64,000 nucleotides of DNA from Vicinamibacterales bacterium (GCA_025456345.1 JALOKU010000001.1:248529-312528), one strand, 5' to 3'. Shown: positions 1 to 64,000, counted from the first letter of the stretch. Numbers and translations are program-made. Notes: generated from the sequence alone by a model not told the origin.

Positions 1-1197
1 GGACGTGCCGACGAAGAACAGGGGCACCCAGGGGTAGCCCGGCACGCGATAGGGCCGCGCGGCGTCCGGCATCTTCCGGCGCAGCACGATCACGCTGGCG
101 CCGGCCAGGGCGAAGAAGATCCAGTCGGTGAAGACCACGTACGAAATCAGGTTTTCGAACGTGCCCCAGAACAGCACCAGCACCGCCGCCCACACCGACT
201 GGAGCATGATCGAGAATGCCGGCGTCCCGAAACGCGGATGGATCCCGGCGACCCTCCGGAAGAACACCCCGTCGGCGGCCATCGCATAGTAGATCCGCGG
301 CGCCGTGAGCGTGTAGATCCCGATGACGCCGAACGTCGAGATGACGATGGCGAGCGAGATCAGGCTGCCCCCGACCGGGCCGAGCACCGTGCGCACGGCG
401 TCGGCGGCCACGCGGGGCGACGCCGCCATCTGGGCCGGCGTCAGCATGAACATGTACGCCAGGTTGGCCAGCAGGTAGATGGCGGTGACGGCCGCCGTGC
501 CGAGGATCATGGCGAGGGGCAGGGTCCGCTGGGGATTCCTGACTTCGGCGCTGGCGTAGGTGGCATGCTGCCAGCCGCCGTACGACCACAGGACGCCGAC
601 CATCCCGAGCGCCAGCGCACTCGACGCGCCGGAAGGCGCGCCGGCCAGCGTCAGCGAGAAGTCGGTGGTGCCCGAGGATCCCAAAGCGAGGCCGACGCCC
701 ACCAGGCCGGCGAGGCCCAGCAGTTTCAGCACGGTGAAAACGTTCGAGAACATCGCCCCGGCCTTCACGCCAACCACGTTGAGGCCGCTCAGGACGAGCA
801 GGCTGACAATGGCGACGGCCTTCGAGGCCGCCGGGCCGAGGGGGATGAAGAACCCGAGATACGTCGCAAACGCCACGGACAGCGCGCCCAGGCCGCCCGC
901 GTTGACCACCACGAAGTAGGCCCAGCCGAACAGGAAGCCCACGAGGCCGCCGTAGGCCCGCGTCAGGTAGACGTACTCGCCGCCGGCTTCGGGCAGCAGG
1001 GCCGCGGCCTCCGAGAAGGTGAGGGCGCCGGCCAGAGTAATCAGGCCGCCGAGCACCCAGACGGCCACGATCAGCCAGGGCGACCCCACGTCGCGCGCGA
1101 TGGTTGCGGGCGTCAGGAATATCCCCGACCCGATGCTGCCGCCGATGGCAATCATCGTCATGTCGAACAGCGTCAAGCTGCGCCTGAATCCGGCCAT
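1..1197 (-). CDS. APC-family amino acid permease (partial; C-terminus runs off the left edge)
   Basis: Absent from the ORF track because it has no in-window stop. My own reverse-strand translation from ATG at 1197 reads MAGFRRSLTLFDMTMIAIGGSIGSGIFLTPATIARDVGSPWLIVAVWVLGGLITLAGALTFSEAAALLPEAGGEYVYLTRAYGGLVGFLFGW... and stays open to position 1. It has a polytopic hydrophobic pattern and GSGIF / GGEY motifs typical of APC transporters. The 238..1425 plus-strand ORF is its antisense shadow. Confidence 0.85.
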   Translation of the reverse strand, partial: MAGFRRSLTLFDMTMIAIGGSIGSGIFLTPATIARDVGSPWLIVAVWVLGGLITLAGALTFSEAAALLPEAGGEYVYLTRAYGGLVGFLFGWAYFVVVNAGGLGALSVAFATYLGFFIPLGPAASKAVAIVSLLVLSGLNVVGVKAGAMFSNVFTVLKLLGLAGLVGVGLALGSSGTTDFSLTLAGAPSGASSALALGMVGVLWSYGGWQHATYASAEVRNPQRTLPLAMILGTAAVTAIYLLANLAYMFMLTPAQMAASPRVAADAVRTVLGPVGGSLISLAIVISTFGVIGIYTLTAPRIYYAMAADGVFFRRVAGIHPRFGTPAFSIMLQSVWAAVLVLFWGTFENLISYVVFTDWIFFALAGASVIVLRRKMPDAARPYRVPGYPWVPLFFVGTS

Positions 1198-1263
1198 GCC
1201 CGCTCCGCCCGGCCTATGCGCGCCGTCATAACGCGCGGCGCCCGCGTAGCGTACCATGCTGTC

Positions 1264-1425
1264 ATGGCTCTGAGAAACATCATCCGGATTGACGAAGCAC
1301 TCTGCGACGGCTGCGGCGAGTGCGTGCCGTCCTGCGCCGAGGGTGCCCTCCAGGTGATCGACGGCAAGGCGCGCCTGGTGAAGGTTGGCATCCGGGGAGC
1401 CATCCTGGCCGACAGCGAGGTCTGA
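1264..1425 (+). pseudogene. Remnant of a 4Fe-4S cluster-binding protein (N-terminal 53 codons only)
   Basis: ATG at 1264, in frame with ORF 238..1425. Translation: MALRNIIRIDEALCDGCGECVPSCAEGALQVIDGKARLV then KVGIRGAILADSEV-stop. It carries one CxxCxxCxxxC ferredoxin motif. The expected second cluster motif and the rest of the protein are missing. Confidence 0.35.
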
Positions 1426-1469
1426 CCGCGGATTTGCCGCGCTCCCGCCGTCTGGGCGACAATCAGGCC

Positions 1470-2474
1470 ATGCCCGATCAGATCTCGCTGTTCGAGGGCG
1501 ATGGCTCGGCCCCGAAGCGGGGCCGGCGCCAGTCGGCCTGGCCCGCGCCGGGCTCGGCGCTCGAGCAGCGCTACGAGCGGTACCGCGTGCTCGCGGCCAG
1601 CCTGCCGCCCGGGTTCCGGATGGGCACCAGTTCGTGGAGTTTCCCGGGCTGGCTCGGCATCGTGTACGCCCGCAAGCGCGCCACCTCGATGCTGGCCAAA
1701 GAGGGGCTCCACGAATACGCGCAGCACCCGCTGCTCAGGACCGTCGGCATCGACCGCAGCTTTTACGCGCCGATCCCGGACGAGGACCTGCTGCGCTTCG
1801 CGGACCAGCTGGGTGACCGGTTCCCGTGCTGCGCGAAGGCGCCGGCCGCCGTCACCTCGGAGGGCATCCCGGGCCTGAACCGGCATCACCCGAATCCCGA
1901 CTTCCTGTCGGCACCGCGGTTCATCGCCGAGATGCTCGAGCCCTTCGCGCGCAGCTTCGCACGGCACACCGGGCCGTTCATCCTGCAGTTTCCCCCGCCC
2001 GTCGATCGCAAGGCGACCAACGCTGACGCGTTCATCGAGAAGCTCGACGCGTTCCTCGAGCAGGTGCCGCGCGACTACCGCTACGCGGTCGAGATCCGCG
2101 ACAAGTGGGCACTCAGCGGCCCGTACCGGGACGTGCTCGCGCGCCACGGCGCGGCCCACGTCTACAACTACTGGTCGGCGATGCCGATGCCCGGCGCGCA
2201 GGCCAGGACGATGCCTCCAGAAGACCAGCCCTTCGTCATGGTGCGACTGCTGCTGAGGCCCGGGAAGTGGTACGAGAACCAGAAGCAGGTGTTCGCCCCG
2301 TTCGACAAGCTGGTCGAGCCCGACGACGACATGCGCCGCGACGTCCTCGACATCGTCCACCGCGCCTCGGTCGCGGGCCGCGAGGCGTACCTGCTCGTGA
2401 ACAACAAGGCGGAGGGCTCCGCGCCGCTCACCATCGAGGCGCTGGCCGAGCGCTACGTGGCCGAGCATCACTGA
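1470..2474 (+). CDS. DUF72 (YecE-like) family protein
   Basis: Frame of ORF 1320..2474, with ATG at 1470 (MPDQISLFEG...). The segments GTSSWSFPGWLGIVYA, FILQFPPP and YAVEIRD, plus a length of about 335 aa, fit my memory of DUF72. Confidence 0.8.
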   Translation: MPDQISLFEGDGSAPKRGRRQSAWPAPGSALEQRYERYRVLAASLPPGFRMGTSSWSFPGWLGIVYARKRATSMLAKEGLHEYAQHPLLRTVGIDRSFYAPIPDEDLLRFADQLGDRFPCCAKAPAAVTSEGIPGLNRHHPNPDFLSAPRFIAEMLEPFARSFARHTGPFILQFPPPVDRKATNADAFIEKLDAFLEQVPRDYRYAVEIRDKWALSGPYRDVLARHGAAHVYNYWSAMPMPGAQARTMPPEDQPFVMVRLLLRPGKWYENQKQVFAPFDKLVEPDDDMRRDVLDIVHRASVAGREAYLLVNNKAEGSAPLTIEALAERYVAEHH

Positions 2475-2511
2475 CGCCGGAGCGTCGTACCGGGGGGCGG
2501 AGCGCCCACGC

Positions 2512-2997
2512 ATGTCACCTGAAGAAACGGCCGTTTGCGAGAGTCTCGAGGCGCTCGGCATCCCGTTTGAGCGTCACCAGCACCCGGCGGTCTTCACCGT
2601 CGAGCAGGCGCTCGAGCACTGGGCCGGCATCGACGCCGTCCACTGCAAGAACCTGTTCCTCCGCAACAAGAAGGGAGACCGGCATTTCCTGGTGGTGGCG
2701 GCCCACACGACGGCCATCGACATCGCGGCGATGGCGGGCCGCATCGGCGAAGGCCGCCTCAGCTTCGCCTCGGCGGAGCGGCTGGCCGCGCACCTCGGGC
2801 TGACCCCTGGGGCGGTGTCGCCGTTCGGCCTGATCAACGATGCGTCTCGAAGCGTGCGGGTGCTGCTGGACGGCACGCTCCGGACGGCCGCCCGCGTCGG
2901 GTTCCACCCCAACGTCAATACCGCGACGGTGGTGCTGGCCTTCGCCGATTTCGAGCGGTTCCTCGCGGCCCGGGGCAACCCTGTCACCTACATCTAG
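2512..2997 (+). CDS. YbaK/ProX-type aminoacyl-tRNA editing deacylase
   Basis: 161 aa. Segments HCKNLFLRNKKGDRHFLVV, LGLTPGAVSPFGL and FHPNVNTATV are hallmark segments of the YbaK/ProX trans-editing domain. Confidence 0.85.
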   Translation: MSPEETAVCESLEALGIPFERHQHPAVFTVEQALEHWAGIDAVHCKNLFLRNKKGDRHFLVVAAHTTAIDIAAMAGRIGEGRLSFASAERLAAHLGLTPGAVSPFGLINDASRSVRVLLDGTLRTAARVGFHPNVNTATVVLAFADFERFLAARGNPVTYI

Positions 2998-3146
2998 ACC
3001 AGGCGGGAGGACACCGTACCCTCGAGGGGTGACGGCCGGAGGCACGAGGCTGGCCTGAACCCCGGGAATTCCCAGGAAACAGCGCGCCGGCCCGAGGCAC
3101 CGTCATTGCATTCAATCCTGACGCCGGCGTCCAGGAGGGGTGTGCT

Positions 3147-4007
3147 ATGAGGAGGGAAGTTTCCGCGGGTCTCATTGTCGCGGCCTGCTTCTTCGCGCTG
3201 TCGTGGGCCGCTCCATCCGCCGCCCAGCCCCGGGGCCCATGGCCCGCTCCCGTCCACCGGCCGGTCTACCGTCCGCCCTTCCCGGCGGGCGTCTACTACG
3301 GCCCCTACTTCGGGCCGTACTTCTACAATCCCTGGTTCTACTCCAGCTTCTGGGGGTATCCGCCCTTCGGCTATGGCTACCCGTACTACTGGGGCGCGGT
3401 GGGTGCCAACCTCAAGGTCCAGGTGCAGCCGAAGAGCGCGGAGGTCTATGTGGACGGCCACCTCGCCGGCATCGTCGACCAGTTCGACGGCATGTTCCAG
3501 AACCTCGTGGTGGACCCCGGAGGTCACGAGATCACGGTCTACCTCGAGGGCTACAAGAGCATCGTCCAGCGGATGTACCTGAGTGCCGGGTTGAGCTACA
3601 AGATCAAGGGCACGATGGAGAAGCTGGCGGCGGGCGAACCGAACGAACCACGGCCGGTCCCCGCGCCCGAGCCTGCGGCGGCCCAAGACCGGTATCCGGA
3701 CCCCCAGCCCGCCTGGCCTCCGGCCTCGCCTCCAACCGGCGCGCCACCGGCTCAGGCGTATCCGCCGCTGAGCCCCGACTCCCGCCTCGGCCAGGTCGCC
3801 ATCCGCGTACAGCCTGCGGACGCTGAGGTCACCATCGACGGCGAGCCCTGGAGGAGCCCGCAGGGGGCCGAGCGCCTCGTCGTGCATCTTGCTGCCGGCA
3901 CCCACCGCGTCGAGATCCGAAAGGACGGGTTCGACGCGTTCGTCACGGCGATTGAGATCAGGAAGGGCGAGGTGACGGTGCTCAACGTCAGCCTGGCGAA
4001 GCTGTAG
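3147..4007 (+). CDS. Secreted PEGA-domain protein with an aromatic/Pro/Gly-rich segment
   Basis: AGGAGGGG RBS 6 nt upstream of the ATG. N-terminal signal peptide (GLIVAACFFALSWAAPSAAQ). Two PEGA-like units (LKVQVQPKSAEVYVDGHLAG...; VAIRVQPADAEVTIDGEPW...). Confidence 0.8.
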   Translation: MRREVSAGLIVAACFFALSWAAPSAAQPRGPWPAPVHRPVYRPPFPAGVYYGPYFGPYFYNPWFYSSFWGYPPFGYGYPYYWGAVGANLKVQVQPKSAEVYVDGHLAGIVDQFDGMFQNLVVDPGGHEITVYLEGYKSIVQRMYLSAGLSYKIKGTMEKLAAGEPNEPRPVPAPEPAAAQDRYPDPQPAWPPASPPTGAPPAQAYPPLSPDSRLGQVAIRVQPADAEVTIDGEPWRSPQGAERLVVHLAAGTHRVEIRKDGFDAFVTAIEIRKGEVTVLNVSLAKL

Positions 4008-4035
4008 ACGCGGGCAGGGAGAGAGGACGTCGGGA

Positions 4036-5673
4036 TCAGGCGTGCACGCCGGGCGCCTCGTGCCCGGTGCGCGCGACGTACTCGACGTATGACCCCGGGT
4101 ACAGGTGCGGGTGCGTGTCGTGCCCGCTCTCGCCGCCGAGTTCGAGCACGCGGTTGCTGAGGCCGCGCAGGAACATGCGGTCGTGCGAGACAAAGAGCAT
4201 CGTGCCCTCGAAGTCGCGAAGCGCCTCGACCAGCATCTCCTTCGTCGCGAGGTCCAGGTGGTTGGTGGGCTCGTCGAGCACGAGGAAGTTGGGCGGGTCC
4301 AGCAGCATGCGGGCCATGGCCAGCCGCGTCTTCTCGCCCCCCGACAGCGACCGGATCTTCTTCTCCACGTCATCGCCTGAGAACTGGAAGGCCCCGGCCA
4401 GATTGCGCAGGGTGCCGATGGACTCCCGGGGGAAGTCCCGCTCGAGCTGTTCGGCGACGGTCAGGCCGGAGTCCAGCAGGTCCAGCGCCTGCTGCGCGAA
4501 GTAGCCCATCTTGAGGCTGGCGCCGAGGCGGATCTCGCCGGCGTCCGGCGCGAGGGCCCCGGCCACCATCCGGAGCAGCGTCGTCTTGCCGGCGCCGTTG
4601 CGGCCCATCACGCACCATCGCTCGCCGCGCCGGACCGTCATCGACAGGCCGTCGTACACGACGTGGCGTCCGTAGGCCTTGGAGACACCCTCAAGGACCG
4701 CGACCTGTTCGCCCGAGCGCGCCGGCTGCCGGAAATCGAACGCCACCACCCGGCGCTTCTTCGGCAACTCGATCTTCTCGATCTTGTCGAGGGCCTTCAC
4801 CCGGCTCTGCACCTGCGCGGCCTTGGCCGCGTGGGCCGAGAACCGCTCGATGAACCGCCGCTCCTTGGCCAGCATGGCCTGCTGGCGCGCGTACGCGGCC
4901 TCGCGGTTGGCGTCCCGGATGCCGCGCTCGCGCTCGTAGAAGTCGTAGTTGCCGGTATAGACCGTGATCTCGCCGTCGTCGATCTCCGCGATTTTCGACG
5001 CGACGCGGTTCATGAACTCGCGGTCGTGGGAGGTCATCAGCAGAGCGCCGGACCGGCCCTTCAGGAACTGCTCGAGCCAGATGATCGACTCGATGTCGAG
5101 GTGGTTCGTCGGCTCGTCCATCAGCAGCACGTCGGGATTGCCGAGCAGCACGCGGGCCATGGCGACGCGCATCTTCCAGCCGCCCGACAGCGCGCCGACG
5201 TCGCCGTCGATGCGATCGTCGTCGAACCCCAGGCCGTGCAGCACCTCGCGGGCCTGCGCTTCGAGCGCGTAGCCGCCGAGGTGGTCGTATTCCTCCTGCA
5301 CCTCACCGAACCGCGCAAGGATGCGATCCATGTCGCCGGCCCGCGCCGGGTCGGCCATCGCGTGCTGCAGGTCTTCGAGTTCGTGATGGAGCGATCCCGC
5401 GCGCCCGCTGCCGGCGATCGCCTCGTCGAGCACCGAACGCCCGGCCATTTCTTCGGCGTCCTGGCGGAAGTACCCGATCGTGAGCTTCTTCGGGACGCTG
5501 ATCTCGCCCTCGTCCGGTTCTTCGTCGCCGGTGATCATGCGAAACAGCGTCGTCTTGCCGGACCCGTTGGGGCCGACGAGGCCGACTTTTTCGCCGGGGT
5601 TGAGCTGGAAGGAGGCTTCGACAAAGAGCAGCTGCCGGCCGTACTGCTTCGAGACGGAACTGAAAGCAATCAT
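4036..5673 (-). CDS. ABC-F family ATPase (two ABC cassettes, no membrane domain)
   Basis: 545 aa. Walker A motifs GPNGSGKTT and GRNGAGKTT, ABC signatures LSGGWKMR and LSGGEKTR, Walker B motifs LLMDEPTNHLD and LVLDEPTNHLD, and an inter-cassette linker. Confidence 0.95.
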   Translation of the reverse strand: MIAFSSVSKQYGRQLLFVEASFQLNPGEKVGLVGPNGSGKTTLFRMITGDEEPDEGEISVPKKLTIGYFRQDAEEMAGRSVLDEAIAGSGRAGSLHHELEDLQHAMADPARAGDMDRILARFGEVQEEYDHLGGYALEAQAREVLHGLGFDDDRIDGDVGALSGGWKMRVAMARVLLGNPDVLLMDEPTNHLDIESIIWLEQFLKGRSGALLMTSHDREFMNRVASKIAEIDDGEITVYTGNYDFYERERGIRDANREAAYARQQAMLAKERRFIERFSAHAAKAAQVQSRVKALDKIEKIELPKKRRVVAFDFRQPARSGEQVAVLEGVSKAYGRHVVYDGLSMTVRRGERWCVMGRNGAGKTTLLRMVAGALAPDAGEIRLGASLKMGYFAQQALDLLDSGLTVAEQLERDFPRESIGTLRNLAGAFQFSGDDVEKKIRSLSGGEKTRLAMARMLLDPPNFLVLDEPTNHLDLATKEMLVEALRDFEGTMLFVSHDRMFLRGLSNRVLELGGESGHDTHPHLYPGSYVEYVARTGHEAPGVHA

Positions 5674-5719
5674 GCGGATTGTTCAAGCGTATCACAAAGG
5701 ATACAAGGCACTTACGCTC

Positions 5720-5748
5720 TTGACCCAGCCGGATGCCGAGCGTAGGCT
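5720..5748 (+). promoter_or_regulatory. Candidate sigma70-type promoter upstream of the kinase gene
   Basis: TTGACC (5720-5725), 17-nt spacer, TAGGCT (5743-5748), about 36 nt upstream of ATG 5784. This is a sequence match only. Confidence 0.3.
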
Positions 5749-5783
5749 TGGCCCGTCGCTCCGGAACCTGGAGGGTCCCGCCC

Positions 5784-8480
5784 ATGCCTGCCGCCGTTGG
5801 CGCGCGTTTCGGGCACTACGAACTCCTTTCCCGTATCGGTGCGGGAGGGATGGGCGAGGTCTTCCGCGCCCGCGATCTCGATCTGGAGCGCGACGTCGCC
5901 ATCAAGTTCCTGCCTGCGGCGTACGCCACAGACGCCGATCGGCTGGCGAGGTTTGCCCAGGAGGCCCGCGCCGCCTCGGCGTTGAACCACCCCAATATCG
6001 TCACCATCCACGAGATCGGCCAGGCGTTCGGCCAGCCGTACATCGTGATGGAGTTGGTCGAGGGCCTCACCCTGCACGACATGATCGGCCGGGGCCGGAT
6101 CGAGCCGAAGCGGGCGATCGGCCTGGCCGCGCAGATCGCCGAGGGCCTCTCCAAGGCCCATGGCGCGGGCATCGTGCACCGCGATCTCAAGCCCGACAAC
6201 GTCATGGTGACCCGCGACGGGTTCGCCAAGGTCCTCGACTTCGGCCTCGCGAAGCTGCGCCTGGATCGGGACTTTCCGCGCACGCCGAAGCAGGCCTCGG
6301 ACGGCGACGACACGCGCGTCGGGCCGGCGACGGCCCTCGGGGCCATCCTCGGGACCGTCGGCTACATGTCGCCCGAGCAGGCGGCCGGACAGCCGGCCGT
6401 CGCGCAGTCCGACCAGTTCTCCCTTGGCGCGATCGTGTACGAGCTGGCCACCGGGCAGCGGGCCTTCGCGCGCCAGACCTCGGTCCAGACGCTCTCGGCC
6501 ATCCTCGAGAGCGAGCCGACGCCGCTGCAGGAGCTGAATCCCACGTTCCCCGCAACCGCGCGGTGGATCGTGGAGCGCTGCCTGGCCAAGCGCCCCGAGA
6601 ACCGCTACGCGTCGACCGGCGACCTCGCCCACGACCTGCGGGACGTGCGGGACCACTTCAGCGAAGTGACCACCGGGATGCGGACGAGCGCCATCCGGAA
6701 GTGGGCGGCCAGCCCCCGTGTCCGGCGTCGCGGGTTGATTGGCGCCACCGTCGTGCTCACGCTGTTCGGGTTGCTGGCGGTGCCGGCGGTGAACGATTTC
6801 CTCAGGTCGACGTTTGGATTCAGCCGGATCCCCGACGAGAAGCGCGTCGCGGTGATGCCCATCGAGTGCCTCGGCGGCACCGAGGAATACCGCGATTCCT
6901 GCAAGGGCATGCTGGATTTCATCGTCAGCAAGCTGGGCGAGCAGGACCGGTTCCAGGGCAGCGGCGGCATCTCGGTCGTGCCCGCCGTCGATATCCGCCA
7001 GGGAGGGCCATTGACGGTCGATGCCGTCCGGAAGCGCTTCGACGCCGGACTGGCGGTCGCCGTGACGTCTACCGGCACCAGCGGGCGCGTCACCTACGCC
7101 GTGAGCGTGATCGACACGGCGCTGCACAAGCAGCTCCGTTCCGCCCAGGGGAGCCTGGTGGAGGGGGAAGGCACCCTGCTCGACAGAATCGTCAAGGAGA
7201 TCGTCGAATTGCTCGACCTTGCGATGACCGACGATGCGCAGGCGGCCCTGCGGGCAGGGGGCACCAACTCGGCAGAAGCGGCCTCGCTCTACGCGCAGGG
7301 TCTGCAGTCTCTGCCGATCCAGGCCGGCCGCTCCGCCCTCGAACGCCAGGACCAGGAGCGCAGCCTGGAGCAGGCCATCGCGCTCTTCACCCGGGCTGTC
7401 GAAATCGACCCGGGCTACGCCTACGCGCATGCCAGCCTGGCCGAGGCGTACCTCCGCCTGTTCAGGCTGAATCGGAACCTCGAGTACTTCAAGCTGGCGG
7501 AGGCCCACTGCCAGCGAGCGCTGAAGCTGGACGAACTGGTCGGGCAGGCGTGGCAGACCCTCGGGAACATCCACACGGAGGTCGGCCGCGCCGACGAGGC
7601 ACTGGGCGATCTGGCGAAGGCGCAGGCGCGGATGCCTCGCAGTCCCGAGGTGCTTCGGGACCTGGCCGGGGCCTATACGCGGCTCGGCCGCAAGGATGAG
7701 GCGGAGGCGCAGTTCAAGAAGGCGATCGCGTTGCGCCCCGACTCCTGGTCGCTCTACTGGTACTACGGCGGCTTCCTGTACCGGCAGAACCGCTACAAGG
7801 AGGCAGAAGCCGCCTTCACGCTGGCGCTGGCTCGGGTGCCGGACAACGCGCGGCTCTGGTCGAGCCTGGGCGGCACGCGGATCGCGCTGGGCCGCACGGA
7901 AGACGCCCGGACCGCGCTCGAGCGGTCGATCGAGCTTCAACCGATCGCGTCGGCGGCGTCCAATCTCGGGACGATCTACTACCAGCGTCGCGACTACCCT
8001 GCGGCGGTGGTGAACTACGAGAAAGCGACCGCCCTCAGCCCGCGCGACTACCGGATGTGGCGGAACCTCGCGGCCGGGTACGACAAGGCGCCCGGCCAGC
8101 GCGACCGCGCGGCCGAGGCGTACCGGAAGGCCCTCGACCTGGCCGAACAGGAGCGCGTCCTCGACCCGAATGACGGGCGGCTCGTCATCGAGATGGCCGA
8201 CAGCGCGGGCATGCTTGGCGACAAGCCGAGGGCGTTGGCGCTCACGGCGGAGGCGATCACGCTGGCGCCCGAGCAGAGCGAAGTCCAGTACATGGCCGCC
8301 GACATCTACGAGACGCTCGGCGACCGCGCATCGGCGCTCCAGTGCCTCGCGCGGGCCCTGCGCGCCGGCTACCAGCGGACGCTCCTCGAGACTTCGCCCA
8401 GTTTCGCAAGCCTCCGGGCCGATCCGCGCTACAAGAAACTGATCGCTTCACTGCCGGCAGAGCCGGCGAAGAGACCTTAG
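5784..8480 (+). CDS. Ser/Thr protein kinase with one TM helix and a C-terminal TPR region
   Basis: GGAGGG RBS upstream of ATG 5784 (internal Met of ORF 5733..8480). Hanks motifs GAGGMGEVF, VAIKFL, HRDLKPDNV, DFGLAK and GTVGYMSPEQ. TM helix LIGATVVLTLFGLLAVPAV. Multiple TPR-like repeats extend to the C-terminus. Confidence 0.9.
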   Translation: MPAAVGARFGHYELLSRIGAGGMGEVFRARDLDLERDVAIKFLPAAYATDADRLARFAQEARAASALNHPNIVTIHEIGQAFGQPYIVMELVEGLTLHDMIGRGRIEPKRAIGLAAQIAEGLSKAHGAGIVHRDLKPDNVMVTRDGFAKVLDFGLAKLRLDRDFPRTPKQASDGDDTRVGPATALGAILGTVGYMSPEQAAGQPAVAQSDQFSLGAIVYELATGQRAFARQTSVQTLSAILESEPTPLQELNPTFPATARWIVERCLAKRPENRYASTGDLAHDLRDVRDHFSEVTTGMRTSAIRKWAASPRVRRRGLIGATVVLTLFGLLAVPAVNDFLRSTFGFSRIPDEKRVAVMPIECLGGTEEYRDSCKGMLDFIVSKLGEQDRFQGSGGISVVPAVDIRQGGPLTVDAVRKRFDAGLAVAVTSTGTSGRVTYAVSVIDTALHKQLRSAQGSLVEGEGTLLDRIVKEIVELLDLAMTDDAQAALRAGGTNSAEAASLYAQGLQSLPIQAGRSALERQDQERSLEQAIALFTRAVEIDPGYAYAHASLAEAYLRLFRLNRNLEYFKLAEAHCQRALKLDELVGQAWQTLGNIHTEVGRADEALGDLAKAQARMPRSPEVLRDLAGAYTRLGRKDEAEAQFKKAIALRPDSWSLYWYYGGFLYRQNRYKEAEAAFTLALARVPDNARLWSSLGGTRIALGRTEDARTALERSIELQPIASAASNLGTIYYQRRDYPAAVVNYEKATALSPRDYRMWRNLAAGYDKAPGQRDRAAEAYRKALDLAEQERVLDPNDGRLVIEMADSAGMLGDKPRALALTAEAITLAPEQSEVQYMAADIYETLGDRASALQCLARALRAGYQRTLLETSPSFASLRADPRYKKLIASLPAEPAKRP

Positions 8481-8505
8481 TACGGCGGCATCACGGAGGT
8501 ACTTC

Positions 8506-8880
8506 ATGGAGCTAGCGTTCGTGAAGGTGGGTCCGAAAGTGCGCGGCAGCCGATTCCACTTGGGTGTAGCGCACGCGAAGATCTACAAGGTCGACGGCGA
8601 GTATCGGGTGACGACTCCTGCTGAAGTGAACGGCCGGGAGAAGGAGTTCAGGATCCTGAACATGACGTCCGAGCCAGCAAGGGTCACGCTGTCGGAGGAC
8701 ATTGTCGGCCGCGGCGCCGGTCTTATCACCGTCCCCGGAGAGGGCATGATAACGATTCCGATCGCCAAGGGCGCTTGGGGAGTGCGGTCATACTCGGTGG
8801 CCATGGATACGCTTGGGGGATTCGTCACGGCCCACGGCAACTCCGACCCCGTCATCATCATCGACCCGCCAGCCAACTAG
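8506..8880 (+). CDS. Small hypothetical protein (124 aa, beta-rich), downstream partner of the kinase-TPR gene
   Basis: GGAGG RBS 7 nt upstream of the ATG. Starts 25 nt after the kinase stop on the same strand. Third-position GC is visibly lower than in its neighbours. I recognise no family. It ends ...YSVAMDTLGGFVTAHGNSDPVIIIDPPAN. Confidence 0.6.
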   Translation: MELAFVKVGPKVRGSRFHLGVAHAKIYKVDGEYRVTTPAEVNGREKEFRILNMTSEPARVTLSEDIVGRGAGLITVPGEGMITIPIAKGAWGVRSYSVAMDTLGGFVTAHGNSDPVIIIDPPAN

Positions 8881-8890
8881 GTTTTCGCTC

Positions 8891-9805
8891 CTACGCCCCA
8901 TCGCCGAGGATGCTGTCGAGCCGCTGCTCGACGGTGTCCTCGAGCGTGAAGCCCATCACCTGCAGGTAGTGGAGCGCCGAGTCGAGCAGCGCGCTTTGCG
9001 GCACCAGCCCCACCATCTCGACGCGGCTGACGCCCGAGCCGAAGCGCCGGAGTTCCGTCTTGACGCCCTCGAGGATGCGATAGAGGGGCGTCTCGGTGTA
9101 GTTGCCCACCGTGATGTTCAGCAGCGCCACGTTCCGGTTGCGGTCGAGGGCGGGGTAGAAGTGCACGCCCGGCATTCCCGTCGCCGGGTTTGACAGCACG
9201 GCCGCCACCCACTGGGCCGCCTCCTCGTCGGGCGTCGTGAAGTACGCCTTGAAGTTCACGATCGGCATGCGCGCGCCGATAATCGTCGCGCCCTTATCCG
9301 GCGGGAACACGTCGGGCCCGAAGTCGGGCTTCCACACCGGGTCGCCGATCTTCGCGGCGAACCCCTCGTACTCGCCCTCGCGGATGTTCTCGATGTCGCG
9401 CCGCATCGGCTTGCGGGCCGATTCGGCGAACAGGTAGACGGGCAGCTGGAAGCGCGCGGCCACCGCTTCGGCGAACTCCACGGACCAGGCCACCGCGTTC
9501 GCGATAGGCGCGTTCCGGAGCGCGACGAAGGGGAAGACGTCCACCGCCCCGATGCGCGGGTACTCGCCCTCGTGCTGGCGCATGTCGATGTGCTCGAGCG
9601 CGTCCTGGTAGAGCAGGTAGCCGCCCTGGAAGATCGCGTCCTTCCGGCCGGTGAAGGAGTAAATCGTCCGGTTGCGCACCTGGTCCATCGAGACGTCCAG
9701 CACGACCAGGCCGGGGACGGCCTCGAGCTTCTCGCGCAGCGACTGGATGAACGCCTCGTCACGGCCCTCACACACATTCGGGACGACGGAGATGATCTGC
9801 GACAT
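8891..9805 (-). CDS. ftcD: Glutamate formimidoyltransferase (FtcD N-terminal-type)
   Basis: 304 aa. The N-terminus MSQIISVVPNVCEGRD matches the VPNxSEGR start of formiminotransferases. Length and overall pattern are consistent. Confidence 0.85.
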   Translation of the reverse strand: MSQIISVVPNVCEGRDEAFIQSLREKLEAVPGLVVLDVSMDQVRNRTIYSFTGRKDAIFQGGYLLYQDALEHIDMRQHEGEYPRIGAVDVFPFVALRNAPIANAVAWSVEFAEAVAARFQLPVYLFAESARKPMRRDIENIREGEYEGFAAKIGDPVWKPDFGPDVFPPDKGATIIGARMPIVNFKAYFTTPDEEAAQWVAAVLSNPATGMPGVHFYPALDRNRNVALLNITVGNYTETPLYRILEGVKTELRRFGSGVSRVEMVGLVPQSALLDSALHYLQVMGFTLEDTVEQRLDSILGDGA

Positions 9806-9823
9806 GGTGTGCCCCCAGTACTC

Positions 9824-11557
9824 CTAGAACAATCCGAGGAAGACGCCCGCCGCGATGGCGGAGCCGATCACGCCGGCCACGTTCGGGCCCATCGCGTGCT
9901 GCAGCAGATAGTTGGTCGGGTCTTCGGCCTGGCCCACCATGTGGGCCACGCGCGCCGAGTCGGGCACCGCCGACACGCCGGCGGCGCCGATGAGCGGGTT
10001 CACCTTCTCCGTGCTGAACACGTTCATGATCTTGGCGAAGAGCACCCCGCCCGCCGTCGCCGCGCCGAAGGCGACGCAGCCGAGCGCGAAGATCATCACC
10101 GACCGCGTGTTGAGAAAGGCCTGGGCCGAAGTCGAGGCCCCAACGGCGAGACCCAGGAGAATCGTGCAGATGTCGAGCATGGCGTTGGCCGCGGTCTTGG
10201 CGAGGCGGCCGGTGACGCCCGACTCCTTCAGCAGGTTGCCGAAGAACAGCGGGCCGAGCAGCGGCAGGCCGCCAGGCGCGACCATCGTCGTCACGAGCAT
10301 GCCGCCGACGGGGAAGGCCACCCGCTCGAACCGCGACACCTTCCTCCCGGGCTTCATCCGGATCAGCCGCTCCTCGCGCGTGGTGAGCAGCTTCATAATC
10401 GGCGGCTGGATGATCGGCACCATGGCCATGTAGCTGTACGCGGCGATGGCGATGGGGCCGATGAGCGCCGGCGCGAGCCGGCTGGCGGTGAAGATGGCCG
10501 TCGGGCCGTCGGCGCCGCCGATGATCCCGATCGCCGCGGCGCTCTGGGGCGAGAAGCCGAGCGCCAGGGCGCCGAGGAACGTGATGAAGATGCCGATCTG
10601 CGCGGCGGCCCCCAGCAGCAGGCTCTTGGGGTTCGAGAGCAGGGCGGCAAAGTCGGTCATCGCCCCGATGCCCAGGAAGATGAGCGGCGGGAAGATCCCG
10701 GCGCGGACGCCGAAGTAGATCATCCCCATCACGCTGTTGCTGCCGGTGTTGAACACGAACTCGTGCGACACCGGGTCGATCATGTAGACCGACACGCTGT
10801 TGAAGATCGACAGCGGCAGCGGGACGTTCCCGATCAGGATGCCGAACCCGATCGGCACGAGGAGCAGCGGCTCGTAGTCCTTCGCGATGGCCAGCCAGAT
10901 GAACACGAGACCGATCAGGATCATCGCCAGGTTTCCGAACGTGAAGTTCGCGAACCCGCTGCTCTGCACGATCTGATCGATGAGCCCCGTGATGTCGCCC
11001 GTGCGGACGTCGTGGGCGTAGGCCCCCCGCTCGAACTGCGTCACCACCCCGAGGCTCTCCGAGGCGCCCGCCGTGACGACGCGGTAGATGCCCGCCACCC
11101 GGCCCTGCGCGTCGTACAGCATGCCTTTGGCCGCGCGCTTCAGCACGCGGGGGTCGATCTGGCCCGTGCCCTTGTCGATCCGGAAGTACGCGCTCGAGTC
11201 CTCGCGGGTCAGCGTGATGTAGGCGAGGTTCAGCGACGGGATGGCCGCGTGGTCGATGTCGGCGGTGGTCCTGCCGTCGGCGTAGCCGGTCACGCGGACG
11301 ATCGTCTCGAAGTCGTCGGCGTAGACGGTGACGAACGTGCCGACCTCGCGGTCCTGCGCGTCGAGCAGGATGCCGGCAGTCGCGCCGGGCCCGCCGTAGT
11401 CGTTCTTCAGCCCGTGCGATGTGCCCTTGGCGAGGCGCAAGTACTCGGCGGCGCCGTCGAAGGTCACCCCGAACGTCGGGCGCCCGGCCGCAGATGCCCC
11501 CGGAACCAGGACGGGCAGCAGGAGGAGGACGAGCAGGGTGCAGGCGACACGTCTCAT
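9824..11557 (-). CDS. Sodium-translocating decarboxylase beta subunit (OadB/MmdB/GcdB family) with a ~195-aa N-terminal extension
   Basis: GAGGAGG RBS. Residues from about 200 to 577 read DYEPLLLVPIGFGILIGN..., GIIGGADGPTAIF and AAGVSAVPDSARV, a polytopic pattern typical of OadB. Residues 1-195 are an extra soluble domain behind a signal-peptide-like start (MRRVACTLLVLLLLPVLVPGASAAG). Confidence 0.9.
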   Translation of the reverse strand: MRRVACTLLVLLLLPVLVPGASAAGRPTFGVTFDGAAEYLRLAKGTSHGLKNDYGGPGATAGILLDAQDREVGTFVTVYADDFETIVRVTGYADGRTTADIDHAAIPSLNLAYITLTREDSSAYFRIDKGTGQIDPRVLKRAAKGMLYDAQGRVAGIYRVVTAGASESLGVVTQFERGAYAHDVRTGDITGLIDQIVQSSGFANFTFGNLAMILIGLVFIWLAIAKDYEPLLLVPIGFGILIGNVPLPLSIFNSVSVYMIDPVSHEFVFNTGSNSVMGMIYFGVRAGIFPPLIFLGIGAMTDFAALLSNPKSLLLGAAAQIGIFITFLGALALGFSPQSAAAIGIIGGADGPTAIFTASRLAPALIGPIAIAAYSYMAMVPIIQPPIMKLLTTREERLIRMKPGRKVSRFERVAFPVGGMLVTTMVAPGGLPLLGPLFFGNLLKESGVTGRLAKTAANAMLDICTILLGLAVGASTSAQAFLNTRSVMIFALGCVAFGAATAGGVLFAKIMNVFSTEKVNPLIGAAGVSAVPDSARVAHMVGQAEDPTNYLLQHAMGPNVAGVIGSAIAAGVFLGLF

Positions 11558-11567
11558 ATCGGCCTCC

Positions 11568-12050
11568 TCAGAGCGCCGTCATCTTCGGGCGGGCCACCTC
11601 CACCAGGAGGTCGCCCTCGCTGATGCTGTCGCCTTCGCGCACGTAGACCTTCGTGACGGTGCCGTTGTAGGAGGCGGTGATGGCGTTCTCCATCTTCATG
11701 GCCTCCATGACGAGCAGGGCCTGTCCTGCCTGCACGGTGTCGCCCTCTTTCACCTTGATGGTGAGGACCAGGCCGGGCATGGGCGCCGTGATGCCGCCCT
11801 CGCCCCGCCCGGAGGGCGCTGGACGCGGGGCGGGCGAGGAAGCGGCGGCGGCCGCCGCCGGCGCCGTGCTGGCTGGGGCCCCGCCGGCGATCGCTTTCAC
11901 CGCCTCGGCGCTCATCTTCTTCCGGCCGATTCTCACGAGGTCGACGGCGTATTCCTTGCCGTCGACGAGGACCACGGCCCGTTCCGGCGTCAGTTCCTTC
12001 ACCTCGGCCTTGTAGTCGCGGCCGGCAATGCGCAGCAGGTGCGTGTGCAT
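11568..12050 (-). CDS. Biotin carboxyl carrier subunit of the decarboxylase (MmdC/OadA-C-terminal-like)
   Basis: ATG at 12050 (MHTHLLRIAGRDYKAEV...). Ala/Pro-rich linker, then a biotinyl domain with the EAMKMEN biotin-lysine motif. Confidence 0.85.
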   Translation of the reverse strand: MHTHLLRIAGRDYKAEVKELTPERAVVLVDGKEYAVDLVRIGRKKMSAEAVKAIAGGAPASTAPAAAAAASSPAPRPAPSGRGEGGITAPMPGLVLTIKVKEGDTVQAGQALLVMEAMKMENAITASYNGTVTKVYVREGDSISEGDLLVEVARPKMTAL

Positions 12051-12070
12051 AGGGTCTCTCTCGCCCGGGA

Positions 12071-12379
12071 TCAGGACTGCATCGCCGGCCGGCGGGCGTC
12101 GGGCCGGCTCACGTAGAGCTTGCGTTCCACTTCGATGGCCGTCGCAATGACGGCGAGGATGTCCGCGGGGACAGGCTCCGACGGCGCGCCGCCTGCGGCC
12201 GCCTCGGGCGCGGCAGGCGGCGAGGCCCCGTGGGCCGTCTCGCCGTGTCCGCCCTCGCCCCAGGTGATGCGCTTCGAGATGCGGCTGAACAGCTGGATGA
12301 ACGCGACGCACAGCAGCAGGCCGACGAAGACCACCGTCATGCCGAGCGCCGTGACGATCCAGGCTTCACTCTGCGACAT
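12071..12379 (-). CDS. OadG-like small membrane subunit of the decarboxylase
   Basis: 102 aa. N-terminal TM helix (WIVTALGMTVVFVGLLLCVAFIQLF), then an A/P-rich linker. It sits between the carboxyltransferase and biotin carrier genes, as in oad/mmd operons. Confidence 0.7.
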   Translation of the reverse strand: MSQSEAWIVTALGMTVVFVGLLLCVAFIQLFSRISKRITWGEGGHGETAHGASPPAAPEAAAGGAPSEPVPADILAVIATAIEVERKLYVSRPDARRPAMQS

Positions 12380-12388
12380 GGCCAGGCC

Positions 12389-13939
12389 TCACAGCGGGAT
12401 GTTGGTGTGGCGCTTGGCGGGGTTGGCGTCGCGCTTGCCCGCCAGCATCTCGAGCGCCTTGACGATGCGGAACCGCGTGCCCGCCGGCTTGATGATGTCG
12501 TCGATGTAGCCCTTCTGCGCGGCGACGAAGGGCGTCGCAAATCGGCTGGCGTAGCGCTCCTTGAGCTCGGTCGCCTTGGCCGCCGTGTCCTGCGCGGCGT
12601 CCAGTTCCTTCTTGTAGATGATTTCAACCGCGCCGTCGGGCCCCATCACCGCGATTTCCGCCGTCGGCCACGCGTAGTTCACGTCGCCGCGCAGGTGCTT
12701 CGAGCTCATCACGCAATAGGCCCCGCCGTACGCCTTGCGCAGGATCACCGTCACCTTCGGCACCGTCGCCTCCGCGAACGCGAACAGCAGCTTGGCCCCG
12801 TTGCGGATGATGCCCCCGTACTCCTGCGTCGTGCCTGGCATGAACCCGGGCACGTCCTCGAGCGTGACGAGCGGGATGTTGAACGCGTCGCAGAACCGCA
12901 CGAACCGCGCGCCCTTGATAGACGAGGCGTTGTCGAGCACGCCGGCCAGCACCTTCGGCTGGTTGGCCACGATGCCCACCGCCTGGCCGTTGAACCGGGC
13001 GAACCCCACCACCAGGTTCGGCGCGAACGCCTCGTGCACTTCGAGGAAGTCGCGGTTGTCGACGACGGAGAGAATGACGTCCTTCACGTCGTACGGCTGG
13101 TTCGCGCTCTCCGGCAGCACCGCGTTGAGCTCGGGATTGGCGCGATCGATCGGGTCCAGACACGGGACCCGCGGCGGGCGCTCCTGGTAATTCTGCGGGA
13201 TGAAGCCGAGCAGCCTGCGGACCAGCGCCAGCGCCTCGTCCTCGTTGGCGCTCACAAAATGCGCCACGCCGCTCTTCGTCGCATGGATGTCGGCGCCGCC
13301 GAGCTGCTCGGTCGTCACCGATTCGCGCGTGACCTGCTTCACGACCTTGGGGCCGGTGAGGAACATGTAGCTCGTGCCGCGCGTCATCCCGACAAAGTCG
13401 GTGATGGCCGGGCTGTAGACCGCGCCGCCCGCGCAGGGACCGAGGATCAGGCTGACCTGCGGCACCACGCCGGAATACAGGACGTTCTTCAGGAAGATGT
13501 CCGAGTACCCGGCCAGCGCGTCCACGCCCTCCTGGATGCGCGCCCCGCCCGAGTCGTTGAGGCCGATGAGAGGCGCGCCCACCTTGGCGGCGAGATCCAT
13601 GATCTTGCAGATCTTCTCGGCGTAGGCCTTCGACAGGCTGCCGCCGTAGATGGTGAAGTCCTGGCTGAACACGAACACCAGCCGCCCGGCGATCGTGCCG
13701 TGGCCCGTCACCACGCCGTCCGTGAACGGCTGGTCCTTCTCCATCCCGAAGTCCGTGCAGCGGTGCGTGACGAAGGTGTCGAACTCCTCGAAGCTCCCCT
13801 CGTCGAGCAGCCGGTCGAGGCGTTCGCGGGCGGTGTACTTGCCCTGGTCGTGCTGTTTCTTGATGCGCGCCTCGCCGCCGGACCGGTGGGCCTGCTCACG
13901 CGTGTGGGCGAGTTCGAGGATCTTCCGCTCGATGGACAT
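12389..13939 (-). CDS. Acyl-CoA carboxyltransferase (methylmalonyl-CoA decarboxylase alpha / PccB-like)
   Basis: ATG at 13939 ([18 protein letters not shown]...; internal Met 59 of ORF 12389..14113). About 517 aa, with a two-lobed carboxyltransferase pattern ([15 protein letters not shown]..., [15 protein letters not shown]...). Confidence 0.9.
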
Positions 13940-14385
13940 GAAGCGCTCCGTGAGGCGAGTAGCGGTGGCGATGGTGACCCGCAGGAACCAGGGGGCAGGT
14001 GGGGACGCCTCGTCGGGCCGGGGGGCTGGACCCGGGAATGGTAGCATGGAATCGAGCAGCGTAAATCCGATCGAACCGGTAATGTTCAGCGGTTCGACCT
14101 GGGGCGGCCGCAACAGGTCGGGCGAGGGCTGAGCGAGGCGCGTGAGGCGGGGAAGGCCGTCTGGATGGACTCAGTTGCAGCGTGGCGTGGCGGGCCGGTG
14201 TACTCTCGGTTCCCCGTTGCGGGTGTGTCTGGCCGGTGATGCCGCCAGCTTCGTGTCGAGCACGCCTGCACCCGCCGCGCCACTCGTCGATGGGTGTATC
14301 GGCCGATGGCCTCGGCGCAACAGGGCCGGCGACGGTGTACACTCTGAATCGCCGTGAATTGATCCGTTCCGTGAGGACGGACCCC

Positions 14386-15549
14386 ATGCGGATGATGCGA
14401 ATCCTTCCGGTCTCGTTCGCGCTCGCGCTCGCCGTTGTCCTGACCGCGCCGGCGCCACGTGCCGCCGCCCGCCAGGCGCCCCTGGCCGCCCCCGCCCCCG
14501 CCGCGCAATCCGCCAGGGCCGACGACGTTCGGGCCCGCGCCGAGCAGGGGGATCCCGCCGCGCAACTCAGCCTCGGTCTCATGTATGCCATCGGCCAGGG
14601 TGTGCCGCGCGACTACGCGCAGGCCGCGGCCTGGTACCGCAAGGCCGCCGAACAGGGCAAGGCGCTCGCCCAGCTCAACCTGGGCTGGTGTTACGCCGCC
14701 GGGCTCGGTGTGCCGCAGGATCTCGCGCAGGCCGCGGCCTGGTACCGCAAGGCGGCGGAGCAGGGCGACCCCACGGCGCAGGTCAAGCTGGGCGGGCTTC
14801 TCGCCGCAGGCGACGGCGTGCCGCAAGACGAGGCGGAAGCTGCGGTGTGGTATCGAAAGGCCGCGGATGAGGGCGATGCCGCCGCCCAGCTCAGGCTCGG
14901 CCTGGCCTACGCGAACGGCCGCGGCGTCGAGCGCGACGCGGCCCAGGCCGCCGGCCTGTTCCGCCAGGCGGCCGAGCAGGGGAAGGCGCAGGCGCAGTTC
15001 ATGCTCGGGGTGATGCTCGAGCAGGGCCGGGGCGTGGCGCAGAATCTCGCCGACGCGGCGCGCTGGTATCGCCGCGCCGCCGAACAGGAGGATGTGACGG
15101 CGCAGTTGAACCTGGGCGCCTGCTACGAGCTCGGCAAGGGCGTCCCGCAGGACCCGGCCCAGGCCGTGGCGTGGTACCGCCGGGCCGCCGACCAGGGCGA
15201 GGCGAGGGCCCAGGCGAACCTCGGCCGCGCGTACGCCGCCGGGCGTGGTGTCGCGCAGGACTACGCCCAGGCCGCGGCCTGGTATCGGCGTGCGGCCGAC
15301 CAGGGCCACGCGGCCTCGCAATTCGACCTGGGTGAGCTCTACGCGCGCGCGATGGGCGTGCAGCGCAGCGACGTGGAAGCGTGCCGCTGGTTCCTGATCG
15401 CCGAGTCGCGCGCGGCGTCGCCGGCGGACAGGGCGGCCTATGCCGCCGCCCGGGAACGGCTCGCCCGCCGGATGACCGCGGCGCAACACAACGAGGCGCA
15501 GCGCCTCGCCCGCGAGTGGATCGCCGCCTTCGGTCGCCGCGCGAAATAG
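14386..15549 (+). CDS. Secreted Sel1-repeat (SLR) protein
   Basis: ATG at 14386 (MRMMRILPVSFALALAVVLTAPAP..., signal peptide). Eight consecutive 36-aa Sel1 repeats of the form xAQxxLGxxYxxGxGVxxDxAQAAxWYRKAAEQG. Confidence 0.85.
   Translation: MRMMRILPVSFALALAVVLTAPAPRAAARQAPLAAPAPAAQSARADDVRARAEQGDPAAQLSLGLMYAIGQGVPRDYAQAAAWYRKAAEQGKALAQLNLGWCYAAGLGVPQDLAQAAAWYRKAAEQGDPTAQVKLGGLLAAGDGVPQDEAEAAVWYRKAADEGDAAAQLRLGLAYANGRGVERDAAQAAGLFRQAAEQGKAQAQFMLGVMLEQGRGVAQNLADAARWYRRAAEQEDVTAQLNLGACYELGKGVPQDPAQAVAWYRRAADQGEARAQANLGRAYAAGRGVAQDYAQAAAWYRRAADQGHAASQFDLGELYARAMGVQRSDVEACRWFLIAESRAASPADRAAYAAARERLARRMTAAQHNEAQRLAREWIAAFGRRAK
14551..15414 (+). repeat. Eight tandem 108-bp (36-codon) Sel1 repeat units inside the CDS
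   Basis: Read directly from the translation: DPAAQLSLGLMYAIGQGVPRDYAQAAAWYRKAAEQG / KALAQLNLGWCYAAGLGVPQDLAQAAAWYRKAAEQG / ... / HAASQFDLGELYARAMGVQRSDVEACRWFLIAESRA. Confidence 0.9.
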
Positions 15550-15564
15550 ACGGGTACAGACGAG

Positions 15565-15600
15565 GCGCCCGGCCACCGCCATACGGGTGGGCGGGCGCTT
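15565..15600 (+). terminator. GC-rich hairpin after the Sel1 gene
   Basis: GCGCCCGGCCACC (15565-15577) pairs with GGTGGGCGGGCGC (15586-15598) in 12 of 13 positions. The loop is 8 nt and TT follows. It starts 16 nt after the stop codon. Confidence 0.45.
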
Positions 15601-15894
15601 CGCGTCGCGTCACAGGGACGCGACCCGTGCGGTTGGTGCCTGACGTTTGGCGGGTGTCGCTGCCTCGCTCGCCAGGCCGGTCCCGAGGAGGATCAACGGG
15701 CCTGGCAAGGTGTGCTGAGCGCCCCCGCTACCGCCGGGTTTTCACGCAAGACCGGTACCCGCCGCCGCGGTCAGCGGAAATCGCGAAAGACGGCCCAATC
15801 TGCCACGCGCGCCTCACGCCGCCATCCAGAAGTCTGCCCCTCAGGCGACCGATGTCTGCGCTGTCATCGGGGTCAGGTCCGGGACTGACCCCCG

Positions 15895-16968
15895 CTACCG
15901 GAGTTGTCGGGGATCGACAACGACATGCTTGATGCGCTGGCGGTTCCACGTGTACGTGATGTGCACGAGGCCGTCCGACGTCTGAATGACGGCCGGGTAG
16001 GCGTAGCCGTCGGGCAGCGGCTGGTCCTCGATGACGGCGGCCTTGTTCCAGCAGACTCCGTCGGCGGAGAGCGCCACGACGAGGGGGTACCGTGCCCCGC
16101 CCCGCGTGCCTGGCCGCGGAGCCGCGTCGTTGTAGACGATGAGGTGGCGGCCGTCCTTCAGCGTGATGGCGTCGGTGCCCGCGTTGGGGTTGGGCAGCCC
16201 CAGCGCCTCGAGGGGGCTCCACGTCCGCCCGGCGTCGGCGGACCACGAGCTGGACACGACGCCGCTGCGCGTGCGGCCCACCATCTGCAGGCGTCCGTCC
16301 CGGTGGACCAGGATGCTTCCCTGGATGGCCTCGAGGTCCCACGAGCCCTTGTCGATCGGCCCGATGAACGCCCATGTCCGGCCCGCGTCCTGCGACCGCT
16401 CGACGTGGGCGCGCCAGCCGGTTGGCGCGTCCTCGGTGCTCGATGCGCTCAGCCACGCGCCGTCTGCGAGCACCACTGGCTTGTTCTTGATCGGGCCCAG
16501 CAGGGGAGCCGGCAGACGGGCGGCCTCGCTCCACGTTCTGCCGCCGTCCGGCGACGTCTTCACCATGCCCCACCAGGCGCGCGGCGAAGGGCCGACCTTG
16601 TAGAAGAGGCGCAGCGGCTGGCCCGGCGCCGCAAAGAGCACGGGGTTCCATGTGGGGTGGCGCGTGCCGTCCGGCTGCACGCCGTCCGCCACTTCGGCAG
16701 GCTCGGACCAGCGGCCCGACTCGAACCGCGTCACCCAGATGCCGACGTCCGGCGCGCTTTCGCGCGTGCCGCCGAACCACGCCGCCACGAGCCGGTCCGG
16801 CGCCACCTCGACGATGGTCGACGCATGGCACTGGGGGTATGGCGCGCGGTCGTTGAGCAACGCCGCGGATAGGATGGCGGGATGCTGAGCGCCGGCCAGG
16901 CCCGGCGCGAACATCGCGAATGCGATTGCCGCAGTCTGGACTCCACGCCGCAGGCGGGTCAGTGTCAT
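15895..16968 (-). CDS. BNR/Asp-box repeat exo-alpha-sialidase family protein (secreted)
   Basis: ATG at 16968 (MTLTRLRRGVQTAAIAFAMFAPGLAGAQ, signal peptide). Three Asp-box motifs: SPDGGRTWS, SQDAGRTWA, SADAGRTWS. Confidence 0.8.
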   Translation of the reverse strand: MTLTRLRRGVQTAAIAFAMFAPGLAGAQHPAILSAALLNDRAPYPQCHASTIVEVAPDRLVAAWFGGTRESAPDVGIWVTRFESGRWSEPAEVADGVQPDGTRHPTWNPVLFAAPGQPLRLFYKVGPSPRAWWGMVKTSPDGGRTWSEAARLPAPLLGPIKNKPVVLADGAWLSASSTEDAPTGWRAHVERSQDAGRTWAFIGPIDKGSWDLEAIQGSILVHRDGRLQMVGRTRSGVVSSSWSADAGRTWSPLEALGLPNPNAGTDAITLKDGRHLIVYNDAAPRPGTRGGARYPLVVALSADGVCWNKAAVIEDQPLPDGYAYPAVIQTSDGLVHITYTWNRQRIKHVVVDPRQLR

Positions 16969-16990
16969 GCGGTGAAGTGTACGACAGAAG

Positions 16991-17022
16991 CCCCCAACCC
17001 CTATCCCCCAGCCCCCAGCCCC
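16991..17022 (-). repeat. Five C-tracts at 7-nt spacing (G-quadruplex-capable on the minus strand)
   Basis: Plus strand: CCCCC AA CCCC TAT CCCCC AG CCCCC AG CCCC. Minus strand: GGGG CT GGGGG CT GGGGG ATA GGGG TT GGGGG. It lies in the 86-bp divergent spacer between the sialidase gene (start 16968) and the PIG-L gene (start 17055). Confidence 0.85.
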
Positions 17023-17054
17023 TAGTAAGATGCGCCCCACGGGAGGCTTGAACC

Positions 17055-17972
17055 ATGTCCGTTCCTCGACGCCTGACGCTGGCTGTCATCGTGTTCCTGT
17101 TCGCCGGTGCGGTGTGGGTGAACCTGGCTGCGGCGCCCGCCGGCCAGGCTCCCAGCGCGCCTGCGCCGCTCAACATCATCGCCTTCGGCGCGCACCCTGA
17201 CGATTGCGATATCCGCGCCGGCGGGACCGCCGCGAAGTGGGCCGCGGCCGGCCATCGCGTGCGATTCGTCTCCGTGACCAACGGCGACGCCGGGCACCAG
17301 AGCCAGGGCGGCGGCGCGCTGGCGGCGCGGCGCCGGGCGGAGGCGCAGGAGGCCGGCCGCCGCCTCGGCGTCGATTACATCACGCTCGACAACCACGACG
17401 GCGAGCTGATGCCGACGCTGCAGGTCCGCGAGCAGATCATCCGGCTCATCCGCCACTGGAAGGCGGACCTGGTGCTGGGGCCGCGGCCGCACGACTACCA
17501 CCCGGACCATCGCTACACGGGCATCCTGTTGCAGGACGCTGCGTTCATGGTGACCGTACCCAATATTGCGCCCGACACGCCGTCGCTGCGGCAGAACCCG
17601 GTGTTCATGTATTTCGAGGACGGCTTCCAGAAGCCGAACCCGTTCACGCCCGACGTGGTGGTGTCGATCGACGACACCTTCGCGAAGAAGATCGACGCGA
17701 TCGACGCGCACGAGTCGCAGATGTACGAATGGCTGCCGTGGCTGAATGGCCGGCTCGACAGCGTGCCGAAGGATCCGGCGGGGCGGAAGGCGATGACGGC
17801 GAAGCAGCGCTTCGGGCGCATCAGCGAGGCCGCGCGCGCCACGCTGGTGAAGTACTACGGCGCGGAGGCGGGCGCGAAGGTCGAGCACGCGGAGGCCTTC
17901 GAGATCTGCGAGTACGGGCGGCGGCCGGACGCGGCCGAGATCAAACGGCTGTTCCCGTTCCTGCCGCGATAG
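17055..17972 (+). CDS. PIG-L/LmbE family N-acetylglucosaminyl deacetylase (secreted or membrane-anchored)
   Basis: GGGAGG RBS. N-terminal hydrophobic anchor. AHPDDCDI (the family AHPDD motif), then HPDH. Confidence 0.85.
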   Translation: MSVPRRLTLAVIVFLFAGAVWVNLAAAPAGQAPSAPAPLNIIAFGAHPDDCDIRAGGTAAKWAAAGHRVRFVSVTNGDAGHQSQGGGALAARRRAEAQEAGRRLGVDYITLDNHDGELMPTLQVREQIIRLIRHWKADLVLGPRPHDYHPDHRYTGILLQDAAFMVTVPNIAPDTPSLRQNPVFMYFEDGFQKPNPFTPDVVVSIDDTFAKKIDAIDAHESQMYEWLPWLNGRLDSVPKDPAGRKAMTAKQRFGRISEAARATLVKYYGAEAGAKVEHAEAFEICEYGRRPDAAEIKRLFPFLPR

Positions 17973-18008
17973 CGGCGTTGATCACGCGGCACTGGCGACT
18001 GCGATTCC

Positions 18009-19424
<1,416 letters not shown>

Positions 19425-19433
19425 GGCTCCCGG

Positions 19434-22103
19434 ATGAGGCCAACCCGTTGCAGGCATCTGCGGGCGGTCGCGGCGTTCGCCGTCACCGCACTCGGCGCGT
19501 CGGCGGCGTTCGCCCAGCCGCAGCCGGTGCGCGAACTGACCGCCGTTCGTGCCGTGCCTCCGCCGGTGATCGACGGCCGGCTCGACGACGCGGTGTGGGC
19601 CGCGGCGGTGCCCGCCGGCGGCTTCCTCCAGCGGGACCCTGATGAAGGGAAGCCGGCCACCGAGGATACCTCCATCCGCCTCGCCTTCGACGACCACGCC
19701 CTGTACGTCGCCGCCGAGATGCGCGACCGCGACCCGTCCGCGATCGCGCGGCAGCTCTCGCGGCGCGACGTCCCGGTGGAGGCCGACGCGCTCATCGTGT
19801 ACCTCGATCCGCACAACGATCACCTGACGGGCGCGCAGTTCGGCGTCTCGGCGGCCGGCGTCCAGCGCGACGCGCTCATCTACAACGACAACTTCCTCGA
19901 CGCGACGTGGGACGCCGTGTGGGAGTCGGCCGTGGAGACTGGCGATCACGGCTGGACGGTGGAGATGCGCATTCCACTCTCGCAGCTGCGCTTCCCCAAG
20001 GCCGACCGTTACGCGTGGGGCATCAACGTGCAGCGCGTCATCCAGCGCCGGAACGAGTCCGCCTGGCTGCAGCTCGTGCGCAAGAACGAGTCGGGTCTGG
20101 CGTCGCGGATGGCGCACCTCGAGGGCATCGCCGGCATCGACCCCCCGCCCACGCTCGAGTTTCTGCCCTACGTGACGGCCCGGGGGGAGTTCATCACACC
20201 GGCGCCGCCAGGGTCGCCCTTCAATGACGGCTCGCGCTCCTTTGCCGGCGCCGGCCTCGACCTGAAATACGGCCTGTCGAGCAGCCTCACGCTGGATGCG
20301 ACATTCAACCCGGATTTCGGCCAGGTCGAAGTCGACCCGGCGGTCGTCAATCTCACGCAGTTCGAGACGTTCTTCGAGGAGCGCCGGCCCTTCTTCACCG
20401 AGGGCGCCAAGGTGTTCGGCGATTTCGGCCGCAGCGGCGCCAGCCAGTATTGGGGCTTCTTCAGGCCGGAGCCGACGCTGTACTACAGCCGCCGCATCGG
20501 TCGCGCGCCGCAGGGCAAGGTGAACGGCACGTGGGTCGACGTGCCGGCGGCGACCACGATTCTCGGCGCGGCGAAGGTGGTCGGCCGGACGCACAAGGGC
20601 TGGACGCTCGGCGCGCTGGGGGCGGTGACCGGCAGCGAGCATGCCCGCGTCTCCAGCGGCGCCGAGGTCACGAAGGTCGAGGTGGAGCCGCTCACCAGCT
20701 ACACCGTGCTTCGCGCGCAGCGCGAACTCGGCCGGCGCGCCGGCGTCGGCGTGCTCGGGACGGCGGTCTTCAGGGACCTGGGCGATCCCGCGCTCGCCGC
20801 GTATCTGGCCGACCGCGCGCTGATGCTCGGCGCCGACGGTCACTACTTCCTGGACCGCGGCCGCACGTGGGTGCTGCACGGCGGCATCGCGGGCAGCACC
20901 GTGCACGGGTCGACGCAGGCCATCACGCGCCTGCAGAAGGCGGAGCAGCGGTACTTTCAGCGGCCCGACGTCACCTTCGTGAAACTGGATCCGACGGCGA
21001 CGAGCATGGCGGGCTGGAACGGGCAGGCCAACCTCAACCGCAACAGCGGCAACGTGACGGTGAACCTCGGGGTCTGGGGGATGAGCCCGGGGCTCGAGGT
21101 GAACGACGCCGGCTACTCGACGCAGACCGACCGCGCCGGCGCGCACGGCATGGTGCAGTACCGGAAGCTGACGCCCGACCGGTGGACCAGCGAGCGGACG
21201 TTCTGGGTGTCGAAGTGGTGGACGTGGAACTGGGGCCGGGAGAGCCAGGGCGACGGCTGGCAGGCGTCGGCGAGCGCCCGGTTCAAGAACATGTGGCGGT
21301 CATCGGTCCTGCTGACCTATGCCAGGCGCGTGTGGGACGACAAGCTGACGCGCGGGGGGCCCACGGTCATCCGCCCGGGCAACCGCGGCGTGCAACTGGG
21401 CCTCGCCACCGACTCCCGCAGGAAGGCCGTGGTCAGCCTCGGCGCCAGCTATACCCGCCGCGACTACGACGCCTCCGCGCTGGTCCTTGACGCGCAGGTC
21501 GCGTGGCGCCCCTTGCCGGCCCTGACGCTCTCCTTCGGGCCTTCGTTCAGGCACAACATCGTCTCGGCCCAGTACCTGTCGACGGTGGTCGATCCGTACG
21601 CGACCCGCACCTACGGCAGCCGGTACGTGTTCGGGGACCTGGGGCAGACCGAGACCTCGGCGACGACGCGCATCAGTGTGGCCACCTCGCCGCGCACGTC
21701 CTTGCAGGTCTACCTGCAGCCGCTCATCTCGGCGGGCGACTTCGGCACGATCAAGGAGGTGTACGCGCCGCGCACGTACGACTTCCTGCGCTACGGCATC
21801 GACGCGGGCGCGATTACCTCATCCGGGTCGTCGCTCATCATCGACCCGGACGCCGGCGGGCCCGCCGCGCCGTTCACGATCGCGCAGCCCGACTTCAATC
21901 TGACGTCGCTGCGCGTCAATGCCGTCTTCAGGTGGGAGTTCCGTCCCGGCTCGTCGCTCTTCCTGGTGTGGACGCAGCAGCGCCGCGACCGGCTGCCGAC
22001 GGGAGAGTTCGATTTCGGCTCGGACATCTCCCGCGTCTACACCGCGCCCGCCGACGACGTGTTTCTCGTGAAGGTGAGCTACTGGTTCGGCGGTCGGCGG
22101 TAA
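19434..22103 (+). CDS. CBM9-like / DUF5916 family large secreted (probably outer-membrane-associated) protein
   Basis: 889 aa with a signal peptide. The N-terminal segment VIDGRLDDAVWAAA...GFLQRDPDEG...ALYVAAEM...DHGWTVEMRIPLSQLRF matches my memory of CBM9/DOMON-like heads of DUF5916 proteins. The C-terminus ends in an aromatic-rich strand (VKVSYWFGGRR). Confidence 0.7.
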   Translation: MRPTRCRHLRAVAAFAVTALGASAAFAQPQPVRELTAVRAVPPPVIDGRLDDAVWAAAVPAGGFLQRDPDEGKPATEDTSIRLAFDDHALYVAAEMRDRDPSAIARQLSRRDVPVEADALIVYLDPHNDHLTGAQFGVSAAGVQRDALIYNDNFLDATWDAVWESAVETGDHGWTVEMRIPLSQLRFPKADRYAWGINVQRVIQRRNESAWLQLVRKNESGLASRMAHLEGIAGIDPPPTLEFLPYVTARGEFITPAPPGSPFNDGSRSFAGAGLDLKYGLSSSLTLDATFNPDFGQVEVDPAVVNLTQFETFFEERRPFFTEGAKVFGDFGRSGASQYWGFFRPEPTLYYSRRIGRAPQGKVNGTWVDVPAATTILGAAKVVGRTHKGWTLGALGAVTGSEHARVSSGAEVTKVEVEPLTSYTVLRAQRELGRRAGVGVLGTAVFRDLGDPALAAYLADRALMLGADGHYFLDRGRTWVLHGGIAGSTVHGSTQAITRLQKAEQRYFQRPDVTFVKLDPTATSMAGWNGQANLNRNSGNVTVNLGVWGMSPGLEVNDAGYSTQTDRAGAHGMVQYRKLTPDRWTSERTFWVSKWWTWNWGRESQGDGWQASASARFKNMWRSSVLLTYARRVWDDKLTRGGPTVIRPGNRGVQLGLATDSRRKAVVSLGASYTRRDYDASALVLDAQVAWRPLPALTLSFGPSFRHNIVSAQYLSTVVDPYATRTYGSRYVFGDLGQTETSATTRISVATSPRTSLQVYLQPLISAGDFGTIKEVYAPRTYDFLRYGIDAGAITSSGSSLIIDPDAGGPAAPFTIAQPDFNLTSLRVNAVFRWEFRPGSSLFLVWTQQRRDRLPTGEFDFGSDISRVYTAPADDVFLVKVSYWFGGRR

Positions 22104-22165
22104 TCCGCCGACCGCCCTGAGCGAGCACTCGGCGAAGCAGCGAGTCGAAGGGCGCCACCCTCCAG

Positions 22166-23128
22166 CTACGCCCAACTCGGGTACTTGAACAGCGGCGCTC
22201 TCGCCAGCGCCTTCTCCTTGATGGCGCGCGCCTCGGCTTCCGAAAGAGGCGTGAAGCGCGTCGCCAAAGCCAGCGCCTGCTTGAACAACGTTTCGTCGCC
22301 CGGAGGAATCGCCGCGGTCACCGGGTGCGAGAGCGTGAAGCGCAGTCCCATCATCGCATCGTCCGGAGCCGAGAGCGGCTCGTACCAGCACTTCGGGTAC
22401 TGATCGCGCTTCGCGTCCTTCGGCCACGGCCCGCGCGCCATCGCCTTGAGCGCCAGGATGCCCATCCGCTTCGCCTGCGCCGCCGCGAGCACCTGCGGCC
22501 CGAAATTGCCCGCATGCCACGTCCCGAAGTTCATCGGGAAGAGCATCGTGTCGAAGTCGTAGCGCCCGATGAGCGCCAGGGCGGCCTCGACGGAGTGCGC
22601 CGAGAAGCCGAGGAACCGGACCTTGCCCCCCTGCTTCGCCGCCACGAACGTTTCGAGGGCCCCGCCCGGCGCGAAGACCTTCTCGACATCGTCTTTCGTG
22701 GTCACGGCATGCAGCTGGTACAGATCGAAATGATCCGTCCGCATGGTGCGCAGGGAGTTCTCCAGCTCCCGCTGCGACCCGCCGCGGCTGCGCTCGGTCG
22801 TCTTGCACGCCAGGAAGACGCGTTTGCGATAGGGCTCGAGCGCCGGCCCCAGCATCTCCTCGGCATTGCCGTAGCTCGGCGCCACGTCGAAGTAGTTGAC
22901 GCCGTGATCGACCGCCTCGGCCACGCGGCTCGACGCCTCCTGGGCGGTGGCGTTCATGACGACGATGCCGCCGAAGCCGAGGATGGAGAGCCGCTCGCCC
23001 GTGCGGCCGAGCGGCCGGCGTTCCAGCTTGCCGGCTTCGGTGACGCGCTCGAGGCCGGCGAGCGACGCCGGGAAGCACGCAAGCATCGACGCGGCAGAAC
23101 TCTTCAGGAGGAAGTCGCGGCGTTCCAT
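22166..23128 (-). CDS. Aldo/keto reductase with a twin-arginine (Tat) signal peptide
   Basis: I prefer ATG at 23128 (GGAGG 5 nt upstream) over the GTG at 23140. The protein starts MERRDFLLKSSAASMLA (Tat motif RRDFLL). AKR core segments: GVNYFDVAPSYG, DLYQLH, FLGFSAH. Confidence 0.9.
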   Translation of the reverse strand: MERRDFLLKSSAASMLACFPASLAGLERVTEAGKLERRPLGRTGERLSILGFGGIVVMNATAQEASSRVAEAVDHGVNYFDVAPSYGNAEEMLGPALEPYRKRVFLACKTTERSRGGSQRELENSLRTMRTDHFDLYQLHAVTTKDDVEKVFAPGGALETFVAAKQGGKVRFLGFSAHSVEAALALIGRYDFDTMLFPMNFGTWHAGNFGPQVLAAAQAKRMGILALKAMARGPWPKDAKRDQYPKCWYEPLSAPDDAMMGLRFTLSHPVTAAIPPGDETLFKQALALATRFTPLSEAEARAIKEKALARAPLFKYPSWA

Positions 23129-23245
23129 GGGCACCTCCACAGGACCGGCTTCAGAACCTGCGCACGGCGGCTCGACCGTGCCGGGCGATCGGGTTCAAGA
23201 GCCGCCTCGGGCAAAGTATAGCGCCGCTGGGATATCATCCGCGGC

Positions 23246-24469
23246 ATGATCGCTGCCCACGCCTCGCCCGGAAGTGCTGCGGCCGCCGTTCCTGCCGCGG
23301 CCCCGCTGCGTCTCGCGTCGCTCGATGCCTACCGCGGCTTCGTGATGTTCCTGATGATGGCCGAGGTGCTGCGCCTCGCCGAGGTGGCGTCCCGCGTGCC
23401 GGAGAGCGCGCTCTGGGCGTTCTTGGCCTTTCATCAGACCCACGCGCCCTGGGCGGGGTGCTCGCTGCACGACCTCATTCAGCCGTCGTTCTCGTTCATG
23501 GTCGGCGTGGCCGTGCCGTACTCGATGGCCAGCCGCCTCGCGAAAGGGCAGACGAAGGGAGTGATGACGCTGCACGCGTTCTGGCGGGCGTTCATCCTGG
23601 TGGCCCTGGGGATCTTCCTGAGGTCGATTGGCCGGGACGTCACGCGGTTCACGTTCGAGGACACGCTGACGCAGATTGGCCTCGGATACGGCCTGCTGTT
23701 CCTGCTGGGCTTCCGCACGTCGCGCGACGCGTGGATCGCCCTCGGGCTGATCCTGGCGGGCTACTGGGCGGCGTTCGCCCTCTACCCGCTGCCCGGTCCG
23801 GGGTTCGACTGGGCGGCCGCCGGCGCACAGCCCGACTGGGCCTACAACTTCCAGGGCTTCGCGGCCCACTGGAACAAGAACACCAACCTGGCGTGGGCCT
23901 TCGACACCTGGTTCCTGAACCTGTTCCCGCCGGACGGGTGGTTCAGGTTCAACGGCGGCGGGTACGCCACGCTCAGCTTCATCCCCACGCTCGGCACGAT
24001 GATCCTCGGCCTGCAGGCCGGCAGGGTGATGAAGAGCGACAGGACGGCGCGGGAGAAGCTGACGTGGCTGATCGTCGCTGGCGCCATCGGCATCGCGGCG
24101 GGCTGGGCGCTCGACGCGACAGGCATCTGCCCGTCCGTGAAGCGCATCTGGACGCCAGCTTGGACCCTCTTCAGCGGCGGCTGGTGCTTCCTGCTCCTCG
24201 CGGCCTTCTACGCCGTCGTCGACCTCGCCGGGTGGCGCAAGAGCGCCCTCTGGCTCGTTGTGATCGGGATGAACTCGATCGCGGCCTACATGATCGCGCA
24301 CCTCTTCGAGGACTTCCTCCGCGGTTCGCTGCGCACCCATCTCGGCGCAGAGACGTTCTCGGCCTTCGGGGCGGCGTACGCGCCCTTCGTCATGGGAAGC
24401 GCGATCCTGTTCTTCTACTGGCTGATCGTGTACTGGATGTATCGACGGAAGCTGTTCTTGCGAATCTGA
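23246..24469 (+). CDS. Polytopic membrane acyltransferase-like protein (DUF5009/DUF1624, HGSNAT-like)
   Basis: 407 aa. The [17 protein letters not shown] start motif (RxxSLDxxRG) and about 10 TM helices resemble heparan-alpha-glucosaminide N-acetyltransferase-like proteins. Confidence 0.75.
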
Positions 24470-24504
24470 GCGGCGGCCGTGAAAATCTGAAGCAGGAGGT
24501 CGGA

Positions 24505-25338
24505 ATGCGCGCGTGTGTCGTCCTGTTGACGCTATTCGTATTCACGCTGCCGGCCGGCTCGGCGGCCCAGACCGCGATCCAGCCCGACAAGGTCATTCAC
24601 CTGTTCGACGGGAAGAGCCTGGACGGGTTCTACACGTGGCTCGTCGACGTCCACCGGGAGGACCCGCTGCGCGTGTTCACCGTCGTCGACCAGGTGGACG
24701 GGGCGCCGGCCATCCGGATCAGCGGCGAGAAGTGGGGCGGCATCATCACCCGCGAGTCGTACCGCGACTACCGTCTCATCGTCGAGTTCCGGTGGGGGCT
24801 GTTGACGTGGGGGCAGCGGCGGAACGCGACGCGCGACAGCGGCGTGCTCGTGCATGGGCAGGGGGCAGACGGCAACACCGGCCGCGATTTCAACGGGCCG
24901 TGGATGCGGTCCATCGAGGCGCAGGTCATCGAGGGCGGCGTCGGCGACCTCATTCTCGTGGCCGGCTTCGAGGCTGACGGCACGCGCCTCACGCCCCGCA
25001 TCACGGCGAGGACGAGCAAAGACCGGGACGGGGAGCCGGTGTTCGACCCGAACGGCGAACCCCGCGAGTTCGAGAGCGGCCGCATCAACTGGTTCGGCCG
25101 GGATCCCGACTGGCAGGACAAGCTCGGCTTCCGCGGCAAGGCTGACGTCGAGAGCCCTCTCGGCGAATGGACGCGCCTCGAGGTGGTCGCGCAGGGTGAC
25201 CGCCTCACCTACGTCGTGAACGGGAAGGGCGTGAACGAAGGCTTCCGGTCGAGCCTGACGGAGGGGAAGATCATGATCCAGTCGGAAGGGGCCGAGATCT
25301 TCTTCCGCCGCATCGATCTGGAGCCGGTGGGGAAGTAG
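24505..25338 (+). CDS. DUF1080 (3-keto-disaccharide hydrolase-like) secreted protein
   Basis: AGGAGG RBS. ATG at 24505 (MRACVVLLTLFVFTLPAGSAAQ, signal peptide). Segments LFDGKSLDGF, YRDYRLIVEFRW, IMIQSEGAEIFFRRIDLEP are hallmarks of the DUF1080 jelly-roll. Confidence 0.85.
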   Translation: MRACVVLLTLFVFTLPAGSAAQTAIQPDKVIHLFDGKSLDGFYTWLVDVHREDPLRVFTVVDQVDGAPAIRISGEKWGGIITRESYRDYRLIVEFRWGLLTWGQRRNATRDSGVLVHGQGADGNTGRDFNGPWMRSIEAQVIEGGVGDLILVAGFEADGTRLTPRITARTSKDRDGEPVFDPNGEPREFESGRINWFGRDPDWQDKLGFRGKADVESPLGEWTRLEVVAQGDRLTYVVNGKGVNEGFRSSLTEGKIMIQSEGAEIFFRRIDLEPVGK

Positions 25339-25356
25339 GGCGGGGACGCTACCGAT

Positions 25357-25445
25357 CAGTATTCAGTAGCCAGTAGCCAGTAGAAAGGCTCCTGAGCTGC
25401 GAGCTGTTCCGACCTACTGGCTACTGACTACTTGCTACTGGCTAC
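25357..25445. repeat. Inverted pair of heptad (7-nt) tandem arrays, CAGTAGC type
   Basis: Arm A (25357-25383): CAGTATT CAGTAGC CAGTAGC CAGTAG. Arm B (25414-25445): CTACTGG CTACTGA CTACTTG CTACTGG CTAC. The 13-bp core pairs perfectly (25371-25383 with 25414-25426) inside an imperfect stem of about 27 bp. The loop is 30 nt. Confidence 0.9.
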
Positions 25446-25463
25446 GGATACCGGAGGAGACTG

Positions 25464-25493
25464 GGGCCCGCCGCCAGGTGCGGCGGCGGGCCC
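25464..25493. terminator. Perfect 12-bp GC hairpin between convergent genes
   Basis: GGGCCCGCCGCC (25464-25475), loop AGGTGC, GGCGGCGGGCCC (25482-25493), followed by TCTGTTG on the plus strand. It lies 17 nt from the stop (25510-25512) of the minus-strand oxidoreductase gene. Confidence 0.6.
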
Positions 25494-25509
25494 TCTGTTG
25501 CGCTGACTC

Positions 25510-26802
25510 CTACGCGAACTGCGCGAAGTTGATCTTCGGGTCGAAGACGTCCGTCGACTTCAGCAGTTCTTCCCACGTCACCTCGCGGCCCGTCTCGGCG
25601 GCCATGCGGCCGAGCATGGCCGCCAGGGTCGACTCGGTGCCCGACATGGCCTCGTTCAACAGGGTGCCGGTCTGGATGCTGCCGATGAACGCGGCCTGCT
25701 TGTTGGCGTCCGCATCGTCAAGCGCCCCGCTGAACCGGCCGGTGACGGCGGCCTGCTGGTCGACCGCCTGCGGCCGGCCCAGGCCCGGGAACTCCCAGGA
25801 CGTCTCGCCGGAGATCCGGACTGGCGCGTCGTACCGTGCCTCGGCAACGCCGCGGGTTCCGGAGTACTGCATGCCGACGCCCCACGCCGCCTTGCCGAAC
25901 TGCGTCGACGAGAAGCTCACGTGCACGTCCCTGGGATACGTGAACACGCAGTTGTAATGGCTGGAGCAATCGCCGCCGTCGGTGCGGCCCGCCCGTCCGT
26001 TCCTGCCGTAGGCCTTCAGGGGCCTGCCGGCGAGCAGCCAGTTCGTCACGTCGATGATGTGAATGTTCTGCTCGACGATGATATCGCCGGAGATCGTTCT
26101 CTCGTGGATCCAGTTCCGCAGGCGCCGCTCATCGGCGCTCTTGTCTGCGAACGGCGGACGGTTGATGAACGACGCGAAGTAGTAGATCTGGCCCGACACC
26201 GGCGCGCCGATCTGCCCCTCGCGGATGCGCTTCTCGAGAAGGACGTACGGTGACGCGTAGCGGATCTGGAAGCCCACGGCCAGGCTCAGCTTGCCCTTCA
26301 TCTTCTCGCCGACGGCCATGATCCGCCTGGCGCCGGGCACGTCCACCGCGACGGGTTTTTCCAGGTAGACATGCTTGCCGGCGGCCGCCGCGGCCTCGAG
26401 GTGCTCGGGGTGGAAATAGGGCGGCGTCGCGATGTAGACGGCGTCGACGTCCTTGCTCGCGAAGAGCTGTTCGTAGGCCTTGAGGCCCTTGAACATGTGG
26501 GCGGCACCGGCGAACGGCTTGTTGAGCTTTCCAGAGATCAAGCCCAGGGTCATGGCGCTGTTCTCCATGTTGTCTTGGAAGACGTCGCCCATCGCCGTCA
26601 CGACGGCGTTCGAGTACCGCAGGAACGACTCGGTCACCGCGGTGCCGCGGCCGCCGCAGCCGAGTACGCCGAGCCGCACGGCCGAGTTGGCCTGGGTGCC
26701 GAAGACCGTGCTGGGTTTCAGAATGGTGAACCCGGCCGTGGCCGCGGCGGCCAGGCCCACGAACTCGCGGCGGCCGACCTTGGTGTCGTGTGATTCGTTC
26801 AT
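25510..26802 (-). CDS. Gfo/Idh/MocA-family oxidoreductase with a Tat signal peptide
   Basis: ATG at 26802 with AAGGAGAG RBS (internal Met 73 of ORF 25510..27018). The protein starts MNESHDTKVGRREFVGLAAAATAGF (Tat motif). Rossmann segment LGVLGCGGRG. EKPVA motif typical of the family. Confidence 0.9.
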   Translation of the reverse strand: MNESHDTKVGRREFVGLAAAATAGFTILKPSTVFGTQANSAVRLGVLGCGGRGTAVTESFLRYSNAVVTAMGDVFQDNMENSAMTLGLISGKLNKPFAGAAHMFKGLKAYEQLFASKDVDAVYIATPPYFHPEHLEAAAAAGKHVYLEKPVAVDVPGARRIMAVGEKMKGKLSLAVGFQIRYASPYVLLEKRIREGQIGAPVSGQIYYFASFINRPPFADKSADERRLRNWIHERTISGDIIVEQNIHIIDVTNWLLAGRPLKAYGRNGRAGRTDGGDCSSHYNCVFTYPRDVHVSFSSTQFGKAAWGVGMQYSGTRGVAEARYDAPVRISGETSWEFPGLGRPQAVDQQAAVTGRFSGALDDADANKQAAFIGSIQTGTLLNEAMSGTESTLAAMLGRMAAETGREVTWEELLKSTDVFDPKINFAQFA

Positions 26803-26890
26803 GTCTCCCTCTCCTTGCTGGCGGGAATCAGTCCGGGAGAATTCTATACCCCCGCCTTCGCCCGGTCCAACATTCAGGGCTTCGGCGAGG

Positions 26891-26918
26891 CAAGCCCGCG
26901 CGCGAGCGCGCGGGCTTG
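26891..26918. promoter_or_regulatory. Perfect 12-bp inverted repeat in the divergent promoter region (candidate operator)
   Basis: CAAGCCCGCGCG cgag CGCGCGGGCTTG. It lies 48 nt upstream of the TIM-barrel gene ATG (26966) and 89 nt upstream of the oxidoreductase ATG (26802). Confidence 0.35.
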
Positions 26919-26965
26919 AGTCGCGCGCCGCATCGGAGTAGTCTGCGCCTGCGAGGGAGGACAGC

Positions 26966-27892
26966 ATGATGAAGATCGATAGACGGGCGTTTCTGGAGAT
27001 GACGGCGGCCGCGTCCACGCTGGCCGCGATCCGCGGCGCGACGCTGTCGGCTGCGCCGCAGGCCGGCGCTGGCGGGGGCCTGAAAAAGGCGGTCTACGTG
27101 TCGATGCTCCCGAAGGAGCTGGGCTACCTGGACAAGTTCAAGCTGGCCCTCGACGTGGGGTTCCAGGGCATCGAGATCGGGACGATTTCGGCTCCGGCCG
27201 TCGCCGACGAGATCAAGGAAGCGTCAACCAAGACCGGCCTGAAGATCCACGGCGTCATGAACGCGGATCACTGGCGCTACCCGTTGTCGAGCGCCGACCC
27301 GGAGGTGGTCAACAAGAGCGTCGCGGGCATGGAAACCTCGCTGCGCAACGCGAAACTCTGGGGCGCCGACGTGGTCCTGCTCGTGCCGGGCGTCGTCAAC
27401 CCCGAGACCGGCTACAAGGACGCCTGGACTCGTTCCCAGAAGGTGATCAAGGAGCGCATCCTGCCGCTGGCCCAGGAACTGAAGGTCGTCGTCGGCATGG
27501 AGGAGGTCTGGAACAAGTTCCTCCTGAGCCCGCTCGAGATGGCGCGCTACTGCGACGAGTTCAATTCGCCCTGGGTGAAGGCGTATTTCGACGTCGGCAA
27601 CATGCTCTTCTACGGCTACCCGCAGGACTGGGTCCGCACGCTCGGCCCGCGCATCGCCCGGGTGCATGTCAAAGACTTCAAGCTCGATCGCAAGGAGAGC
27701 AAGTACGCCTGGACGAACCTCGGCGAAGGCGACGTGGACTGGCCGGAGGTGAGGAAGGCCCTCGCCGAGGTCAAGTACGAAGGGTGGGTGACGACCGAGA
27801 TCAGCGGCGGCGACGCCGCCTACCTGAAGGACGTCGTCGCGCGCCTCGACAAAATCTTCGCGGGCCAGAAGCCGTTCACGCCGCCGGCGTAG
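26966..27892 (+). CDS. Xylose-isomerase-like TIM-barrel protein (sugar phosphate isomerase/epimerase family) with a Tat signal
   Basis: GGGAGGA RBS. The protein starts MMKIDRRAFLEMTAAASTLAAIRG (Tat motif). Segments GFQGIEIG, VVLLVPG, MEEVWNKF and VHVKDF are typical AP-endonuclease-2/xylose-isomerase-like barrel segments. Confidence 0.85.
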   Translation: MMKIDRRAFLEMTAAASTLAAIRGATLSAAPQAGAGGGLKKAVYVSMLPKELGYLDKFKLALDVGFQGIEIGTISAPAVADEIKEASTKTGLKIHGVMNADHWRYPLSSADPEVVNKSVAGMETSLRNAKLWGADVVLLVPGVVNPETGYKDAWTRSQKVIKERILPLAQELKVVVGMEEVWNKFLLSPLEMARYCDEFNSPWVKAYFDVGNMLFYGYPQDWVRTLGPRIARVHVKDFKLDRKESKYAWTNLGEGDVDWPEVRKALAEVKYEGWVTTEISGGDAAYLKDVVARLDKIFAGQKPFTPPA

Positions 27893-28014
27893 GGGCCAGG
27901 GACTAGGGGCTAGGCGCTAGGGGCTAGTCAGCAACGGTGTGACGCTGCACCCACGCGGCGGCAGCCGCGTCAGACTAGCGCCCAGCGCCCAGTCCCTAGC
28001 GCCTCCGTACCCTA
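27890..28014. repeat. Inverted pair of heptad tandem arrays, TAGGGGC type, filling the whole convergent spacer
   Basis: Arm A (27890-27931): TAGGGGC CAGGGAC TAGGGGC TAGGCGC TAGGGGC TAGTCAG. Arm B (27972-28014): ...GACTAGC GCCCAGC GCCCAGT CCCTAGC GCC...CTA. The stem is about 33 bp and imperfect (about 27 pairs). A nested hairpin TGACGC...GCGTCA (27940-27972) sits in the loop. The first TAG is the stop codon of the plus-strand gene and the last CTA is the stop codon of the minus-strand gene. Confidence 0.9.
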
Positions 28015-29133
28015 GAGCGCCGCGAGCACTTCCTTCATCAGCCACTTCGTGCCCTCGATGCCGTCCATCGGCCCGTTCTCCCACTCGAGGGCAATCGTCC
28101 CCTTGAAGCGGTGCGCGTTCAGGATGCGCACGCTGCGCTGCACGTCGTTCCAGTCCTTCTCGGGCGTCTTCCAGCGATCCCAGTACTTCGCGTGCACGTG
28201 CGTGAACGTGTAGGGCATCACCGCCTCGAGGCCGTGGAAGAGGTGGTACTCGTGCTCCCAGTTGCAGAAGTCCGGCGTGCACTCGCAGTAGGGGTGGTTC
28301 ACCTCGTCCATGATGATCCGGATGTTCATGGGGTTGGCGCAGAGGCCCCAGTGGTTCTCGATGGTGATCTTCACGCCCACCTTCTCGCCGTACTCGGCGA
28401 GCTCCCGGAACGAGTCGATGCACTTCTTCAGGTAGACGACGATCCGCTCGTTCTTCGGGTAGCCGGTGGAGTGGTCCTCGGCCTCGGGCATGATGCGCCC
28501 GCTAGAGGTGCCGGTGTTCGCGCGCATCGTCTTGGCGCCGAGTACCGCGGCCGTGTCCATCCACAGCTTCGCGACGCGGATGCCTTCCTTCCGCTTGGTG
28601 TCGTCGGGATCGGCCAGAAACTGTGGTGCGTTGTTTGAGAGGTGCTGGGTCACGAACTTCTCGTTCGCGACGATGGCCGCCAGCTTCTCGACCCACTTCT
28701 TCGACGCCGGTGCGCTCGGATCCCATCGGCGCATCGTGAACGGCTTGCCGTTGCGCTCGATCGTCGTCTCCGTGTACTGGGCGGCGTCGGCCGGATCGCC
28801 GAACACGTCCGACCACAGGTCGAGGTGATAGACGCCGGGGAAGAAGTCCCTCGTCCACCTCGGCAGATCGTGCATCGTGATCTCGCCGTACTTCTTCCGC
28901 AAGGCCATCGTCTCTTCGTTGGGCGTGCCGCGGCCGTACGTCTTGAACAGGTGGCGCTGCGGCCAGCACGTCATGGCGAGGCGCGACAGCTTCTCCGGTT
29001 CGGTCAACTGGCGCGCGACAGACGCCTGCGCGGACAGCGAGTCCGACAGCAGCGTGCCGGCGGCGGCGACGCCGAGGCCAGCCTTCAGCAGGAAGTCGCG
29101 GCGGTCGGCGGTGGATGGGTGACGCGTGTCCAT
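28012..29133 (-). CDS. Xylose-isomerase-like TIM-barrel family protein with a Tat signal
   Basis: I prefer ATG at 29133 (GGGAGGA RBS) over the GTG at 29148. The protein starts MDTRHPSTADRRDFLLKAGLGVAAAG (Tat motif). ITIENHWG, HVHAKYW and TIALEWEN are barrel-type metal-site segments. Confidence 0.8.
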   Translation of the reverse strand: MDTRHPSTADRRDFLLKAGLGVAAAGTLLSDSLSAQASVARQLTEPEKLSRLAMTCWPQRHLFKTYGRGTPNEETMALRKKYGEITMHDLPRWTRDFFPGVYHLDLWSDVFGDPADAAQYTETTIERNGKPFTMRRWDPSAPASKKWVEKLAAIVANEKFVTQHLSNNAPQFLADPDDTKRKEGIRVAKLWMDTAAVLGAKTMRANTGTSSGRIMPEAEDHSTGYPKNERIVVYLKKCIDSFRELAEYGEKVGVKITIENHWGLCANPMNIRIIMDEVNHPYCECTPDFCNWEHEYHLFHGLEAVMPYTFTHVHAKYWDRWKTPEKDWNDVQRSVRILNAHRFKGTIALEWENGPMDGIEGTKWLMKEVLAAL

Positions 29134-29342
29134 GATTCCTCCCGGCACAAAACAGGTGCCGCGGGCATGCTACACCAAGGGCGCCGCGGCGTGCAGGGGC
29201 AAAGGGCACGGCGAGGGGCGAGCGACGGGTGACCTGATGTGACGCGGATGTGGCGTTGTGTGAAGAAATGGTGGCGCACGATTTACGCGCGGACTCCTGT
29301 GCTCTACTAGGAACGCCTGCGCCTGAGAATTGCGGAGTGTTC

Positions 29343-30539
29343 ATGCGTCGGGAGGGTTCTGCCGCTCGGTCGGGTCTCATCACCACCATCGTCATCGCCG
29401 CCTCGCTGGGCGCGCTTGCTTGCGGAGAAGGCAGTCCCGCGTCCCCCACCGACACGGCGACCGCCATGACGACGACCACGACGACGACGGCGTTGTACAC
29501 GCCGAAGGTGACTGGTGTCGAGCCCGCGAGCGGCGCCGACGCGGGCGGCACGGTCATCACGATCACGGGCGAGCACTTCACGTCCAGCGCCTCGGTGAAG
29601 ATCGGCGGGACGTCCGCCACGAGCATCACCTACAAGGACGAGGCGACTCTCCTGGCGACCACGCCTGCCGGCGCCGCCGGCTCGGCCGACATCGTCGTCA
29701 CCGTCGGGTATCTGTCGGGCACGCTGGCAGGAGGATTCACCTACCTCCCGCCCGTCGACGCCGCGCTGACGTTCACCGTCTACAACCACACGGCGGGCCG
29801 GCTCGGATCGTGGACCGCGACGCTTCAGAGCGGCTCGACGGTCACGCTGTCGGTTGGGTCCCTCGGTGAAGTCGTCGACGCAGACGGGAATGTCGTGCAG
29901 GCGGCCATCCCGGTCGATTCAGCCGACTCGCAGCGGCTCGTAGTTCGCAAGGCGGCCTCGGACGGCCGGGTCGGCGACTTCGTCGCCGCCTCCACGTCGG
30001 GCACCGCCACTTTCCAGGTGCCAATCGCCAGCCGGTCTGCGTACGACGTGTTCGTGATGAACGCGCAGAACGGGACCGACTACACCCTCATCGACAGGGG
30101 TGCGTTGGGATTCGCACGAAACCTCAGCATTTCGCGCGGAGCGGACGTGGGCGGCGCGACAGGACCGGACGGCGCGATCGACAGTTTGGTGCGGGCGCTG
30201 TCGGAGGCGGTCACCTTCCCCTGGATGGCCTACGGACGCGTGTCCAGAGTCACCGCCGACGGGCAGATCGTTGTCGTCTATACCCAGCCGAACGCCGGCG
30301 CGTGCGCCACCTATACCCGCTCGTCGGGCATGCTCTACGTGAACCCGGAGCGGTGCGCGGCCGTACCGGCGGATGTCAGCGGCGTCGTGCTGGAGAACGG
30401 GATCGAACTCGTCGCGGGTGTCCGCGACATTGGTGGCGCCGACTCGTCCGGGCTCCTGGACTGGGGCTCGCTCCGCCTGACGCCGACCGGCCGCGATCTG
30501 CTGACCTACGTGTTTCTGAAGGACAGCAGAGGCTGGTAA
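29343..30539 (+). CDS. Lipoprotein with an IPT/TIG domain and an uncharacterised C-terminal region
   Basis: ATG at 29343 (internal Met of ORF 29250..30539). Lipobox LGALAC, then a Thr-rich linker (TTTTTTT). IPT/TIG-like segment PKVTGVEPASGADAGGTVITITGEHF...VKIGGTSA. I recognise no family for the remaining ~270 aa. Confidence 0.7.
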   Translation: MRREGSAARSGLITTIVIAASLGALACGEGSPASPTDTATAMTTTTTTTALYTPKVTGVEPASGADAGGTVITITGEHFTSSASVKIGGTSATSITYKDEATLLATTPAGAAGSADIVVTVGYLSGTLAGGFTYLPPVDAALTFTVYNHTAGRLGSWTATLQSGSTVTLSVGSLGEVVDADGNVVQAAIPVDSADSQRLVVRKAASDGRVGDFVAASTSGTATFQVPIASRSAYDVFVMNAQNGTDYTLIDRGALGFARNLSISRGADVGGATGPDGAIDSLVRALSEAVTFPWMAYGRVSRVTADGQIVVVYTQPNAGACATYTRSSGMLYVNPERCAAVPADVSGVVLENGIELVAGVRDIGGADSSGLLDWGSLRLTPTGRDLLTYVFLKDSRGW

Positions 30540-30767
30540 TCGGGCCGATCTGCGGGCGGCCGCGCAGGTGGACGTCGGTCCCCGACCGCCCGACGGTCAC
30601 CACCGTCCCGACGCCTCCGGCGATGTCGCGGTCGCCGAGGGCCTCTTTGAACGCCGCCACGATGCGGCCGACGTCGGCAGGCGGCGTGATCGTTCCCGGC
30701 CGGCTCCGCACTATACTCGTAGATCGCCGAGCCGCCGGCCTCCGCCGCCGGCGCCGGTCCTTCATGA

Positions 30768-33011
<2,244 letters not shown>

Positions 33012-33036
33012 GCGGCGCGCCGGTGAGCAGCGCGGC

Positions 33037-33429
33037 GTGCTGCAGGCCGTGGTGGACATCGGCGGCCGCGACCGCCTCTTCCTCGCGACGCACATCGACT
33101 ACCGGCCCGACGACGCCGAGCGGCTGGCCAACGTGGAGCAGTTTCGCGAAGTGCTGGCGGAGTACGGTAATATGCCTGCCCTGTTCGGCGGGGACTTCAA
33201 CGACACTCCCGCCAGCCGGACCTACGCGGCCATGGCCGCGGCGTTCGACGACGTGTGGGTGAAGGCCGGCGATGGTGTTGGGTTCACGATTCCCAGCCGT
33301 GAACCCAACAAGCGCATCGACTTCCTCTGGCTCAGGCACGGTGCCCCGCTCCGGCCCATCCGGGCGTGGGTGCCGCGCTCGGAGGGATCGGACCACCTGC
33401 CGGTCGTCGCCGAATTCGCGTGGCAGTGA
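33037..33429 (+). pseudogene. C-terminal half of an endonuclease/exonuclease/phosphatase (EEP) family protein, truncated by the icd 3' end
   Basis: 130 codons from a GTG 26 nt after the icd stop. They contain only the distal EEP motifs ([24 protein letters not shown]). The roughly 120-aa N-terminal half, with the first catalytic Asn/Glu motifs, would have to lie inside icd and is absent. Confidence 0.5.
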
Positions 33430-33492
33430 GACGCCTGCGGCCGGCCTGAACGCCGTGGCGAGGCCGGGCACTCCGAGCCCAGGGATGACCCG

Positions 33493-33912
33493 ATGGCCCA
33501 CGACCTGCTTCCGTACACCACACGATTTCGCTGGAGCGCGTTGCGGGGGCGATGCCGCCGTCGCCTGCTCGGCGGCCTCGTCCTGCTCGCAGCAGCGGCG
33601 GCCTACGCGTGGTTCGCGGGTGCGCAGATGGCCCGCCGCGGCGCCGATGACCACGCCTTCGATCAGCCCCTCGTGCGGATGGCGGCGCGCATGAACCCCC
33701 CGCCCTCACACCTGCAGGCCTACGCGCCGCAGAACGGCCGGGAAGAGTATCTGGCGGCCGTCATCAGCGATCAGCAGGACATGATCAACGGCCTGACGCT
33801 GCTCGCGTTGCGGTTGATTCTGGCGGTGACGGCGGGCGGGTTCGGGCTGATCCTCCTGACGGCCGGATCGACCGAATGGGAGATGCGGAGCGAGGCCGGT
33901 CCGGGATCCTGA
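33493..33912 (+). CDS. Hypothetical membrane protein (two TM helices)
   Basis: 139 aa. Hydrophobic helices LLGGLVLLAAAAAYAWFAG and LTLLALRLILAVTAGGFGLILLTAG. No recognisable family. Coding status is moderate. Confidence 0.4.
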   Translation: MAHDLLPYTTRFRWSALRGRCRRRLLGGLVLLAAAAAYAWFAGAQMARRGADDHAFDQPLVRMAARMNPPPSHLQAYAPQNGREEYLAAVISDQQDMINGLTLLALRLILAVTAGGFGLILLTAGSTEWEMRSEAGPGS

Positions 33913-33919
33913 TCCCGCC

Positions 33920-34486
33920 CTACCAGCAGCGGACTCGTCCGGTATCGAGATGCACGAAGTCGCTTGACGCGTAGTAGCCGACGCCGCCGCGGCGGAGGCG
34001 CATCGCCGCGTCGCGCAGCGCCGCCGAGCTCACGTCGGCAAGCCGGACATCGATAGCGCGTCCCTGGAGATGCAGGCTGCCCGAGGCGACGCCGGAACTG
34101 TGCTCGCGCAGCATGCCGTTCGTCTGAGGGGAGCGGTAGCCGGAGATGACCTGGTAGGGGCTGGCCGCGCCGGTGGCGAGCCGCAACTCGTGCAGGATGT
34201 CGAACAGGGCCGGGTCGATCGGATGCTCGTCGCCTGTCCGGTGGTCCCGGAGGAACCAGCTCAGGGCAGCCAGGCTCTCAGGGTCGTAGGAACCGTCCGC
34301 GAAGAACGTGACCGAGAGCCGTTCGTGCGTGTGCGTATGCACCAACGCCACCTCGCGGGGCTCCGGCCCCGCCGCGAACGCCGCCCTGGACGGCACCATG
34401 GCGACGGTGAGCGCGGCAGCAAGCCTCTGAAGGACATCGCGGCGCGAGAGCACGGGGCGGCCGAGGCACGCCGGCGGCAAGTACAT
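33920..34486 (-). CDS. DUF882 / YcbK(MepK)-like peptidase M15A family protein with a Tat signal
   Basis: ATG at 34486 (internal Met 71 of ORF 33920..34696). Tat-like segment LSRRDVLQRLAAALTVAMVPSRAAFA. Segments ISGYRSPQTN, SLHLQGRAIDV and FVHLDTG are typical of DUF882 murein endopeptidase-like proteins. Confidence 0.8.
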   Translation of the reverse strand: MYLPPACLGRPVLSRRDVLQRLAAALTVAMVPSRAAFAAGPEPREVALVHTHTHERLSVTFFADGSYDPESLAALSWFLRDHRTGDEHPIDPALFDILHELRLATGAASPYQVISGYRSPQTNGMLREHSSGVASGSLHLQGRAIDVRLADVSSAALRDAAMRLRRGGVGYYASSDFVHLDTGRVRCW

Positions 34487-34624
34487 CGGGTAATGATAAC
34501 GGAGCCGCCCGCCTCCGCCAACCTCGCAGCCGACGTTCACGGGGCCGGACCCTGGCCAGTAAGGCCGATCGTTTGCCGGGTCGCCGGGGCATTCGCGTTT
34601 AGATGAGCCTGTTCGACTGATTTC

Positions 34625-34633
34625 TGGTAAAAT
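34625..34633 (+). promoter_or_regulatory. Candidate extended -10 promoter element (TGgTAAAAT) in an AT-rich patch
   Basis: TGGTAAAAT at 34625-34633, about 75 nt upstream of the LysM gene ATG (34708). This is an unusually AT-rich island for this sequence. Sequence match only. Confidence 0.3.
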
Positions 34634-34707
34634 CCATCGGATCGGCATGCGACAAGTTCGTCGCTGGGATCGATGGCGCCACAGTTGCTGGGCCACAGGA
34701 GGACGAG

Positions 34708-34908
34708 ATGGCAGACACTGCGAAGACCGGTGGCGGCAGCTGGGACGCCACGCAGTGGTACGAAGTGAAGAAGGGCGACACGCTCTCGAAGATCGCGGAG
34801 CAGTTCTACGGCGACCCGAAGCTGTACACGACGATTTTCGAGGCCAACCAGGATGTCCTGAAGGACCCGAACCTGATTCAGATCGGGCAGAAGCTCAGGA
34901 TTCCCTAA
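34708..34908 (+). CDS. Small LysM peptidoglycan-binding domain protein
   Basis: 66 aa with an AGGAGGA RBS. YEVKKGDTLSKIAEQFYGDPKLYTTIFEANQDVLKDPNLIQIGQKLRIP is a canonical LysM domain. Confidence 0.85.
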   Translation: MADTAKTGGGSWDATQWYEVKKGDTLSKIAEQFYGDPKLYTTIFEANQDVLKDPNLIQIGQKLRIP

Positions 34909-34950
34909 CCCATAGTCGGCAACTGTTGTGATGCGAGAGGAGAGCGATCG

Positions 34951-35544
34951 ATGAAGAAGTTGTTTGCGTTGGCTCTGGTGATCGGGCTCGCGGTCGGCGT
35001 GACCGCATGCGGCGACGGCGGCAAGGCCGCGGCCGACACCGCCATCAAGGCGGCGGAAGCGGCGTTCAGCGCGGCGTCGGCCGAGGCCATGAAGTACGTG
35101 CCGGACGAGGCGAGGAGCGTCGAAGGCGCCATCGCGGCCGCGAGGGCGGCGTTCGACAAGGGTGATTTCAAAGGTGCGACCGCGGCGGCGAGCGAGCTGA
35201 CCGCCAAGATCACGGCCCTCGGCGAGGCCGCGACGGCGAAGAAGGCCGAGCTCACCACCGCGTGGGAAGGCCTGAGCACCGGGCTGCCGGGCGTTGTGGG
35301 CGCGATTACGAGCCGCGTCGAGATCCTCTCGAAGTCGAAGAAGCTGCCCCAGGGCATCACCCAGGAAGCGTTCGACGGCGCGAAGAGCGGCCTCGACATG
35401 ATCAACTCGGCGTGGACCGAGGCGAACGACGCGTTCAAGTCGGGTGATGTGGCCGGGGCGATGGCGAGGGCCAGCACCGTGAAAGCGAAGGCCGCCGAGA
35501 TCATGGCCGCCCTCAGCATGCCGGTGCCCGACGCGCTGAAGTAG
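34951..35544 (+). CDS. Alanine-rich alpha-helical lipoprotein, function unknown
   Basis: GAGAGGAGAG RBS. Signal peptide plus lipobox (LAVGVTAC). 197 aa of helical Ala/Lys/Glu-rich sequence. Confidence 0.7.
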   Translation: MKKLFALALVIGLAVGVTACGDGGKAAADTAIKAAEAAFSAASAEAMKYVPDEARSVEGAIAAARAAFDKGDFKGATAAASELTAKITALGEAATAKKAELTTAWEGLSTGLPGVVGAITSRVEILSKSKKLPQGITQEAFDGAKSGLDMINSAWTEANDAFKSGDVAGAMARASTVKAKAAEIMAALSMPVPDALK

Positions 35545-35572
35545 GAAGCCGGAAGACCGTTCGAATCAGACT

Positions 35573-35640
35573 GCCGCCCGGCGTCCGGAGGCCGTCTCGC
35601 GCATCGCGAGGCGGTTCCGGGCGCCGGGCGGCTTCGTGTT
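35573..35640 (+). terminator. Long GC hairpin followed by a T-rich tail after the lipoprotein gene
   Basis: Outer stem GCCGCCCGGCG (35573-35583) pairs with CGCCGGGCGGC (35622-35632). Inner stem CCGTCTCGCG / CGCGAGGCGG. Followed by TTCGTGTT. Confidence 0.6.
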
Positions 35641-35721
35641 CGCCGGTGCCACCCGGCGTTCCGGCGGCCGATGACGGTGCGCACAGTCCGCCGTCGCCAC
35701 GCCGGGCGCTCCCAGGTTGAC

Positions 35722-37008
35722 CTACCTGAACAGCCGCGGCGTGAACTCGCGCAGGTAGTCGCGCCAGACGAGCCACGTGTGGGCGCCCGGCGTCTCCTTG
35801 AACTCCGGCTGGAAACCATGGTTCTTCAGCAGTTCCACGGTGGTGCGGGTGTTGGCGATCAGCCGGTCGTCAACGCCCGTGGCGAGCCAGAGGAGCGTCG
35901 TCCCCTTCTTGAGGCTCGCGTTGTCGAGGTCGGCGAGGTGCACCGCCTCCCAGGTGGGCGGAGGAGGCGCGGGTGCGGCGCCCGGTGCCGGACCGCGGCC
36001 GCCGCCCAGCGTGGCGCCCGAACTGTAGACACCGATGTACGCGAACTTCGCGAGGTGGCGGAACGCGATGTCGAGCGTCTGGCTCCCGCCCATCGAGAGA
36101 CCGGCAATCGCGCGGTTCGGGCGATCGGCGAGCACCCGATAGCGCCGTTCGACGTACGGCATGACGTCGCTGACGAACTCGAGCGTGAACGGGCTGATGG
36201 CGGGTGGCGCAACCGCGGGCGGCGGCGGGCCAGCGGGCGCGGCGCCGGGCCGGGCCGGCTGATGTCCCGCCGGCATCACGACGATCATCGGGACGGCCTG
36301 CCTGGCCGCGATCAGATTGTCGAAGATGAATCCTGCCCGCCCCACCGACGTCCACGCATCGTCGGTGTCACCCGCGCCGTGCAGCAGGTAGAACACCGGG
36401 TACTTCTGGCTGCCCGTTTCGTAGCCCGGAGGGGTGTAGACGTGCATCCGCCGCGTGGTCTTGAGCACCGATGACGCGTAGTGGATCTCTGCGACCGCGC
36501 CGTGAGGCACATCCCTGACCTCTTCGAGGTCGATGCCCGGCACGAAGAACATGCTCCATATCGCCGTGTTCGATTCGCTCGTCCTCGTGTTCACGGGGTC
36601 GAGCGTGCGCACGCCGTCGACCATGATGGCGTAGCGGAACGCCCCGGGCGGTGCGGGCGCCGAGGTGGTGAACTCCCAGACTCCGCTCTCGCTCTTGGTG
36701 AACACGGTGGCGCCGGGCGAGCCCGGCGTCTGCGGCGCGGGCACGGTGCCGGGAGCTGCGAACGTCACCGGCGGCAGATCGCCGGCGTTGAGCGTCACCG
36801 TCGTGGCGTTCGGCGCGTAGATGCGGAACGTCACGTGGCGGTCGCCGAGCAGGTCGGGCGACACCACGGCAGGCGGACGCGCCGGCGGTGCCTGCGCCGC
36901 TGCGGCTGCGGCAGGCGGCGCCGCCGACTGCGCGGCGGCGGTGTCCGGGGAGAGGGCGACGACTGCCGCCGCGAGCAGGAGGCTTCTTCCGATCGCGTGA
37001 TGTCTCAT
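35722..37008 (-). CDS. Secreted esterase (putative-esterase / CE1-like alpha/beta hydrolase with an N-terminal beta-sandwich domain)
   Basis: ATG at 37008 (MRHHAIGRSLLLAAAVVALSPDTAAAQ, signal peptide). N-terminal E-set-like segment HVTFRIYAPNATTVTL. YPVFYLLHGAGD and nucleophile elbow GLSMGG. Confidence 0.85.
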   Translation of the reverse strand: MRHHAIGRSLLLAAAVVALSPDTAAAQSAAPPAAAAAAQAPPARPPAVVSPDLLGDRHVTFRIYAPNATTVTLNAGDLPPVTFAAPGTVPAPQTPGSPGATVFTKSESGVWEFTTSAPAPPGAFRYAIMVDGVRTLDPVNTRTSESNTAIWSMFFVPGIDLEEVRDVPHGAVAEIHYASSVLKTTRRMHVYTPPGYETGSQKYPVFYLLHGAGDTDDAWTSVGRAGFIFDNLIAARQAVPMIVVMPAGHQPARPGAAPAGPPPPAVAPPAISPFTLEFVSDVMPYVERRYRVLADRPNRAIAGLSMGGSQTLDIAFRHLAKFAYIGVYSSGATLGGGRGPAPGAAPAPPPPTWEAVHLADLDNASLKKGTTLLWLATGVDDRLIANTRTTVELLKNHGFQPEFKETPGAHTWLVWRDYLREFTPRLFR

Positions 37009-37297
37009 CTCAATGCTCCAGAAACGCACACGGGAGGGGCGGGCGCGCCCATTGTATGCCGTATGGGGCGCACCGGAACGCCCGGCCCGGTGAGGTCGTT
37101 CCGAGCGCGGCCTTGCGGCCCGGCCCTGGGGCGCCTCAGACCCCGCGCCTGCGCGCGCTGGTTGCCGGATTCAACACGGGCGGCTACGATCAGTTCTTCG
37201 CCACGCCCTACAGCGCCGAGCGGCGGCCGTTGAAGTAGGGCGATGTGATGGCGGCCTCGTTCCGGCTGGTGATGAGGCGCAACAGGAACCGACCACG

Positions 37298-37663
37298 ATG
37301 CCACTCCAGGTGCTCAGCACGCTCGACGGTCTTGAATCCGCGTTGTCCGGCTCGAGTGGCCGCCCGCTGCTCCTCCTCAAGCACAGCCTGACGTGCGGCA
37401 CAAGCGCCTACGCCCACGAGGAAGTCGAGGACTTCCTGTCGGAGCCCGGTGTCCCGGTCGATGCCTGCGTCGTGCACGTGCAGACAGGGCGCGCGGTTTC
37501 CGACGCCATCGCCGGGCGCTTCGGCATCCGCCACGAATCTCCGCAACTGCTGCTCATCGCGAACAGCCAGGTCGTCTGGCAGGCGTCGCACCACCGCATC
37601 ACCAGGCGCGAGATCGCGGCTGCCCTGAAACGCCACGTTACGGCCCCGCCCGGCCATCCATGA
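37298..37663 (+). CDS. ytxJ: YtxJ-like (bacillithiol-system, DUF2847) monothiol thioredoxin-fold protein
   Basis: 121 aa. LLLLKHSLTCGTS resembles the KHSxxCxxS single-Cys motif of YtxJ. Length and the C-terminal HxxIT pattern fit. Confidence 0.7.
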   Translation: MPLQVLSTLDGLESALSGSSGRPLLLLKHSLTCGTSAYAHEEVEDFLSEPGVPVDACVVHVQTGRAVSDAIAGRFGIRHESPQLLLIANSQVVWQASHHRITRREIAAALKRHVTAPPGHP

Positions 37664-38061
37664 CGCCGCTTGCCGCCCGTGCGCACTTCGCGCATGATCG
37701 GCGTGTGGCGGAGCGCGAATCCTCCCGGCTGGTCTACTCATCCGGCGCCGGCCGGGTGTGCCCGCGCTGCGGCTGGCCGGCCGGCAACTGCCGCTGCAGC
37801 ACGCGCGGCGCCGACGCACCGGTCCCCGTGCGCGTGGTTGCGAAGCTTCGCGTCGAGAAAGCGGGGCGGGGCGGGAAGGCGGTCACCCTCGTCTACGACC
37901 TTCCCAGAAACGCCGCGTTTCTCAAAGAGCTGTCCCGCGAACTGAAGCAGGCCTGCGGCGCCGGAGGCACCGTCCTGGACGATGCCATCGAGATCCAGGG
38001 CGACCTGCGCGACCGCATCCGCGATCTGCTCCTGAAGAAGGGTTTCGGCGTCAAAGGGTGA
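37660..38061 (+). CDS. yciH: SUI1/YciH-family translation initiation factor
   Basis: ATG at 37660 overlaps the ytxJ stop (ATGA). CPRCGWPAGNCRC zinc-knuckle-like segment, then GRGGKAVTLV...LKQACGAGGTV...IEIQGD, typical of SUI1. Confidence 0.8.
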   Translation: MTPLAARAHFAHDRRVAERESSRLVYSSGAGRVCPRCGWPAGNCRCSTRGADAPVPVRVVAKLRVEKAGRGGKAVTLVYDLPRNAAFLKELSRELKQACGAGGTVLDDAIEIQGDLRDRIRDLLLKKGFGVKG

Positions 38062-38117
38062 CGGTCCGCGGAGCGGATTCAGTGCGTCCGGCAGGCGTGC
38101 TGGAATGGAGGTGCCGC

Positions 38118-40286
38118 ATGATCGGGCTCCTGCTCGACGCGGCCGGCCGCATCGGCGCGGGCCCGGCCGAGACCGAGGACGACCGCGTCCGCCGCCTCAT
38201 CTGGTCTGCCACGCTGATATGCGCGGCGCCGCTGTCGGCCCTCATGGCCGTCGCCTTCGCCGTGCTCGGCCTTCGTCTGGCGGCGGCGGTCTGGGCTATC
38301 GGCGCGGCATTCTGGCTGGCGGAATTGCTGCTCTTTCACCTGCTCCGCCGCGGCCTGAACGGGTTCGCCCTGGCCAGCCAACTCGCGTGCGTCGTGTTTG
38401 CGTTTGTCGGTTCGATCAGCCTGGGCGGGCCCCTCTCCTCCGGCGGCCTCATCCTCATGGGGCTCATCGGTCCGTTCTACGCCCTGGTGTTTCCCCGGCC
38501 ACGCCGTGCGGCCTGGCTCCTCGTCGCCTGCGTCGTGTCGGTCGCCGCCAGCGTCGCGCTCGCCGGGATGCTCCCATGGGCTCAGGTGCTGCCTCCCGTC
38601 GTCAATCTGGTGATGTTCGGGGCCACCCTCACCGTGGTGGCGATCTTCGTGTTCGTGACACTGCGTTTCTTTGTCCGCGAGCGCGACAGGGCGTTGGCTC
38701 TTCTCCGGGAAGCGCAGGATCGAATCTCGAGGCTTCTCGAGTCGTCACCGCGCGCGTCCGAGACCGTTCCCGAGTGGTCGAGATCTGTCGCGAAGGACAT
38801 CGGTGCCGCCATCGGGGCCGACGCGATCGGTATCTGGGAACTGGAGGGCGGGGGCCTGATCCCCGTGTCAAACCAGGATCTCCCGCCGCCTTCCGTCGAG
38901 GAACTCGCTGCGGCGCTCTCCGCGGCGGGCTCGCGATTCATCGAGAGGACTGACGGAGTGGCCGTGCCCCTGGCAGGCATGAGCGGCGAGCTATGCGGCG
39001 CCCTCGTGGTGCATGGCGCGGGGCTGGTCTGGGGCGAGAGCGAACGGCGCCTCCTCGCCGGGCTGGCCCATCAGCTTGGCGCGGCGCTCGACATGGGCCG
39101 GATGCGCCGGCAGCTCGACGTGGCCGAGCAGCGGCGCGCGAGCACGCGTCGCGAGATGCAGGCGCGCGGCATTGCGACGCTGCAGGTCTGCCGGTCCTGC
39201 GGCCGGTGCTACGACCACGTGGCGGCCCGCTGCGCGGCCGACGGGGCGACGCTCGAATCGCCCCGCACGCTGCCGTACCGCCTGCTCGATCGATACCGCT
39301 TCCTGCGGGTGCTCGGACAGGGCGGCATGGGCATGGTCCTCGCGGCGCATGACGAGAAGCTCGCGCGCGATGTCGCCGTCAAGCTCATCCGGGCGGAGCA
39401 CTTCAACGACCAGGGCATGAAAGAACGATTCGAGCGGGAGGCCCGCGCGGTGGCCCGCATCCAGCACCCGGGCGTGATCAACCTCCACGATTCCGGCGAA
39501 CTCGAAGACGGTACGGCGTTTCTCGTGATGGAGAAGCTCACCGGGTGCGATCTCGCCGCCGTGCTCAGGTCCGCCGGCCGTGGAACGCCCGCACAGGTGG
39601 CCGCCCTGATCCGTGAGGGGTGCGCGGCCCTCGGGGCCGCCCACCGGGCCGGCGTCGTGCATCGCGACGTGAAGCCGGAGAACATCTTTCTCGTCGAGAC
39701 TCCGGGCGGATTCCTGGTCAAAGTGCTCGATTTCGGCCTGGCGAAATCGATGACGATCGAGAAGGGGCTCACGCAAACGGGAATCATGGTCGGGACACCT
39801 CGCTACATGTCCCCCGAGCAGGTTCGCGGCGAGGACGTCGACGCGGGCACCGACATCTACTCGTTCGCGGCCGTCTGCCACGAGGCGCTCACGGGCCGGA
39901 CGGCGGTCTCGGGCGACGACCTCGCGCGGATCCTGATCAACGTCTGCACCGAAGTGGCGGCCGTCCCTTCGTCGATCGTTCCCGGGCTTCCGCTCGAACT
40001 GGACCAGGTGTTCGCATCGGCGCTCTCCAAGGACAGGGCTCGACGGCCCGGAGACATCGAGCGGTGGGGAGCTGCTGCCGCCCGGATCCTGGAACACCTT
40101 CTTCCGGATTCCGAGGCGGCAGGATGGCCGGCCACCGGGGAGCTCAGGCGCGCGGAGCGTCAACCGCCACCCGGTGAGGCGGATACGGTTGACACGGCCG
40201 CTGCATCGCCCGCCCTGCCTTCCAGCCCGGCCGAGACCACCGAGACCACCGGCGTCGACGCTGACCGGACCGGCCGTCGTCGATGA
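38118..40286 (+). CDS. Sensor Ser/Thr kinase: polytopic membrane N-terminus, GAF-like domain, Cys4 ribbon, C-terminal Hanks kinase
   Basis: ATG at 38118 (internal Met of ORF 37758..40286). Five or six TM helices in residues 25-185. GAF-like residues 215-330. CRSCGRCYDHVAARC (358-372). Kinase motifs GQGGMGMV, VAVKL, HRDVKPENI, DFGLAK, GTPRYMSPEQ. Confidence 0.85.
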   Translation: MIGLLLDAAGRIGAGPAETEDDRVRRLIWSATLICAAPLSALMAVAFAVLGLRLAAAVWAIGAAFWLAELLLFHLLRRGLNGFALASQLACVVFAFVGSISLGGPLSSGGLILMGLIGPFYALVFPRPRRAAWLLVACVVSVAASVALAGMLPWAQVLPPVVNLVMFGATLTVVAIFVFVTLRFFVRERDRALALLREAQDRISRLLESSPRASETVPEWSRSVAKDIGAAIGADAIGIWELEGGGLIPVSNQDLPPPSVEELAAALSAAGSRFIERTDGVAVPLAGMSGELCGALVVHGAGLVWGESERRLLAGLAHQLGAALDMGRMRRQLDVAEQRRASTRREMQARGIATLQVCRSCGRCYDHVAARCAADGATLESPRTLPYRLLDRYRFLRVLGQGGMGMVLAAHDEKLARDVAVKLIRAEHFNDQGMKERFEREARAVARIQHPGVINLHDSGELEDGTAFLVMEKLTGCDLAAVLRSAGRGTPAQVAALIREGCAALGAAHRAGVVHRDVKPENIFLVETPGGFLVKVLDFGLAKSMTIEKGLTQTGIMVGTPRYMSPEQVRGEDVDAGTDIYSFAAVCHEALTGRTAVSGDDLARILINVCTEVAAVPSSIVPGLPLELDQVFASALSKDRARRPGDIERWGAAAARILEHLLPDSEAAGWPATGELRRAERQPPPGEADTVDTAAASPALPSSPAETTETTGVDADRTGRRR

Positions 40287-41281
40287 ACCGGCGCGTGGCC
40301 GGCCGGGAGTGGTGCTGGTACTCCCGCCGCGCTCCGGCCGGATGCTATGATGACGGTCGGGTACACCACGTGAACGTCAGCCCCCGTCTCCGTCGCGGCG
40401 CGAGTGCCGTCGCTGCCGCCATCCTCGCGATCCTGATCGCCCTGACGCCGGTGTGGGCCGCCGACGGCCCCGGCGCCGTGGCCTACGCCGCGATGATGAA
40501 GGCCTGGCAGGCCGGCAAGCTCGACGACGCGATCAGGTCCGCCGACGCCGTGCTGAAGGCCGAGCCTGCCAACGTCGCCTTCCTGAACGCCATCGGCGGC
40601 CTCTACTGCGAGAAGGCGCAGAAGGCGAGCGTCTTCACGAAGCTCTCATGGGCCGGCAAGTGCCACAGCGTCTGGGAGCGCGCGCTCACGCTTGATCCGA
40701 AGAACGTCCAGACCCATACGAGCCTGATGCAGTACTACCTGCGGGCGCCCGGCATCGCGGGCGGCGGCACCGACAAGGCGAAGGCCGAAGCCGACCGGAT
40801 GGCGGCGCTCGACCCGGTAGCCGGCGAGATCAGCCGGGGCCACATCGCCCGGTCCGGGAAGCTGCCGGCCGAGGCCGAACGGCACTATCGGAAGGCCGTG
40901 GAGATCGACGCCACCGGCCGGCGCGGGCCCGTCGAACTCGCGTCGTTCTACGCGGGGGAGCAGCGCTGGAGCGACGCGCGCGGCGTCTTCGAGGCCCGGC
41001 TGACGAAGAACCCCGGCGACTCGTTCTCGGCATACATGCTCGCGCGGCTGATGCAAGCCCAGGGTGCGGATCTTCCGCGGGCCCTCGACCTGATCGATCG
41101 CTATCTGGCCTCGCCCGCGCTCGAAGGCGGCCCCACCCACGCCGACGCGTGGTTCCGGAAGGGGCAGGTGTTCGACAAGCTCGGCCGTCGTGCCGACGCG
41201 GTCGCCGCGCTGGAGACCGCGCTGAAGCTGGATCCCAGGCACGCGCTCGCGTCGCGCGAACTCCAGAAGCTCAAGGGCTGA
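40283..41281 (+). CDS. TPR-repeat protein with a hydrophobic N-terminal anchor or signal sequence
   Basis: ATG at 40283 overlaps the stop of the upstream kinase (ATGA). An alternative GTG start at 40370 lies directly before the hydrophobic segment AVAAAILAILIALTPVWAAD. The protein is TPR-like helical repeats throughout. Confidence 0.7.
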   Translation: MNRRVAGREWCWYSRRAPAGCYDDGRVHHVNVSPRLRRGASAVAAAILAILIALTPVWAADGPGAVAYAAMMKAWQAGKLDDAIRSADAVLKAEPANVAFLNAIGGLYCEKAQKASVFTKLSWAGKCHSVWERALTLDPKNVQTHTSLMQYYLRAPGIAGGGTDKAKAEADRMAALDPVAGEISRGHIARSGKLPAEAERHYRKAVEIDATGRRGPVELASFYAGEQRWSDARGVFEARLTKNPGDSFSAYMLARLMQAQGADLPRALDLIDRYLASPALEGGPTHADAWFRKGQVFDKLGRRADAVAALETALKLDPRHALASRELQKLKG

Positions 41282-41287
41282 CGCGCG

Positions 41288-44257
41288 ATGTCGTTGTCGA
41301 GCGACGACGAGCCGACCATGCTCCCGGCGCCGGGACCCGGCGCAGCCGATGCGGGGAGCGACGGTCCCCGCCTCGCCGGCGGGCAGATCATCGGCCCGTA
41401 CCGGATCGCAGGGCTCCTCGGCAGGGGAGGCATGGGGGAGGTCTACGACGCCGAGCACCTCGAGCACGGCCGCCGCGTGGCGCTCAAGGTGCTGAGCCAG
41501 CGGCTCGCAGGCGCCGACGACCGCGCGCGGTTCCTGCGCGAAGGCCAGCTGGCGGCTTCCCTCAATCATCCGAACACGGTCTTCGTCTTCGGCAGCGAGG
41601 AGATCAGCGGCAACCCCGTCATCGCGATGGAGCTGGTGGCGGGCGGGACGCTGAAAGACGTCGTTGACCGCGACGGGCCGATGGCGCCGCCGGCGGCGGT
41701 CGACGCGATCCTGCAGGTGGCGGCTGGCCTCGACGCCGCGCTGGCCTGCGGCGTCCTTCACCGGGACGTGAAGCCGTCGAACTGCTTCGTCGAGCCCGAT
41801 GGCACGGTGAAAGTCGGCGACTTCGGCCTGTCGATTCCGGTGCTCGCGCCCGACGTCACGCAGCCGGGCGAGATGGCCACGTTCCAGGGCACGCCCCAGT
41901 TTGCCGCGCCGGAGCAGCTGCGCGGCCAGCGGCTGGATGTCCGCGCCGACATCTATGCCGTCGGAGCCACGCTGCATTACCTGCTCACGGGCCGCCCGCC
42001 GTTCGAGGACCGCGATCTGATGGCGCTACTGACGAAAGTGGCCACCGAGCTGCCCGCACCGCCCAGCCGGCCGGGAACCGTCATCGCGCCGGGCCTGTCG
42101 GCGGTCGTCCTCCGGTGCCTCGCGAAGGACCCGGCCGCCAGGCCTTCGTCGTACGCCGAACTCGAGGTCAGCCTGCGCCCGTTCAGTTCGGCCGTGCCCG
42201 TGCCCGCGAGCCTCGGCCTGCGCGCCGTCGCCGGGTTGATCGACGCGCTGCTGCTGGGCGCCGTCACCGCGCCGCTCGCGATCGCGCCCGTGCTCGAGTT
42301 GGTCGGCGACAACAGCATCAACGCCTCGATTCGCTACTCGAGCCCCCGCGCCCTCGGCAGTCCGTTGTGGGTCACGCTGGCTGCCGGCGCGCTCATCGTC
42401 CTGTACTACGGCCTGCTGGAAGGGCGGTGGGCGAGGTCGCTCGGCAAACGGGTGTGTGGTCTCGAGGTCGTTGCGACAGGGGGCGGACCTGCCGGGTTCC
42501 GCCGAGCGATGCTGCGCGTGCTGGTGTTCGTGCTGCCGTACTGGATCGTGACCGTGCCCAAGGTGGTCGCGGCCGTGGCCGGCGCAACCGGAGGGCGCTC
42601 CTCGACAGGCTGGTGGGGGGAGGCGCTCTACTGGGGCGGCGACCTGCTGCTGCTGCTCATGTTCTCGTCCATGCGCCGGAGCAACGGGTTTGCCGCGTGG
42701 CACGACCTCGCGTCCGGGACCCGCGTGACCGCGACGGCCCGGCGGAAGGGCCGGGAGGCGATTGACGCGCCCGCGGCGGCCGTTCCGGCCGGCTCGGATG
42801 CGTCATCGCGGGATGCTGTCGGACCCTACTCCGTCATCGGGGCGGTCGGCCCGACGACGGGCGGCGGCGTCGTGCTCCTCGGTTTCGACGGCGCGCTCAA
42901 ACGGCATGTGTGGATTCACTGGCTGCCTCCCGGCGAGCCCGCCGTCGGCGCGGTCCGTGCGCGCCTGGGCCGCGCGGGCCGCCTGCGCTGGGTCAACGGC
43001 CGGCGCTCCGGCGATGAGGCGTGGGACGCCTACGAGGCCCCGGACGGGGCGCCGCTCCTGGAGGTGTGCGCCGCCGCGCAGCCGTGGAGCGTCGTGCAGC
43101 ATTGGATGGCGGACCTTGCGCGGGAGCTGGAGGCGGCGTCGGTGGACGGGTCGACGCCCGTGCTGGCGCTCGATCGAGTCTGGATCACGCGAAGCAGCGG
43201 GGCGCGCCTGTTCGACTTTCCGGCACCGGGACTCGGTGCCGTGACAGATTCCGGATCCGGTGAAGCGGTGGCGGACGCGCAGCACTTCCTCGCTCGCGTG
43301 GCGGCGCATGCCCTCGGTGCCGGACCACAGGCGGCGCCGGCGCGCGCGCTGCCGCACGGACCGCTGCCGCGCCTGGCGCAGCACACGCTCGCCACGCTGG
43401 AGCGGAGCGGATTCCCGTCGGGAACTGCTGTCGCGGAGCGGGCGGCCGCGTTGACGCAGGGCCCCGACCGCGTGACCCGCGCACGCCGCGCGGCGTCGAT
43501 CCTGCTCGCCAATGTCCCCCTGTTCTTCGCCCTGCTTGCGCTGTCGATCGGGCTGCCCACTGCCGTCCGTCTGCTGGAGACCCAGTTCCTGGAGATGAGC
43601 AGGGCCTTGGTGGAGATACGGACACTCGACGGAAAGACGGACCAGGAGTCCGTGACGGCGCGAGAGGCGCTGGAACTGTACGCTGCGGACCGCTTCCGCG
43701 CGAAACTCGCCGATGAGACAACGTGGCATGACCCGCGTTCCGCCGGCCTGCTGACGCCGCTGAGGCCGATCGCCGTCCGCATCCTGGCCGGCACGTCCTC
43801 CCCGTCGGACGAAGAACGCCGCGCCGCGCATGCCGCCGCCGCCGCTCGCCTCGGGAACCCGGTCTCTATCAGGAGACAGGCAGTCAGCATCGCCACCCTT
43901 CTGCCGGCCATCGTCCTGCTGGTGTCGGCGATCGTCGCGGTGCTTTCGGCACTGCTGTTCAGGGGCGGCCTGCTGCTGAGGTCGCTCGGCGTTGCCGTCG
44001 TCTCTCCGCGCGGGTCGGACGCCTCGCGGGTCAGGGCGGCGTGGCGCGCGATCGTGGCCTGGAGCCCGGTCCTGCTGCTCTGGCTCTACCTGTTGGCGTG
44101 GTCGGCGGCTGGCGGCGAGGTGTTCGACGCGTTCTCGAACTGGTGGGTGCCAGCTGCGGCGGCCGCCGTCGCGATCCTTGGCAGCGCGTGGGCGATCCTC
44201 CACCCGTCGAGCGGCGCCGCGGAGCGCCTGACGGGCACCTGCCTGGTTCCGCGCTAG
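41288..44257 (+). CDS. Ser/Thr kinase fused to RDD domain, kinase-like degenerate domain and second RDD-like membrane domain
   Basis: 989 aa, starting 6 nt after the TPR gene. Kinase motifs GRGGMGEVY, VALKVL, HRDVKPSNC, DFGLS, GTPQFAAPEQ. RDD domain 1 (residues ~308-482): LRAVAGLIDALLLG, SLGKRVCGLEVV, WHDLASGTRV. A degenerate kinase-like block spans ~510-650. A C-terminal RDD-like block spans ~905-989. Confidence 0.85.
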   Translation: MSLSSDDEPTMLPAPGPGAADAGSDGPRLAGGQIIGPYRIAGLLGRGGMGEVYDAEHLEHGRRVALKVLSQRLAGADDRARFLREGQLAASLNHPNTVFVFGSEEISGNPVIAMELVAGGTLKDVVDRDGPMAPPAAVDAILQVAAGLDAALACGVLHRDVKPSNCFVEPDGTVKVGDFGLSIPVLAPDVTQPGEMATFQGTPQFAAPEQLRGQRLDVRADIYAVGATLHYLLTGRPPFEDRDLMALLTKVATELPAPPSRPGTVIAPGLSAVVLRCLAKDPAARPSSYAELEVSLRPFSSAVPVPASLGLRAVAGLIDALLLGAVTAPLAIAPVLELVGDNSINASIRYSSPRALGSPLWVTLAAGALIVLYYGLLEGRWARSLGKRVCGLEVVATGGGPAGFRRAMLRVLVFVLPYWIVTVPKVVAAVAGATGGRSSTGWWGEALYWGGDLLLLLMFSSMRRSNGFAAWHDLASGTRVTATARRKGREAIDAPAAAVPAGSDASSRDAVGPYSVIGAVGPTTGGGVVLLGFDGALKRHVWIHWLPPGEPAVGAVRARLGRAGRLRWVNGRRSGDEAWDAYEAPDGAPLLEVCAAAQPWSVVQHWMADLARELEAASVDGSTPVLALDRVWITRSSGARLFDFPAPGLGAVTDSGSGEAVADAQHFLARVAAHALGAGPQAAPARALPHGPLPRLAQHTLATLERSGFPSGTAVAERAAALTQGPDRVTRARRAASILLANVPLFFALLALSIGLPTAVRLLETQFLEMSRALVEIRTLDGKTDQESVTAREALELYAADRFRAKLADETTWHDPRSAGLLTPLRPIAVRILAGTSSPSDEERRAAHAAAAARLGNPVSIRRQAVSIATLLPAIVLLVSAIVAVLSALLFRGGLLLRSLGVAVVSPRGSDASRVRAAWRAIVAWSPVLLLWLYLLAWSAAGGEVFDAFSNWWVPAAAAAVAILGSAWAILHPSSGAAERLTGTCLVPR

Positions 44258-44476
44258 GCCGCGTCCTCCGTCCGCGCCGCCCTCGATTGCATTTTCTGCA
44301 CGCTCATCGCATCGGACCGCCGCAGAAATCGCCACATGCCTGCCAGGCGAGCGTTTCGGTTCCCTCAAGTCGTTGTCCCGACACGAGATGCGGAGAAGGG
44401 ATTCGTCCGTCCGTTGGCGTGCTGATTGCTCACGCCACGCCAGAGGGGCAGGCAGGGCCCGTTGGGAGGGATTGGC

Positions 44477-44845
44477 ATGTTGCATCAGGCAGCCGTTCTT
44501 GTATACGATGATTATCGTATGAGCAAGCAGGCGATTTCCGTCACGTTGTCGCCGGACAACCTGGTCTGGCTGCGGGGGCGTGCACTGGCTGACGGCAGGG
44601 TCAGCCTCAGTGAGTTCCTCGACAGGCTCGTCACGCGGGCGCGGACCGGCGGGGCGCCGGCGCGTCCGGCGAGGTCGATGAGGGGCGCCCTTGCGGTGAA
44701 CGCCGACGAGGACGTCGTTGCGACGCCGTCGGTCGAACCCGACGTGTGGGCAGCCTGGGAGGCGAAGTGGGAGGGGCTGCTCGAGGGCCTCGACCCTTCA
44801 TCGCCGACGCCCAGGCGGGGAGGCGCACGTGGCCAGGGTGCCTGA
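44477..44845 (+). CDS. vapB: Ribbon-helix-helix (CopG/VapB-like) antitoxin
   Basis: ATG at 44477 has a GGAGG RBS 7 nt upstream. The alternative ATG at 44519 gives MSKQAISVTLSPDNLVWLRGRA..., a typical RHH N-terminal strand plus helix. The stop overlaps the start region of the PIN gene. Confidence 0.6.
   Translation: MLHQAAVLVYDDYRMSKQAISVTLSPDNLVWLRGRALADGRVSLSEFLDRLVTRARTGGAPARPARSMRGALAVNADEDVVATPSVEPDVWAAWEAKWEGLLEGLDPSSPTPRRGGARGQGA
44503..44520. promoter_or_regulatory. 7-bp perfect inverted repeat ATACGAT-gatt-ATCGTAT at the 5' end of the antitoxin gene
   Basis: 44503-44509 and 44514-44520. It overlaps the ATG at 44519. It could be an autoregulatory operator if the gene starts at 44519, but it is intragenic if the gene starts at 44477. 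Confidence 0.3.
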
Positions 44846-45239
44846 CGCCGCGGTCTGCGACACCAACGCGCTGCTTTACTACGGCTTCGGCAGCCGGCGG
44901 CTGGGCAAGGTCGCTGCGGCGCTCTTCGACGCCTGCGACGCGCAGGACACGATCATCTACGTGCCGGCCGCCGTCATCCTGGAGTTCGGCCTCGTGCTTG
45001 GCGGCCGGCGTTCTCCGGTCCGGGTCCGCCTGCGCGGCTTCTTTGAGGACCTCTTCGCGAACCCGGCATTCCAGCCGTTCGATCTCACGCCGGAACAGGT
45101 CTATCTGGCGGACGAGGAGCGGCCCAATAACGACCCGTTCGATGGGTTGATCTGCGCGGCGGCGCGGCGCCTCGGCCTGCCGCTCATCACCTGCGACACT
45201 GACATCGCCGACTGGGGACGCGTCCGCGTCGTCTGGTAG
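44838..45239 (+). CDS. vapC: PIN-domain toxin (VapC-like ribonuclease)
   Basis: GTG at 44838 (or 44829) overlaps the antitoxin stop at 44843-44845. VCDTNALLYY carries the first PIN acidic residue. EFGLVL, NDPFDGLICAAA and ITCDTD match the remaining acidic positions. Confidence 0.75.
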   Translation: MPDAAVCDTNALLYYGFGSRRLGKVAAALFDACDAQDTIIYVPAAVILEFGLVLGGRRSPVRVRLRGFFEDLFANPAFQPFDLTPEQVYLADEERPNNDPFDGLICAAARRLGLPLITCDTDIADWGRVRVVW

Positions 45240-45251
45240 GCGACCCGGCCC

Positions 45252-45272
45252 CCGGCGTCCGGCGTCCGGCGT
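45252..45272. repeat. Three perfect tandem heptads CCGGCGT
   Basis: CCGGCGT CCGGCGT CCGGCGT, starting 13 nt after the vapC stop. A 6-bp hairpin follows: TACGGC tcctat GCCGTA (45283-45300). Confidence 0.85.
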
Positions 45273-45349
45273 TCCTCCGCCATACGGCTCCTATGCCGTA
45301 GCAATCCTCCTGCATCCGCACTAGAATCGGCCGGGCGCCGCGAGCATCC

Positions 45350-48235
45350 ATGGTCGGCCAGACTATCTCGCACTACCGCATCGCCGAGCGGCTGGGCTCG
45401 GGCGGGATGGGTGTGGTCTACCGGGCCCAGGACCTGCGCCTGGAGCGGCCGGTCGCCCTCAAGTTCCTGCCTGAAGCGCTGACCAAGGACCCCTCGGCCA
45501 TGGAGCGCCTGCTTCGCGAGGCGAAGGCCGCCTCGTCGCTTCACCATCAGAACATCCGCACGATCTTCTCGTTCGACGAGTACGAGGGACGCCAGTTCAT
45601 CGTCATGGAGCTGCTCGACGGGCGTCCGCTCGACCGCGTGGTCGCGGACGGGCCGATGGCGCCCGCCCTCGTGCTGTCGATGGCAGCCCAGGTTGCCGAC
45701 GCCCTCGACGTCGCGCATGCCCGGGGCATCGTGCATCGCGACATCAAGCCCGCCAACCTGTTCCTGACCGGCTCGGGTCTTCTGAAGGTGCTGGACTTCG
45801 GCCTGGCCAAGACGCACCACGTGGCGCCGGCAACCGATTCCGCCATCGACGGCCAGGCGACCATGCTGGACCTGACGATGTCGGGCACGACGATCGGAAC
45901 GGCGTCGTACATGGCACCCGAGCAGGTGCTCGGCGAATCGGTCGACAGGCGCAGCGACCTGTTTTCGTTCGGTGCCGTGCTGTACGAAATGGCCACCGGG
46001 CGCCAGGCGTTCTGCGGGCCGACGCTGGGTGCGATTTTCGACGCGATCCTGAACCGCCCGCCCTTACCGCTGCAGTTGTTGCAGCCGGATCTGCCGGCAG
46101 AGCTCGGCGCGATCATCAGCAAGGCGCTCGAGAAGGACCCGGCCTGCCGGTATCAGAGCGCTGCCAAGATGCGCACGGACCTCGAGTCCGCGAGGCAGAT
46201 CCTGGAGGCGGACTCGGGCGCAGATCTCGGCCCCCGCGCGGCGGAGACTCGCTCGCGGTCAAGACCGGCGGGCGGCGGCCGCCGCTGGCCCGCCGCCGCC
46301 GCAGGCGTGACCGCCGCAGCCGTGCTTGCCCTCGTGGCTGCCGGGCTGTGGATGGGCGTGCCGCGCGCCACGTACTATCCGTGCGTGGTGGTCGGCGAGT
46401 TTCGGAGCACCATCGACGAGGTGCCGGCGAAGCTCGTGGAGTTCCAGGTGAAGCGGGCGCTCAGCCAGGTGCCGGAGTTCGTGGTGTATGACCAGCGCGG
46501 CTACGAGCTCGCGCTGAAGGCGGCGGTTCCAGACGAGACACACGACGCAGCGTCCTGGAAGCGGTGGATGCCTGGCCGGCGGACCAGCCGTCCGGCCGGG
46601 CCCGCCGTGCGGGTCACCGCGGACATCGGGCCGTCGCTGGGCAACATCGACGTCGCGCTCTCCATCACCACCAGAGCACGCGCGGAACACCGTGCGATGC
46701 CATACAAGGGCGTGAACGCCTTCTTCGACCGGGGCATCGACGACATCGCCAGGCTCGCCATCGCCCGCTTTCGCGAGGACGACCACGGAGCGGCGGCGGC
46801 CGGGGCCCTGCAGTACAGGCCCGCGCGGACGCTGCTGTCGCATCATCTCGACGCGGTGAGGATCTTCTGGCGGGCCCACGACGCGTGGACGCGCCTGGAC
46901 CTGGGCGCCGAACGCGACCTGCAGCGCGCCCTCGAGATTGACGCCGACTTCGCGCTTGCGCGCCTCACGCTGGGGGAGATCCGGATCTTCCAGATGAGGA
47001 TGAAGCCCGCGATCGACGAGATCGAGCGGGCGCGGCAGACCCCGGACGCGCTCACCGACGCCGAGCGGCTCCGCAGTTCGGCGCTGCTCGCGCGCGCGTC
47101 GCTCAACGCGCCGGACGAGAGGGTCGGGCTGCAGCGCCTGATCGAGCTCGAGCCCACGAGCAAGGAGTACGTCTTCGAGCTTGGCGAATCGTATTTCCAC
47201 ACCGCCGACATTGACGAAGCGAGCGTGCAGTACGAGCGGGCGCTCCGGCTCGAGCCCGACTACGCCACGGCGCACAATCACCTTGGCTACTGCTACTCGT
47301 GGAGCGGTGATCACAGGAGAGCCCAGGAACACTTGACCCGCTACCTGGAGCTGGACCGGTCAGCGAACGCCTGGGACAGTCTCGGCGACGCGTACATGCA
47401 CGCCGGCGAATACGCGAAAGCCGCTCACGCGAAGCAGCAGGCGCTGGCGCAGGCGCCCGACCTCTACTTCGCGGTCAAGCGCCTGATTGCCATCGACATC
47501 CTCAGCGGCCGGCTCTCGGAGGCGGCGCGCAAGGTCCAGGCCGCGCTGGGGAGCGCGGCGGACGCCCTGCAGAGGGCCGAGTTCTACGCGGCCCGCGCGT
47601 ACGGCGAACTGCGGGCAGGGCGCCTCAACCAGGCTGCCGACGCCTGTCGCGCCGGCCTCGCGCTCATCGCGCCAGACAGCGATGACTCGCCCGCCGATGA
47701 ACTGTTGTGGCTTCAGGGCCAGGCCGCCCTCGCACGACACGATACTGCAGCCGCGGCCAGGGCGCTGGCCAGGCTGCACGAGATGGTGGCGAAGGGCCGC
47801 ATCTCCGAAACGAACTACCGGCCGGTTTACAAGTACTGGCTGCACCTTGCCGCCCTGGTCGATGCCGCGGAAGGACGGCGGACCGAGGCGGCGGCCCGGC
47901 TGGGCGACCTCGACCACGTCAGGCAGAAGCTGGGCTATTGGGGCACACCGTACGACCAGGCGTTCTTCCTTGATGAGATCGGCCGCGTGCGCGAGTCCCT
48001 CGGTGATGCCGTGCGGGCGGAACGCGACTACCGCGATGCCCTGGCCTACAATCCGCACTACGCGCTCGCGCGCGTCCATCTGGGGATGCTCCTGCGCTCC
48101 GCAGGCAGGGCCGAGGAGGCCCGCCGCGAGCTCGCGGCGTTTGCCGCCGAGTGGAAGGACGCCGACCCTGCGGTGCCCGAACTGAAGCAGCTTGCCGGCC
48201 TGAGCACGGACAGCGGCCGGCCGCTTCGACCGTAG
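45350..48235 (+). CDS. Ser/Thr protein kinase with TM helix and C-terminal TPR region
   Basis: 961 aa. Motifs GSGGMGVVY, VALKFL, HRDIKPANL, DFGLAK, GTASYMAPEQ. TM helix AAAGVTAAAVLALVAAGLW. Long TPR region. Confidence 0.9.
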   Translation: MVGQTISHYRIAERLGSGGMGVVYRAQDLRLERPVALKFLPEALTKDPSAMERLLREAKAASSLHHQNIRTIFSFDEYEGRQFIVMELLDGRPLDRVVADGPMAPALVLSMAAQVADALDVAHARGIVHRDIKPANLFLTGSGLLKVLDFGLAKTHHVAPATDSAIDGQATMLDLTMSGTTIGTASYMAPEQVLGESVDRRSDLFSFGAVLYEMATGRQAFCGPTLGAIFDAILNRPPLPLQLLQPDLPAELGAIISKALEKDPACRYQSAAKMRTDLESARQILEADSGADLGPRAAETRSRSRPAGGGRRWPAAAAGVTAAAVLALVAAGLWMGVPRATYYPCVVVGEFRSTIDEVPAKLVEFQVKRALSQVPEFVVYDQRGYELALKAAVPDETHDAASWKRWMPGRRTSRPAGPAVRVTADIGPSLGNIDVALSITTRARAEHRAMPYKGVNAFFDRGIDDIARLAIARFREDDHGAAAAGALQYRPARTLLSHHLDAVRIFWRAHDAWTRLDLGAERDLQRALEIDADFALARLTLGEIRIFQMRMKPAIDEIERARQTPDALTDAERLRSSALLARASLNAPDERVGLQRLIELEPTSKEYVFELGESYFHTADIDEASVQYERALRLEPDYATAHNHLGYCYSWSGDHRRAQEHLTRYLELDRSANAWDSLGDAYMHAGEYAKAAHAKQQALAQAPDLYFAVKRLIAIDILSGRLSEAARKVQAALGSAADALQRAEFYAARAYGELRAGRLNQAADACRAGLALIAPDSDDSPADELLWLQGQAALARHDTAAAARALARLHEMVAKGRISETNYRPVYKYWLHLAALVDAAEGRRTEAAARLGDLDHVRQKLGYWGTPYDQAFFLDEIGRVRESLGDAVRAERDYRDALAYNPHYALARVHLGMLLRSAGRAEEARRELAAFAAEWKDADPAVPELKQLAGLSTDSGRPLRP

Positions 48236-48267
48236 CGCGCCAGGCCGTCGTCTGCTGGCGTCCCCGG

Positions 48268-51200
48268 CTAGGCGCCGCGGCTGCCGCGCAGCTGCTCGAG
48301 GGCGATCAGCTGCTCGATGGCCCGCAGCGTGAGCGCGTCCCTGTCGAGTTCCCGGAGCGGCGCCCACGCGCGGCGCAGCTCGCGCGACAGCGCGTCGGGC
48401 AGCGCGCGCAGCCACCCCTCGATCCTGAGGTCGACAAACTCCCGCTTCTCCTCGATCGTCAGTTCGCGCGCCAGCAGCAGGCGCGCCGCCTCGTCGGCAT
48501 CCACCAGCGTCTGCAGCACCGGCCATCGCTCGCCGGGCCGTTCCGCACAGATGGCCGAGAAGGACCCGTTGCTCGTGTCGCGGATGAGCTCGCTTTCGCG
48601 CGTCGCCAGGCTTTCGTGCTCCTTGGTCTCGTCCCAGCTGTCGGCATCCTCGGCGACGTACCGCAGGTAGAGCATCGCGAACAGGCTGGTGGGCAGCACC
48701 AGTTCCTCGTGCACGCGGACATCCGCCCAGATCGCGGCAGCGGCCCGCAGGCTGCGCCGGGCCAGGGCCTCGGCAAAGCGCCTGCCGAACACGAGCGCGA
48801 CCGACTCGCGGACGAACGAGGGCAGCTCGCTCGCGAGGATCTCGCGGTAGCCGGGCACGTGCCGGTCGAGGAGCACGGCGGCGCGTTTGTCGAGGGCCGC
48901 CAGATCGCTCACGACCGCCGGCAGTCCGAGCGTCGTGCAGCCCAGGTTGAAGACGATCGCGCGTGGCAACGTGACGCCCTCGGGCCACGCGTCGCGCAGG
49001 TCGCGATTGTCGGGGAGCGACGAGCCGCCGCCCCATTCCTCGGGATACTCGGGGATCGACCGCCCGTAGTTGACCGATCCCGTCGCGCGGATGCGCACGC
49101 GCGTCTGCGGCACCAGGCCGCCGAACGGAGCCACGAGCGGCGCGATCGCAAGCAAGGTCGAGGTGTGCGCCTTGACGCCCTGTTCGAGCAGCCTGCCCAG
49201 CGATTCGCGGTCGGCCGCATTCACGAGCGGGACGGGCCGGCTGGCCGCGATGGCGTCCCGGAACTTTCCAGCCAGGCGCACGGTCTCGGCCGGCGCGTCG
49301 GCGCGGATGCCCTGCAGGCTGACGCCGTCCGCCCGCGCGAATTGCGCGATGACGCCGTCGTGCGCCGGATCGAACCCGCCGCGGAATCCGGCGCGGCCGG
49401 CGCCGACGAGGAACGTCACCTTCGGGGCCGGTTCCCCGGCGCGCCGCGCGTGCCCGGCGAGCCGCCGCTCGGCCTCGTCGCGCCCGGCGATCAGGAGCGC
49501 GTAGGCGGTATCGGTGGCAATCTTGCCGCTCTGCTCGGCCGTGTCCGACATCGCCACGAACACCCGCAGGACCGCGGCCGCTTCGCCGGCGCCGGTCACG
49601 AAGCTCGACGCCGACGGCAGGCCCGGCACGCCGCGGTTGCGTTCCAGCATCCCGTAGTACGCCTCGAGCAGGTCCGGCAGGTGCGACAGCGCGCCGACGT
49701 TCTCGACGAGCGGGACGAGGCGGACGCGGGCGACGCGGGCGATGAGATCCGCGCGGTCCGCGTCAGGGATGCGGGCCAGGAGGAACGCATCGACGCGATC
49801 GGGCGACCCCTGGAACAGGTGATCGATCGCCTGGCGGTAGAGCGTGCCGATCTTCATCAGCGCGCCGATGTCGGCGCGTGCGTTGATCTGAGGAACCGTC
49901 AGCTCGTAGATGGCGTTCTGCGACGGCTCGAGACCGAGGCGCCGCGCCGCCAGCAGGAAGAGGAAGTTCGTCCGAGCCACGACGGCCAGGATTTTCTCGA
50001 TCTTCTCCTCGTCCTGCTCGAGCCACGGATTCGGCACGCGGAACAGGAGGTGGCAGTCGTCGCCGGGCACCAGCCCGTGGCGGAGCAGCGCGAGCACCAC
50101 CTTCTCGGGCACGTCGAGCCACTCGGGGCTGATCTGCCGGCCCTCGTAGTCGAGCAGCACCTCGTTGCACGGGCCGAGCAGGTCCGTGATGCTCTCTTCG
50201 TACTCCTGCCGGGCGTCGACGAGCGGGTGCCACTCGAGGTGGCCGAGGATCCGGCTGGCGTGATCGCGATCCGTGCCGGCGTCCGAGCCGATGGCCCGGG
50301 CGAGCTGCCCGGCGCGATGGACGGTGGAGTCGGGGTGCTTGGTACCCGTGAGCCGGGGACGGTCCGGCCACGACGGGCGCTGCCGCGCGCGGCGGGCCGT
50401 GTCGAAGGCGGCGGCGTCGAGACCGTCGAGGGCGTCATACCCGTCTGCCGTGCACACGCTGCTCCAGACGGCGTCCTCGATGGACGACGGCGCGGCCGTC
50501 CCGCCTCCCGCGAGCGGCGCGGGCGCGGGCGCCGGGGCGCTCGAGCCCAGCCGGCCCTGTTGCGCAATCCGGCGCCGCACGCGCTCGATGAACACCGCGA
50601 GCTCCTTCACGTCCTTCGACCCGTACGACAGGCGTTGCCACGTGCCGTAGCGCGCGGGGTCGCGCCCGGCGAACGCCGTGAACGGAATGCCGCCGACGCC
50701 CGCCGTCAGCAGGAAGTCGAACGCATCGTCGGCGGTGCGCACGGTCGCGCGCTCGCGGAGGCCGTGACGGAGCCGCTCGAAGCGCTCGCCGACCAGGCCG
50801 GGAAACGCCAGCGGGGCGTAGAAGGTGCCGCCGAAGTCCGTGCGCGCCACGCCGAGGCCGGCGATCTCGTCGGCGGCCTTCACCATGAAATCGCGGCGTT
50901 CGCGCATGTACGGCGACGGGCGCCGCAACGCGGCCAGCGGGCTCTGAAGCGCGGCCAGCGCCCAGTCCTGCGCGAGGGTGGACGGCGTCGCCACGAGCCA
51001 CGCCGACAGGTTCGCGATCACCTCGCGCGCCCGGACCCCGTTGGCCTGAATCTGGTCGGACAGGACCAGCCAGCACGCCCTCGCGCCCGTCGACGCGCCG
51101 AACATGTCCATTTTCGACAGGCCCGAGAGCGTCACGACCCGGTCGCGCCACTCGGCGCGGGCGAAGGCGGGGTTCACGAAGCCGCCGACGTAATCGAGGC

Positions 51201-51849
51201 GCTGGTACACCGAGTCGTACAGCACGTACGCGCCGTGCCGCACGCAGACGCCCACGAGCGACTCGACCAGCTCGCGCGGGTAGACGCGGCCCGTCGGATT
51301 GTGCGGGTTGTTGATGATGACCGACGAGATCCTGCCGGCCGCCAGCAGGCGGTCGAGCTGCTCCGGGTCGGGCAGGAAGGCCGGCGGGGCGGTGGGCAGT
51401 TCGACCAGGTGCTTGCCGGCGCGCTCCACGAACCAGTCGTACTCCCAGCTCGGCCGGGGCACCACGACCCCCGTGCCGTCGGCGCCGAGCACCTCCAGCA
51501 CCATCGCAAGGCCCGACCGTGTGCCCGACGTGAAGAGGACTTCATCGGGCAGGAACCGGACGTCGGAGGACGGGTAGTCGATGCGTCCGTCACGGTTGAA
51601 GAACTGGGCGATCTCGCTGCGCACGTCCATGCGCCCGACCGCCGGCCCGTAGCTGTGCACCGTGTTGCGCGTGATCCGCTGGGCGGCCCGGACCACCTCC
51701 GGGTGCGGCGCGAAGTCGGCGTTCTTGTAGTCGCCCTGCGTCAGGTCGAGGGCGCCTTCCTGCTGCACGCGGCGGGCGAACGCGCGCACGAGCGGCTCGG
51801 GCGTCGACAGGGCATGGGCGGACAGCTGCGGCGCGTACGGGCGATTCAT
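48268..51849 (-). CDS. Fusion protein: class I/II PLP aminotransferase (N-terminal) :: archaeal-type phosphoenolpyruvate carboxylase PepcA-like (C-terminal)
   Basis: 1193 aa with a GAGGAG RBS 6 nt upstream of ATG 51849. Aminotransferase motifs: NPHNPTG (181-187), YDSVY (211-215), SGLSK (K246), R257. Ala/Pro linker at 436-450. PepcA-like motifs in order: TKHPDS (503-508), EVLLDYEGR (563-571), FRVPNP (603-608), LVPLVENV (711-718), AMSDTAEQSG (766-775), GAGRAGFRGG (816-825), LPRAIVFNLGCTTLGLP (961-977). Confidence 0.85.
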   Translation of the reverse strand: MNRPYAPQLSAHALSTPEPLVRAFARRVQQEGALDLTQGDYKNADFAPHPEVVRAAQRITRNTVHSYGPAVGRMDVRSEIAQFFNRDGRIDYPSSDVRFLPDEVLFTSGTRSGLAMVLEVLGADGTGVVVPRPSWEYDWFVERAGKHLVELPTAPPAFLPDPEQLDRLLAAGRISSVIINNPHNPTGRVYPRELVESLVGVCVRHGAYVLYDSVYQRLDYVGGFVNPAFARAEWRDRVVTLSGLSKMDMFGASTGARACWLVLSDQIQANGVRAREVIANLSAWLVATPSTLAQDWALAALQSPLAALRRPSPYMRERRDFMVKAADEIAGLGVARTDFGGTFYAPLAFPGLVGERFERLRHGLRERATVRTADDAFDFLLTAGVGGIPFTAFAGRDPARYGTWQRLSYGSKDVKELAVFIERVRRRIAQQGRLGSSAPAPAPAPLAGGGTAAPSSIEDAVWSSVCTADGYDALDGLDAAAFDTARRARQRPSWPDRPRLTGTKHPDSTVHRAGQLARAIGSDAGTDRDHASRILGHLEWHPLVDARQEYEESITDLLGPCNEVLLDYEGRQISPEWLDVPEKVVLALLRHGLVPGDDCHLLFRVPNPWLEQDEEKIEKILAVVARTNFLFLLAARRLGLEPSQNAIYELTVPQINARADIGALMKIGTLYRQAIDHLFQGSPDRVDAFLLARIPDADRADLIARVARVRLVPLVENVGALSHLPDLLEAYYGMLERNRGVPGLPSASSFVTGAGEAAAVLRVFVAMSDTAEQSGKIATDTAYALLIAGRDEAERRLAGHARRAGEPAPKVTFLVGAGRAGFRGGFDPAHDGVIAQFARADGVSLQGIRADAPAETVRLAGKFRDAIAASRPVPLVNAADRESLGRLLEQGVKAHTSTLLAIAPLVAPFGGLVPQTRVRIRATGSVNYGRSIPEYPEEWGGGSSLPDNRDLRDAWPEGVTLPRAIVFNLGCTTLGLPAVVSDLAALDKRAAVLLDRHVPGYREILASELPSFVRESVALVFGRRFAEALARRSLRAAAAIWADVRVHEELVLPTSLFAMLYLRYVAEDADSWDETKEHESLATRESELIRDTSNGSFSAICAERPGERWPVLQTLVDADEAARLLLARELTIEEKREFVDLRIEGWLRALPDALSRELRRAWAPLRELDRDALTLRAIEQLIALEQLRGSRGA

Positions 51850-51992
51850 GTAGCACTCCTCGACGAGGCGAGCGGCGAAGCGCGTGTCTGTGGAAGATAG
51901 CGCATTCTACCGGACCGGCGGCAGTCTGCCACTCACGCAATCGGCACGCCATCCTCGGCCGGGGAGTTGAGCGGGAGCCATTCCATCCGGAC

Positions 51993-53693
51993 TCAGCGGT
52001 ATTCGCGCGCGACGATCGCGCTGTCGAGGTAGCCGAGCCGGCAGGCCTTGACGCGAACGGTCGCGGGCAGCGGCAGGTCGATCGCGCCTGTCGACAGCTT
52101 CCAGCGTGCCGCATCCCCGGCCTCCGTCGTGTACGCGAACGATGCGCCGGGCGTCGGCGAGGTCACCATCAGCCTGATCATGCCGGCGTGCGGCCTCGCG
52201 TCTGTCAGCACCGGCTCCGCCACCTGGACCCACACGCCGCCGGGCCGCATGCGCTCGCGCAAGTCAGCCTCCGGCACGAGGCCGAGATCGCCCGTGTCGC
52301 GCTGCCACTCATCGAGGGCCCGGCGCATGCGCGCCAGCACGGCCTGGTGAGCGGGAGCGCCCGCCAGGTTTCGCACCTCGTGCGGGTCGTCGACGACGTC
52401 GTAGAGCTCTTCGGCGGGCTTCTCTGGCGCGAAGAACAACAGTTGCACCGGGTTCAGGGCCCTGCCGTATTCGGGGCTGAGCGCGTTCATGTGGTCCTTG
52501 TACCGGCGCCGCCACTCCCGCATCGTCGGCATCTCTTCCATGTACTCGATGTGCTGCGCGTACGGGCGGCCTGGGTAGAAGTTCCTGATGTAGCGGAAGC
52601 GCGCGTCACGGACGGTCCGCATCATGTCGTAGGCCTCATCCATCCGATCCCGGTGCCCGACGACGTATTGGCGCGCGGGCGGCTTTCCCGGACCGAGGAA
52701 CGCCCGCCCCTGCATGTGCGCCGGAACGGGCACGCCCGCCAGTGTCAGCACGGTGGGGCCAAGGTCCATCAGGCTGACGAGGCCGTCGACGACCGACCCT
52801 GGCGCGATCGTGCCGGGCCAACGCACGATGAGCGGGACGGTCAGGCCGGAGTCGTAGACGAACCGCTTGCCCCGCGGCAATCCGCGGCCGTGATCGCCCC
52901 AGAAGAACACGATCGTGCGATCGGCGAGGCCGTCGTCAGCCAGTTGCTGCAGGATGGCGTTCACCTGCCCGTCCATCGTGGAGATCAGGTCGTAGTACCT
53001 CGCCCAGTCCCTCCGTACCAGTGGCGTGTCGGGATAGTAGGGCGGCAGCTGGGCGCGCGCCGGATCGTGGCGCGCAGCTGGAGCGAGCGAGGCCGTCACC
53101 CGCGCGAATTGCGAGTCCTCCAGCCGGATCTGGCTCTCGTGGGTGGTCAGGATGTTGAAGACCGCGAAGAACGGTTGTTGCGGATCCGGCCGGTTCCTCC
53201 AGTGCGCCTGCTCGCGCGACTCGTCCCACACGGTGTCCGGGGGGCGGTTGGACGGCGGCGCCTCGAAGTTGTAGTCCGTCTTCGAGCGGTTCGTGCAGTA
53301 GTAGCCGGCGGCCCTGAGGTACTCGGTAAACGCCTTGACGCCGGCCGGCGGCACCGCCTTGGACCGCATGTGCATGGATCCGATGGTGGTCGGGTACATC
53401 CCCGTGATGATGGCCGACCGGCTCGGCGCGCAGACCGGCGCGGCCGAGAAAGCGTTGGTGAACCGGGCGCCCTCGCGCGCCAGTCGATCCAGCGTGGGCG
53501 TGACCGCGTACGCGTCGCCGTAGGCGCCCAGGTCGGGGCTCAGATCCTCCGCGGAGATCCAGAGGATGTTCGGCCGTGCGGCCGCCGCGCCTTCCGCGGC
53601 CTGGGCGCTCGACGCCGCTGGCCGGAGGCACGCAAGCAGCATCGCGAGGGCGCCCGCCGCCCGCTTCACGCGCCGAAAGTCCCGGACGGTCAT
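51993..53693 (-). CDS. Cys-type (formylglycine) arylsulfatase, secreted
   Basis: ATG at 53693 ([23 protein letters not shown]..., signal peptide). This is an internal Met of ORF 51993..54152 and overlaps the upstream gene stop by 4 nt (ATGA). Sulfatase motif [15 protein letters not shown]. Confidence 0.9.
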
Positions 53694-56164
53694 CGCGACG
53701 CCTCCACGGTGAACGCGTTTGGCCCTGGTCGGAGCGGGCGCTGGACGCCGCTCCAGGAGAAGTCGCCGGTCACGCCGGCCGGCAGGGTGATGCCGGCGCG
53801 AAGGCGCGTGCCGGCGCGCTCGAGCGTCACGGCGATCTCGCCCTTCGGGTGGGGGATGGAGCCCGAGACGCGCTCCAGCGCCCCGAGGAACGGGCGGACC
53901 CGCACGCGCTCGAACCCCGGTGCGGCCGTATCGACGCCGAGCACGGTGCGGAAGACCTCGAAGTTCGGGCTCGAGCTCCACGCATGGCAGTCGGATCGCG
54001 ACGGGTTGCCCGGCTGCTCGTAGCGCTCGGCAAACGTCGTCAGTCCGCGCGACAGCATCGATTCCCATTCGCCGAGCAGGCCGAGGAAGCGGTCGCCCTC
54101 GCCGGCCATGTTGACGGCCGAGTGCACGTAGTGGCGGAAGTAGTACGAGCACTGGACGATGGATGTGTCGGCGAGGATGCGCGTGACGAGGCCCCGGGCC
54201 TCATCACCCGCCGAGACGCCAGCCAGCACGGCCAGCACGTTCGTGTGCTGGGAGAACTGTTGTTTCGCAGGGGTATCCGCGAAGAGGCGCCGGCCCTGGT
54301 CCCAATAGCGCGGCCGGAGCGCCGCGCGGAGCGTCGAGGCCGCTGCCCCGTACTCCGCGGCCATCGCCTTCGAGCCCAGATCCGCTTCGAGACGCGCGGC
54401 CCAGTCGTACGCCAGCAGCAACTGCAGGTCGAGCGGCGCGCTCGACCCGTCGGCGTCGCGCGGCGGGACGCCGCTTCGCCACTCGGTTGTCCAGTCCACG
54501 TAGTTCCACCACGGCAGCGGCCCCAGCGAACCGTTGGCCCGCTGGCGTGCCGCGAAGAACTGCAGGACCGCCCGCACCCCGGGCAGCATCTCGCGGACAA
54601 ACGACGGATCGTCCACGTACATGTAGTAGTCGTGCACCATCCCGATCCACCACAGCGAGAACGGCGGGATGTACTGCTGCTGCCGCGTCGGCGCGCGGCT
54701 CATCGTGGCGCCTTCCGCGGTTCTCGAGTCGTTCAGGTGCGCGATGGCGTTCTTCATCAGCCGCGCGTCGCCGGACGTGTAGAGCGAGACCAGCGCCTGG
54801 ATGCGCGTGTCGCCGGCATACTGCAGCTGCTCGTAGTAGGGGCAGTCCATGTAGCTTTCGTGGGCGCACAGGCGCGCCGTGCGCCAGCCGACGTCGAGAA
54901 TCTGCGGCAGAACCGCCGAGCCCGTGTCGATCTGCGCCCTCCGCTCGAACGGGTAGCCGGTGTAGATGCCGTGCAGGTCGTCGATGACCAGCGGCTCGGC
55001 CTGCGTGTCGACGGTCAGCTCCAGGTACCGGTACGTGCGCCACCACAGCGGACTGTAGCGGCGGTTGCGCCCGCCGTCGGCGACCACGACGTCGTAGTTG
55101 CCGACGAATTCCTTGCCGTCGACGTCGTTGCGGTTGCCCTTGTCCGGGCGCGATGTCGACGTCGCCGGCCGATAGAGCGCCTCCGCGTACCCCATCGTGA
55201 TCGTGGCGCCCGCGCCGCCGCTGTACTCGAGCACCGGATAGGCGGTCGTCAGGTGCGCCTGGTCGATGAGGAGACGCGCCCGGGTGCCGGCCGGGATCGT
55301 GAACGCTTCCCGCGTCTTCGGAAACCCTGGCGGCACGTGCGCACCGGCGGCCTGCCGCACCGCGGCCATCCGCTCGGGCCGTTCCTCCATCAGGGGAATC
55401 GTCCGGGGCACGAGCAGCCACCGGTTCGGCGAGTCCTGCGAGGACCTCGGCGAACCGCTGGCCCGGCCGTCCGGCACCGCCGGCACCGCCATCGCCCACG
55501 GCGCATCGTCGTACGCGGAGGCCTCCCATCCCCAGAGGAACTTCGCCCCATCGACCCGCTCGCCGGGCCCGACGACGTAGTAGCCGCGCAATTGGGCGGA
55601 GGTGAACGGAATGGGCGAGTAGGCCGGGTTGCGGGCCGCCCTCCAGGTTTCGTTGGAGTTCACGGCCTGCTCGGCTTTCGTGTCGCCCTGCAGCAGGAAG
55701 CCCGTCCGCCACGTGACCTGCGACTCGGGCGCCAGCTCGCCGTAGTTCCAGACGACCGCCGCGAGCACGTTCCTTCCTGCACGCAGATGCGGCGCGAGGT
55801 CGATCGTGTCGAAGCGCCAGTGATTGAGATCGCCCCGCGCCGGCCCCCAGACCACGCGCTCGCCGTTCACCCAGAGCTGGTAACGGTTGTCAGCCGTAAC
55901 GTGAACGACGAAGCGCCTCGGGCGTTCGGCCAGCTCGAAGACCTTGCGGAAGTGATACACGCCGAAACCGAAGGGGTCCGTGCCCGGGGCGACGATCCAC
56001 CGCGCGTCCCACCGGCGGGCCAGCAGGTCCGGGTTGATCGCGGGCGGCGCCTGGGCCGCAGCCTTCGCCACCAACTGGGCCTGCGACGCGCCGCCGATCG
56101 CCTGGGCAGCCAGCAGCAGCGATGGGACGAGAATCTTCAACATGCGCACGGGACTCTCAGCCAT
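53690..56164 (-). CDS. Glycoside hydrolase family 78-like (alpha-L-rhamnosidase family) protein, secreted
   Basis: 824 aa with a signal peptide (alternative ATG at 56143). Segments [14 protein letters not shown] (beta-sandwich), [17 protein letters not shown] and [10 protein letters not shown] ((alpha/alpha)6 barrel) match my memory of GH78-type enzymes. Confidence 0.75.
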
Positions 56165-56305
56165 GTCAGCACTCCGGGGCGCCAGCCGCCGTGCGAATCA
56201 TAGCGCCAACCAGCGTCAGGGGAGCGGAGCGCCATCCGGTCGCCTTGCCGGGACTCGCTCATCTGGACTATGTTCACGGGCGAGCGCTGAAAGGGGAACT
56301 CGCTC

Positions 56306-57271
56306 ATGTCAAGGCCGGCGCACAGGCCGCTCGCTGGAGTCTCCAGGTCCGAACTTGAGGAGACACGCTTGACCCGGCGTCCCTGGCGGGCATTCCTGCT
56401 CGTGCTGGCGCTTCACGGTGCGGGGTTTGCCCTCGTCGGCGTCGTCCTCTACCGGCTGCTTCGGTTGCCGCAGGACCTGTCGAACATCGAGGCGTTCCCC
56501 ACCGCGCTGCACTTCACCGCGGGGGGTCTCCTCGGGTACGTGCTGATGCCCTACCTGCTGCGCCTTCCCTGCGGCTCGCGCAGCTTCCGCCGGTATCTCG
56601 ACGACATCCGGCTGACCAGGGTGGAGCCGTTCCTGCCGTTGCTGCTGTTGACGGTGTCGTGTGTTCTCATTCTCATCGCGTGCCAGGGCGCGGGCTCGAT
56701 CGTCTACCGGCTGACCGAGGGCAAGCCGGTGACGCTGGGCTTCCTGGGCCAGGTCTTCGACCTGCCGTCTGTGGTGCCGCCGCGATCGATGCTGCTGTTC
56801 GCGCAGATGTTCTCGTCGCTCGAGGAAGTGCTGTTTCGAGGAGTATTGCTGACGATGCTCCTTCGCGTGTACTCGCCGCGGAAGGCCATCGTCTGCTCGG
56901 CGGCCGCGTTCGGGCTGATGCACCTGCCAGGGGTCTTCGTCGGAATGCCGGTTGTCACGGTCCTGGCACAAGTGCTGTGGGCCTTCCTCTTCGGCCTTTT
57001 CTACGGGTACATCTTCCTCGTGTCGGGCAGCCTCCTCCCCTCGATGGTGATCCACTGGTTGAGCAACGTGTTTCAGGAGCCGCTCACGGCTTACTGGACA
57101 ACGGCTTCCGTTTCCGTGCGTGCGTTCTACGGCGTCGTGTTTGGATACGGCATTGCGTCGGTCCTGATGATTCTCTGGGTCCGTGTCTTCTCCGATCGAT
57201 GGCTGCCTCGACAGGAGTCGGAGGAGTTACCGGCAGGCGCGTCAACGTATCCGGACCGTCGGACATGCTAA
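56306..57271 (+). CDS. CPBP-family intramembrane glutamic endopeptidase (CAAX protease-like)
   Basis: 321 aa, polytopic. Motifs EEVLFRG, FGLMH and HWLSN are the three conserved CPBP motifs. Confidence 0.8.
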   Translation: MSRPAHRPLAGVSRSELEETRLTRRPWRAFLLVLALHGAGFALVGVVLYRLLRLPQDLSNIEAFPTALHFTAGGLLGYVLMPYLLRLPCGSRSFRRYLDDIRLTRVEPFLPLLLLTVSCVLILIACQGAGSIVYRLTEGKPVTLGFLGQVFDLPSVVPPRSMLLFAQMFSSLEEVLFRGVLLTMLLRVYSPRKAIVCSAAAFGLMHLPGVFVGMPVVTVLAQVLWAFLFGLFYGYIFLVSGSLLPSMVIHWLSNVFQEPLTAYWTTASVSVRAFYGVVFGYGIASVLMILWVRVFSDRWLPRQESEELPAGASTYPDRRTC

Positions 57272-57306
57272 TGTGCGGAGCGCCTAGCGGCTGGAGGAGA
57301 GCAGAC

Positions 57307-59325
57307 ATGAGAAGAAGACCGCGTCTGGTTCCGGCCTGCGCCGGTGTCCTGTGCCTCTGCCTGCTGTCGCCGGCGGCCGCGCAGGTGAGGCAAGGCGTCC
57401 TCGACAAGGACACCTTCATGGAGATGGAGACCGTGTCGAACGCGGCCATCTCGCCGGACGGATCCCAGATCGTCTTTTCGCGCGGATGGGTCGACAAGCT
57501 GAAGGATCAGGCGCGCAGCAACATCTGGATTGTTGACACGGCCGGCACGCGGCTGCGCGAACTCACCCGCGGCAGCTGGCGCGACTCGGCGCCGGTCTGG
57601 TCGCCCGACGGGTCGCGGATCGCGTTTCTCTCCGACCGGGACGGCACCACGCAGATACACGTGCTCTTCGCGGCCACGGGCGAGTTGTCGCAGCTGACCC
57701 ACATCGACAAGACACCCGCGGGCCTCACCTGGTCGCCCGACGGCAAGCAACTCGCCTTCACCATGTCCGTCTCCGACGATGCCCCGCTGCTCCCGGTGCA
57801 GCTCCCGAAGCGCCCGCGCGGGGCCGAGTGGGCGAAAGGCGCGACCATCGTGGACCGCCTCACGTGGGCGCGCGACGGCGAAGGGCCCGTCGAGCCTGGG
57901 TACACGCAGGTCTTCACGCTGAACGCGGCCACCGGCGGCACGCCGCGACAGGTGACCGACGGCGCATTCAATCACAACAACCCGGAGTGGTCCGCCGACG
58001 GGCAGGCGATCTTCGTGTCGGGCATCCGCAAACCGGACGCCGAGTACCTCGACAACGATTCCGAGATTTATGCGGTCGATCTCACGTCGCTCGCGGTGAC
58101 GCCGATGACCGACCGCAAGGGCCCCGACACCAATCCGGCTGTCTCGCCAGACGGCCGGTGGATCGCCTACACGGGGTACGACGACAAGCGGTTCACGAGC
58201 CACGTTTCGAGCCTGTATCTGATGGACAGGGCGGGCGGGTCCAGGAGGGTCTGGGCCGGGGCGCTGAACGATTCGCCCTCGAGCACGACGTGGGCGCCGG
58301 ACAGCTCAGGCGTCTACTACCTCGTCCGCGAACTCGGAGGGACGTCGCTCTACTTCGCGCCGCTGAAGGGAGAGCGGAGGAAGCTCGGCGGCGGCACGCA
58401 GGTGTTCAACGGGCTGTCGATCGCCAACACCGGCCAGGCGGCGGCCGTGCGCTCGACGCCGCTGGAGCCCGTACACCTCGTCACGTTCGACGTGGCGCAT
58501 CCGACCGCCGCGAGGAAGCTCGTGGACGTGAATGCCGACGTGCTCGAGAGCCGCGCCCTGGGACAGGTCGAGGAGATGTGGTTCGAGTCGAAGGACGGCC
58601 TCAAGGTGCAAGGCTGGCTGGTGAAGCCCGTCGGTTTCCAGCCCGGGAAGAAGTATCCCATGGTGCTCTGGATCCATGGCGGCCCATGGTCCATGTACGA
58701 CGTCGGGTTCAGTTGGAGCTATCAGAACTTCGCCAGCCTCGGCTACGCGGTGCTGTACACCAACCCGCGCGGCAGCACGGGCTACGGCCAGGACTTCGTG
58801 AACGGCATTCAGTACGCGTACCCCGGCAAGGACTACGACGACCTCATGGCGGGCGTCGACGCGGCCCTCGCGAAGGGCTTCATCGACGAGAGGAACCTCT
58901 TCGTGTGCGGCGGCAGCGGGGGAGGCGTCCTGACGGCGTGGATCGTCGGCCACACGGACCGGTTCGCGGCGGCCGTCTCGATGCGGCCCGTGATCAACTG
59001 GCACTCGTTTGTCGGCACGACGGACGGCCCGGCCTGGTACCGGCAGTTTCGGAAGTACCCATGGGAAGATCCGATGGAGTACGCGGTGCGGTCGCCACTG
59101 CACTACGTGGCCAACGTCACCACGCCGACCATGGTGATGACCGGCGAAGCGGACCTGCGAACCCCGATGCGGCAGAGCGAGGAGTTCTACCGCGCGCTGA
59201 AGCTGCTGAAGAAGGAGACGCTGCTCGTGCGGATGCCGGACGAGTTCCATGGCTGGCGGCGGCCCTCGCACCAGCTCCTCCAGCAGCTCTACCTGCTGGC
59301 CTGGTTCGAGAAGCACAAGCGGTGA
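57307..59325 (+). CDS. S9-family serine peptidase (TolB-like beta-propeller plus alpha/beta hydrolase)
   Basis: ATG at 57307 (MRRRPRLVPACAGVLCLCLLSPAAAQ, signal peptide; internal Met of ORF 56659..59325). Repeated SPDGxxIAF propeller motifs. WIHGGP. Nucleophile segment CGGSGGG. C-terminal DEFHG. Confidence 0.9.
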   Translation: MRRRPRLVPACAGVLCLCLLSPAAAQVRQGVLDKDTFMEMETVSNAAISPDGSQIVFSRGWVDKLKDQARSNIWIVDTAGTRLRELTRGSWRDSAPVWSPDGSRIAFLSDRDGTTQIHVLFAATGELSQLTHIDKTPAGLTWSPDGKQLAFTMSVSDDAPLLPVQLPKRPRGAEWAKGATIVDRLTWARDGEGPVEPGYTQVFTLNAATGGTPRQVTDGAFNHNNPEWSADGQAIFVSGIRKPDAEYLDNDSEIYAVDLTSLAVTPMTDRKGPDTNPAVSPDGRWIAYTGYDDKRFTSHVSSLYLMDRAGGSRRVWAGALNDSPSSTTWAPDSSGVYYLVRELGGTSLYFAPLKGERRKLGGGTQVFNGLSIANTGQAAAVRSTPLEPVHLVTFDVAHPTAARKLVDVNADVLESRALGQVEEMWFESKDGLKVQGWLVKPVGFQPGKKYPMVLWIHGGPWSMYDVGFSWSYQNFASLGYAVLYTNPRGSTGYGQDFVNGIQYAYPGKDYDDLMAGVDAALAKGFIDERNLFVCGGSGGGVLTAWIVGHTDRFAAAVSMRPVINWHSFVGTTDGPAWYRQFRKYPWEDPMEYAVRSPLHYVANVTTPTMVMTGEADLRTPMRQSEEFYRALKLLKKETLLVRMPDEFHGWRRPSHQLLQQLYLLAWFEKHKR

Positions 59326-59533
59326 GGGCGCCGGCGACGTGCTCGGGCGCCCGGTCAGCACCACGAGCGCAGCGCACGACCACGAACGTGTGAAGGGCGT
59401 GGGCGATCCCTGCGCCGTCCCGGGCTCCCGGCCGCCCGAACGTTCTTCTGGCCCGCTCCGTATTACCCTATATGCGCGCGTCCCCACGTGTGTCCTGCGG
59501 TGCATTCGTAATTCGGCTTGGAGGTCTGTAGAC

Positions 59534-62500
59534 ATGCGACTGGCCCGACTCGCTTTGCTCATCCTGCTCGCGGCGCTCATCCTGCCCGCCACCGTCTCGA
59601 CCGAGCCCAACACGCGTGACACGCGCCTGCTGGCCCAGCCCGCCACCAACGGCACCCACGTGGCGTTCGTGTACGCCGACGACCTGTGGGTGGCGAAGCT
59701 GGACGGCACCGACGTCCGTCGCCTGACCACCGACGATGGCGTGGAGAGCCGCCCGGCGTTCTCGCCGGATGGGAGACTCATCGCGTTCTCGGCGCAGTAC
59801 GACGGCAACACCGATGTGTTCCTCGTGGCGGCCGAGGGCGGCGTGCCGAAGCGCCTCACCTGGCATCCAGGCCCCGACTTCGTGCAGGGCTTCACGGCAG
59901 ACGGGAAGCAGGTGCTGTTCACCTCCGGCCGCGCCGCGTTCACCGGCGCCTACCAGCACCTCTTCACCGTGCCCGTCGAGGGCGGCATGGAAGTGCCGTT
60001 GCCCATTCCGAACGCCTTCCAGGCGACGTACTCGCCCGACGGACGCCGCATCGCGTACAACCCGCTGCCGCCGGCCTTCGACCAGTGGAAGCAGTATCGC
60101 GGCGGGCGCGTGTCGCGCCTCTGGCTCTACAGCACGGCGGACCACGCCGTCGAGAAGGTGCCGCAGCCGGCCGACCGCGCGAACGACGTGGATCCGATGT
60201 GGGTTGGCGGCGCGGTTTATTTCCGCTCGGATCGCGACGGCGAATTCAACGTCTACGCCTATGACACGGCGTCGAAGCAGGTGCGGAAGATCACCCGGCA
60301 CGAGGACTTCCCGGTGCTCAAGGCGTCGGCGGGCGGCGGGAAGATCGTGTACGAGCAGGCCGGGTGGCTGCACCTGCTCGACCCGGCCACCGGATCCGCC
60401 AAGCGCCTCGTCATTCCCGTGCCGGCGGACCTGCGCGAGACCCGGGCCCGCTTCGTGAAGGGCCCTGACTACATCCGCAACGCGGGCATGTCGCCGGCCG
60501 GCGCACGGGCGGTCTTCGAGTTCCGAGGCGAAATCGTGACGGTGCCGGCCGAGAAAGGCGACGTGCGCAATATCACGGGCAGCGTGGCGGCGCACGAGCG
60601 AGCGCCGCAGTGGTCGCCGGACGGCTCCCGCATCGCCTACTTCTCGGACGCCTCGGGCGAGTACGAACTGCACGTGGCCTCGCACGACGGCAAGGGCGAC
60701 GTGAAGAGGTTCACGCTGAGTGGCGCAGGCTTCTACGATGACCTGCGCTGGTCGCCCGACAGCCAGAAAGTGGCGTTTGCGGACAACTCCCAGTCGGTCC
60801 TCTGGCTGGACCTGGCCACCGGGACCATGACGCGCATCGGCGGCAACCGGATCTACAGCCCGATCAACCCGCTGGCCTTCGACTGGTCGCCTGATTCGAA
60901 GTGGCTGGCCTACGTCGTCAACACGCAGGCCCTGGTGAACACCGTCTTCGCGTACTCGATCGACCAGGACAGGTCGTTCGCCATCACCGATGGCTTGAGC
61001 GAGGTGGCCGAGCCCGTCTTCGACAAGGGCGGCAAGTATCTCTACCTGTTCGGTTCGACCGACGCCGGCCCGCTGCAGGACTGGTTCGCGCAGTCCAACG
61101 CGGACATGCGCCGGCAGCGGAACGTCTACCTGGTGGTGCTCCGCAAGGGGATCGTGTCGCCGCTCGCGAAGGAGAGCGACGAGGAGAAGCCGAAGAAGCC
61201 GGACGCGCCGGCGGAGAAGCCCGCGGACAAACCGGCCCAGGGCGCCGAGAAGGCCGCGCCGGGGGGTGAGAAAGCCGCCGCGGCCGCCGGGGAGAAGAAG
61301 GCCGACGCCGAGAAGAAGGAGCCGTTCACCATCGACTTCGACGGCATCGAAAACCGCATCCTCGCCCTGCCCATTCCGGCTGGAGACCTCAATAACCTGC
61401 AGGCCGGCGAGGCCGGCTTCGTGTTCTACCAGCGCGTCGATGGCCGCGAGCGGTCGCTGCACCGCTTCGACCTCGCCAAGCGCAAGGACGAGACGCCGCT
61501 CGCATCCGTCGACAGCTACCTGCTCTCGGCTGACGCGAAAAAGGTGCTGTACGCGAAGGATCGTGCGTGGTTCATCACCGCGGCAGGGCCGAAGATCGCT
61601 CCGGGCGAAGGGAGGATTGCCGCCGGCGACATCGAGGTCCGCATCGACCCGCGAGCCGAGTGGCCGCAGATCTTCAACGAGGCGTGGCGCGTCAACCGCG
61701 ACTACTTCTATGCGCCGAACATGCACGGCGTCGACTGGCCGGCGATGAAGGCGAAGTACGCGGCCTTCCTGCCCGATGTCGCCACGCGCGGCGACCTGAA
61801 CCGCGTCATCCAGTGGATGTGCAGTGAACTGGCGGTGGGCCACCATCGCGGCGGCGGCGGCGACCGGCTCGAGCAGGCGAAGATCGTGCCGGGCGGGCTG
61901 CTCGGTGCCGACTACGAGGTGGCAAACGGCCGGTACCGCTTCAAGCGCGTGCTCGGCGGCCTCAACTGGACGCCCGATCTGCGCTCCCCGCTCACCGAAC
62001 CGGGCGTGGACGTGAAGGCTGGCGAGTACCTGATCTCGGTGAACGGCCGCGACGTGCGCCCGCCTGCGAACCTCTACAGCTTCTTCGAGAACACCTCGGG
62101 GAAGATCGTCGAACTGACCGTCGGACCCAACGCCGACGGCACAGGTTCGCGGTCGGTGCAGGCGGTCCCGATCGCGTCGGAGTCGGCGCTGCGGAACCGC
62201 GACTGGGTCGAGGGCAATCTGAAGAAGGTCGACAAGGCCACCGGCGGCCGCGTGGCGTATGTCTACGTGCCGAACACCGCCGGCGCCGGCCACACCTACT
62301 TCAAGCGCTACTTCTTCCCCCAGGCCCACAAGGACGCCGTCATCGTCGACGAGCGCTTCAATGGCGGCGGATCGGTGGCTGACTACTACATCGACATTCT
62401 CCGGCGGCCTTACATCAGCAGCTGGGCCATGCGATACGGCGACGACCTGAAGACGCCGACCGCGTCGATTCAGGGGCCGAAGGTGATGATCATCGACGAG

Positions 62501-62875
62501 ATGGCCGGATCGGGCGGCGACCTGCTGCCGTGGATGTTCCGCAAGTTCAAGGTCGGGACCCTCGTGGGCCAGCGCACCTGGGGCGGACTGGTCGGCGTGC
62601 TCGGCTTCCCGACGCTGATGGACGGCGGTTCGATCACCGCGCCGAACCTCGCCATCTGGGTGCCCGGGGAAGGCTGGGTCGTGGAGAACGAGGGCGTGCC
62701 GCCCGACATCGAGGTGGAGCAGACGCCAGCCGATGTGATCGCCGGGCGCGACCCTCAGCTCGAGAAGGCCATCGACGTGGCGATGGCCGAGCTGAAGAAG
62801 TCGCCGCCGCCGGACGACAAACGCCCGGCGTACCCCGTGCGCGGCAAGACCCTCCGCGGCACGGTCAAGAGGTAG
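59534..62875 (+). CDS. Tricorn-protease homologue (beta-propellers, PDZ, S41 peptidase core)
   Basis: ATG at 59534 (MRLARLALLILLAALILPA, signal peptide; internal Met of ORF 59249..62875). N-terminus LLAQPATNGTHVAFVYADDLWVAKLDG, repeated SPDGxxIAF motifs, PDZ-like segment GEYLISVNGRDV, and S41 core segments DERFNGGG and MAGSGGD. Confidence 0.9.
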   Translation: MRLARLALLILLAALILPATVSTEPNTRDTRLLAQPATNGTHVAFVYADDLWVAKLDGTDVRRLTTDDGVESRPAFSPDGRLIAFSAQYDGNTDVFLVAAEGGVPKRLTWHPGPDFVQGFTADGKQVLFTSGRAAFTGAYQHLFTVPVEGGMEVPLPIPNAFQATYSPDGRRIAYNPLPPAFDQWKQYRGGRVSRLWLYSTADHAVEKVPQPADRANDVDPMWVGGAVYFRSDRDGEFNVYAYDTASKQVRKITRHEDFPVLKASAGGGKIVYEQAGWLHLLDPATGSAKRLVIPVPADLRETRARFVKGPDYIRNAGMSPAGARAVFEFRGEIVTVPAEKGDVRNITGSVAAHERAPQWSPDGSRIAYFSDASGEYELHVASHDGKGDVKRFTLSGAGFYDDLRWSPDSQKVAFADNSQSVLWLDLATGTMTRIGGNRIYSPINPLAFDWSPDSKWLAYVVNTQALVNTVFAYSIDQDRSFAITDGLSEVAEPVFDKGGKYLYLFGSTDAGPLQDWFAQSNADMRRQRNVYLVVLRKGIVSPLAKESDEEKPKKPDAPAEKPADKPAQGAEKAAPGGEKAAAAAGEKKADAEKKEPFTIDFDGIENRILALPIPAGDLNNLQAGEAGFVFYQRVDGRERSLHRFDLAKRKDETPLASVDSYLLSADAKKVLYAKDRAWFITAAGPKIAPGEGRIAAGDIEVRIDPRAEWPQIFNEAWRVNRDYFYAPNMHGVDWPAMKAKYAAFLPDVATRGDLNRVIQWMCSELAVGHHRGGGGDRLEQAKIVPGGLLGADYEVANGRYRFKRVLGGLNWTPDLRSPLTEPGVDVKAGEYLISVNGRDVRPPANLYSFFENTSGKIVELTVGPNADGTGSRSVQAVPIASESALRNRDWVEGNLKKVDKATGGRVAYVYVPNTAGAGHTYFKRYFFPQAHKDAVIVDERFNGGGSVADYYIDILRRPYISSWAMRYGDDLKTPTASIQGPKVMIIDEMAGSGGDLLPWMFRKFKVGTLVGQRTWGGLVGVLGFPTLMDGGSITAPNLAIWVPGEGWVVENEGVPPDIEVEQTPADVIAGRDPQLEKAIDVAMAELKKSPPPDDKRPAYPVRGKTLRGTVKR

Positions 62876-62890
62876 ACCTGTGCAGGATGG

Positions 62891-62925
62891 CGGGCTGGCG
62901 CCTGCGCTGTGCGCGCGCCAGCCCG
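62891..62925. terminator. 11-bp GC hairpin between convergent genes
   Basis: CGGGCTGGCGC (62891-62901) pairs with GCGCCAGCCCG (62915-62925), with a 13-nt loop. It lies between the tricorn stop (62875) and the stop of the small minus-strand gene (62949). There is no U-tract. Confidence 0.4.
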
Positions 62926-62948
62926 AGCCTCGTCTCGAGTCGTGCCTC

Positions 62949-63356
62949 TCAGTGCCTCGGGCCGCGGATTTCGATCTCCGGATCTCTCAACGTGCGGTCA
63001 CCGAACTTGATGTCGTACTTGTAGAAACCGGGGTCGGTCTTGTCGAGGGGGAGCGAGGCCTGGAAGCGCCCGCGCAGCTGCTGCACCTCGATGGGCCCGT
63101 CGGGCAGCGCCCGCACCTTGAGCGGGACCAGGGCCCGGCGTCGCAGCGCAATGCGAGGGGACACCTCAAGAGGCAGGAAGCCTCCGATCTGGACGGTCCC
63201 CGCAAGGCTGGCCGGGAGACCCTGCACGTCCCACACGATGGTATCGCCGTACCGGACGATGATCTGTTCAGGGGTGATACGGAGATCGTAATCCCCTCGA
63301 CGCGGCTCCTCGATGAACTCCACTGTGACGACGCGCTTGACTGGCCTGTACCGCAT
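62949..63356 (-). CDS. Small hypothetical protein (135 aa, beta-rich), downstream partner of a TPR gene
   Basis: AGGAGG RBS 6 nt upstream of ATG 63356. It starts 63 nt after the stop of the upstream TPR gene on the same strand. It ends ...GFYKYDIKFGDRTLRDPEIEIRGPRH, resembling the C-terminus of the 8506..8880 product. Confidence 0.55.
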   Translation of the reverse strand: MRYRPVKRVVTVEFIEEPRRGDYDLRITPEQIIVRYGDTIVWDVQGLPASLAGTVQIGGFLPLEVSPRIALRRRALVPLKVRALPDGPIEVQQLRGRFQASLPLDKTDPGFYKYDIKFGDRTLRDPEIEIRGPRH

Positions 63357-63419
63357 CTGTGCCTCCTGGCGTGAGTGTCGAAGGACCGGCGAGACGTCAT
63401 TGCCTCGCCGGGCATCGCT

Positions 63420-64000
63420 CTAGCCCTCCTGCAACAACGCTGCAACCTGCGGCAGCTTCAGAATCGACTCGAGATCGAGATCGCTGGCCGCCCTCGACCG
63501 GCTGTATCCTCGCTCGATCGCCTTCCGAAGCCAGATGACAGCCTCGCCCCGCTGGCCGAGCAGCGCGTGCACGACGGCGCGCTTGTACAACACGGTGCCG
63601 TCGTCCGGCTGCAGGGTGACGGCCAGCCGGATGTGCTCGAGCGCCTGCGCATGGTCTCCCAGCTTCGCATCGAACACCGCGTGGCGAGCGAGCGCGATCG
63701 CATCCGTGCGGTCGGTCTTCAGCTGTTCGCCCGTGAGGCGCGCCGCGAGGCGATACTCGTCAGCTGCCTCCCGCTCACGGCCGAGCCGTCGATACACATC
63801 CCCGAGGTTTCCGTGCTTCACTGCCGACCTGGGCTCGAGCGCCAGCGCCCGTGTCAGGAGATCCGCGGCCTCCTGGTAGCGCCTTTCGTCGACGTAGAGC
63901 ATGGCGAGGTTCGACATCATCGTCGCGTCCATGTCGGAGACGCTTTCGTAGAGGGCGATGGCCTTCCGCGGTTCGCCGTTGTAGCTGTATGCGGCCGCCA
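63420..64000 (-). CDS. TPR-repeat protein, C-terminal part (gene continues beyond the right edge; possibly another kinase-TPR protein)
   Basis: The ORF track starts it at Met 63932. My translation upstream of that Met stays open and TPR-like up to the window edge (...AAAYSYNGEPRKAIALYESVSD-MDATMMSNLAMLYV...). The C-terminal tail LRKAIERGYSRSRAASDLDLESILKLPQVAALL parallels LARALRAGYQRTLLETSPSFASLRADPRYKKLI of the kinase at 5784..8480. Confidence 0.75.
   Translation of the reverse strand, partial: AAAYSYNGEPRKAIALYESVSDMDATMMSNLAMLYVDERRYQEAADLLTRALALEPRSAVKHGNLGDVYRRLGREREAADEYRLAARLTGEQLKTDRTDAIALARHAVFDAKLGDHAQALEHIRLAVTLQPDDGTVLYKRAVVHALLGQRGEAVIWLRKAIERGYSRSRAASDLDLESILKLPQVAALLQEG

Follow-up and report, generated by a model that had tools for sequence, protein, structure and literature searches.

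Tandem kinase–RDD architecture joins a Hanks-type kinase to a predicted pseudokinase in a large family of bacterial membrane proteins

The 989-aa protein described here, encoded in a 64,000-nucleotide stretch of DNA from a Vicinamibacterales bacterium (GCA_025456345.1 JALOKU010000001.1:248529-312528; hereafter the window), is a Hanks Ser/Thr kinase of the receptor type, organised as a fused pseudo-dimer in which an active kinase joined to a four-transmembrane (4-TM) RDD domain is followed by a predicted pseudokinase joined to a second 4-TM RDD domain. Its open reading frame runs on the plus strand from 41288 to 44257, with an ATG start and the stop codon included, and is regarded as a complete gene on the basis of the ORF listing, the translation and orthologs of the same length; full-length orthologs at 41–87% identity are equal in length, and one protein from a JGI metagenome (P0046) is identical. 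A four-module membrane kinase had been proposed at this locus in the original prediction, and all four modules are upheld: profile-profile and structure searches find kinase-fold similarity in the third module, and profile searches find RDD similarity at the C-terminus. In the source annotation, the whole family is described only as "protein kinase" or "RDD family membrane protein YckC", with Pkinase and one RDD domain, and the second half of the protein (pseudokinase and second RDD domain, RDD2) draws no match from the Pfam and NCBIfam models scanned. The full-length AF2 model has a pLDDT of 84.7 and a pTM of 0.77, the latter suggesting a defined arrangement between the modules.

Module 1, the active Hanks-type kinase domain (aa ~35–300; 41390..42187, plus strand), is delimited by its Pfam Pkinase match (aa 39–288, E 2.7e-44, 152 bits where the gathering score is 31.7), by its motif positions and by homolog columns. 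As expected of the complete Hanks kinase claimed for residues ~35–300, all catalytic motifs are in place (GRGGMG at 45, VALK at 64–67, HRDVKPSN at 158–165, DFG at 178 and APE at 207), supplying the complete set of Gly loop, VAIK Lys (K67), αC Glu (E85), HRD Asp (D160), Asn (N165), DFG Asp (D178) and APE. In the column statistics K67, E85, D160, N165 and D178 are kept in 94/94 full-length homologs, and module 1 is read from these residues as a catalytically intact and competent Hanks-type kinase. A canonical RDD domain (RDD1; aa 306–482; 42203..42733, plus strand) forms module 2 and is recognised by Pfam RDD (PF06271, aa 306–476, E 3.7e-15, with 56.9 bits where the cutoff is 24.1), AF2 secondary structure and homolog columns; the match above cutoff, together with the R/D/D signature, confirms the RDD membrane domain previously placed at ~308–482. 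AF2 gives it four hydrophobic helices (309–331, 360–381, 403–430 and 442–458), and its signature residues are R312 and D319, both present in 94/94 homologs, and D473, at which position Asp occurs in 71 and Glu in 23. Residues 1–482 have exactly the architecture of ordinary two-module Pkinase-RDD kinases, unlike which the present protein continues for ~500 further residues that comprise a second, cryptic kinase fold and an RDD domain with a predicted periplasmic insert.

Module 3, the cryptic pseudokinase (aa ~511–725; 42818..43462, plus strand), was identified by Foldseek, by hhalign against module 1 and by column statistics. Direct Pfam and NCBIfam scans and a PDB-sequence search returned no significant match to it, and 0/60 orthologs gave a Pfam match in this region. 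By hhalign, its alignment with the protein's own kinase stays in register between the Gly loop and DFG, at a probability of 65–89% and E 3e-6 to 6e-5, with cross-module and reversed-profile controls at <=1.6%, and a search of PDB sequences with a profile of module 3 alone gave 14 matches, of which 14/14 are Ser/Thr kinases and all are sub-threshold. Foldseek of the AF2 model of the module (pLDDT 88, pTM 0.75) retrieved 261 PDB chains at E<=1e-3; among the matches listed (the best 50 of 261) all are protein kinases, with target TM-scores of 0.53–0.62 against single-domain kinase chains. The best match is the pseudokinase of M. tuberculosis MviN/Rv3910 (E 9e-7), to which module 3 aligns with a TM-score normalised to target of 0.53–0.58 over about 250 columns at 16–18% identity. 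In the model, module 3 adopts a protein-kinase fold with the AF2 secondary-structure order β1-β2-β3-(αC)-β4-β5-αD-αE-β7-β8-αF, its elements being β1–β3 at 514–546, a vestigial αC at 555–558, β4–β5 at 568–583, αE at 600–620, β7/β8 at 631–641 and C-lobe helices at 664–722. The kinase-like block with replaced catalytic residues that had been proposed at ~510–650 is therefore retained as a pseudokinase, but its extent is revised, because the Foldseek alignments of about 250 columns and the C-lobe helices carry the fold to about aa 511–725.

Of the previously noted substitutions in module 3, VWIH for VAIK and DFP for DFG hold: H544 stands in place of the VAIK Lys, at a position that is His in 69 and Arg in 19 of 94 homologs and never Lys, and D643-F-P replaces DFG, with the DFG Asp kept in 87/94. 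The proposed counterpart of HRDxKPxN, ALDRVWIT, lies about four residues out of register, in that ALDR (627–630) aligns with KPSN and HRD corresponds approximately to T623–V625, from which the Asp is absent; the HRD-Asp position is variable in the 94 homologs (A, V, R, P and T being commonest), R630 replaces the catalytic Asn and is kept in 82/94, and D629 is kept in 72/94. There is no GxGxxG loop consensus, and helix αC has shrunk to 4 residues, which would make the Lys–Glu salt bridge impossible. At the adenine-pocket position, the VAIK Ala is replaced by W542, which is invariant in homologs and would fill the pocket, in the manner of the BRAF/KSR Ala-to-Phe pseudokinase mutants. The module has invariant residues of its own, including D534, L537, R539, V541, W542, R562, R565, W568, W579, G587 and E613, among which the basic R562 and R565 stand in for helix αC, and its non-catalytic motifs are maintained by strong purifying selection. 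Judged on its residues, module 3 qualifies as a pseudokinase under the usual sequence-based definition. The retained DFG Asp and the conserved D629 and R630 may form a residual ligand- or metal-binding site, and through D643, D629 and R630 the module might even be alive, either through some non-canonical activity (atypical phosphotransfer, for instance) or by binding nucleotides or small ligands, as nucleotide binding or other chemistry occurs in certain proteins classified as pseudokinases (bSTK Atlas, 10.1101/2025.01.12.632604). This reading is nevertheless very improbable in view of a Lys position that never holds Lys, an HRD position without Asp, the 4-residue αC, the missing GxGxxG consensus and the bulky invariant Trp in the adenine pocket.

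For the C-terminal part, a helical region followed by an RDD-like block had been proposed; the RDD domain at the C-terminus stands, but the helical region does not precede RDD2 as a spacer; it is inserted into that domain, which has its conserved Arg and first TM helix at 728–762. The N-terminal piece of RDD2 (module 4a, aa 728–762; 43469..43573, plus strand) was identified by the AF2 helix 731–762, by conservation of R734 and by the ortholog L069, and contains an Arg cluster (R731, R733 and R734, the last in 94/94) and TM helix 5. It is followed by the helical insert (aa 763–858; 43574..43861, plus strand), recognised by its AF2 helices (765–780, 786–808, 819–834 and 841–855), net charge and length range; the insert is ~96 aa long here and 89–103 aa across the family, is short or absent in L063, L069 and L073, is tandemly duplicated as a motif in P0110 and is followed by a PDZ domain in P0161. 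No Pfam match to the insert was found in the window protein or in orthologous tails, and the insert, predicted to be periplasmic, is a candidate sensor module. The rest of RDD2 (module 4b, aa 859–989; 43862..44254, plus strand) comprises TM6 at 859–890, a short helix, a strand at 902–905 (VAVV), TM7 at 914–940, TM8 at 953–971, a short helix at 977–982 (AERLTG) and a strand at 985–988, and it rests on hhalign against RDD1, on PF06271 matches in orthologs and on the element order, which in the full-length AF2 model is the same as in RDD1. Module 4 aligns with RDD1 by hhalign at a probability of 87–92% and E 5e-7 to 4e-6 (reversed-profile controls <=0.5%). Although the window's own aa 500–989 and 720–989 do not match Pfam RDD even at E<=10 or E<=1, 32/58 orthologous tails alone find PF06271 at E<=1 (best 1.3e-7), so that profile comparison bears out an RDD domain at the C-terminus, and the insert-less ortholog L069 matches positions 20–135 of the 137 in the Pfam RDD profile. 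The R-D-D signature is incomplete: the Arg is kept, the first Asp is lost (position 741 is A/C/S), and the second Asp position (979) is Glu in the window protein and D in 82 and E in 9 of 94 homologs. Given the lost signature Asp, module 4 is best classed, by its residues, as a diverged RDD homolog and not as a typical member.

Topology prediction, which had been proposed as a check, gives eight TM helices, four hydrophobic ones per RDD domain, with both kinase folds inferred to be cytoplasmic and the insert, a self-contained helical module in the first outward-facing loop of RDD2, to be periplasmic. The alternative of three TM helices per RDD domain would instead place module 3 in the periplasm as an extracellular kinase-fold sensor and the insert in the cytoplasm; three TMS are predicted for the RDD protein of Halobacillus (PMC5996927), and a strict-threshold hydropathy scan finds only 3 segments in RDD1. 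Against this, AF2 gives a fourth helix at 442–458 with a family mean hydropathy of +1.65 (TM8 has +2.05), and the loop charges follow the positive-inside rule under the 4+4 model, loops 2 and 6 and the C-tail having +1.8 to +2.9, and loops 1, 3 and 7 and the insert about 0 to -2.3 (the insert -2.3). Moreover, any pairing between the two short strands of each RDD domain (after TM2 and at the C-end) would require both to be on one side of the membrane, and variants with periplasmic-type thioredoxin or CarboxypepD_reg domains have exactly one added TM helix beyond the RDD2 C-terminus. The three-helix topology is hence considered extremely unlikely.

The collinear (kinase-RDD) x 2 order of two probably homologous halves fits an internal duplication followed by inactivation of one kinase, with which the original prediction agrees. 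However, the halves have diverged so deeply that the second may instead have been acquired independently. A survey of distribution, likewise proposed at the outset, found the four modules in one frame in 65/80 genome loci from Verrucomicrobiota, Planctomycetota, Acidobacteriota and others; among the other 15 loci, 13 have a contig end or a frame change, and L073 (without module 1) and L075 (without module 4) are unaccounted for. The family numbers about 1,700 clusters at 50% identity (E<=1e-30), with Myxococcota also among its phyla, and the coupling of the four modules is obligate.

The mechanism inferred from this arrangement, to which about an even chance is given, is that the protein works as a receptor kinase of fused, pseudo-heterodimeric make-up whose dead kinase is a built-in regulator or allosteric partner. 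The RDD bundles would pack in the membrane and place the dead kinase beside the live one. The dead kinase would be unable to phosphorylate because the β3 Lys and the HRD Asp are absent, and, with the invariant Trp542 in place of the adenine-pocket Ala, its conformation is probably locked and independent of nucleotide; in that state it would serve the active domain as a built-in brake or allosteric partner, replacing the homodimerisation by which ordinary bacterial receptor kinases such as PknB are activated. A periplasmic signal at the insert may then shift the RDD2 and RDD1 helices, change the kinase/pseudokinase interface and switch the output. The retention in module 3 of the DFG Asp and of D629/R630 counts against such a mechanism. 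In coupling a live and a dead kinase, here within a single chain, the protein resembles JAK JH2-JH1, HER3-EGFR and KSR-RAF by analogy alone, and the JAK-like regulation of a kinase by a pseudokinase is to be taken as such an analogy. Unlike in JAK, the kinase precedes the pseudokinase, a 4-TM domain lies between them, FERM-SH2 is lacking, and the kinase is of the bacterial Ser/Thr Hanks type. Classification as a JAK-type tandem was rejected, as the order is kinase, RDD, pseudokinase, RDD instead of FERM-SH2-JH2-JH1 and FERM/SH2 were not matched; the closest structural match of module 3 is the bacterial MviN pseudokinase and not JAK JH2.

Like MviN/MurJ Rv3910 (PDB 3otv, 3uqc, 3ouk and 3oun), the protein carries a degenerate Hanks fold fused to a polytopic membrane domain at its cytoplasmic face, with catalytic residues missing in both; the MviN chain, by contrast, includes no active kinase. 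The membrane part of MviN is a 14-TM flippase and not an RDD domain, and MviN undergoes trans-phosphorylation by PknB and is recognised by FhaA. By the same logic, module 3 might be a phospho-scaffold, that is, a docking platform or substrate phosphorylated in cis or in trans by the active kinase, which recruits other proteins (FHA proteins or the sigma factor, for example) or controls the RDD modules. The best structural match, which includes 3oun (a complex with the FhaA FHA domain), the invariant R562 and R565, which could read phospho-residues, and the strong purifying selection on non-catalytic motifs speak for it, whereas neighbour clustering of the 80 loci shows no conserved FHA-domain neighbour, nor has a phospho-acceptor site come to light; this explanation is judged rather unlikely, and it and the allosteric model are compatible with each other.

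Bacterial pseudokinases are few and poorly understood, and the pseudokinase and RDD2 of this large family went unseen by the Pfam and NCBIfam models scanned. The bSTK Atlas (10.1101/2025.01.12.632604) covers about 300,000 bacterial Ser/Thr kinases and describes seven pseudokinase families (CP1, DYD, ActPs1-3, DLHK and GLW), which are Hanks-derived and, in a resemblance to module 3, are defined by loss of the VAIK-Lys, HRD-Asp or DFG-Asp. These families were gathered by Pfam Pkinase homology, and MviN-type pseudokinases are among the Pfam-detectable ones, whereas module 3 is Pfam-undetectable in 60/60 orthologs; the words "RDD" and "tandem" are both absent from the main text of the preprint. 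It is tentatively suggested, with more doubt than confidence, that bacteria have here their first recognised family of receptors pairing a kinase with a pseudokinase in a single chain, characterised by an internally duplicated 8-TM (kinase-RDD)x2 plan, a Trp-filled adenine pocket and an αC replaced by an invariant Arg-rich loop, in which a permanent allosteric partner couples a periplasmic helical sensor, inserted in RDD2, to the live kinase and, in most lineages, to direct control of an adjacent ECF-like sigma factor. If true, RDD domains would be modules of transmembrane signal transmission and dimerisation and not transporters, giving this orphan domain a concrete role open to testing. A live and a dead kinase in one membrane protein offer a bacterial system for probing kinase/pseudokinase allostery, and two new domain models, for the pseudokinase and for the split RDD with insert, become buildable.

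In 52/80 loci the gene immediately upstream, co-oriented with the kinase gene, encodes an ECF-like sigma factor, and no anti-sigma gene was seen as a conserved neighbour among the 80 loci, making a sigma-factor signalling pathway a candidate for most family members. The arrangement resembles sigma/Hanks pairs (ECF43 PknT-EcfP and PknS-EcfK; ECF59-62, 217, 267 and 283), the kinase-linked ECF pattern being described in PMC7826278 and PMC13147305, although PknS is a single-pass protein with periplasmic TPRs and not an 8-TM RDD protein. In ECF43 systems, adjacent Hanks kinases phosphorylate the sigma factor directly (PMC13147305; PMC7826278), and in most lineages of the present family the ECF-like sigma factor encoded immediately upstream would likewise be the likely substrate. 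The phosphorylation-activated ECF43 sigmas have replaced the DxxD motif of sigma2.2 by uncharged residues and possess a conserved phospho-acceptor Thr (PMC13147305), whereas the sigma consensus at the linked loci retains the acidic motif (DAQDLTQEFF), so the ECF43 mechanism is not simply transferable. A profile search found no sigma-like ORF anywhere in the 64-kb window, which counts against the sigma-substrate step; with no adjacent sigma here and DxxD retained elsewhere, assignment to an ECF43-like system was rejected.

The sigma-factor operon link in most loci, which is typical of signalling, also bears on the proposal that ions or solutes pass through the two RDD bundles while the kinase/pseudokinase pair gates or reports transport, which would make the protein primarily a transporter and not a sensor. 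Halobacillus andaensis has a free-standing RDD protein, 178 aa long and predicted to contain 3 TMS, for which Na+(Li+,K+)/H+ antiport that requires Arg and Asp residues is reported (PMC5996927); it belongs to the same Pfam family as module 2 (module 4 more distantly) and shares the Arg/Asp signature, of which RDD1 keeps R312, D319 and D/E473. Nonetheless, the kinase has two RDD copies, the second of which lacks one signature Asp and has gained an insert, and the antiporter claim comes from a single study, which together with the operon link leaves the transporter proposal improbable. For its part, the description of the sole characterised RDD protein, in which 3 TM segments are predicted, as an antiporter of cations and protons points to transport and counts against a sensing role (PMC5996927).

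In the window's clade, the place of the sigma gene upstream is taken by a gene for an exported-looking TPR protein of 332 aa (40283..41281, plus strand; Pfam TPR), whose N-terminus is hydrophobic and signal-peptide-like and which is not sigma-like. This gene is absent from L001–L080. The TPR protein is a possible periplasmic partner of the kinase and, if co-transcribed and exported, might be involved in sensing; its gene is co-oriented with the kinase gene, ends 6 nt before the kinase start, and is also found directly upstream of the orthologs with 67% and 74% identity (L081 and L082).

The four-module kinase gene (41288–44257, forward strand) begins with an ATG start codon and encodes a protein of 989 aa, within a window whose G+C content is ~69% throughout; an identical 989-aa protein is found in a JGI metagenome (P0046). 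Pfam recognizes a Pkinase domain at aa 39–288 (E = 2.7e-44), followed by an RDD domain at aa 306–476 (E = 3.7e-15, over the curated cutoff), and the residues K67, E85, D160, N165, and D178 of the active kinase are each present in 94/94 sequences of an alignment of full-length homologs. When aa 500–989 are scanned directly with Pfam and NCBIfam, whole or as the pieces 500–704 and 705–989, no relevant match is obtained; these collections thus see modules 1 and 2 only, and modules 3 and 4 required more sensitive methods. Likewise, no BLASTP similarity is detected between the N-terminal and C-terminal halves (best E = 1.3), so that pairwise sequence comparison gives no sign of a duplication.

The C-terminal half constitutes a conserved family (45 matches), of which 33 members were aligned as the input for an AlphaFold2 model (pLDDT 88, pTM 0.75). 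When this model is compared with the PDB by Foldseek, 261 matches are obtained at E ≤ 1e-3, the best 50 of which are all protein kinases; the top match is the intracellular pseudokinase domain of M. tuberculosis Rv3910/MviN (E = 9e-7, ~250 aligned columns, target TM-score 0.53–0.58), followed by PknE, PknI, and Stk1/PknB. In profile–profile comparison (hhalign), module 3 and module 1 of the same protein align in register between the Gly loop and DFG. The probability is 84–89% for the initial alignments and 65% when deeper alignments are used (E = 3e-6 to 6e-5), the cross-module and reversed-profile controls reaching 0.1–1.6%. Sequence-to-profile methods are blind to module 3, because 0/60 orthologous module-3 segments match any Pfam kinase model, and a module-3-only profile recovers only sub-threshold matches among PDB sequences (E = 0.7–1.6); all 14 of these are Ser/Thr kinases, and the stretches matched agree with the hhalign register. 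An hmmsearch of PDB sequences with the 33-member C-half profile returns no kinase.

Module 3 therefore has the fold of a kinase and an apparently dead catalytic apparatus, as the original prediction had proposed for residues ~510–650, although the proposed extent is too short. In a model of the full-length protein (pLDDT 84.7, pTM 0.77, the latter hinting at a defined inter-module arrangement), strands β1 to β3 occupy aa 514–522, 528–534, and 539–546, a four-residue αC remnant lies at aa 555–558, and β4 (568–573), β5 (578–583), αD (590–593), αE (600–620), β7 (631–633), and β8 (639–641) follow in order; since the C-lobe helices (664–675, 695–705, and 712–722) continue to residue 722, the fold extends to ~725 rather than 650. 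The motif equivalences suggested earlier are borne out for the Gly loop, VWIH, and DFP, while the catalytic loop had been placed ~4 residues off, as ALDR aligns with KPSN. Across the 94 full-length homologs, the Lys position 544 is His in 69 and Arg in 19 and never Lys, the HRD-Asp position 625 is variable, the Asn position 630 is Arg in 82/94, the DFG Asp 643 is retained in 87/94, and the VAIK-Ala position 542 is Trp in every sequence. The module also has invariant residues of its own (D534, L537, R539, V541, W542, R562, R565, W568, W579, G587, and E613), which points to strong selection for a function other than catalysis; rival explanations are that module 3 retains some residual, non-canonical activity, or that the pseudokinase serves as an MviN-like phospho-scaffold.

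Module 4 is a diverged RDD domain divided by an insertion. The C-terminal block aligns with RDD1 in hhalign at a probability of 87–92% (E = 5e-7 to 4e-6; reversed controls ≤0.5%) over the core that runs from TM2 through the G-x-x-V-V strand and the Arg-rich loop to TM3, and the first such alignment continues to the terminal [D/E]-R-L-x-G-T-x-x-V motif. When the post-pseudokinase regions of orthologs are searched alone, 32/58 match Pfam RDD at E ≤ 1 (best 1.3e-7); the window's own copy has no Pfam RDD match. Members without the insert match nearly the whole profile (for example, positions 20–135 of 137 at locus L069), insert-bearing members with an RDD match cover only about positions 53–137, and in the full-length model both RDDs follow one order of elements (TM, loop, TM, short helix, strand, kinked TM, TM, short helix, strand), with four main helices (765–855) held in the first loop of RDD2. 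The RDD similarity expected of the C-terminus is thus found, and the helical region that had been read as preceding a second RDD-like block lies inside RDD2 as an insertion, as the profile coverage and the shared element order indicate. Of the signature residues, R734 of RDD2 is invariant among the 94 homologs, the first Asp is lost (replaced by A, C, or S), and the second is Asp in 82/94 and Glu in the window.

The insert measures 89–103 aa across the family and is short or absent at three loci (L063, L069, and L073). In a homolog of 1299 aa (P0110), the insert motif …Y-x-A-G-[RH]-F…W…H-P-x-V… is present as two tandem copies at aa ~950–1190, so that the insert behaves as an independent, duplicable module. 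A homolog of 963 aa (P0161), which may be cut by a contig end, carries a PDZ domain at aa 916–961 directly after the insert, at the expected place of RDD2 TM6.

Each RDD contributes four hydrophobic helices according to the full-length model and family hydropathy, the fourth being missed by a strict hydropathy scan. The loop charges (+2.9 for loop 2, +1.8 for loop 6 and for the C-tail, ~0 for loops 1, 3, and 7, and −2.3 for the insert) obey the positive-inside rule for eight TM helices with both ends cytoplasmic. We therefore infer an 8-TM protein in which both termini and both kinase folds face the cytoplasm and the insert projects into the periplasm. In three verrucomicrobial variants (L006:9444–11045, L026:9456–11042, and P0171, aa 1068–1599), an extension of ~530 aa past RDD2 begins with exactly one extra hydrophobic helix, followed by CarboxypepD_reg-like beta-sandwiches and a TlpA/AhpC-like thioredoxin domain. 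Domains of these kinds are usually periplasmic, and the extension suggests that, in these lineages, an input or output in the periplasm is related to redox. A low-probability alternative, in which an RDD has three TM helices and the pseudokinase lies in the periplasm, draws on the three-TMS prediction published for a stand-alone RDD protein (PMC5996927); the fourth hydrophobic helix, the loop charges, the strand pairing, and the variants with an extra TM helix speak against it, and it was rejected.

The four-module architecture is widely distributed. Scanning one genome for each species yielded 93 relatives, of which 80 loci were kept; most are from Verrucomicrobiota, the remainder including Planctomycetota, Acidobacteriota, Haliangiales, Hydrogenedentes, and Anaerolineales, and the closest belongs to Vicinamibacterales (41% over the C-half). 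All four modules share one reading frame at 65/80 loci, and 13 of the other 15 are explained by a contig end or a frame change, leaving L075, in which module 4 is not detected, and L073. The latter (Vicinamibacterales, 7827–9071) comprises only a partial RDD1, the pseudokinase, and an RDD2 without the insert, and no kinase domain was detected in the 8 kb of DNA upstream; either a genuine variant without the kinase or a gap in the assembly could account for it. Stand-alone pseudokinase–RDD2 proteins were also sought among the 80 loci, and none is convincing, most apparent cases being contig ends or frame changes. On a Chthoniobacteraceae contig (L036:36–1484 and 2541–4583), two four-module kinase genes lie head-to-tail as tandem paralogs. 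The arrangement (live kinase–RDD)(dead kinase–RDD) is a fused pseudo-dimer that is conserved as a unit. An exhaustive representative search gives 1,734 clusters (50% identity) at E ≤ 1e-30, and a full-length search at E ≤ 1e-60 recovers 3,433 proteins, the majority of the 120 best being ~1,000 aa long; source annotations call these homologs nothing more specific than "protein kinase" or "RDD family membrane protein YckC", with a precomputed Pfam content of only Pkinase and one RDD.

At 52/80 loci, or ~80% of those whose upstream DNA suffices to judge, a gene for a ~250-aa protein lies directly upstream on the same strand (for instance, among loci L002–L079, L045:229–996, L008:5418–6164, and L025:5658–6383). 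This ECF-like sigma factor matches the superfamily model TIGR02937 with E-values as low as 1.7e-12, and the Pfam models Sigma70_r2 and Sigma70_ECF give weak matches; NCBIfam classes it only in the generic sigma70-ECF superfamily, and it carries the motifs TTHWSLV, YWYPLYAFVRR, DAQDLTQEFF, and KRGGG. It is established that some ECF groups are linked to kinases and that sigma factors can be phosphorylated directly (PMC7826278; PMC13147305); the upstream sigma retains the acidic DxxD motif of sigma2.2, whereas ECF43 sigmas are without it (PMC13147305). An N-terminal, zinc-ribbon-like CxxC…CxxC motif is present in 51/52 sigma-linked kinases and 53/94 full-length homologs; the window protein and those relatives that share ≥50% identity with it have neither this motif nor the sigma. 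No sigma of this family is detected in the window by tblastn and a 38-sequence HMM in all six frames. Immediately upstream of the kinase, across a 6-nt gap, lies a TPR protein gene (40283–41281, forward strand) with a signal-peptide-like N-terminus, whose start overlaps the stop of the preceding ORF (ATGA); it is also directly upstream of the 67% and 74% identical orthologs (L081 and L082), and is absent from all 80 genome loci. A disguised sigma was considered for the TPR protein and rejected (hhalign probability 0.3%).

In the most likely mechanism, the RDD bundles would pack in the membrane and keep the dead kinase against the live kinase, for which it would serve as a built-in allosteric partner or brake. 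The dead kinase would probably be locked by Trp542 in a nucleotide-independent state, with a basic loop replacing αC, while the periplasmic insert may sense a signal, perhaps together with the TPR protein in the window's clade; in most lineages, the output could be phosphorylation of the adjacent sigma factor. A rival explanation regards the whole protein as a kinase-regulated transporter. The parts of the proposed kinase–pseudokinase unit are all of known kinds, namely a Hanks kinase, an RDD domain, a bacterial pseudokinase as in MviN, and a sigma–kinase pairing. A literature search for RDD together with a kinase found nothing relevant, nor was a description found of a single chain that combines a live kinase with a pseudokinase invisible to Pfam, with an RDD after each and a periplasmic insert in the second RDD. 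In its main text, the atlas of bacterial STKs mentions neither RDD nor tandem arrangements, and the seven families of pseudokinases that it lists are taken from Pfam-detectable sequences (10.1101/2025.01.12.632604). The interest of the family lies in its large size, in a hidden half left unannotated by the scanned Pfam and NCBIfam models, and in a directly testable hypothesis.

Three Hanks kinases are encoded inside 11 kb of the window, all on the forward strand. One is an ORF of 842 aa (37758–40286) with Pkinase at aa 513–764; Pfam recognizes nothing in its first ~500 aa, it overlaps a SUI1-containing ORF (37393–38061), and its true start is probably much later than called. As this kinase is missing between the SUI1 and TPR genes at the orthologous locus L082, it looks like an insertion in the window genome. 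Another (45350–48235) is a Ser/Thr kinase of 961 aa in which Pkinase lies at the N-terminus and TPR repeats lie at the C-terminus. Just downstream of the four-module kinase lies a PIN-domain (VapC-like) ORF (44718–45239, forward strand), preceded and overlapped by a small ORF without a Pfam match (44426–44845, forward strand) that could be its antitoxin.
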